Part shown: positions 1 to 32,000 of the stretch, in pieces | Numbering within the stretch: the stretch's first letter is position 1 | Layout of the letters: every line of letters starts with the position of its first letter | NCBI RefSeq assembly: GCF_016127575.1 | Contig: NZ_CP066019.1 | Location: 1,620,001-1,652,000, forward strand | DNA: 32,000 nucleotides | Direction: 5' to 3' | From: Cupriavidus necator | Lineage (GTDB): Bacteria > Pseudomonadota > Gammaproteobacteria > Burkholderiales > Burkholderiaceae | Notes under the pieces: model-generated | Database searches by the model: none | The model's input: the letters and a program-made list of their open reading frames with translations, nothing else | What the model was told of the DNA's origin: nothing | Program-made: the position numbers and the translations under genes

Positions 1-1
1 C

Positions 2-742
2 CGCGAACCGCGCGCGCTGCGCCTGACCGTCAGTGGCCAGCGCTATGCCGAGGTGGTGCAGCGCCTGCTGGTGGGCTGCGCCGAAGCGACCGAAGACGTG
101 ATGAAGGTGCGCAGCCATACCGCCCTGACGGTGGCGTGCTCCAGCGGCGTGGCGGTGCTGTGGCTGACGCCGCGGCTGGCCTCGTTCCGCGAGGCGCACC
201 CCGAGATCCAGCTGCGCCTGACCGTCAACGACAGCCTGGCGTCGCTGTCGCCGGCGGAGTTCGATATCGGCATGTACTACCTGCGCGAGGGCCCGCCGCC
301 GGGACTGGCAGCACGACGGCTGTATGGCGAGGAAGTGTTCCCGGTGTGCGCGCCGGGCTACCTGAACGGCCGCACGCTGGCCCCGGCCGCGCTGGCCAAT
401 GAAACGCTGCTGATGCTCGACGACGGCCAGCGCCAGTGGATGTCCTGGCAGACCTGGCTGGCCAACCAGGGCCTGCCCGACGCCACGCTGCGCAACGTGC
501 TCACCTCCAACCAGTACCCGATCCTGCTGCAGCTGGCCATGGAAGGCCATGGCATCGTACTGGGCTGGCGCCATATGATCGACGCCTGCCTGCGCGAAGG
601 CCTGCTGGTGCGCGCCAGCGAGGCCAGCGCCAGCCTGGGCGGCGGCTACTACGCGGTGTGGCCGCGCGACCGGATGGAACCGGCCGCGGCGCGCGCGTTC
701 CGCAGCTGGCTGGTGCGGCAGGCGACGCCTGCACCAGCCTGA
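2..742 (+). CDS. LysR-family transcriptional regulator, C-terminal part (5' end outside window)
   Basis: Frame 2 is open from the window edge. The translation shows a LysR substrate-binding domain (TVACSSGVAVLWLTPRLASFREAHPEIQLRL...GIVLGWRHMI). The N-terminal HTH is missing. Stop TGA at 740-742. Confidence 0.8.
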   Translation, partial: REPRALRLTVSGQRYAEVVQRLLVGCAEATEDVMKVRSHTALTVACSSGVAVLWLTPRLASFREAHPEIQLRLTVNDSLASLSPAEFDIGMYYLREGPPPGLAARRLYGEEVFPVCAPGYLNGRTLAPAALANETLLMLDDGQRQWMSWQTWLANQGLPDATLRNVLTSNQYPILLQLAMEGHGIVLGWRHMIDACLREGLLVRASEASASLGGGYYAVWPRDRMEPAAARAFRSWLVRQATPAPA

Positions 743-746
743 TCGC

Positions 747-1718
747 TCAGGAACCCGCCTTGTAGTTCGTATCCTTGACGATCTTCGCCCACCTTGCCGC
801 ATCCTCGGCAATGGTCGCGGCAAACTGCTCCGGCGTGCCGCCCACCACCTCATAGTCGATCGCTGCCAGGCGCTGCTTGATCTCGGGCTGCGCCAGGATG
901 CGGTTCACCTCCTGGTTCAGCCGCGTGACGATTTCCTTGGGCGTGCCAGCCGGTGCCAGCAGCCCCGCCCAGGAATTGAAGGCCATGCCGTCATAGCCGG
1001 CCTCATGCATGGTCGGCACGTCCGGCAGCGCGGGCGAGCGCTTGGACGCGAACACCGCCAGCGGACGCAGCTTGCCGGCCTTGATCATCGCCATGCCGTT
1101 GAACGGGTCGATGGTCATGTCGACCTCGCCTGCCACCACTGCCTGCATCTGCGGCCCGGTGCCGCGGTAAGACACGCTGACGACGTCCGGCGTGCCCGCC
1201 GCGGACTTGAAGGTGGCGCCGATCAGCTCGATCATGCTGCTGCCGGCCGACAGGCTCAGCGGCTTGGTCTTGGACTTGGCCAGCGCCACGAACTCCTGCA
1301 CGGTCTTGGCCGGCACCGACGGATGGACCACCATCACGAAGCCGATATTGCTGATCTGCGAGATCGGCGCAAAGCTCTTCAGCGGCTCATAGCCCGCCTT
1401 GTACAGCACCGGGCTGAGGGTCTGCGCGCCGGCGCTGTTCAGCAGCAGGGTGTAGCCGTCCGGCGCCGCGCGCGCCACGATGTCCGTGCCGATGATGCCG
1501 TTGGCTCCGGGACGGTTTTCCACCACCACCGACTGCTTGAGCGCTTCGCCCAGCTTCTGCGAAATCAGCCGCGCCACCACGTCTGTGGCCCCGCCTGGCG
1601 CAAACGGCACCACCATGCGGATCGGCTTGCTGGGATAGGTGTCACTCCAGGCCAACGCGGGCATCGCGCCCAGCATGGCGGCGCACAGCATCAGGCGGCG
1701 GCGCAAGTTCGGTTTCAT
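747..1718 (-). CDS. Bug-family (TctC-like) tripartite tricarboxylate transporter substrate-binding protein
   Basis: ATG at 1718 has GGAGA 7 nt upstream (1726-1730 rc). Signal peptide MKPNLRRRLMLCAAMLGAMPALAWS. Bug/TctC hallmark PIRMVVPFAPGGATDVVAR...ENRPGANG. The ORF-track start at 1787 lacks an RBS. Confidence 0.9.
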   Translation of the reverse strand: MKPNLRRRLMLCAAMLGAMPALAWSDTYPSKPIRMVVPFAPGGATDVVARLISQKLGEALKQSVVVENRPGANGIIGTDIVARAAPDGYTLLLNSAGAQTLSPVLYKAGYEPLKSFAPISQISNIGFVMVVHPSVPAKTVQEFVALAKSKTKPLSLSAGSSMIELIGATFKSAAGTPDVVSVSYRGTGPQMQAVVAGEVDMTIDPFNGMAMIKAGKLRPLAVFASKRSPALPDVPTMHEAGYDGMAFNSWAGLLAPAGTPKEIVTRLNQEVNRILAQPEIKQRLAAIDYEVVGGTPEQFAATIAEDAARWAKIVKDTNYKAGS

Positions 1719-1808
1719 CGGGTTGTCTCCTGGACGGCGGTTGTCGGAAGCCGGCACCGGCATGGCCAGCCATGGCTGCACCTGCATTTATTCATAGTTG
1801 TGAATTGG

Positions 1809-1836
1809 ATTTTACCCACATAAATTACCCCGTCAA
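1809..1836 (-). promoter_or_regulatory. sigma70-like promoter for the Bug gene (-35 TTGACG, 16-nt spacer, -10 TAAAAT)
   Basis: The reverse complement of 1831-1836 is TTGACG and of 1809-1814 is TAAAAT. The site lies in the only AT-rich patch upstream of the 747-1718 gene, about 90 nt before its ATG. Confidence 0.4.
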
Positions 1837-1953
1837 CCGAGGGTATGTGCGGACAGGCGGCCGACCGTGACACTGACGGTACCGACCCCGCCGGAAGTGC
1901 AGGCGAAGGACGCGGCCAACACGGTCTGCACCTGAGCCGCTGGGTTCAATCAT

Positions 1954-1985
1954 GCAAGAAGGGACGCCAAGGCGTCCCTTCTTGC
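1954..1985. terminator. Bidirectional intrinsic-terminator-like hairpin
   Basis: Perfect inverted repeat GCAAGAAGGGACGCC-AA-GGCGTCCCTTCTTGC. A GC-rich core stem (GGGACG/CGTCCC) is flanked by AAGAA / TTCTT arms, which gives a T-rich tail on either strand. It lies about 110 nt downstream of the SDR gene stop (minus strand). Confidence 0.5.
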
Positions 1986-2095
1986 TACTGCTTCCGAACC
2001 TCCGATTGGGGCGGAAGATGGTCACGTACCGGCCCTTGCGGGCAGGGAAATCGGCCGATATCCGGATGCTCGAAGGCGCGTCACAGCATTGATCG

Positions 2096-2806
2096 CTACC
2101 ACGGAATCGGCTGGCGATCGCGGAAGAAGCCGCCGGTGGGACCATCGTCGGGCAGCGTTGCCAGCCAGATCACAGTGTCGATGCACTGCTCCGGCGAGCG
2201 CGGCGCATCGGGGCCGCCCAGATCGGTGCGACACCAGCCCGGGCACACGGAGTTGACCTTGGCGCCGTGATCGGCCATCTCGGCGGCCAGGATGCGCGTG
2301 ACGGCATTCAGCGCCGTTTTCGAGATCCGGTAAGCCGGCACGCCGCGGCCCATCTCCGCCAATTGCCCCATGCCCGAAGCCAGGTTGACCACCCGGGCGG
2401 CGCGGCTGGCGCGCAGCAGCGGTGCCAGCGCCTGGGTGGTCCGCAGCACGCCGAACAGATTGGTTTCCAGGGTGCGGCGCAGGGTCTCGAGCGGCAGTTC
2501 GAGCAGGCTGGTGTGATAGTGGTCGAGCGAAACACCAGCGTTGTTGATCAGCACGTCCACGCGTCCGAAGCGTTCGCTCAGCCAGTTGGCCAGTGCGGCC
2601 GCCGAGCCTTCTTCCGTGACGTCAAGGCGGTGGCATGCGATCGGATGCCCCGCGAGCCGGAGCTCTGCCTCAAGCCCAGCGAGGTCCGCCGGCGTGCGCG
2701 CCGTGGCGACGACCAGATGGCCTTCAACAGTGGCCAGACGGCGCGTGGCTGCGCGGCCCAGGCCGCGGCTCGCGCCGGTGATGACGGTAATGGGTTGGTT
2801 GGCCAT
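2096..2806 (-). CDS. Short-chain dehydrogenase/reductase (SDR) family oxidoreductase
   Basis: ATG at 2806 has GGAGGA 8 nt upstream (rc of 2815-2820). Cofactor motif TGASRGLG, NNAG, and catalytic YRISK (YxxxK). Confidence 0.9.
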   Translation of the reverse strand: MANQPITVITGASRGLGRAATRRLATVEGHLVVATARTPADLAGLEAELRLAGHPIACHRLDVTEEGSAAALANWLSERFGRVDVLINNAGVSLDHYHTSLLELPLETLRRTLETNLFGVLRTTQALAPLLRASRAARVVNLASGMGQLAEMGRGVPAYRISKTALNAVTRILAAEMADHGAKVNSVCPGWCRTDLGGPDAPRSPEQCIDTVIWLATLPDDGPTGGFFRDRQPIPW

Positions 2807-2938
2807 GCCTGAGGTCCTCCTCGCTGGCGCAGATAACCCATCTATACACCGTCGATTACGACTTTTGTTAGGCGGATATCCGTGCCGGAACAAATCAGGA
2901 CCGAATTGGTTCTAATTTAAGAAATACTGGTGGCGACG

Positions 2939-3409
2939 ATGCTCAGACTTAGCAAGCTGACTGACTATGGCACGGTGATCATGACGCACCTGGCGCGCAA
3001 CCCGGGCCGGATCTACAGTGCGGCCGAGGTCGCCGCCGCGATCGGTGTGGCGGTTCCGACGGCAAGCAAGATTCTGAAGATGCTGGCAAGGCACCACTTG
3101 CTGGAGTCTCTGCGCGGTGCCAATGGCGGCTACCTGCTGGCGCGACCGCCGGGACAGATTTCGATCGCACAGGTGATTGACGCCATGGAAGGCCCGGCCG
3201 GCATGACCGAGTGCAGTGTCGCTGCCGGCCTGTGTGCGCAGGAAGGCCTGTGCGCCATCCGCGCCAACTGGCAATCGATCAATCAAGTCATCTTTAGCGC
3301 ACTGAATGGCGTGACGCTGGCGGATATGGCGCAACCGGTGTTGCACCCGGTGGATATCGGCGCCTTGCGCGCCCGACGCGCAAACGGGCCGCAAGCTGAC
3401 ATTTTGTGA
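2939..3409 (+). CDS. Rrf2-family transcriptional regulator (IscR/SUF-regulator-like), first gene of the suf cluster
   Basis: The N-terminus [11 protein letters not shown]... and wHTH ([28 protein letters not shown]) are typical of Rrf2. A three-Cys motif [14 protein letters not shown] (CX6CX5C) is a likely Fe-S ligand set. GTG at 2930 is an alternative start. Confidence 0.85.
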
Positions 3410-3440
3410 TTCAGGTGACAGTGGCAAGCGAAGGCAAACC

Positions 3441-4889
<1,449 letters not shown>

Positions 4890-4901
4890 AAGAAGCCAGC
4901 C

Positions 4902-5644
<743 letters not shown>

Positions 5645-5648
<4 letters not shown>

Positions 5649-6976
5649 GCGCAAGCGGACTGGAGCACTATCTCGCCGAGTTCGCCCGCGTCGAGGCCGC
5701 ACTGCCCGGCCGCCGTCTGGGCTGGCTTGCGCACGCGCGGCGGCAGGCGCTGGATCATTTCGCCCAGGCCGGGTTCCCCACGCTGCGCCACGAGGACTGG
5801 AAATACACCAGCGTGGCCGCACTCGAGCGAAGCCGCTTTGCCGTGGCACTGCCGCAGGCCGGCGACAGCCCGGACCCCGCGGTGGCAGCCCAGATCGAGG
5901 CGCTTGCCCTGGCCGGCGCGCAGCTGATGGTGTTCGTCAATGGCACGCACCAGCCGCAATGGTCGCGCATCGGCACCCTGCCTGCGGGCATCGAGCTGGC
6001 CAGCCTCGCCGCGACGCTGGAGCGCGCGCCGGACTGCCTGGAAGCGCTGCTGTTGTGTCGCACAAGCGACTACCCGTCCGGCTTCGCCGCCTTGAACATG
6101 GCGTTCATGACCGACGGTGCCTATATCCGCGTGGCGGCCGGCACCGTCCCGGAACAACCGATCCACTTGCTGTTCCTTGCCACCGCTGCCGAACTGGCAA
6201 CCCATGCGCGCAACCTCGTGGTGGCGCAAGCCGGCAGCCAGGTCTGCATCGTGGAGCACCACGCCGGCCTGGATGGCCTGGCCTATTGCACCAATACCAT
6301 CACTGACATCGTTGCCGAGCGTGATGCGCAGGTCGAACATCACAAGCTGCAGCAGGAGAGCCTCAAGGCCTTCCATATCGCCGGCGTGAACCTGGACCAG
6401 CGGCAGGGTAGCCGCTGCGCCTCCAGTTCCTTTGCCCTGGGCGGCGCCCTGGCGCGGGTCGACATCAATGTCGGGCTGAATGCCGAGCATACCGAGTGTT
6501 CGCTGGACGGGCTGTATATGACCGCCGGGCGGCAGCATGTCGACCACCACACCCGCGTCGACCACGCCAGCCCGCACAGCAAGAGCCGCGAGTTGTACAA
6601 GGGCGTACTGGCGGGCGCCTCGCGCGCCGTCTTCAACGGCAAGGTGGTAGTGCATGCCGATGCCCAGCACAGCGATGCGCACCAGTCCAACCGCAATCTG
6701 CTGCTGTCCGACCAGGCCGAGGTCGACACCAAGCCGCAACTGGAGATCTATGCCGACGACGTCAAATGCGGCCACGGCGCCACCGTCGGCCAGCTCGACG
6801 CCGAGCAGATCTACTACCTGCGCTCGCGCGGGATGGACGATGCCGCGGCGCGTGCGCTGCTGACCTTTGCCTTCGCCGAAGAGGTCGTCAGGCGGCTCGG
6901 CCCTGCCCCATTGCGCACGCGGCTGGAAACGCTCTTGCGCGGCAAGCTGCCGGAGCCTGTGAAGGAGCTGCCATGA
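5645..6976 (+). CDS. sufD: Fe-S cluster assembly protein SufD
   Basis: 443 aa. The C-terminal SufB/D beta-helix region (NLLLSDQAEVDTKPQLEIYADDVKCGHGATVGQLD) is typical, as is its position between sufC and sufS. ATGA overlaps occur at both ends. Confidence 0.93.
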
Positions 6977-8241
6977 ACACGGCTGCGCATGAACGGATGG
7001 CCGTGGAGCACGCGGTGCCGGCCGCCAGCCTGGAGGTGGAGCGGCTGCGGAAGGATTTCCCGATCCTGCGCCAGACCATCAACGGCAGGCCGCTGGTCTA
7101 TCTGGACAACGCCGCCACCACCCAGAAGCCGCAAAGCGTGATCGATTGCGAAGCGCATTACTACGCCGCGCTCAACGCCAATATCCACCGCGGCGTGCAT
7201 ACCCTGAGCCAGCGCGCCACCGATGCCTACGAGGCCGCGCGCGACGCAGTGCGAGACCTGATCAACGCCGCCGGGCGCGAGGAAATCGTGTTCGTGCGCG
7301 GCACCACCGAGGCCATCAACCTGGTGGCGGCAAGCTTCGGCCAGCGCCTGCGCCCGGGCGACGAGGTCCTGATCAGCGCGATGGAGCACCACTCCAATAT
7401 CGTGCCGTGGCAACTGGCGTGCCAGCGCACCGGCGCCTTGCTGCAGGTGGCGCCGATCAACGATGCCGGCGAGCTGATGCTGGAGCAGTTCGCGCGATTG
7501 CTCGGCCCGCGCACCAGACTGGTCGCGCTGACGCACCTCTCCAACGCGCTTGGCACCGTCAACCCGGTGCGGCACATCATCGAGCTGGCGCATGACCATG
7601 GCATCCCGGTGCTGATCGATGGCGCCCAGGCCGTGCCGCACCTAAAGGTCGACGTGCAGGCCCTCGATTGCGATTTCTACGCGTTCTCCGGGCACAAGCT
7701 TTACGGGCCCACCGGCGTCGGCGTGCTCTACGGCAAGGCCGCGCTGCTCGATGCCATGCCGCCTTACCAGGGCGGCGGGGACATGATTCGCGAGGTCACG
7801 TTCCGCAAGACCACATACAACGAGCTGCCCTACAAGTTCGAGGCGGGCACCCCCAATATCGCCGGCGTCATCGCCCTTGGCGCCGCCATCGGGTACGTGC
7901 GCGCGCTCGGCCTGGAAGCCATCGCCGCCCACGAGCACGCGCTGCTCGCTTACGCCAGCGCGCAGGCAGCAAGGATCGCCGGCCTGCGCATGATCGGCAC
8001 GGCTGCCGACAGGGCGAGCATCCTCTCGTTCACGCTGGACGGCATCCATCCCCACGATGTCGGCACCATCCTCGATCAGCACGGCGTCGCGGTCCGTGCC
8101 GGCCACCATTGCGCCATGCCGGTGATGGAGCGCTTCGGCGTGCCCGCCACGGTGCGCGCTTCCTTCGCGCTGTACAACACGCGTGAAGAGGTGGATGCAC
8201 TGTTTGCTGCCGTGCGCGCGGCACAGGAGGTATTCGCCTGA
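6973..8241 (+). CDS. sufS: Cysteine desulfurase SufS (group II, PLP-dependent)
   Basis: ATG at 6973 overlaps the sufD stop and has GAAGGAG upstream. Motifs: DFPIL...YLDNAATTQKP, PLP lysine in FSGHKLYGPTG, catalytic Cys in RAGHHCAMP. The ORF-track start at 6496 runs through sufD in another frame. Confidence 0.95.
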   Translation: MNTAAHERMAVEHAVPAASLEVERLRKDFPILRQTINGRPLVYLDNAATTQKPQSVIDCEAHYYAALNANIHRGVHTLSQRATDAYEAARDAVRDLINAAGREEIVFVRGTTEAINLVAASFGQRLRPGDEVLISAMEHHSNIVPWQLACQRTGALLQVAPINDAGELMLEQFARLLGPRTRLVALTHLSNALGTVNPVRHIIELAHDHGIPVLIDGAQAVPHLKVDVQALDCDFYAFSGHKLYGPTGVGVLYGKAALLDAMPPYQGGGDMIREVTFRKTTYNELPYKFEAGTPNIAGVIALGAAIGYVRALGLEAIAAHEHALLAYASAQAARIAGLRMIGTAADRASILSFTLDGIHPHDVGTILDQHGVAVRAGHHCAMPVMERFGVPATVRASFALYNTREEVDALFAAVRAAQEVFA

Positions 8242-8687
8242 TGTCTGACCTGCGCAGCCTCTACCAGGAAGTGGTTGTCGACCACAGCCGCTCGCCGCGC
8301 AATTTCGGGCGGCTGGCGGCAGCGAACCGCAGCGCCGAGGGCTTCAACCCGCTGTGCGGCGACCGGCTGACGCTGTACCTGAGAATCCGCGACGCGGTGA
8401 TCGAAGACGCCAGCTTCGAGGGCTCGGGCTGCGCCATCTCCACTGCCTCTGCGTCGCTGATGACGGAAGCGCTCAAAGGCAAGACCGAGGCGCAGGCGCG
8501 GGCCTTGTTCTGCGGCTTCCACGCGCTGGTCACCGGAAAGCCGGGGCAGTCCGAAGTGCCGATGGGAAAGCTGGAAGTCCTGGCCGGCGTGCGCGAGTTC
8601 CCGGCGCGCGTGAAGTGCGCCACCCTGGCCTGGCATACCATGCAAGCCGCTTTGGAGAACAGCGCCAGGCCGGTCTCAACGGAGTAG
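8241..8687 (+). CDS. sufU: SufU-type (NifU/IscU-like) sulfur acceptor/scaffold protein
   Basis: The start overlaps the sufS stop (TGATG). A Cys/Asp/Cys/Cys ligand set is present (NPLCGDRL, GSGCAIS, RVKCATLAW). There is no LPPVK motif. N-terminus LYQEVVVDHSRSPRNFG. Confidence 0.85.
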   Translation: MSDLRSLYQEVVVDHSRSPRNFGRLAAANRSAEGFNPLCGDRLTLYLRIRDAVIEDASFEGSGCAISTASASLMTEALKGKTEAQARALFCGFHALVTGKPGQSEVPMGKLEVLAGVREFPARVKCATLAWHTMQAALENSARPVSTE

Positions 8688-8693
8688 AACCCC

Positions 8694-9062
8694 ATGAGCA
8701 TGATCGATTGGCTGCACAAGGCCAGGGAACACGAAGACAGGTTCGAGGCTGAGCCGGACAGCCTCGAGGGGCGGGTGATAGCGGCCTTGCGCACGGTGTA
8801 CGACCCCGAGATCCCGGTCAATATCTACGACCTTGGCCTGATCTACCAGCTATCGGTGGACGAAGCCAGCGGCAAGGTCGGGATCCGCATGACGCTGACC
8901 GCGCCGGGCTGCCCGGTGGCGCAGACCTTCCCCGGCGTGGTGGAGAGCGCGGTGATGGAAGCCAGCGGGGTGGACGCGGTCGAGGTAGAACTGGTGTGGG
9001 ACCCGCCCTGGTCGAGAGAACGGATGAGCGAGGCGGCACGCCTGGAACTGGGGCTGCTCTGA
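8694..9062 (+). CDS. sufT: SufT-like DUF59 Fe-S assembly protein
   Basis: DUF59/MIP18 core VYDPEIPVNIYDLGLIY...MTLTAPGCP. It lies 6 nt after sufU. Confidence 0.8.
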   Translation: MSMIDWLHKAREHEDRFEAEPDSLEGRVIAALRTVYDPEIPVNIYDLGLIYQLSVDEASGKVGIRMTLTAPGCPVAQTFPGVVESAVMEASGVDAVEVELVWDPPWSRERMSEAARLELGLL

Positions 9063-9063
9063 G

Positions 9064-9384
9064 ATGAGCGAGTGGATCGATGTCGCCCGAGCCGAGGACT
9101 TCGCGCCCGGCACTTGCCGCAGCGTCGATATCGATGGCGTCCAGGTCGCGGTATTCAATGTGGATGGCAATTACTACGCCATCGAGGACCTCTGCTCGCA
9201 TGAGGCCGAGCCGCTCTGCGGCGGCGACGTGGAAGGCCAGGAAGTCGTCTGCCCGCGCCACGGCTCGCACTTTTCCCTGCTGACGGGCGAGGCGCTGTCC
9301 CCGCCCGCCTACGAGCCGGTGGCGACGTTCCCGGTCCGGGTGGCGGACGGCAAGGTGCAGGTCAGGGACGAGCGCGGGGAATAA
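9064..9384 (+). CDS. Rieske [2Fe-2S] ferredoxin-like protein, terminal gene of the suf cluster
   Basis: Rieske ligands CSHEAEPL...CPRHGSHF (CxH...CxxH). 106 aa. It starts 1 nt after the sufT stop. Confidence 0.85.
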   Translation: MSEWIDVARAEDFAPGTCRSVDIDGVQVAVFNVDGNYYAIEDLCSHEAEPLCGGDVEGQEVVCPRHGSHFSLLTGEALSPPAYEPVATFPVRVADGKVQVRDERGE

Positions 9385-9452
9385 GCGTACAACCCCGATC
9401 AGTCACTTGGCCGGGGGCGGGTCTGGACGCACTGTCGCCAGGCTGCGCCGCC

Positions 9453-9481
9453 TTGCCATCCCCGCCGATCCCATCTCTAAT
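9453..9481 (+). promoter_or_regulatory. sigma70-like promoter upstream of the cyclase-STAND gene (-35 TTGCCA, 17-nt spacer, -10 TCTAAT)
   Basis: TTGCCA at 9453-9458 and TCTAAT at 9476-9481 each match the consensus at 5/6 positions. The site is about 45 nt before ATG 9527. No terminator hairpin is seen between the Rieske gene and this site, so read-through from suf is also possible. Confidence 0.35.
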
Positions 9482-9526
9482 AGTCTTGAGTACCGTCCAG
9501 GCAACCAACGACGGCCAGGAGGCGAA

Positions 9527-12500
9527 ATGCGCTGCACCAGTTGCGGTTTCGCGAACCTCGCGGGAGCCAACTTCTGTGAGGCGTGCGGAGCAAAGCTTGG
9601 CCGAGCCTGCCCTCAGTGTGGTGAGGAAGCCACTGCAGCCGCGAAGTTCTGCCGCGCTTGCGGCTTTGCGCTGACCGACGCCCCGGTCGGCACCGCTGCC
9701 ACGCCAGCGCCGCCCGCGGCCACGGCCCCGGTCCTCTACACCCCGCCCCACCTTGCCGGGCGCATCCTGGCCGAACAGGCGGCAATGGAGGCCAGGGGCG
9801 AGACCGCCGGCGAGCGCAAGACCATCACCGCGCTGTTTGCCGACATGGCCGGCTCGACCGCGCTGACGCAGGACCTCGACCCCGAAGACGCGCGCCGGCT
9901 GATCGACCCCGTGGTGACGCTGATGATGGAAGCCGTCCACCACTATGAGGGCTATGTGGCCAAGTTCCTCGGCGACGGCATCCTGGCGCTGTTCGGCGCG
10001 CCGATTGCCCACGAGGACCATGCCTTGCGCGCGCTCTACGCGGCGCTGCGCATGCAGGACGCGATGCATCGCCACAGCGACCGGGTGCGGCTGGAGCAAG
10101 GCATCCCGCTGCAGATCCGGATCGGCGTCCATACCGGCGAAGTCGTGGTGCGCTCGATCCGCAAGGATGACCTGCACACCGACTACGATCCGGTCGGGCA
10201 CACCATCCATATCGCTTCGCGCATGGAGGGGATTGCCACGCCGGCGTCGATCCTTGTCAGCGAATCGACCCACAAGCTCACCGAAGGCTATTTCGAGTTC
10301 ACGGCGCTGGGGACCACCCATGTCAAGGGCGTGCGGGATCCGCTCGCGGTATATGAAGTCGTCGGCCTGGGAGCCTTGCGCACGCGCCTGCAGGTGGCCG
10401 CGCACCGCGGCCTCGCCAGGTTTGTCGGGCGCCAGGATGAGCTGGCGCACTTGCACGCGGCGCTGGGGCAGGCCAAGGCTGGACACGGGCGCATTGTTGC
10501 GGTGGTCGGCGAAGCGGGGGTCGGCAAGTCCCGGCTGTTCCATGAGTTCAAGGTCAGATCGCAGCAGGGCTGCCTGGCGCTGGAGACCTTCTCGGTCTCG
10601 CACGGCAAGGCGTTTGCCTACCTGCCGCTGATCGAGATGCTGAAGAGCTATTTCCAGATCACGGCGCAGGACGGCGACCGCAGCTGCCGCGAAAAGGTGA
10701 CCGGCAGGCTGCTGACCCTGGACCGTTCGTTGGAAGAACACCTGCCCTACCTGCTCTACCTGCTCGGCACCATCGAGCCCGACTCGCCGTTGCCGACCAT
10801 GGACCCGACCATCCGGCGCCAGCGCACCTTCGAGGCGATTGCGCGGCTGCTGGTCCGGGAAAGCCTCAACCAGCCGCTGGAAGTCATTTTCGAAGACCTG
10901 CAATGGCTGGACGGTGAGACCGAGGCCTTCCTCAATATGCTGATCGACCATGTGCCCGGCGCGCGCATCCTGCTGCTGGTGAACTACCGGCCGGAGTACA
11001 GCCATCGCTGGAATGCGGACGGGCATTATTCGCAGCTGCAGCTGCAGCCGCTGGGGCAGGCGGAGGCGCAGGAACTGCTGACCGCGCTGCTCGGGGACGA
11101 CCGCAGCCTGGTGCCGCTGAAGCGGCTGATCCTCGACAAGACCGAAGGCAACCCCTTCTTCATGGAGGAAGTGGTCCAGACCCTGGCCGAGGAAGGCGCG
11201 CTGCTCGGCCAGCCCGGCTGCTACCGCATCGAGACCGCGCCGGCCCTGCTCCATATCCCCACCACCGTGCAAGGCGTGCTGGCCGCCCGTATCGACCGGC
11301 TGCCGCTGGCCCAGAAGGAGCTGTTGCAGACCCTGGCCGTGATTGGCAAGGAGTTCCCGCTGAGCCTGGTCCTGCGCGTGACCGGCTTGCCGGAAGACCA
11401 CCTGCATCCGCTGCTGTCCGACCTGCAGGCTGCGGATTTCATCTACGAACGGCCGGCATTCCCTGAGGTCGAGTACGCCTTCAAGCACGCGCTGACCCAG
11501 GAGGTGGCCGGCAGCTCGCTGCTCACCGAGCGGCGCAGCGCCTTGCATGAAAGCTCCGCCCAGGCCATCGAGGCGCTCTTCCATGGCCGGCTCAAGGACT
11601 ACTGCAGCGAACTGGCGCACCACTACAGCAACAGCGGCAACATCCCGAAGGCGGTCGAGTACCTGCACTGCGCCGGCCAGCAAGCCCTGCTGCGCTCGGC
11701 GCAGGCCGAAGCGATCCGGCACCTGAGCATGGCCATCGACCTGCTCAAGCGGCAACCCGACAGTGCCGAACGCGCGCGCCAGGAACTGACGCTGCTGCTT
11801 GCGCTCGGGCCGGCCCTGATTGCGGCCCGGGGCCAGGCATCGCCCGAAGTCGAGGGCAATTACCGGCGTGCGCTGGCCTTGTGCGAGCAAGGCCAGCAGA
11901 CGCCCTACCTGTTCTCGGCACAGCTGGGGTTGTGGGCGTTCTATCAGCTTCGTGCGCAATACGAGGTCTCGCTGCCTTTGGGCAAGCGGCTGCTTGCGCT
12001 GGCCATGAAGTCGCAGAAGCCCAAGCAGCTGGCGGAGGGCCATCGCGCGATCGGCGCCACGCTGTTCCGCCTTGGCATGCTGGACGCCGCGCGCAAGCAT
12101 GTTGAGGCGGTGCTCGCGGTGCCGCATCCTGAGCAACCGGCGTACGACTTCCTCACGGGCTACGGGCGCGACCCGGCCGTCCACGCCACCAGCACGCTGG
12201 GCTGGATCCTGTGGTACCAGGGCTTGGCGGACCAGGCACTGGCGCGCTGCCAGGAGGCGCTGGCCATGGCCCGTGCCCGCCCGGATGCGTACAACCTTGC
12301 CCTGTGCCTGGTCTTTGCCGCGGAACAGCATCAATGCCGGCACGAAGTCCGGCTGACACAGGAGTACGCCGAAGCCGCCATCGCCATCTCGGGCGAACAG
12401 GGTTTTCCGATCTACCTGGCGTGGGGCACCGTCCTGCAGGGCTGGGCGATGGCGGCGCTGGGCAGTCACCAGGAAGGCGTTGCGCTGATGCGCCAGGGCG

Positions 12501-12994
12501 TGGCCGCCTATGAGGCCACCGGCGGCAGACTGGGCATGCCGAACCTGCTGGCCCTGGTTGCCGAGGCCTGCGGCAAGGCAGGCCAGACCACCGCCGCGCT
12601 GGACGTGCTCACGCAGGCACAAGCGCTGGTGGAAGAGACCGGAGAACGGCTGGATGAGGCAACCGTGTACCGGCTGCGCGCCGAGATGCTGCTGCAGCTG
12701 TCGGCAGAGCGCCCTGCGCCGCCGGCCGCGCAGGAGGAAGCCGAAGCCTGCTTGCACCGGGCCATCACGGTCGCCCACGAACAAGGTGCAAAGCCGCTGG
12801 AGCTGCAGGCCACCCTGAGCCTGGCCCGGCTGTGGCGGCAACAAGGCAAGGTCGACGCGGCGCGTCAAGTGCTGGCGCGGGTCCACGGCAGCTTCAGCGA
12901 GGGCACCGACACCGCGGACTGGCAGGAGGCCCAGGCGCTGCTTGCAGCGCTGGCGGCCGACCAGGCCAATACCCCGGAGCGCCCCCACGCATGA
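9527..12994 (+). CDS. Multidomain signalling protein: double zinc ribbon, class III adenylate/guanylate cyclase domain, STAND (AAA_16-like) NTPase, TPR-like repeats
   Basis: ATG at 9527 is preceded by AGGAGG (9517-9522). Four CxxC pairs lie in residues 3-45, followed by a P/A-rich linker. Cyclase motifs: FADMAGST, KFLGDG, GHTIHIASRME. Walker A GEAGVGKS (from 10508) and Walker-B-like VIFEDLQWLD follow. The C-terminal ~500 aa form a helical-repeat region. 1155 aa. Confidence 0.9.
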   Translation: MRCTSCGFANLAGANFCEACGAKLGRACPQCGEEATAAAKFCRACGFALTDAPVGTAATPAPPAATAPVLYTPPHLAGRILAEQAAMEARGETAGERKTITALFADMAGSTALTQDLDPEDARRLIDPVVTLMMEAVHHYEGYVAKFLGDGILALFGAPIAHEDHALRALYAALRMQDAMHRHSDRVRLEQGIPLQIRIGVHTGEVVVRSIRKDDLHTDYDPVGHTIHIASRMEGIATPASILVSESTHKLTEGYFEFTALGTTHVKGVRDPLAVYEVVGLGALRTRLQVAAHRGLARFVGRQDELAHLHAALGQAKAGHGRIVAVVGEAGVGKSRLFHEFKVRSQQGCLALETFSVSHGKAFAYLPLIEMLKSYFQITAQDGDRSCREKVTGRLLTLDRSLEEHLPYLLYLLGTIEPDSPLPTMDPTIRRQRTFEAIARLLVRESLNQPLEVIFEDLQWLDGETEAFLNMLIDHVPGARILLLVNYRPEYSHRWNADGHYSQLQLQPLGQAEAQELLTALLGDDRSLVPLKRLILDKTEGNPFFMEEVVQTLAEEGALLGQPGCYRIETAPALLHIPTTVQGVLAARIDRLPLAQKELLQTLAVIGKEFPLSLVLRVTGLPEDHLHPLLSDLQAADFIYERPAFPEVEYAFKHALTQEVAGSSLLTERRSALHESSAQAIEALFHGRLKDYCSELAHHYSNSGNIPKAVEYLHCAGQQALLRSAQAEAIRHLSMAIDLLKRQPDSAERARQELTLLLALGPALIAARGQASPEVEGNYRRALALCEQGQQTPYLFSAQLGLWAFYQLRAQYEVSLPLGKRLLALAMKSQKPKQLAEGHRAIGATLFRLGMLDAARKHVEAVLAVPHPEQPAYDFLTGYGRDPAVHATSTLGWILWYQGLADQALARCQEALAMARARPDAYNLALCLVFAAEQHQCRHEVRLTQEYAEAAIAISGEQGFPIYLAWGTVLQGWAMAALGSHQEGVALMRQGVAAYEATGGRLGMPNLLALVAEACGKAGQTTAALDVLTQAQALVEETGERLDEATVYRLRAEMLLQLSAERPAPPAAQEEAEACLHRAITVAHEQGAKPLELQATLSLARLWRQQGKVDAARQVLARVHGSFSEGTDTADWQEAQALLAALAADQANTPERPHA

Positions 12995-13635
12995 CCTCGA
13001 CGCCAGGCCTCCCCCTGCAAGACCGCTTCGTCGCGCTGTGGACACGTGCGGGCGGCACGCACGCGGCCGACGCCTATGCCGATCTCGCTCGTTGCTACGG
13101 TGAGCCGACGCGGCACTACCACACCCTCGACCATGTCCGTCGCTGCCTGCAAGACCTGGACTGGGCGCGCAGCGCGATACCGGATACCGACGAGGTGGAA
13201 CTGGCGCTCTGGTGCCACGACGTCATCTACGTGCCCGGCGCCACGGACAACGAGCAACGCAGCGCCGCATGGTTGCGCCATTGGTCGGGCGGCAGCATCG
13301 CCGCCGCCGCGCGCGTGGCCGCCCTTATCCTGGAAACCACCCACGCCGAAGTGCCGGCAAGCCTGGCCGGCCGCTTCACCGCCGACATCGACCTGGCGGC
13401 GCTGGGCTGCAGCCGCGCGCGCTTCCAGGAAAATGGCGCCAACCTGCGGGCCGAACGCACCGACCTGGACGACGCCGCCTATGACGCCGCCGAGCGCGCC
13501 TTCCTGAGTGCGCTGCTGGCCAGCCCGCGCATCTACACCACCGACCTGTTCCAGGCGCGCTACGAGGCGCAGGCACGCGCCAACCTGACGTGGCGGCTGG
13601 CGCAGCCGGCCTGGCCTACAGGAACTCCCCGCTGA
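12991..13635 (+). CDS. HD-domain metal-dependent phosphohydrolase-like protein of an uncharacterised family (COG4339-like)
   Basis: ATG at 12991 overlaps the TGA of the upstream gene (ATGA at 12991-12994). GGAG lies 11 nt upstream. Motifs RHYHTLDH and LWCHDVIY match the H...HD signature. The upstream extension of the ORF to 12832 is Arg/Gly-rich and overlaps the cyclase gene. Confidence 0.8.
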   Translation: MTSTPGLPLQDRFVALWTRAGGTHAADAYADLARCYGEPTRHYHTLDHVRRCLQDLDWARSAIPDTDEVELALWCHDVIYVPGATDNEQRSAAWLRHWSGGSIAAAARVAALILETTHAEVPASLAGRFTADIDLAALGCSRARFQENGANLRAERTDLDDAAYDAAERAFLSALLASPRIYTTDLFQARYEAQARANLTWRLAQPAWPTGTPR

Positions 13636-14647
13636 TATCGATGCTGGAGCGCCGGCCCACGCTGTCGTAGTGCTGCTCCAGCCACCGGCTCGCTTCTGCG
13701 CGGCCCTTGTCGCGCAGCGAGCACAGGAAATTCCAATCGGCGTTGTACTTGGTGGAAACCCCCAGCGCGGCCATGGTCTGGTCCGAGCGGATCGAATGGA
13801 TCCACACCTCCTTCATCTCCGTGCCGTCGAGCTTGCCCTGCTGGATCAGCGACGTGACGAAGGCAATGGCGCGCATCTCGCGCATCAGCGACGAGTTGAA
13901 GCTGACCTCATTGACGCGATTCAGAATATCCGCGGCCGTGGTCGGCACGCCGTGGCGCACGATCGGGTTGATATGGACGATCACCACATCGTGGGTCTGG
14001 CAGTGATAGATCAGCGGGAAAATCGCCGGGTTGCCGACATAGCCGCCATCCCAGTAGTGCTGGCCGTCGATGCTGACCGCCTGGAACAGCGTGGGCACGC
14101 AGGCCGAGGCCAGCACGGCGTCGATGCTGAGTTCCTCGGGCGGGAAGATGCGTATCCGGCTGGTCTCGATATTGGTCGCACACAGGTAGAGCCGGATCGG
14201 GCAATGCTCGCGCAGTGCCGCAAAGTCGACCTGGCTGCCGAGCACGTCGCGCAGCGGATTGAGGTTGTTGGGATTGAACTGGTACGGCGACAGCAGGCGC
14301 AGCGCGATGTCGGCCATCGCATACATCGGCGAATGGTTCAGGCCCAGCGTATGGCTGCTCTTGAACCAAGGCAGCCACCGGAACGGGTTGTAGCGCTGCG
14401 CCGAGTGCGCGATCGCCTCCCAGAAATCATGCAAGGCCAGGCGCGCGCCGTCACTGCCGCCCTGCAGCAGCCCGTAGGCCAGCACGGTGGCGTTCATGGC
14501 CCCGGCGCTGGTGGCGCTGACGCCTTCGATCGCCAGCCTGCCGTCCTCCAGCAGCCGGTCGAGCACGCCCCAGGTAAAGGCGCCATGCATGCCGCCGCCC
14601 TGCAGGGCGAGCGCCACAGGCTTGGGTTGTGCAGGCTCTGGCTGCAT
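13616..14647 (-). CDS. Patatin-like phospholipase family protein
   Basis: Oxyanion motif LQGGGMHGAF, nucleophile elbow SATSAGA (GxSxG variant with Ala in the first position), Asp of the dyad in YWDGGYVGNPA. A long C-terminal extension follows. The 3' end overlaps the HD gene by 20 nt. Confidence 0.9.
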   Translation of the reverse strand: MQPEPAQPKPVALALQGGGMHGAFTWGVLDRLLEDGRLAIEGVSATSAGAMNATVLAYGLLQGGSDGARLALHDFWEAIAHSAQRYNPFRWLPWFKSSHTLGLNHSPMYAMADIALRLLSPYQFNPNNLNPLRDVLGSQVDFAALREHCPIRLYLCATNIETSRIRIFPPEELSIDAVLASACVPTLFQAVSIDGQHYWDGGYVGNPAIFPLIYHCQTHDVVIVHINPIVRHGVPTTAADILNRVNEVSFNSSLMREMRAIAFVTSLIQQGKLDGTEMKEVWIHSIRSDQTMAALGVSTKYNADWNFLCSLRDKGRAEASRWLEQHYDSVGRRSSIDISGEFL

Positions 14648-14789
14648 GCGGTCTTCCCTTCAGCGGCGGCAACCCGCCATGCTCAAGTGTAGGGAAGAAC
14701 TGTGCGTGCAGCGTAGTGCCGGACGCGCGCAGTGGCACACAGCACGTGTGCCCTGGCCAGGCAGGACCAGGGCCGCAAGCTCCGGGACG

Positions 14790-16406
14790 ATGCGCTGGCG
14801 CATAACGCAACTGAGCCAGGCTGCGGCCAGGTACTACAATGGCCGCATAAAAGCAGAACAGCTTTCCTTCGTGCGTCAAATACCTCACTTTCCGGCCCGC
14901 AAAGCCATTTCCCGCCCGGCCTCCCTGATCGTTGCCGCCAGCCTTGTCCTGGTCTGCATGATCGCGGCCCTTGGTGCCCTCGCCCTGGTGCAGATGCGCA
15001 GGGATGCACTGGACAATGCCAGCGAGGCCTCGGCCAACCTGGCGCTGACGCTGGAACGCAGCATCACGCGCAACCTGCAGATCCATGAGCTGGCAATCGG
15101 GGGCATAGTGGAAGCCATGCACGATCCCGCACTGCTGGCGCAACCGCCGGCGCTGCGCCAGCGGCTGCTGTTCGACCGCTTGATCAACGCCGAAGACATG
15201 GGCTCGCTGCTGGTCACCGACGCCAACGGCACGCTGGTGTTCGACTCGCACCAGTGGCCGCCGCGCCCGGTCAACGTTTCTGACCGCGACTACTTCCAGG
15301 TCCACCGCAGCGGCGATCACAGCGGCCTGTTCCTGAGCCGGCCGTTCCAGCCGCGCCTGGCGCCGGAGAACAAGTCCATCGGCATCAGCCGGCGGCTTTC
15401 CGCACCGGACGGCAGCTTTGCCGGCACCGTGGTCGGCACCTTGCGCCTGAACTACTTCCGCAAGCTGTTCGATGGCGTAAGCCTTGGCGCGGGCGGCACC
15501 CTGACGCTGCTGCGCACGGACGGCACCATCATCATGCGGCGGCCCTATGAAGCCGAATCGATCGGGCGCGACATCTCCGGCAGCCCGTCATTTGCACCGC
15601 TGCTGCAAGGCACGCAAGGCACGTTTATCGGCGTCGCGGCAGTCGACGGGGTGCAGCGGCTCTACAGCTTCAGGCGCACTCCGGGCTTTCCGCTGCTGGT
15701 CGTGGTGGGACGCGCCACCCACGACGTGCTGGCACCCTGGCACAAGCGCGCCTGGGTGTTCGGGGCGATGATCATCGCGCTGGACGCTGCCATCATCGCG
15801 CTCTCGGTATTGCTGTCGCGCCAATGGCGGCGCCGTGTCGAGATGGAAGAGCACCTGCGCTGGATGGTCAACACCGATGGCCTGACCGGCCTTGGCAGCC
15901 GCCGTGCGCTGGACGATGCCGCCGACGTGGAATGGCGGCGCGCGCGCCGCCACAGCCAGCCTTTGTCGCTGCTGATGCTGGACGTCGACCACTTCAAGGA
16001 ATTCAATGACCGCTACGGCCACCAGGCCGGTGACGATGCGCTGGCAGCGGTGGGCGCCTGCATCCAGCGCCAGGTGCGGCGGCCGGGCGACTATGCGGGG
16101 CGCTATGGCGGCGAAGAGTTTGCCATCCTGCTGCCGCACACCAACGCTGCCGGCGCGGCCGCCATGGCGGAGGCCATCCGCGCTGCCGTCCAGGCCTTGC
16201 AGATTCCGAATGCTGCCGGTGCCGACGGGCACTTGACGGTCAGCATCGGTGCGGTGACCGATGCCAACGGCCCCGGCAACGAAAAGGATTTCGCCGAGCT
16301 GCGCGCCTTTCTCCGTGCCGGCGACGAAGCGCTCTACCTGGCCAAGCGCTCCGGGCGCAATTGCGTCGCAACCTTCGGCGCCACGGCAGCGGCGATGGCG
16401 TCCTGA
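14790..16406 (+). CDS. Membrane sensor diguanylate cyclase (TM, Cache-like periplasmic domain, TM, GGDEF)
   Basis: TM1 ASLIVAASLVLVCMIAALGALALV, Cache-like segment (VSDRDYFQV...ISRRL), TM2 AWVFGAMIIALDAAIIALSVLL. The GGDEF domain has an active GGEEF and an RPGD I-site 5 residues upstream. The start is uncertain (ATG 14790 has a weak RBS). Confidence 0.85.
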   Translation: MRWRITQLSQAAARYYNGRIKAEQLSFVRQIPHFPARKAISRPASLIVAASLVLVCMIAALGALALVQMRRDALDNASEASANLALTLERSITRNLQIHELAIGGIVEAMHDPALLAQPPALRQRLLFDRLINAEDMGSLLVTDANGTLVFDSHQWPPRPVNVSDRDYFQVHRSGDHSGLFLSRPFQPRLAPENKSIGISRRLSAPDGSFAGTVVGTLRLNYFRKLFDGVSLGAGGTLTLLRTDGTIIMRRPYEAESIGRDISGSPSFAPLLQGTQGTFIGVAAVDGVQRLYSFRRTPGFPLLVVVGRATHDVLAPWHKRAWVFGAMIIALDAAIIALSVLLSRQWRRRVEMEEHLRWMVNTDGLTGLGSRRALDDAADVEWRRARRHSQPLSLLMLDVDHFKEFNDRYGHQAGDDALAAVGACIQRQVRRPGDYAGRYGGEEFAILLPHTNAAGAAAMAEAIRAAVQALQIPNAAGADGHLTVSIGAVTDANGPGNEKDFAELRAFLRAGDEALYLAKRSGRNCVATFGATAAAMAS

Positions 16407-16422
16407 GGGCCCGGCGCCGCGG

Positions 16423-18561
16423 CTACGCCAGTTCGAACCCATGCCGCGCCAGCGGCAGTGAACGGATGCGCTCGCCCGTGGCAGCAAACAGCGCATTGGC
16501 CAGCGCCGGCGCCAGCGTCGGCACCGCCGATTCCCCCACGCCGCCGATGCGCTCGCCGCTCTGCACCAGCACAGCCTCGAAGCGCGGCGTCTGGGCCAGG
16601 CGCAGCAGTGGGTAGTCGTGGAAATTGGATTGCTGCACGCGCCCGTCGCCAATCGTGATGACGCCGGACAGCGCCGCGCTCAGGCCCCAGATGCTGGCGC
16701 CCTCAAGCTGGCGCTCGACCGTGGCGGGGTTGATCACGGTGCCGCAGTCGATAGCATTGACGATGCGGTGCAGCGTGATGCGCTTGTCCCGCACCGACAG
16801 CTCCACTACCGTCGCGCACAGCGAGCCCCATGCCTGCGACAGCGCCACGCCCTGGAAGCGCCCCGCCGGTGCGCCGCCCCAGCCGGCCTGCTGCGCCAGC
16901 CGGCGCAGCAAATCCGCCTGGCGCGGGCGCTCGGCCAGCAGGCGCAGCCGGAACTGCAGCGGATCAGTCCTGGCATGGTGGGCCAGCTCGTCGATGAAGC
17001 TCTCGGCAAAGAACGTGTTCTGGGTATAGCCCACGCCGCGCCAGAAACCGACCGGCACGGCGGTATTGACCATCGCATGGCGCACGGCGACATTGGGCAG
17101 CGCGTAAGGCAGGTCCACCACGCCTTCGACCGACTTGGGATCGACGCCGCCCTTGACCCGGTCCGGGAAATTGCGGATGTAGATCGATGAGCACGCCAGC
17201 CGCGCATCCAGCGCGCGGATGCCTGCCGCGCCGGGTGCCAGCACGGCGCTGAAGCGCGCCGCCGCCGCGGGGCGGTAGAAGTCGTGCTGGATATCTTCCT
17301 CGCGCGACCAGATCAGCTTGACCGGCTGTCCTGCCGCTTTCGATGCCAGCGCCGCCTGCAAAAAGACGTCGAACTCCTCGCGCCGGCCGAAGCCGCCGCC
17401 GACAAAGGTCGAATGCACAACGATGCGTTCGGCCGGCAGGCCGAGCACAGGCGCCAGCCGATGCGCGATCTCGCCGCAGACCTGGGTCGGCCCCCAGATC
17501 TCGGCACGGTCGGCGCGAACGTCGGCCGTGGCATTCATCGGCTCCATGGTCGCGTGCGCGAGGTACGGGACCTCGTATTCGGCGGTATAGGCCTGGCCGG
17601 CCTGCATGTGCGCATCGGGGTCGCCATTGCGCAACGCCAGCGCCGAAGCGCTCCGCGCGGCTTCCCGGTAGCCGGCCATCAAGGCAGCATCGCCGACGGG
17701 TTCGCCTTGCGGCAGTTTCCAGTCCGGCCTGAGCGCGGCCAGGCCCTTGCGCGCGGTCCAGTAGCTGTCGGCCAGCACCACCACGGCGTCGTCCAACGGC
17801 ACCACGCGCCGCACGCCGCGCACGGCCAGCGCCGGCCGGGCCTCGACACGGTGCAGCTTGCCGCCGAATGCCGGGCAGGCCATCACCGAGCCCACCAGCA
17901 TGCGCGGCACCTTGACATCGACGCCGAACACCGCAGCACCGCGCGTCTTCAGCGGAATGTCGAGCCGGTCAGTCGGGCGGCCCAGCAGCTTCCAGTCGCG
18001 CGGATCCTTCAGCGCCACGCTGGCCGGGCGCGGCAAGGCGGCAGCCCGCGCTGCCAGCGCACCGTAGCCAAGCGTCCGGCCGCTGGCCTCATGACGCACC
18101 ACGCCCTGTACGGCACGGCACTCCGCGACCGGCACTTTCCAGCCCTGCGCCGCGGCTTCGCGCAGCATCTCGCGCGCCGTAGCGCCGATGCGCCGCAGCG
18201 GCTCGAACGACCAGCGCGCGGAGGTGCTGCTGGCGGTCGCCTGTACCTTGAACATGCGGTTGTTGTAGACCGGATCGGTGGGCGCCAGCTCCGCGCGCAC
18301 CTGCTTCCAGTCGCACTCCAGCTCTTCGGCAATCAGCATCGGCGCCGATGTCATCACGCCCTGCCCCAGCTCGGCGGAAGGCACCATGATGGTCACGCTG
18401 CCATCGGCATCGATGCGCAGCCACGCGTTGATATCGTCGGGATCGTGCGCGGGCGCATCCGCGGCCTTTGCCAGCGGCAGGTGGAAGCCCAGCACGAACG
18501 CTGCCGGCACGGCGCTGGCAGCCTGCAGGAAGCGGCGGCGACTGGTGTGGCATTCGCTCAC
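16423..18561 (-). CDS. Molybdopterin-binding large subunit of a xanthine dehydrogenase-family hydroxylase (IorB / aldehyde oxidoreductase-like)
   Basis: GTG start at 18561 overlaps the small-subunit stop (GTGA). Twin-arginine signal [16 protein letters not shown]. Long homology-type sequence of aldehyde oxidase/XDH MoCo-binding domains. Confidence 0.9.
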
Positions 18562-19043
18562 GATTGCGCCCTCCCGTCGGTATCGGCCATGCTCTGTCCC
18601 CTGGCGGCGCGCAGGATGGCGCGCTCCACGCGCGGGTAGGTGCCGCAGCGGCACAGGTTGGTGATGCCGGCGCGAATGTCTTCAGGCGCGGGCTCCGGGT
18701 TCTCCTTCAGCAAGGCGCAGGCGGCCATGATCATGCCGGACTGGCAGTAGCCGCACTGCGGCACCTGCTCGACAATCCACGCACGCTGCACCGGATGCGA
18801 ATTGTCGGCCGACAATCCCTCAATGGTCGTAATGTCGGCACGTGCCACGCTGCCCACGGGCGTGATGCAGGCGCGCACGGCCTTGCCGTCGACATGCACG
18901 GTGCAGGCCCCGCACAGGCCGGCACCACAGCCGAACTTGGTCCCGGTATAGCCCAGGTAGTCGCGCAATACCCACAGCAGGGGCATGTCGCGGTCGGCAT
19001 CGACGGCATGGCGCTTGCCGTTGATCTTCAGCTGCAATTTCAT
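18558..19043 (-). CDS. [2Fe-2S]-binding small subunit of the molybdenum hydroxylase (IorA-like)
   Basis: ATG at 19043 has GAGGAGA upstream. Cys clusters [12 protein letters not shown] and [11 protein letters not shown]...CRCGTY. Only the last 161 aa of the 698-aa ORF-track entry are credible. Confidence 0.92.
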
Positions 19044-19112
19044 TGGGGGTCTCCTCGTCGCGCACCGGCTTCGCAGTGGCCGGTTCGGTGCGGCCCAGTA
19101 TCGGCCGCGCGG

Positions 19113-19143
19113 CATGGCAGGACAATCGACTTGTTTTGCCATG
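19113..19143. promoter_or_regulatory. Imperfect 31-bp palindrome, candidate LysR-type binding site
   Basis: CATGGCAGGACAA-TCGAC-TTGTTTTGCCATG, with 11 of 13 arm positions complementary. It lies in the 123-bp divergent region between the iorA-like gene and the LysR gene, 24 nt before the LysR ATG. Confidence 0.3.
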
Positions 19144-19166
19144 ACCTGTGAGGCAAGATCACAGCC

Positions 19167-20054
19167 ATGATCCGCAGGCTCCCCTCGATGCAAGTCCTCC
19201 AGGCCTTTGCCGCCACCGCGCGCACGGGCAACATGACGCGCGCCGGCGATGCGCTGTGCGTGACGCACGGCGCCATCAGCCGCCATATCCGTGCGCTGGA
19301 GGCACAGCTGGGCTGCACCCTGTTCCTGCGCGCCGGCCGGCAACTGGAACTGACCGCCACCGGGCGCGAGCTTGCCGATGAACTGGAAAATGCCTTGCGC
19401 GCGGTCGAACTGTCGCTGGCCGGTGCCACCGAGCGCCGCGCGCGTGAACGCCAGTCGCTGAGCGTCAATGTCAGCCCCGAGCTGGCCGGCGCCTGGCTGG
19501 TACCCAAGCTGCCGCGGTTGCGCGAAGCCCTGCCCGGCCTGGACCTGTCTATCGCAGCCAGCACCGACGACCCGAACTTCGCCCGCTCCGACCTCGACGT
19601 CAGCCTGCGCTACGGTCCCGCGCCCTTCACCGGCTACCAGTGCGTGAAGCTGCTGGACGACGACATCATCGCGGTATGCAGCCCCGACTTCGCGCAGCGG
19701 CACGCGGGCATGACGGCCGCAGACGCCGCGCACCTGCCGCGGCTGCGGCACGCGCGCTTTCGCTGGGCGCAATGGGGCGCGGCGGCGGGGGTGGTGCTGG
19801 ACGAGCCGGAAGACGGCATCGTCTTCGACTGCCGCGCACTGCTGATCGAAGCCGCCGCCAGCGGCCTGGGGCTGGCGCTGACGCGCGCCTTGCTGGCACG
19901 GGAGGCTATCGCCGCGGGCAGGCTGGTGCAGCCGTTGGCCGCCAGCTTTCCCGCGAGCCACAACTGCTACATCGTCTGGCGTGGGGACAATCCCAAGCAG
20001 GCGCTGATCCGGCGCTTCGCGCTGTGGCTGCGCGACGCTGCGGTGCAGGCGTGA
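19167..20054 (+). CDS. LysR-family transcriptional regulator (GcvA-like)
   Basis: N-terminal [38 protein letters not shown], followed by a LysR substrate-binding domain. Divergent from the iorAB-like pair. Confidence 0.9.
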
Positions 20055-20071
20055 CCGGCACCGCCCAGCCG

Positions 20072-20623
20072 CTAGCCCTTCCCTCCCCGCCACACCTGCA
20101 GCAGATCCCACGCCGGCGCTTCCCCTTCCGGCTGTGGCAACGCTTGCGCCTTGACCAGCATCGCGCCGGCCTGCGCCTGCAGCTTGTCCAGGCAGCGCGA
20201 CAGCACGCGTGCCTCTTCCGCCGTCAGGCAGGCAGCCAGCCGCGTATTGAAGTCCCGCGCCTGTGCGAACGCTGCACGGTAGACGGCTTCGCCTTGCTCG
20301 GTCAGCGTGAAGGCTGCTGCGCGCCGGTCCTGGGTACGCGTTTCGCGGCGGACCAGACCGCGTTTCACCAGGGCGTGGACGGCGCGGCTGGCCAGCACCT
20401 TGTCCAGGCCGGCGCTTTCGGCCAGTTCGGTCAGCCGGGTGCCTGGCTGCTCGCCAAGGAAGGAGATCATGCGCCATTCGCGCCGCGTGACGCCCGCCCT
20501 GGCGCGCAGGTGCAGCGCCGTGGCGCCCAGCGCGACGCGGTTCAGGTGGTAGATCCGGTAGTTGATGAAATCCGCCAGCCGCTGCGGCCGCTGCAGGCGG
20601 TTGCCGCTGTTGTCGTGTGCCAT
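20072..20623 (-). CDS. MarR-family transcriptional regulator
   Basis: Winged-helix core [49 protein letters not shown]...DRR. ATG at 20623. Confidence 0.9.
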
Positions 20624-20641
20624 GCCACACCTGCCAATTAG

Positions 20642-20659
20642 TTGACTTTGTCAATTATA
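20642..20659. promoter_or_regulatory. Candidate MarR operator (TTGAC-TTT-GTCAA) overlapping a perfect minus-strand -10 box
   Basis: Perfect 5+5 inverted repeat at 20642-20654. The reverse complement of 20654-20659 is TATAAT. The site is 19 nt upstream of the MarR ATG and about 65 nt upstream of the divergent Bug gene, in an AT-rich patch. Confidence 0.4.
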
Positions 20660-20718
20660 TCGACGGGTGTTAGCTTGCATCGACGCCGCTCGCCGGCGGA
20701 CAACAAACTGGAGACATC

Positions 20719-21696
20719 GTGAGCCCTCGCACCTTCCTTCCCCGCTTCGCCGCGTGCCTGCTGGCGGTTGCCGCTGCATGGTCCGCGCCCGCCAGCGCGC
20801 AGTCGGACCGTCCGCTGCGCATCCTGGTGGGCTACCCGGCCGGCGGCACCGCCGACCTCGCCGCACGCCTGGTCGGCGACAAGCTGCGCGAGACCCTGAA
20901 CCAGACCGTGGTCATCGAGAACAAGCCCGGCGCCGGCGGGCGGCTGGTGATGGACTACGCGCGCACGCAGCCGGCCGACGGAAATACCCTGGTGGTGGCC
21001 AACTCGGCGGTCATGACCATTGCGCCGCTGGTCTACCGCAAGCTCAACTACGATATCCAGCGCGATTTCACGCCCGTGGCGGAGGCCGCCAACTTCCAGC
21101 TGGCGCTCGCTACCGGGCCGGCCAGCCCGGCGCGCACGCTGAAGGACTATGTGGCATGGCTCAAGGCCGGTGCGCAGAACAACTCCTACGCCTCGCCGGC
21201 GCTGGGCAGCATCCCGCATTTCTTCGGGCTGATGATCGGCAAGCAGGTTGGCATCGACATGCTGCACGTCCCCTTCAACGGCTCTGCGCCGCTGATGAGC
21301 GCGCTGGTCGGCGGGCAGGTGCCGGCTTCGGTCGACACCCTTGCCGACCTGACCGAAATGCACCGCGCCGGCAAGATCCGCGTGCTGGCGACTTCCGGCA
21401 CCCACCGCTCGGTGGCGCTGCCCGATGTGCCGACCTTCACCGAGCTTGGCTACAAGGGCATCGAAGGCGAAGGCCGCTACGGCCTGCTGGCACCCGCGGG
21501 CACGCCGCGCCCGGTGCTCGACAAGCTCAACGCCGCCATCGTCAGGGCCGTGCAGTCGCCGGACGTGCGCGACAAGTTCCTCAAGCTGGGGCTGGAACCC
21601 GCAACCGGCCCGGCCGACGCCTTTGCCGGCGTGCTCAAGGCCGACGCCGGCAAGTGGGCACCGGTGGTCAAGGCGTCCGGCTATACCGGCGACTGA
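20719..21696 (+). CDS. Bug-family (TctC-like) substrate-binding protein
   Basis: GTG at 20719 has GGAGAC 4 nt upstream. Signal peptide FAACLLAVAAAWSAPASA. Motif RILVGYPAGGTADLAARLV...ENKPGAGG. Confidence 0.9.
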   Translation: MSPRTFLPRFAACLLAVAAAWSAPASAQSDRPLRILVGYPAGGTADLAARLVGDKLRETLNQTVVIENKPGAGGRLVMDYARTQPADGNTLVVANSAVMTIAPLVYRKLNYDIQRDFTPVAEAANFQLALATGPASPARTLKDYVAWLKAGAQNNSYASPALGSIPHFFGLMIGKQVGIDMLHVPFNGSAPLMSALVGGQVPASVDTLADLTEMHRAGKIRVLATSGTHRSVALPDVPTFTELGYKGIEGEGRYGLLAPAGTPRPVLDKLNAAIVRAVQSPDVRDKFLKLGLEPATGPADAFAGVLKADAGKWAPVVKASGYTGD

Positions 21697-21713
21697 AACC
21701 CGGCAAACCGACC

Positions 21714-23282
21714 ATGACGATCCGCAATACCCTCTTCATCATGTGCGACCAGCTGCGGCGCGACCACCTGGGCTGCTACGGGCATCCGGCGCTGCGCACG
21801 CGCAATATCGATGCGCTGGCCGCGCGCGGCGTGCGCTTCGACCGCGCCTTCGTCACCTCCGGGGTCTGCGGCCCCAGCCGCATGAGCTTCTATACCGGCC
21901 GCCATGTCAGCAGCCACGGCGCCACCTGGAACCGCGTGCCGCTGTCGGTCGGCGAAGTCACGCTGGGCGAATACCTGAAGCACAGCGGCCGCGCGCTGGC
22001 GCTGGCGGGCAAGACCCATGTGATGCCCGACAACGCCAACCTGAAGCGGCTGCACCTGGATGGCGGCACTGAGCTGGAAACGCTGCTGCGCAGCGGCCAC
22101 TTCACCGAAGTCGACCGCCATGACGGCCACCACGCCGAGCCGCACAGCGCCTACGCCGACTGGCTGCGCCAGCAAGGCTACGACAGCGCGGATCCGTGGA
22201 CCGACTACGTGATCAGCGCCGAGAACGAACGCGGCGAGATCGTCTCCGGCTGGCACATGCGCAACGCCGGCCTGCCCGCGCGCGTGGCCGAGCCGCATTC
22301 CGAGACCGCGTACACGGTGGACCAGGCGATGCGGTACATCGCCACGCGCGGCGACGATCCGTGGGTGCTGCACCTGTCGCTGGTCAAGCCGCACTGGCCC
22401 TACCTGGCGCCCGCGCCCTACCACGCCGCGTATTCGCTCGATGACTGCATGCCGCTGCAGCGCCACGACGCCGAGCTGGAAGACCCGCACCCGGTGCTGT
22501 CGGCCTACCGCACGCAGGAAGAATGCGCCAACTTCATGCGCCAGGAAGTCTCGGACACGGTGCGCCCCGCCTACCAGGGCCTGATCCAGCAGATCGACGA
22601 CCGGCTCGGCCAGCTCTGGGAACAGCTCGAACGCCTGGGCCGCTGGCAGGACACTCTGATCGTCTTCACCGCCGACCACGGCGATTTCCTGGGCGACCAC
22701 TGGCTGGGCGAGAAGGAGCAGTTCTACGACACTGTGCAGAACATCCCGCTGATCGTCTACGACCCCTCGCCGGCAGCGGATGCCACGCGCGGCAGCGCGC
22801 AGGCCAGCATGGTCAGCGCGGTCGACGTGGTGCCGACGGTGCTGGACGCACTGGGCCTGCCGCCGGCCGACCACCGCGTCGAGGGCCGCTCGTTGCTGGG
22901 CCTGACGCGCGCGGGCGAGCGTGCCTATGCCGGCAGCTGGCGCGATTTCGTCGTATCCGAGCTGGACTATGCCTATCGCGGCGCTCGCGTGGCGCTGGGC
23001 CGCCATCCCGGCGAGTGCCGCGCCTGGATGGTGCGTGACGCGCGCTGGAAATATGTGCACTGGCAAGGGTTCCGGCCACAGCTGTTCGACCTCCAGAACG
23101 ATCCGCAGGAGTATTTCGACCTGGGCAGCGACCCCGGCCACGAAGCCGTGCGCAGCACCATGCGGTTGCGGTTGCTGGAGTGGTTCTGCACGCTCAAGCC
23201 GCGCGTGACGGTAACCAGCCAAGAGGTAGCGGCCAAGACCAATGTGTACAAGCAGGCCGGCGTGTTCTTTGGCGTGTGGTGA
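21714..23282 (+). CDS. Sulfatase-family hydrolase (arylsulfatase / phosphonate-monoester-hydrolase-like), apparently cytoplasmic
   Basis: ATG at 21714 lies 17 nt after the Bug stop. N-terminus LFIMCDQLRRDHLGCYG. Formylglycine signature CGPSRMSFYTGR (Cys codon 21867-21869), then TADHGDFLGDH. No signal peptide. The ORF-track start at 20667 overlaps the Bug gene out of frame. Confidence 0.9.
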   Translation: MTIRNTLFIMCDQLRRDHLGCYGHPALRTRNIDALAARGVRFDRAFVTSGVCGPSRMSFYTGRHVSSHGATWNRVPLSVGEVTLGEYLKHSGRALALAGKTHVMPDNANLKRLHLDGGTELETLLRSGHFTEVDRHDGHHAEPHSAYADWLRQQGYDSADPWTDYVISAENERGEIVSGWHMRNAGLPARVAEPHSETAYTVDQAMRYIATRGDDPWVLHLSLVKPHWPYLAPAPYHAAYSLDDCMPLQRHDAELEDPHPVLSAYRTQEECANFMRQEVSDTVRPAYQGLIQQIDDRLGQLWEQLERLGRWQDTLIVFTADHGDFLGDHWLGEKEQFYDTVQNIPLIVYDPSPAADATRGSAQASMVSAVDVVPTVLDALGLPPADHRVEGRSLLGLTRAGERAYAGSWRDFVVSELDYAYRGARVALGRHPGECRAWMVRDARWKYVHWQGFRPQLFDLQNDPQEYFDLGSDPGHEAVRSTMRLRLLEWFCTLKPRVTVTSQEVAAKTNVYKQAGVFFGVW

Positions 23283-23389
23283 CTACGCCCGGCGTCATCT
23301 GCGGTCCGGTGACGTCCCCCTGCCCGGATGGCGTATCCTTTGAAGCGAGGGATGGGGGACCGGTGTTCGCACCGGCAACCGGAGCGATC

Positions 23390-23914
23390 ATGAAACACAC
23401 CTGGATTCTTGTGGCGGACGAATCCCTCGCCCGCATTTTTGCCTCGCACGCCTCAACCGCGCCAATGGCTCTGGTTGAGGAAATCACTGACGCGGCAGCA
23501 CATGGCGACCGCGCCAACCTGCGTCGCGACGCCTACGGCCGGCGCGGCCACGCCGCCGTACAGGGCGACGCCGGGCACCCCGGTGCCCACCAGGCCGGGC
23601 CGTCCACCGTCACATCGTCGGCCGGCGAGGATGAACTGCACCAGGAAGCGCAGCTGTTTGCCCGCCGCGTGGCGGACTACCTTGCCGATGCGCGCAACAA
23701 GCAGCGCTTTGACTCACTGGCGCTGATCGCGGCGCCGCGTTTCCTGGGCCTGCTGCGCAAAGCCCTTTCCGCCGGCGTCACCGACCTCATCACGAAGGAA
23801 ATTGGCAAGGACTTCACCCACATGCCCAACAACGACCTGCAACAACGGCTCGCGGACGAAGACATCATTCCCGCGCGCCGCGACGCGCGCGTCGTTACCG
23901 GCCGGGACCGATAG
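23390..23914 (+). CDS. Host-attachment-protein family protein (Host_attach-like, recognised from memory of the family N-terminus)
   Basis: ATG at 23390 has GGAGCG upstream. MKHTWILVADESLARIF... and the C-terminal LIAAPRFLGLLRKAL...KEIGKDFTHMP resemble that family. Function is unknown. Confidence 0.65.
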   Translation: MKHTWILVADESLARIFASHASTAPMALVEEITDAAAHGDRANLRRDAYGRRGHAAVQGDAGHPGAHQAGPSTVTSSAGEDELHQEAQLFARRVADYLADARNKQRFDSLALIAAPRFLGLLRKALSAGVTDLITKEIGKDFTHMPNNDLQQRLADEDIIPARRDARVVTGRDR

Positions 23915-23924
23915 CGAAGCCGCG

Positions 23925-23954
23925 CAGCCGCCGGTGCCAGGCCACCGGCGGCTG
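23925..23954. terminator. Hairpin between convergent genes (12-bp GC-rich stem, 6-nt loop)
   Basis: CAGCCGCCGGTG-CCAGGC-CACCGGCGGCTG. It sits exactly between the stop of the 23390-23914 gene and the stop of the 23965-24219 gene. There is no U-tract. Confidence 0.5.
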
Positions 23955-23964
23955 TGCGCCGGCG

Positions 23965-24219
23965 TCAGCGGGCAGTGCCCGAGCCGCTGGCTGCACCGCT
24001 GCTGCCGCTGGAGGTGCCGCTCGGGCTGGTCGTGCTGGTGGCGCCGGACGTGCCGGTAGAAGTGCTTGAGCTAGGGGTGCTGCTGCGGCTGCGGCTCTGT
24101 TCGGTGACCGAACCGGCGCCGGACAGCGAGCCAGAGCCGGTGGTGCTGCCGGTGGCGGTGCAACCCGCCAGGAAGCCAATTGCGAGCAGGGCTGTGCCGA
24201 TGCGTAGTGTTGTTTTCAT
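23965..24219 (-). CDS. Small secreted lipoprotein with S/T/G-rich low-complexity mature region
   Basis: ATG at 24219 has GGAGGA 5 nt upstream. Signal peptide plus lipobox MKTTLRIGTALLAIGFLAGC. The remaining ~60 aa are almost only Ser/Thr/Gly/Ala. Confidence 0.6.
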   Translation of the reverse strand: MKTTLRIGTALLAIGFLAGCTATGSTTGSGSLSGAGSVTEQSRSRSSTPSSSTSTGTSGATSTTSPSGTSSGSSGAASGSGTAR

Positions 24220-24311
24220 GTCGTCCTCCATCTAGCATGGTTGGCGGCAAGCCTTGCTACACGGCGCAGGCTGCCGGTGAGCGCGCTGGAACGCAGCTCT
24301 GCTGCGGAAGA

Positions 24312-24328
24312 CGCAACTGACGTACCAG
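24312..24328 (-). promoter_or_regulatory. sigma54 (-24/-12)-like promoter upstream of the lipoprotein gene
   Basis: The minus strand reads CTGGTACGTCAGTTGCG, that is TGGTACG-N4-TTGC against the consensus TGGCACG-N4-TTGCW, with correct GG/GC spacing. It lies about 95 nt upstream of ATG 24219. No enhancer-binding protein is encoded in the window. Confidence 0.35.
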
Positions 24329-24492
24329 CGGCGCCATACGACGAGCGGCGCGGGCCGGCTTGGCAACGCGGCGGCCGGCAATGCGGGAAAGTGACATGAC
24401 TGCGGTCCGGCCACAGTAAGAAGTGCGCGCCGCGGGTAAAAGTTACCGCGCCGGCGCAGTTCAGTATCGACTGAAGATGGCAGGCATCCGTG

Positions 24493-25203
24493 CTAGCGCG
24501 TCAGTGTCCACTTGTAGGCATAGCGGTCCGGGCGGAACAGCAGTTCGCCGCAGAACAACGGTGTGTCATCGATATCATGCGGCGTGCTGCGCAGGCGCAA
24601 CAGCGGTTCGCCCTCGGCAACACCGAGCCGGCGCGCCACGTCCGCGGGCGCGGCAACGGCGGTAGCTTCCATCGCCACTTCCTTGAACCGGTACCCGAGC
24701 CGGCTTTCAAACAGCGACATGGCGTCGTTGGTTTCCAGGTCCTCCTGCACCAGGCGGCGCATCAGCGGCTCAGGACCCATCAGGGTGAAATGCGCGACGG
24801 CCGCGTCATCCCAGTACCGCACGGTGGCCACGCTCAGCACTTTCTCGCCAGGTTGAAGACGCAGCGCCGCCGCCACATGGGCCGGCGCGCGCACCAGCCG
24901 TACCGACGCCAGCTTGCCGTAGGCGAGTTGGCCACGGGCGCGTGCGGTTTCATAGAAACCGGTCAGCGCGCCAAGGCTGGGCGTGTCTGAGGGACGAGTC
25001 ACGAAACTGCCCTTGCCGTTGACCTTCTCGATCAGGCCGGCGTTGTGCAGCCCGGACAGGGCCTGGCGCACGGTGATCCGGCTGACCGCGAATTCCGCCA
25101 CCAACTCCGCCTCGGACGGAAGCTTGGCGCCCGGCCCCCATGTGTTGCTGGCGATTCGCTGGCGAATCTCGTTTTCGATCTCTTTGAACCTGGGCAGCGC
25201 CAC
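24493..25203 (-). CDS. GntR-family (HutC/UTRA subfamily) transcriptional regulator
   Basis: GTG start at 25203. wHTH KLPSEAELVAEFAVSRITVRQALSGLHNAGLIEKVNGKGSFV, with a UTRA-like C-terminal domain. Confidence 0.9.
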   Translation of the reverse strand: MALPRFKEIENEIRQRIASNTWGPGAKLPSEAELVAEFAVSRITVRQALSGLHNAGLIEKVNGKGSFVTRPSDTPSLGALTGFYETARARGQLAYGKLASVRLVRAPAHVAAALRLQPGEKVLSVATVRYWDDAAVAHFTLMGPEPLMRRLVQEDLETNDAMSLFESRLGYRFKEVAMEATAVAAPADVARRLGVAEGEPLLRLRSTPHDIDDTPLFCGELLFRPDRYAYKWTLTR

Positions 25204-25284
25204 TTATGTTCCGCCTTGGCGGCGGCTCCGAACTGGGTGGAAGGGATTATACCTATCATGACAGCCTGCGGCGTAACCCTATTG

Positions 25285-25300
25285 ACCTGTTATAACAGGT
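25285..25300. promoter_or_regulatory. Perfect 16-bp palindrome, candidate GntR/HutC operator
   Basis: ACCTGTTATAACAGGT is self-complementary and contains the GT-N-TA-N-AC core typical of HutC-type operators. It lies in the divergent GntR / GMC-oxidoreductase intergenic region and overlaps TTGACC (25282-25287). Confidence 0.5.
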
Positions 25301-25352
25301 AATGGCAGTATCCGTCGTCACCAGATATGCGCGCGCCCCCGCAGATCACCGC

Positions 25353-27053
25353 ATGCTGGCAACTCAGGAGACACGCAAATTGAATACCAAGACATCACAA
25401 GACACCGCCAGCGCGGCGGCAGAGTTCGACTACATCGTGATCGGCGCGGGATCGGCGGGGTGCGCCGTGGCGGGGCGCCTGGCAGAAGATCCGAGTGCGA
25501 CCGTGGCGCTGCTCGAGGCCGGGCCGCATGATCATCACTTCTCGATCTGGGCGCCGGTGGGCATTGCCGCGGTGGTGCCCAAGGCCGGCCCGCGCAACTA
25601 CGCCTACTACACGGTACCGCAACCGGGCCTGAACGGCCGCCGCTCCTACCAGCCGCGCGGGCGCGGCCTGGGCGGCAGCTCCTCGATCAACGGCATGGTC
25701 TATATCCGCGGCCATCGGCGCGACTACGACGACTGGGCCGCGCTCGGTTGCCGGGGCTGGGGCTTCGACGACGTCCTGCCCTACTTCCGCCGCAGCGAGC
25801 GCAATCCTAGCCTGGCCGGCCAGGAACATCCGCTGCACGGCAATGACGGGCCGCTGCACGTGAGCGACCTGCGCTCGCCCAATCCGTTTGCACAGCGCTT
25901 TGTCCAGGCAGCGATCCAGGCCGGCCTGCCTCACAACGACGACTTCAATGGCCACAGCCAGGAAGGCGTCGGCCTGTACCAGGTGACGCAGCGCAACGGC
26001 GAGCGCTGGAACTCGGCGCGGGCCTACCTGCACAACGGCAATGCCGCGGACACGGCGCTCAATGGCGGCCGTCGCGGCCTGGCGGTGCTGACCGATACGC
26101 AAGCGCTGCGCATCGTGTTCGAAGGCAGGCGCGCTGTCGGCGTGGAAGTCGTGCGCGGCGGGGCGGTGCAGACCCTGCGCGCACGGCGCGAGATCGTGGT
26201 CAGCGGCGGCACCTTCAACTCGCCGCAGTTGCTGCTGGCATCCGGCATCGGCCCGGCCGCGCACTTGCGCAACTTCGGCATCGACGTGGTCCATGACCTT
26301 CCGGGCGTGGGCGAGAACCTGCAGGACCACCTCGACATCATCGTCAACAAGCAGCTGCAAACGACCGAGCTGTTCGGCAAGACCGGCCGCGGCATGTTGC
26401 GGCTGGCGCGCGAGGTGATGCGCTACCGGCGCAACCGCACCGGCATGGTGTCGTCCAATATCGCCGAGGCCGGTGCGTTCCTGCGCAGCCGCCCCGAGCT
26501 GGACATCCCGGATGTGCAGCTGCACTTTGCCGTGGCGCTGCTCGGCAACCGCAACCTGGGCAAACTGGGCCACGGCTACTCCTGCCACGCCTGCGTGCTG
26601 CGTCCGAAGAGCCGCGGCCATGTGCGCCTGCGCAGCGCCGACATGCGCGAGACGCCGGTGATCGATCCGCGCTTCCTGTCGGCTGAGGAAGACATGGCCG
26701 GCATGGTCGCAGGCGTGCGGGCAATCCGCCGCATCTTTGCGCAGCCTGCGCTGGCGCAGCACGGCGGGCGCGAAATCCTGACCGACGCTTTCGGCCCCGA
26801 CAGCAGCAATGAAGCCGCCATCCGCGACTTCGTGCGCACGCACGCGGACACGGTCTACCACCCGGTCGGCACCTGCAAGATGGGCGTCGACAACATGGCG
26901 GTAGTCGACCCGGAACTACGCGTGCAAGGTGTGGAGGGCCTGCGCGTCGCTGACGCATCGATCATGCCGACGCTGATCGGCGGCAACACCAACGCCCCCG
27001 CCATCATGATCGGCGAAAAGGCTGCGGACCTGGTCAAGGCCTCGCACCGCTAA
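25353..27053 (+). CDS. GMC-family FAD oxidoreductase (choline/alcohol dehydrogenase-like)
   Basis: FAD fold DYIVIGAGSAGCAVAGRLAED, GMC signatures GGSSSINGMVYIRG and YHPVGTCKMG. The start is ambiguous: ATG 25353, or TTG 25380, which has GGAGA 8 nt upstream. The ORF-track start at 25302 abuts the operator palindrome. Confidence 0.9.
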   Translation: MLATQETRKLNTKTSQDTASAAAEFDYIVIGAGSAGCAVAGRLAEDPSATVALLEAGPHDHHFSIWAPVGIAAVVPKAGPRNYAYYTVPQPGLNGRRSYQPRGRGLGGSSSINGMVYIRGHRRDYDDWAALGCRGWGFDDVLPYFRRSERNPSLAGQEHPLHGNDGPLHVSDLRSPNPFAQRFVQAAIQAGLPHNDDFNGHSQEGVGLYQVTQRNGERWNSARAYLHNGNAADTALNGGRRGLAVLTDTQALRIVFEGRRAVGVEVVRGGAVQTLRARREIVVSGGTFNSPQLLLASGIGPAAHLRNFGIDVVHDLPGVGENLQDHLDIIVNKQLQTTELFGKTGRGMLRLAREVMRYRRNRTGMVSSNIAEAGAFLRSRPELDIPDVQLHFAVALLGNRNLGKLGHGYSCHACVLRPKSRGHVRLRSADMRETPVIDPRFLSAEEDMAGMVAGVRAIRRIFAQPALAQHGGREILTDAFGPDSSNEAAIRDFVRTHADTVYHPVGTCKMGVDNMAVVDPELRVQGVEGLRVADASIMPTLIGGNTNAPAIMIGEKAADLVKASHR

Positions 27054-27101
27054 GCCGGCTATCCCCCTGCATTGGCAACCACTACACCGAGGAGACACCC
27101 C

Positions 27102-28013
27102 ATGCAAGCCACTGCCGCAACCACCATCAGCCCGGAAGCCTACCGCGCGCTGGACAATGAAGCCTTTCCCTTTGCCGTGCGCCGCTGCACGCCGACGATC
27201 GGCGCCGATGTCGAAGGCATCGATTTCCGCGAGCCGCTGGACGACGACACCTATCTCTCACTGCGCCGCGCACTGCTGAAGTACAAGGTGCTGTTCTTCC
27301 GCAAGCAGGCAATCACGCCGGCCCAGCACGTGGCCGTGGCGCGCCGCTTCGGCGAGCTGGAAGTGCATCCGATGTTTACCAACCACCCGGAACATCCCGA
27401 ACTGGTTGTATTCGGGCGCGATGGCACGACGCGCGGGCGCGAGAACCTTTACCACTCGGACGTTAGTTGGCGTGAGATCCCGTCGATGGGTTCGATGCTG
27501 CGCTGCGTGGAGTGCCCGGAGGTCGGCGGCGATACCATGTGGATCAATATGGCCGCGGCCTATGAAAACCTGCCGCAGGACATGAAGGCCCGCATCGCCA
27601 ACCTGAAGGCCGTGCACGACGCCATGCCGACCTTCGGCTCGGCGCTGAACGAAGAAAAATACGCGGAGATGCGCGCCAAGTATCCGCCGATGGTGCACCC
27701 GGTGGTACGCACGCACCCGGAAACCGGCGAAAAGATCCTGTTCGTCAACGAAGCCTTCACCACGCATTTCGCCAACTTCGTCAAGGAAGCGCCATATCGC
27801 ATCGGCTCCGACTACCGCCCGGCCGAACTGGACCTGCTGCAGTACCTGTACCGCCAGGCCGCCGCGCCAGAGTACCAGGTGCGCCTGCGCTGGCAGCCGG
27901 ACACCATCGCGCTCTGGGACAACCGCTCCACGCAACACTACGCGGTGCAGGATTACTTCCCGGCCGTGCGCCATATGAACCGCGCCACCATCATCGGCGA
28001 CCGCCCGGTCTGA
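27102..28013 (+). CDS. TauD-like Fe(II)/2-oxoglutarate-dependent sulfonate dioxygenase (TauD/TfdA family)
   Basis: ATG at 27102 has GGAGA 6 nt upstream. Iron ligands YHSDVSW (HxD) and WDNRSTQHYA (distal His). Arg pair in VRHMNRATIIGDRP and His in GELEVHPMF match the E. coli TauD substrate/2OG-binding positions (R266, R270, H70) as I recall that sequence. Confidence 0.9.
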   Translation: MQATAATTISPEAYRALDNEAFPFAVRRCTPTIGADVEGIDFREPLDDDTYLSLRRALLKYKVLFFRKQAITPAQHVAVARRFGELEVHPMFTNHPEHPELVVFGRDGTTRGRENLYHSDVSWREIPSMGSMLRCVECPEVGGDTMWINMAAAYENLPQDMKARIANLKAVHDAMPTFGSALNEEKYAEMRAKYPPMVHPVVRTHPETGEKILFVNEAFTTHFANFVKEAPYRIGSDYRPAELDLLQYLYRQAAAPEYQVRLRWQPDTIALWDNRSTQHYAVQDYFPAVRHMNRATIIGDRPV

Positions 28014-28048
28014 CCGTCCCCACCCAAAGCCAATCCGAGGCAACCGGC

Positions 28049-29470
28049 ATGAACATCGTCGACAAGTTCTATATCAATGGCAAGTGGGTGCAGCCCGCAG
28101 CGGGCGCGACCCAGGCCGACATCATCGATCCTGCCACCGAAGCGGTCGCGGGCACGCTCGCCATGGGCACCGCGGCGGACGTGGACCAGGCCGTGGGCGC
28201 GGCGCGCGCAGCCTTCCCGGCCTGGTCGGTGTCCACGCGTGAAACACGCATCGCCCTGCTTGAGCGCATCATCGCCGCCTACCAGGCGCGCATGGGCGAC
28301 CTGGCGCAGGCGGTGCGCCAGGAGATCGGCGCACCGATTACGCTGGCCACCAATCTGCAGGCCGCGATCGGCCTGGCACAGCTGCAGGCAACGCTGCAGG
28401 CGCTGCGCGACTTCGAGTTCGAAACCACCCGCGGCAACAGCTGCATCCTGCGCGAGGCCATCGGCGTGGCGGCGCTGATCACGCCGTGGAACTGGCCGCT
28501 GAACCAGATCGCGGCCAAGGTGGCGCCGGCGCTGGCGGCGGGTTGCACCGTGGTGCTCAAGCCATCCGAGATCGCGCCGCTGGACGCCCGGATCTTCGCC
28601 GAGATCATGGATGCCGCGGGTACGCCGCCGGGTATCTTCAACATGATCTATGGCGAGGGCCGCGCGGTGGGGGCCGCGCTGTCGTCGCATCGCGACGTCG
28701 ACATGGTGTCGATCACCGGCTCGACCCGCGCCGGCGTGGAAGTGGCCATCAGCGCCGCGCCCACGGTCAAGCGCGTGGCGCAGGAGCTGGGCGGCAAGTC
28801 GCCGATGATCATCCTGGACGATGCCGACCTGCAGGCGGCGGTGACCAGCGGCGTGGCGCAGTGCACGGTCAACACCGGACAGACCTGCATCGCGCCGACG
28901 CGCATGCTGGTGCCGCGCTCGCGCTATGAGCAGGCCGTGCAGATTGCCGCCGCCGTCGCCAACGCGGTCAAGGTGGGCGACCCGTCCGACCCCGAAACCA
29001 AGATGGGCCCGATCTCCAACCGCGGCCAGTACGACAAGGTGCAGCGCCTCATCGGGGTGGGCATCGAGGAAGGCGCGCGCGTGGCCGCAGGCGGCCCCGG
29101 CCGCCCCGACGGGCTGCAGCGCGGCTTCTATGCGCGCCCGACCATCTTTGCCGACGTGCGCAATGACATGACCATCGCGCGCGAAGAGATCTTCGGGCCG
29201 GTGATATGCCTGCTGCCGTACGACTCAGAAGAAGAGGCGGTGGCAATCGCCAATGACACCGAGTTCGGCCTGGCCGCCTACATCGCGTCGTCCGACGCGG
29301 CGCGGGCACGCAAGCTGGCCGCCCGCCTGCGCGCCGGCAGCGTGCGCATCAACGGCGCGACAATGGACCTCACCGCACCGTTCGGCGGCTACAAGACGTC
29401 CGGCAACGGGCGTGAATACGGCCCCGAAGGCATTGCCGAGTTCCTTGAAACCAAGACGGTGACAGGTTGA
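28049..29470 (+). CDS. NAD(P)-dependent aldehyde dehydrogenase family protein
   Basis: ELGGKSP, catalytic Cys in NTGQTCIAPTR, EEIFGPV, N-terminus FYINGKWV. GAGG RBS lies 8 nt upstream. Confidence 0.93.
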   Translation: MNIVDKFYINGKWVQPAAGATQADIIDPATEAVAGTLAMGTAADVDQAVGAARAAFPAWSVSTRETRIALLERIIAAYQARMGDLAQAVRQEIGAPITLATNLQAAIGLAQLQATLQALRDFEFETTRGNSCILREAIGVAALITPWNWPLNQIAAKVAPALAAGCTVVLKPSEIAPLDARIFAEIMDAAGTPPGIFNMIYGEGRAVGAALSSHRDVDMVSITGSTRAGVEVAISAAPTVKRVAQELGGKSPMIILDDADLQAAVTSGVAQCTVNTGQTCIAPTRMLVPRSRYEQAVQIAAAVANAVKVGDPSDPETKMGPISNRGQYDKVQRLIGVGIEEGARVAAGGPGRPDGLQRGFYARPTIFADVRNDMTIAREEIFGPVICLLPYDSEEEAVAIANDTEFGLAAYIASSDAARARKLAARLRAGSVRINGATMDLTAPFGGYKTSGNGREYGPEGIAEFLETKTVTG

Positions 29471-29499
29471 GCCTGCGCGCTCCCGCCCGCAGTCACCGT

Positions 29500-29539
29500 A
29501 CCGCCCGGTCGTGCAGCGCCATGCTGCCGGCCGGGCGGT
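29500..29539 (+). terminator. Long GC-rich hairpin after the aldehyde dehydrogenase gene
   Basis: ACCGCCCGG...CCGGGCGGT outer stem with inner GCAGC-GCCAT-GCTGC, nearly continuous pairing, followed by GTGTCGCTTGT. It lies 30 nt after the stop at 29470. Confidence 0.4.
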
Positions 29540-29664
29540 GTCGCTTGTAAGGCGCCTCGCTGCCGAGCTTGTCTGACATGCGCAGGCGGCGGCGTCCGAC
29601 AGCCGCAGCCTGCCGGCCAGCTATCTTCATAGCAGCGCCAGGCCTTTTGCCAGGGCGCCCGACT

Positions 29665-30900
29665 ATGTCGACCATTCCCGATTCCGCGCCTTCTTCGCTG
29701 CCCCCTGCTTCGCCCGTTCCGTTGCCCGCCGACGGCAGCCCGCATGCCGGCGCCGACACCGAGGGCGCCGCCGGGTCCCGCACGATGGCGGAGATGGCTG
29801 ACTCAGTCGTGCCGGCCGATGCCGTCACCGCCTCGCTGCACCGTGCCAGCGTGGCACTGGTGGTGCTGGCGACGCTCTTTTCGCTGTACGCCGTGCATAT
29901 CGCACGCGAATTCCTCATTCCGGTGGTGCTCGCGATCGTCCTGGCCTACCTGCTGGACCCGCTGGTCTGCGCGTTGCAGCGGCTGGGCCTGCCGCGCGCG
30001 CTGGCGGGCACCGTGGTGTTGCTGGCCGTGCTGAGCGCCCTGCTCAGCGGCGCCTACCTGCTGCAGGGGCAGGTGGAATCAATCGTCAACAGCCTGCCCG
30101 AGACGGCCAGCAAGCTGTCGCGCTCGGTCGGCGCGCTGATGAGCGGCGACGATTCCATGTGGCAGAAGGTACGTCGCGCCGCCACCGTCCTCAGCGGCAC
30201 CGGCCAGCCCCCGCCCGCACGCGGCACGCAGGTGGTGGTGGAGCAAGCGCCCGCCCAGATCCACAACATGCTGCTGGCCGGCTCGGTCAGCATCTTCACC
30301 ATGGCCGGACAGGCAGTGGTAGTGGTCTTCCTGCTGTACTTCCTGCTGCTGGCCGGCGATACCTTCAAGCGCAAGTTCATCAAGATGGTCGGGCATACCA
30401 TTTCCGAGAAGAAGATCAGCGTGCACATGCTGGACGAGGTCAACCGCTCCATCCGCCGTTACATGGGCATGCTGCTGGTGACCAATACGGCCCTGGGCGC
30501 CTGTACCTGGCTGCTGCTCAAGTGGCTGGGCGTGCACAACGCCGGCAGCTGGGCAATCGCGGCCGCGGCGCTGCACCTGGTGCCCTACTTCGGCGCCCTG
30601 GCAATCGCGGTCTGCCTGGGGGTGGTGACCTTCATGCAGTTCGGCACGCTCGGCATGGCAGCCGCGGCAACGGTCGGATCGCTGCTGATCGCCACGCTGA
30701 TCGGGTCGGTCGTCACCACCTGGATGACCGGCCGCATGGCGCGCATGAACGCGGTGGCCGTATTTGTTGCACTGCTCCTGTTCACCTGGCTCTGGGGCGT
30801 ATGGGGCATGTTGCTCGCCATCCCGCTGATCACCATCGCCAAGGTGGTTGCCGATCACATTGAAGGGCTCGAAGTGGTGGCAGAGTTCCTTGGCGAATAG
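29665..30900 (+). CDS. AI-2E family transporter (PerM/UPF0118-like membrane protein)
   Basis: Multiple TM helices and a typical C-terminal region (LLFTWLWGVWGMLLAIPLITIAKVV). The N-terminus is uncertain: ATG 29569, 29665, 29785 or 29794. The segment before the first TM is Pro/Ala/Ser-rich and has weaker GC3. Confidence 0.8.
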   Translation: MSTIPDSAPSSLPPASPVPLPADGSPHAGADTEGAAGSRTMAEMADSVVPADAVTASLHRASVALVVLATLFSLYAVHIAREFLIPVVLAIVLAYLLDPLVCALQRLGLPRALAGTVVLLAVLSALLSGAYLLQGQVESIVNSLPETASKLSRSVGALMSGDDSMWQKVRRAATVLSGTGQPPPARGTQVVVEQAPAQIHNMLLAGSVSIFTMAGQAVVVVFLLYFLLLAGDTFKRKFIKMVGHTISEKKISVHMLDEVNRSIRRYMGMLLVTNTALGACTWLLLKWLGVHNAGSWAIAAAALHLVPYFGALAIAVCLGVVTFMQFGTLGMAAAATVGSLLIATLIGSVVTTWMTGRMARMNAVAVFVALLLFTWLWGVWGMLLAIPLITIAKVVADHIEGLEVVAEFLGE

Positions 30901-30952
30901 CCGCCCGCCATCGCCCAACGGCACTATCGATCCGCCGCTATACTGGAAAAGC

Positions 30953-30973
30953 GAATGCTGCACCACAGCATTC
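30953..30973 (+). terminator. Short hairpin after the AI-2E gene
   Basis: GAATGCTG-CACCA-CAGCATTC followed by TTGCT, about 50 nt after the stop at 30900. The tail is weak. Confidence 0.25.
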
Positions 30974-31004
30974 TTGCTACGCCGGGATCGTGCGGAGGAA
31001 AACA

Positions 31005-31223
31005 ATGATGTCTATATGCGACCTGTGCGAGTCGCAGCTGGACCGGCCGGGCCACGTGCCGCCGCATCCCAGGCTGGTGATGTCGGCGACCTTGCGCACC
31101 GCCAGCGGCCAGAATGCGTTTGTGTACCGTTGCGCGCACTGCGGCCAGACACTGCTGCTGGCCTCGCCCGATGGCGAGGCGCCCGACCGCTGGACCCGGC
31201 TGGATGCCGACGGATGGGACTGA
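31005..31223 (+). CDS. Small hypothetical protein with two CxxC pairs (zinc-ribbon-like), 72 aa
   Basis: Strong RBS GGAGGA 5 nt before ATG 31005. GC3-rich codons throughout. CDLC...CAHC pairs. I recognise no family. Confidence 0.5.
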   Translation: MMSICDLCESQLDRPGHVPPHPRLVMSATLRTASGQNAFVYRCAHCGQTLLLASPDGEAPDRWTRLDADGWD

Positions 31224-31319
31224 GCGGGATGGCTCCCGGCTGACTTGTGCTTGCGGTTGCGCAAATCGACGGCTTGCGGGTGTGGGCATAATCGTCTCAG
31301 CAGTTCCCAACCGCAAGCC

Positions 31320-31523
31320 ATGGCCAAGAAATTTCCCCTTCATCCCCGCCACCCCGAGCGCATCTGCTGGGGCTGCGACAAGTACTGCTCCGTAGACGAC
31401 ATGGGCTGCGGCAACGGCTCCAGCCGCACGCAGCACCCGATTGAACTGCTCGGCGACGACTGGCTGGAGTACGGCGACTGGGGTATCGAAGCACCTGCCG
31501 GTCCGCCAGAGACCTCAACCTAG
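31320..31523 (+). CDS. DUF3079-like small Cys-rich protein, 67 aa
   Basis: MAKKFPLHPRHPERICWGCDKYCSVDDMGCGNGSSRTQHP matches my recollection of the DUF3079 family. There is no obvious Shine-Dalgarno, and the start abuts an inverted-repeat arm. Confidence 0.7.
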   Translation: MAKKFPLHPRHPERICWGCDKYCSVDDMGCGNGSSRTQHPIELLGDDWLEYGDWGIEAPAGPPETST

Positions 31524-31595
31524 ACCGCCGGATTACAATCGTTGTCTCAGGCTTCCACAAGACGTCCGGCACCGCCGGCATCCACCGAGACAACC

Positions 31596-32000
31596 ATGCT
31601 GAACCTCCAGGACTCCTCGCTGCTGCGGCAGCAGTGCTATATCGACGGCCGCTGGGTCGACGGCGAGCGCCGCATCGACGTCACCAACCCGGCCACCGGC
31701 GAGCGCGTGGGACAGGTCCCGCAACTGGGCGCCGATGAAACCCGCCAGGCCATCGAAGCCGCCAACCGCGCGCTGCCGGCATGGCGCGCCCGCACCGCCA
31801 AGGAGCGCTCGGCGCTGCTGCGCAAATGGTTCGAACTGATCATGGCCAACCAGGAAGATCTGGCGCGCATCATGACCGCCGAACAGGGCAAGCCGATCGC
31901 CGAAGCGCGCGGCGAAATCGCCTACGCGGCCTCGTTTATCGAATGGTTTGCCGAGGAAGGCAAGCGCGTCTATGGCGACACCATCCCGGCGCCGGTCAGC
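31596..32000 (+). CDS. gabD: NAD(P)-dependent succinate-semialdehyde dehydrogenase, N-terminal part (3' end outside window)
   Basis: ATG at 31596. The translation MLNLQDSSLLRQQCYIDGRWVDGERRIDVTNPATGE...LPAWRARTAKERSALLRKWFELIMANQEDLARIMTAEQGKPIAEARGEIAYAASFIEWFAEEGKR is a typical GabD N-terminus. The frame stays open to the window end and is absent from the ORF track because it has no stop. Confidence 0.9.
   Translation, partial: MLNLQDSSLLRQQCYIDGRWVDGERRIDVTNPATGERVGQVPQLGADETRQAIEAANRALPAWRARTAKERSALLRKWFELIMANQEDLARIMTAEQGKPIAEARGEIAYAASFIEWFAEEGKRVYGDTIPAPVS

Follow-up and report, generated by a model that had tools for sequence, protein, structure and literature searches.

The three adjacent genes described here, which encode a cyclase-STAND protein, an HD protein and a patatin on chromosome 2 of Cupriavidus necator H16, form a real and previously undescribed module of cAMP-type signalling. 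We give a probability of about one half to the full reading, in which they are a chromosomal cyclic-nucleotide signalling module of the Burkholderiaceae with a writer, an eraser and an output; the three-gene module probably places a lipase-like enzyme under the control of cAMP. Features in the window (the whole stretch of 32,000 nucleotides that was analysed) are listed in Table 1. Gene calls made independently on three public contigs give all three genes identical starts and ends. According to gene calls, the module is flanked by the suf operon and metabolic genes, and no bdhA or pha genes are present in the window.

Table 1. Features of the three-gene module, with positions counted from the first letter of the window.
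Feature	Position	Strand	Evidence
Promoter-like element TTGCCA (9453-9458), 17-nt spacer, TCTAAT (9476-9481)	9453..9481	+	Direct reading and conservation
Ribosome-binding site AGGAGG, 4 nt before ATG	9517..9522	+	Direct reading; GGAG conserved in upstream alignment (23 sequences)
Sensor-writer gene, Zn-ribbon / class III cyclase / STAND NTPase / TPR, 1155 aa (CAJ96306)	9527..12994	+	ORF, Pfam, gene calls
Double zinc ribbon, aa 3-46	9533..9664	+	Pfam DZR E 5e-10, Zn_Ribbon_1 E 6e-10
Class III cyclase catalytic domain, aa 97-276	9815..10354	+	Pfam Guanylate_cyc E 7e-26
STAND-type NTPase (AAA_16), aa 298-482	10418..10972	+	Pfam AAA_16 E 1e-21
C-terminal helical-repeat (TPR) region, aa ~800-1118, presumed sensor	11924..12880	+	Pfam TPR_12, TPR_2, TPR_16
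HD-motif phosphohydrolase gene (predicted), COG4339-type, 214 aa (CAJ96307)	12991..13635	+	ORF, invariant residues, AlphaFold model, family linkage
Patatin-like esterase gene (predicted), 343 aa (CAJ96308)	13616..14647	-	Pfam Patatin 82 bits; alignment to PlpD, PDB 5fqu

The linkage of the three genes was surveyed in an HD-centred scan with one genome per species, which gave 80 loci in Cupriavidus, Ralstonia, Pandoraea, Paraburkholderia, Burkholderia and Trinickia. The patatin gene adjoins the HD gene in 76 of the 80 loci (a contig end truncates two of the four exceptions), an ORF with a cyclase domain does so in 71, and a full-length cyclase-STAND gene in 62. The order of the genes is shuffled, being Cyc> HD> <Pat in 26 loci, Cyc> Pat> HD> in 37 loci (with gaps of 15-260 nt) and HD> <Pat Cyc> in Pandoraea, and the flanks are unrelated, every flanking gene family being confined to at most 9 of the 80 loci. 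These results bear out the proposal of the preliminary description that the genes make up a functional unit centred on a cyclic nucleotide; syntenic orthologs of the cyclase-STAND gene keep both HD and patatin partners in 62 genomes from six genera. In seven loci uncut by a contig end the HD gene lacks an adjoining cyclase, five of which keep the patatin, and in another locus (L039) only a cyclase remnant lies beside the HD gene. Other cyclases also accompany the HD and patatin genes, namely a REC-cyclase after a hybrid histidine kinase (L080), a cyclase-FHA protein (L020, L026, L045 and L078; in L044 and L049 it occurs in addition to the STAND-type cyclase) and a Fer2-cyclase (L038 and L060). 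It is evident that the pair of HD and patatin is the constant core of the module and that the cyclase input varies among STAND-TPR, REC with histidine kinase, FHA and Fer2 forms.

The architecture previously read from the first gene, a 1155-aa protein joining a cyclase, a STAND NTPase and a repeat region, agrees with the Pfam matches, and TIGR03903 aligns with the protein from aa 88 to 1100. The Walker A motif GEAGVGKS (aa 328-335) is invariant in 63 of 63 orthologs, and the Walker B-like FEDLQWLD within VIFEDLQWLD (aa 453-462) shows a change from E to D in one of the 63, with the other seven residues invariant. The best solved relative of the cyclase domain is Cya2 (PDB 2w01, E 3e-30). Residues D106, K146, D150, D221 and R232 are invariant among the 63 orthologs, and the K/D pair is the adenine-type signature. 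These intact and conserved residues favor a catalytically competent cyclase, whereas H228, which takes the place of the canonical transition-state Asn in 62 of the 63 orthologs, counts against this prediction; the REC-cyclase and FHA-cyclase variants carry the canonical K/D/N. Cupriavidus megaplasmids carry close paralogs of this gene (62-70% identity) as orphans that have no partner genes.

The stop codon of the cyclase gene and the start codon of the HD gene share the ATGA at 12991-12994, as first noted and as seen again by direct reading. ATGA terminates the cyclase gene in 20 of the 26 Cupriavidus-type loci; for 14 of those 20, its ATG encodes residue 1 of the HD protein as aligned, an indication that the two genes are translationally coupled. 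The patatin gene does converge on this pair as described, sharing 20 nt with the HD gene (13616-13635), and 20 of the 26 Cupriavidus-type loci have an overlap of precisely this length. A near-consensus promoter of its own had also been ascribed to the pair. The near-consensus part does not hold, as a simple promoter scan returned 0 sites owing to a C at the second position of the -10 hexamer; all 25 Cupriavidus/Ralstonia/Pandoraea-type loci, however, retain an element of the form TTGnnn-N16/17-TnTAAT at -60 to -76 relative to the ATG, in surrounding DNA that is unalignable. By its conservation, TTGCCA-N17-TCTAAT is a real promoter-like element despite the scan miss.

The second gene had been called an HD-domain gene, and its protein has no match in Pfam, NCBIfam or PADLOC. 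The assignment is nevertheless favored by the invariant H44xxxH48, H76D77 and D132xD134 motifs, an all-helical AlphaFold model (pLDDT 92) and marginal profile matches. The family, for which Pfam offers no model and sequence comparison with the PDB gives no relative, comprises 13,609 clusters at 50% identity, and H44, H48, H76, D77, E88, D132 and D134 are invariant across the whole of it. The only marginal sequence-profile match is 3b57, an HD protein from structural genomics, which we take to belong with the YpgQ-like NTP pyrophosphohydrolases, a point against the phosphodiesterase reading. In a fold search, class I cyclic-nucleotide phosphodiesterases make up most of the top 50 hits, and these matches are weak (TM 0.55-0.61, E 0.04-0.3, rmsd 6-7 Å). 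To look beyond close relatives, we took 10 distant members that are 31-42% identical with the window protein and retain the key residues. A class III cyclase lies within 3 kb of seven of the 10, and a cNMP-binding protein is encoded beside four of them. Among the seven cyclase-linked loci, four show the order ABC transporter > cNMP_binding > HD > <cyclase and three the order NUDIX > HD > cyclase-FHA; in one locus (L101) the start of the HD gene overlaps the end of the cNMP-binding gene. Moreover, one family representative is a fusion of Na/H-exchanger, cNMP_binding and HD. Tiny CPR genomes, jumbo phages and megaplasmids also contain members that lack a nearby cyclase, so the family is not everywhere tied to cyclases. 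This large and uncharacterised family thus adjoins nucleotide cyclases in many unrelated bacteria, and its linkage to cyclases and cNMP-binding proteins there further supports the tie of the module to a cyclic nucleotide.

The patatin retains its catalytic residues in an alignment to PlpD (PDB 5fqu), with G17-G19, S47 in ATSAG and D200 in DGG intact. It shows 34% identity over 323 aa, C-terminal domain included, with a patatin-like protein of Haloferax mediterranei pHM500 whose gene adjoins an SDR gene. Its closest characterised homolog, from this full-length match, is the Haloferax depolymerase PhaZh1 (HFX_6464), which associates with PHA granules and shows depolymerase activity (PMC6520949), rather than CapV of CBASS. 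Homologs of the patatin adjoin bdhA/SDR genes and GntP permeases in Rhizobium, C. pauculus, Haloarcula, Aminobacter and Roseomonas. A link to PHB is suggested by the 34% identity and by these neighbors. Close paralogs stand alone elsewhere in Cupriavidus, and the subfamily is widespread in alphaproteobacteria without HD or cyclase. Profile searches recognised no cNMP-binding, GAF or CARF/SAVED domain in any of the three proteins, which counts against the signalling circuit.

The module had at first been framed as immune, in the manner of NLR, Avs, CBASS and Pycsar systems. The STAND/TPR part would then see a phage protein, the cyclase product would activate the patatin, the membrane would be destroyed as by CapV in CBASS, and the HD protein would buffer accidental firing. 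The combination of NTPase switch, repeat sensor, nucleotide writer and patatin does resemble the logic of Avs, Pycsar and CBASS, and the PADLOC PycC models match the cyclase domain (best E 5e-18). The context of the module differs among related species, among the species-level genomes scanned only some 106 carry it, distant HD homologs are held by jumbo phages and megaplasmids, and a TIR+HD fusion exists in the HD family. Fusions of cNMP cyclases with STAND-like NTPases are also known from conflict systems (PMC7159879). However, LysR regulators, aldehyde/alcohol dehydrogenases, AMP-binding enzymes and transporters predominate among the 138 nearest-neighbor proteins in the 80 loci, the 25 commonest neighbor families include neither integrase nor transposase, and the PADLOC matches among neighbors are few, scattered and generic. 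PADLOC gives only weak, partial matches to the patatin, the CBASS_lipase model scores it at 25.5 bits against a cut-off of 200, and the trio has no effector with a cNMP-binding domain. The earlier statement that the trio fits no named system agrees with the search. The location between suf and metabolic genes, the REC, FHA and Fer2 cyclases with their ordinary physiological inputs, the orphan paralogs and the likeness to a PHA depolymerase also undercut the immune framing, and we regard abortive infection as improbable.

It is unlikely that HD and patatin are simply two paired metabolic enzymes (one might hydrolyse an ester and the other then carry out a phosphoester step) without a dedicated circuit, the cyclase acting only indirectly through the general cAMP pool and Crp-type transcription. 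The several partnerless paralogs in Cupriavidus suggest such a shared pool, and the loci in which HD and patatin lack a cyclase, the absence of a visible nucleotide-binding domain in the patatin and the alphaproteobacterial patatins point the same way; yet four unrelated cyclase architectures were independently recruited to HD and patatin, and the ATGA junction recurs. In other phyla, moreover, HD genes lie beside cyclases without patatin, often directly after a cNMP-binding gene, a pattern that links HD with the nucleotide and not with the lipase. The HD protein could instead be a receptor that binds the cyclic nucleotide and serves as an activating or inhibiting subunit of the patatin, like the protein cofactor that other patatin enzymes need. 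This HD subfamily almost never occurs without patatin (76 of 78 loci uncut by a contig end), no nucleotide-binding domain is recognisable in the patatin, and the patatin subfamily works without HD elsewhere, so HD could be an added regulatory layer. The metal-binding and catalytic-type residues invariant across the family, however, argue for catalysis over mere binding, and a separate cNMP-binding protein is already encoded in four distant loci, so a receptor role seems doubtful.

In the writer, eraser and output scheme that we prefer, the large protein would be both sensor and writer. Its TPR/STAND part would read a ligand, and NTP-dependent oligomerisation would then pair the cyclase domains into the dimers needed for catalysis, the product being most likely 3',5'-cAMP. 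The HD protein, read as a signal-degrading, metal-dependent phosphodiesterase and probably translationally coupled to the writer in Cupriavidus, would hydrolyse the cyclic nucleotide and so set the threshold and duration of the signal. The output would be the patatin, a predicted Ser47/Asp200 esterase of the PhaZh1 subfamily, whose activity may be switched by the nucleotide directly or via the HD protein. For the cell, this output would more likely mean the hydrolysis of a storage polyester (PHB or 3-hydroxybutyrate esters) or of a lipid than the killing of an infected cell.

The window lies on chromosome 2 of Cupriavidus necator H16, and its three genes of interest encode proteins identical to CAJ96306 (cyclase-STAND), CAJ96307 (HD) and CAJ96308 (patatin). 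Direct reading of the sequence confirms the adjacency reported in the preliminary description: the coordinates and domains agree (see the table), the stop codon of the cyclase-STAND gene and the start codon of the HD gene overlap in an ATGA, and the HD and patatin genes are convergent and overlap. An alignment of HD homologs was used to scan one genome per species, which gave 106 matches, and the best 80 (loci L001 to L080) were kept, all from Burkholderiaceae (Cupriavidus, Ralstonia, Pandoraea, Paraburkholderia, Burkholderia and Trinickia); partner genes were sought by tblastn with the proteins of the window, and the cyclase domain also by profile. Among these best 80 of 106 loci, a patatin gene adjoins the HD gene in 76, the exceptions being L033 and L047, which are cut by contig ends, and L064 and L079, which truly lack patatin. 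A full-length cyclase-STAND ortholog (60-95% identity) is found in 62 of the 80, and by the cyclase-domain profile a cyclase ORF lies beside the HD/patatin pair in 71, with only a remnant in L039. The layout is Cyc> HD> <Pat in 26 loci of the Cupriavidus type, the co-directional Cyc> Pat> HD> with gaps of 15-260 nt in 37 loci of Paraburkholderia, Burkholderia and Trinickia, and HD> <Pat Cyc> in a single locus of Pandoraea terrae (> and < mark the direction of transcription). The flanks are not conserved, the commonest flanking gene family occurring in at most 9 of these 80 loci. The trio thus stays together despite rearrangement and changing flanks, which is the classical signature of a functional unit, and it is very likely that the three genes are functionally linked. 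The earlier proposal of a nucleotide-signaling sensor-effector unit, as predicted from the genes, gains strong comparative evidence from this.

Several loci depart from the usual gene structure. The HD/patatin overlap is exactly 20 nt long in 20 of the 26 Cupriavidus-type loci, although the sequence of the HD C-terminal tail varies, and it would give the two mRNAs complementary 3' ends. The remnant in L039 (7550-8740, Paraburkholderia sp. DGU8) is a large gene cut down to a 396-aa Zn-ribbon and TPR protein, with most of the cyclase domain and the NTPase deleted and the patatin and HD genes intact. At six loci (L013, L044, L046, L048, L050 and L052) the cyclase-STAND frame continues 200-470 nt beyond the end of homology and into the HD gene, which it reads in a different frame, and the usual stop seems to have been lost; these extensions may be genuine, or they may be an artefact that open frames in high-GC DNA produce. 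A 1520-aa cyclase-STAND-patatin ORF of Trinickia dinghuensis (L035, 5347-9909) was considered as a Rosetta-stone fusion and rejected as a frameshift read-through: its last ~90 TPR residues are replaced by an Arg-rich out-of-frame sequence, followed by the patatin frame, and the joined ORF is no genuine fusion but stems from a sequencing error or a recent mutation.

Features of the trio and its surroundings in the window
Feature	Position	Strand	Length	Source or remark
suf Fe-S assembly operon, complete (Rrf2, SufB, SufC, SufD, SufS, SufU-like, SufT/DUF59)	1-9384	+		
Small Rieske ferredoxin gene, end of suf operon	9064-9384	+		directly upstream of the module
Upstream element: TTGCCA (9453-9458), 17-nt spacer, TCTAAT (9476-9481)	9453-9481			seen by eye
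Cyclase-STAND gene	9527-12994	+	1155 aa	ORF list, independent gene calls on public contigs
Double Zn-ribbon of cyclase-STAND	aa 3-46			Pfam
Class III cyclase domain of cyclase-STAND	aa 97-276			Pfam
AAA_16 STAND NTPase of cyclase-STAND	aa 298-482			Pfam, E 1e-21
TPR repeats of cyclase-STAND	between aa 800 and 1118			Pfam
HD gene	12991-13635	+	214 aa	ORF list, independent gene calls on public contigs
HD/patatin overlap	13616-13635		20 nt	convergent
Patatin gene	13616-14647	-	343 aa	ORF list, independent gene calls on public contigs
dCache-GGDEF diguanylate cyclase gene	14790-16406	+		between patatin and molybdopterin oxidoreductase genes

The surroundings of the trio in the window are ordinary. 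Among the best 80 of 106 loci the suf neighborhood is shared only with L001. The trio is followed by the dCache-GGDEF gene, a molybdopterin oxidoreductase gene, LysR and MarR regulators, TctC and a sulfatase, and gene calls show no bdhA or pha gene within the window. A dCache-GGDEF gene also stands beside the module in L001, L004 and L006. The oxidoreductase gene directly follows patatin in other Cupriavidus species (L002, L005, L007, L008 and L010), so the GGDEF gene is read as a lineage-specific insertion beside the module.

The cyclase-STAND and HD pair had been credited with a near-consensus promoter of its own. A simple sigma-70 scan of positions 9000-15200 returned no site, and it missed the TTGCCA/TCTAAT element recognizable by eye because the second base of the -10 box is C, which the scan disallows. 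When the 160 nt before the orthologous start codon were aligned for 23 sequences from Cupriavidus and Ralstonia, conservation was confined to two blocks, this element and the ribosome-binding site; the DNA further upstream is unalignable because the upstream genes vary among species. A pattern search found TTGnnn-N16/17-TnTAAT at -60 to -76 in 25 of 25 Cupriavidus-type loci (TGTAAT in one of them) and in none of the 36 loci checked from Paraburkholderia, Burkholderia and Trinickia. Because phylogenetic footprinting reveals a conserved element, the null result of the scan is not taken as absence. We therefore credit the pair, within the Cupriavidus lineage, with a conserved control element of its own, putatively a sigma-70 promoter or a regulator-binding site. 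The earlier claim accordingly holds for a conserved control element and finds no backing in the sigma-70 scan. In three Cupriavidus species (L014, L016 and L017), short tandem repeats with units such as CGCCACTACCG or CCACCACCCGG are located just 5' of the conserved TTGCCA box.

It is also evident that the pairing of the HD and patatin genes does not depend on one type of cyclase. Among the best 80 of 106 loci, nine carry the HD/patatin pair beside a different class III cyclase: a 405-aa REC-cyclase directly after a hybrid histidine kinase (L080), a cyclase-FHA protein of about 310-370 aa (L020, L026, L045 and L078), a 565-aa Fer2-cyclase (L038 and L060), or a cyclase-STAND gene plus a cyclase-FHA gene (L044 and L049). 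In the last two, both Cupriavidus loci, the second, short cyclase-FHA-type gene is divergent and upstream of the cyclase-STAND gene (L044, 5431-6435, minus strand; L049, 5368-6345, minus strand). The patatin is 52-55% identical to that of the window in six variant-cyclase loci and 75-77% identical in L038, L039 and L078. A search of PLSDB gave 16 records with a cyclase-STAND homolog of at least 60% identity. The trio arrangement occurs in only four of them, the Burkholderia replicons on which HD and patatin are present too, and the other 12 homologs (62-70% identity) are orphans among metabolic genes, mostly on Cupriavidus megaplasmids. Patatin alone occurs as a 68% identical paralog on a C. 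necator plasmid and as 49-56% identical homologs in rhizobia and Azospirillum. These results show that the HD and patatin genes form the constant core with an exchangeable cyclase, and that the association is asymmetrical: it is this HD subfamily which is committed to its partners, and the cyclase-STAND gene belongs to an expanded family of paralogs. A class III cyclase gene is found 4-5 kb downstream of the HD-less patatin homolog in Rhizobium etli (L088, 12198-14051) and Azospirillum argentinense (L089, 13476-15002), a proximity that may be due to chance because these genomes carry many cyclases.

Mycobacteria and soil bacteria hold many class III cyclases with fused STAND and TPR modules, and almost none of these has a known output. 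The cyclase domain of the window protein matches PF00211 with 91.4 bits (gathering cut-off 21.9), and its best solved relative is Cya2 (PDB 2w01, E 3e-30). Metal-binding D106 and D150, the specificity pair K146 and D221, and R232 are invariant in 63 orthologs, and the position of the transition-state Asn is His228 in 62 of the 63; the active mycobacterial cyclase Rv1900c also carries His there. Among the exchangeable cyclases, the REC and FHA variants have the canonical K/D/N residues and the Fer2 variants have Q/T at the specificity positions. Since the K/D pair is of the adenine type, cAMP is the most likely product, and the signal of the module is probably cAMP. The Walker A motif GEAGVGKS is invariant in 63 of 63 orthologs and FEDLQWLD differs at one position in one sequence, so that the protein combines a P-loop NTPase bearing Walker A and B with a following helical-repeat sensor, as in the STAND architecture. 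The order of class III cyclase, AAA_16/STAND NTPase and helical repeats is shared with the mycobacterial cyclase-ATPase-TPR-LuxR proteins and with TIGR03903, the TOMM kinase/cyclase fusion. TIGR03903 aligns over aa 88-1100 with 435 bits, below its cut-off of 705.75, and no part of the model before position 276 is matched. Rv0386, Rv1358 and Rv2488c also bear ATPase and TPR modules. The specificity residues of Rv0386 are Gln/Asn, unlike the K/D pair of the window cyclase. The mycobacterial subfamily that joins the cyclase homology domain to LuxR (CHD+LuxR) has been described (PMC3466318). Unlike the mycobacterial and TIGR03903 proteins, the window protein has an N-terminal double Zn-ribbon and its gene is coupled to HD and patatin genes; Pfam detects neither a LuxR HTH nor a kinase domain in it. 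The large protein is thus, as far as its predicted domains tell, of the known cyclase-ATPase-TPR kind, minus HTH or kinase modules.

The HD protein of the window has no match in Pfam, NCBIfam or PADLOC, nor in PDB by sequence, and it fails to match Pfam HD (PF01966) or a related model even at E 10, though two relatives in the family reach E 0.005 and 0.15 against Pfam HD-type models. Its assignment to the HD superfamily is based on the invariant motifs H44xxxH48, H76D77 and D132xD134, an all-helical AlphaFold model (pLDDT 92), these marginal profile matches, and fold matches that are all HD-fold proteins. A single-sequence search of solved structures found nothing; matches of one HD profile (A1) were rejected as spurious, and another (A3) gave one marginal match, the HD protein 3b57 (E 0.05, HMMER). 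A Foldseek search with the model found no match at E <= 0.001, and its top 50 were mostly the class I phosphodiesterases PDE10, PDE5 and PDE2 (TM 0.55-0.61, E 0.036-0.3), which are heavily over-represented in PDB, together with the structural-genomics HD proteins 2pjq and 2pq7. The predicted fold is therefore compatible with the HD protein being a phosphodiesterase, but weakly so. The protein resembles class I phosphodiesterases and YpgQ-like HD hydrolases in its all-helical HD fold, and the former also in the motif order HxxxH ... HD ... N/E ... H ... D; unlike class I phosphodiesterases, it has HDVIYVPGATDNE in place of the signature HDxxHxGxxN, and it is about 100 residues shorter than the catalytic domains of eukaryotic phosphodiesterases. 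PDEase_I in Pfam gives no match.

Searching 1.84 billion cluster representatives with a profile (E <= 0.001) revealed 13,609 members of the HD family (clusters at 50% identity), mostly stand-alone proteins of about 210 aa. Rare fusions join HD to an NhaP-type Na/H exchanger and a cNMP-binding domain (P0142, 1091 aa) or to TIR and helical repeats (P0165, 766 aa). Neighborhoods were inspected for ten distant members on long contigs (loci L100 to L109), which share 31-42% identity with the window protein and conserve the key residues. In four of them (L101, L104, L107 and L109) the order is ABC transporter > cNMP_binding protein > HD > <class III cyclase, in three (L103, L106 and L108) it is NudC-like NUDIX > HD > cyclase-FHA, and L100 and the CPR-like contigs L102 and L105 are without a cyclase. 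A class III cyclase is thus found within 3 kb of HD in seven of the ten loci and a cNMP-binding protein gene immediately upstream of HD in four; these counts come from a small sample with two recurring themes, so that no frequency follows from them. The three cyclase-FHA loci belong to Contendobacter-like genomes; because the FHA type also accompanies these distant homologs, HD with cyclase-FHA may be the older pairing. Together with the Burkholderiaceae trio, the two distant themes make three independent neighborhood themes that join the HD family to class III cyclases. Where a metal-dependent phosphohydrolase accompanies a writer (the cyclase) and a reader (the cNMP-binding protein), its simplest role would be that of an eraser, and the chances that HD is the phosphodiesterase of the module seem about even. 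A literature search found no publication on COG4339 and no HD-type bacterial cAMP phosphodiesterase of a COG4339-type family. The newest point here is that this family is linked in general with class III cyclases; it is uncharacterized, without a Pfam model or a solved structure. Distant homologs with 25-37% identity are present in 109 records of Pseudomonas megaplasmids (e.g., L084 and L085) and in jumbo phages of Rhizobium (L086, phage RHph_N46), Brevundimonas, Rhodococcus and Acinetobacter; they stand alone among hypothetical genes and were discarded as a functional clue. Phage copies could be counter-defense enzymes if the HD family degrades cyclic nucleotides.

The patatin protein matches PF01734 with 82 bits (cut-off 27.7), and its sole solved homolog by sequence is PlpD (E 5e-7). 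Its GGG loop (17-19), Ser47 in ATSAG and Asp200 in DGG align with PlpD and with a Haloferax protein, the first Gly of GxSxG being Ala. Full-length homologs of 33-34% identity are located on haloarchaeal replicons. On pHM500 of H. mediterranei, an SDR gene precedes a 321-aa patatin-like gene whose product is 34% identical to the window patatin over 323 aa (E 5e-46), C-terminal domain included, with G16, S47 and D195 aligned and the serine S47 in both. We take this gene to be phaZh1 from its SDR-patatin cluster and from the residue numbers G16, S47 and D195; Liu and colleagues reportedly described in 2015 a bdhA-phaZh1 cluster and PhaZh1 residues that match the pHM500 gene. PhaZh1 (HFX_6464) associates with granules of PHA and shows depolymerase activity (PMC6520949). 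Like PhaZh1 of Haloferax mediterranei, the window patatin has an aligned Gly-rich loop, GxSxG serine and DG aspartate, and its 50-55% homologs also adjoin bdhA/SDR genes; unlike PhaZh1, it has an alanine as the first residue of the lipase box, and its gene has HD and cyclase as partners instead of an adjoining bdhA, the bdhA cluster being found only at homologs. Judged by full-length homology and catalytic residues, it is a member of the PhaZh1-like subfamily. Homologs adjoin bdhA-2 in Rhizobium etli (54.6% identity), an SDR gene in Haloarcula (34%), SDR and GntP permease genes in C. pauculus (50%), and a GntP permease gene in Aminobacter (48%) and Roseomonas (47%). The GntP family includes 3-hydroxybutyrate permeases, and to our knowledge all genera with the trio accumulate PHB. 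The bdhA/SDR and GntP neighbors are therefore a lead to hydrolysis of PHB or 3-hydroxybutyrate esters, not a demonstration, and we propose such hydrolysis as the output of the module only tentatively. The granule-associated patatin of H16 is presumably A0225, a chromosome 1 gene; because the patatin gene of the window belongs to chromosome 2, the two were not equated.

The preliminary description had likened the trio to NLR, Avs, CBASS and Pycsar immunity. A role in defense would agree with the variable genomic context, the patchy distribution and the STAND logic of the large protein, and cNMP cyclases on STAND-like NTPases have been published in conflict systems, in a paper that does not mention patatin (PMC7159879). 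The neighbors nevertheless look housekeeping or metabolic. We surveyed 138 nearest-neighbor proteins from the best 80 of 106 loci with Pfam and PADLOC; the Pfam families include LysR (11), aldehyde dehydrogenase (5), AMP-binding (4), GGDEF, alcohol dehydrogenases and transporters, and the 25 commonest contain no integrase or transposase. PADLOC gave scattered generic matches to these 138 proteins, its PycC matches being the variant cyclases themselves, and without enrichment the reading as a defense island was rejected.

The defining parts of the named systems are likewise absent from the trio. On it, PADLOC gave PycC models on the cyclase domain only (E 5e-18), weak partial lipase matches, and no match to a known defense STAND model. 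The locus is similar to Pycsar in that a class III-type cyclase is encoded beside a presumed effector; it differs in that the cyclase is fused to a STAND switch, its K146/D221 pair would favor a purine (adenine) substrate rather than those of cCMP/cUMP signaling, the genomic context is not defense-like, and Pfam and PADLOC find in neither the HD nor the patatin protein a cNMP-binding effector fused to TM or TIR. As in type II CBASS with CapV, a nucleotide-synthesizing enzyme accompanies a cytoplasmic patatin-fold hydrolase without a classical nucleotide-binding domain, but the window patatin belongs to another, PhaZh1-like subfamily, reaching 25.5 bits against a cut-off of 200 for the CapV-type lipase (NF041079) and only over aa 174-210, and the locus has no CD-NTase (SMODS). 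The alternative two-component, FHA and ferredoxin inputs are typical of physiological signaling and therefore also count against defense. The comparison with immune systems is thus not supported, and a defense system is an improbable reading of the trio; a layout of STAND, cyclase and patatin is insufficient for calling one.

The whole would be a writer/eraser/effector nucleotide module, a kind that is already known, and the trio as such appears to be new; a literature search found no publication on a system of cyclase, patatin and HD, and searching by H16 locus tags brought no lead. The boldest reading, to which we give a probability of roughly one in four, is that COG4339-type HD proteins are a large unrecognized family of phosphodiesterases that degrade cyclic nucleotides in bacteria, and thus the erasers so far missing from the many class III cyclases they adjoin. 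In Burkholderiaceae, one such HD protein and a STAND-gated adenylyl cyclase would together make up a cAMP switch on a PhaZh1-type patatin, which would then mobilize PHB or lipid. The cyclase-STAND protein is here tied to two specific partner genes, which makes both its input and its output testable in the genetically tractable H16. If the very large HD family is a phosphodiesterase family, the annotation and the understanding of bacterial cAMP/cGMP turnover would change. Moreover, if the patatin acts on PHB granules, second-messenger signaling would be linked to polyester mobilization, with a bearing on bioplastic production, and, if the whole reading is true, C. necator H16, a model PHB producer, would have a bacterial counterpart of cAMP-stimulated lipolysis via patatin-domain lipases.
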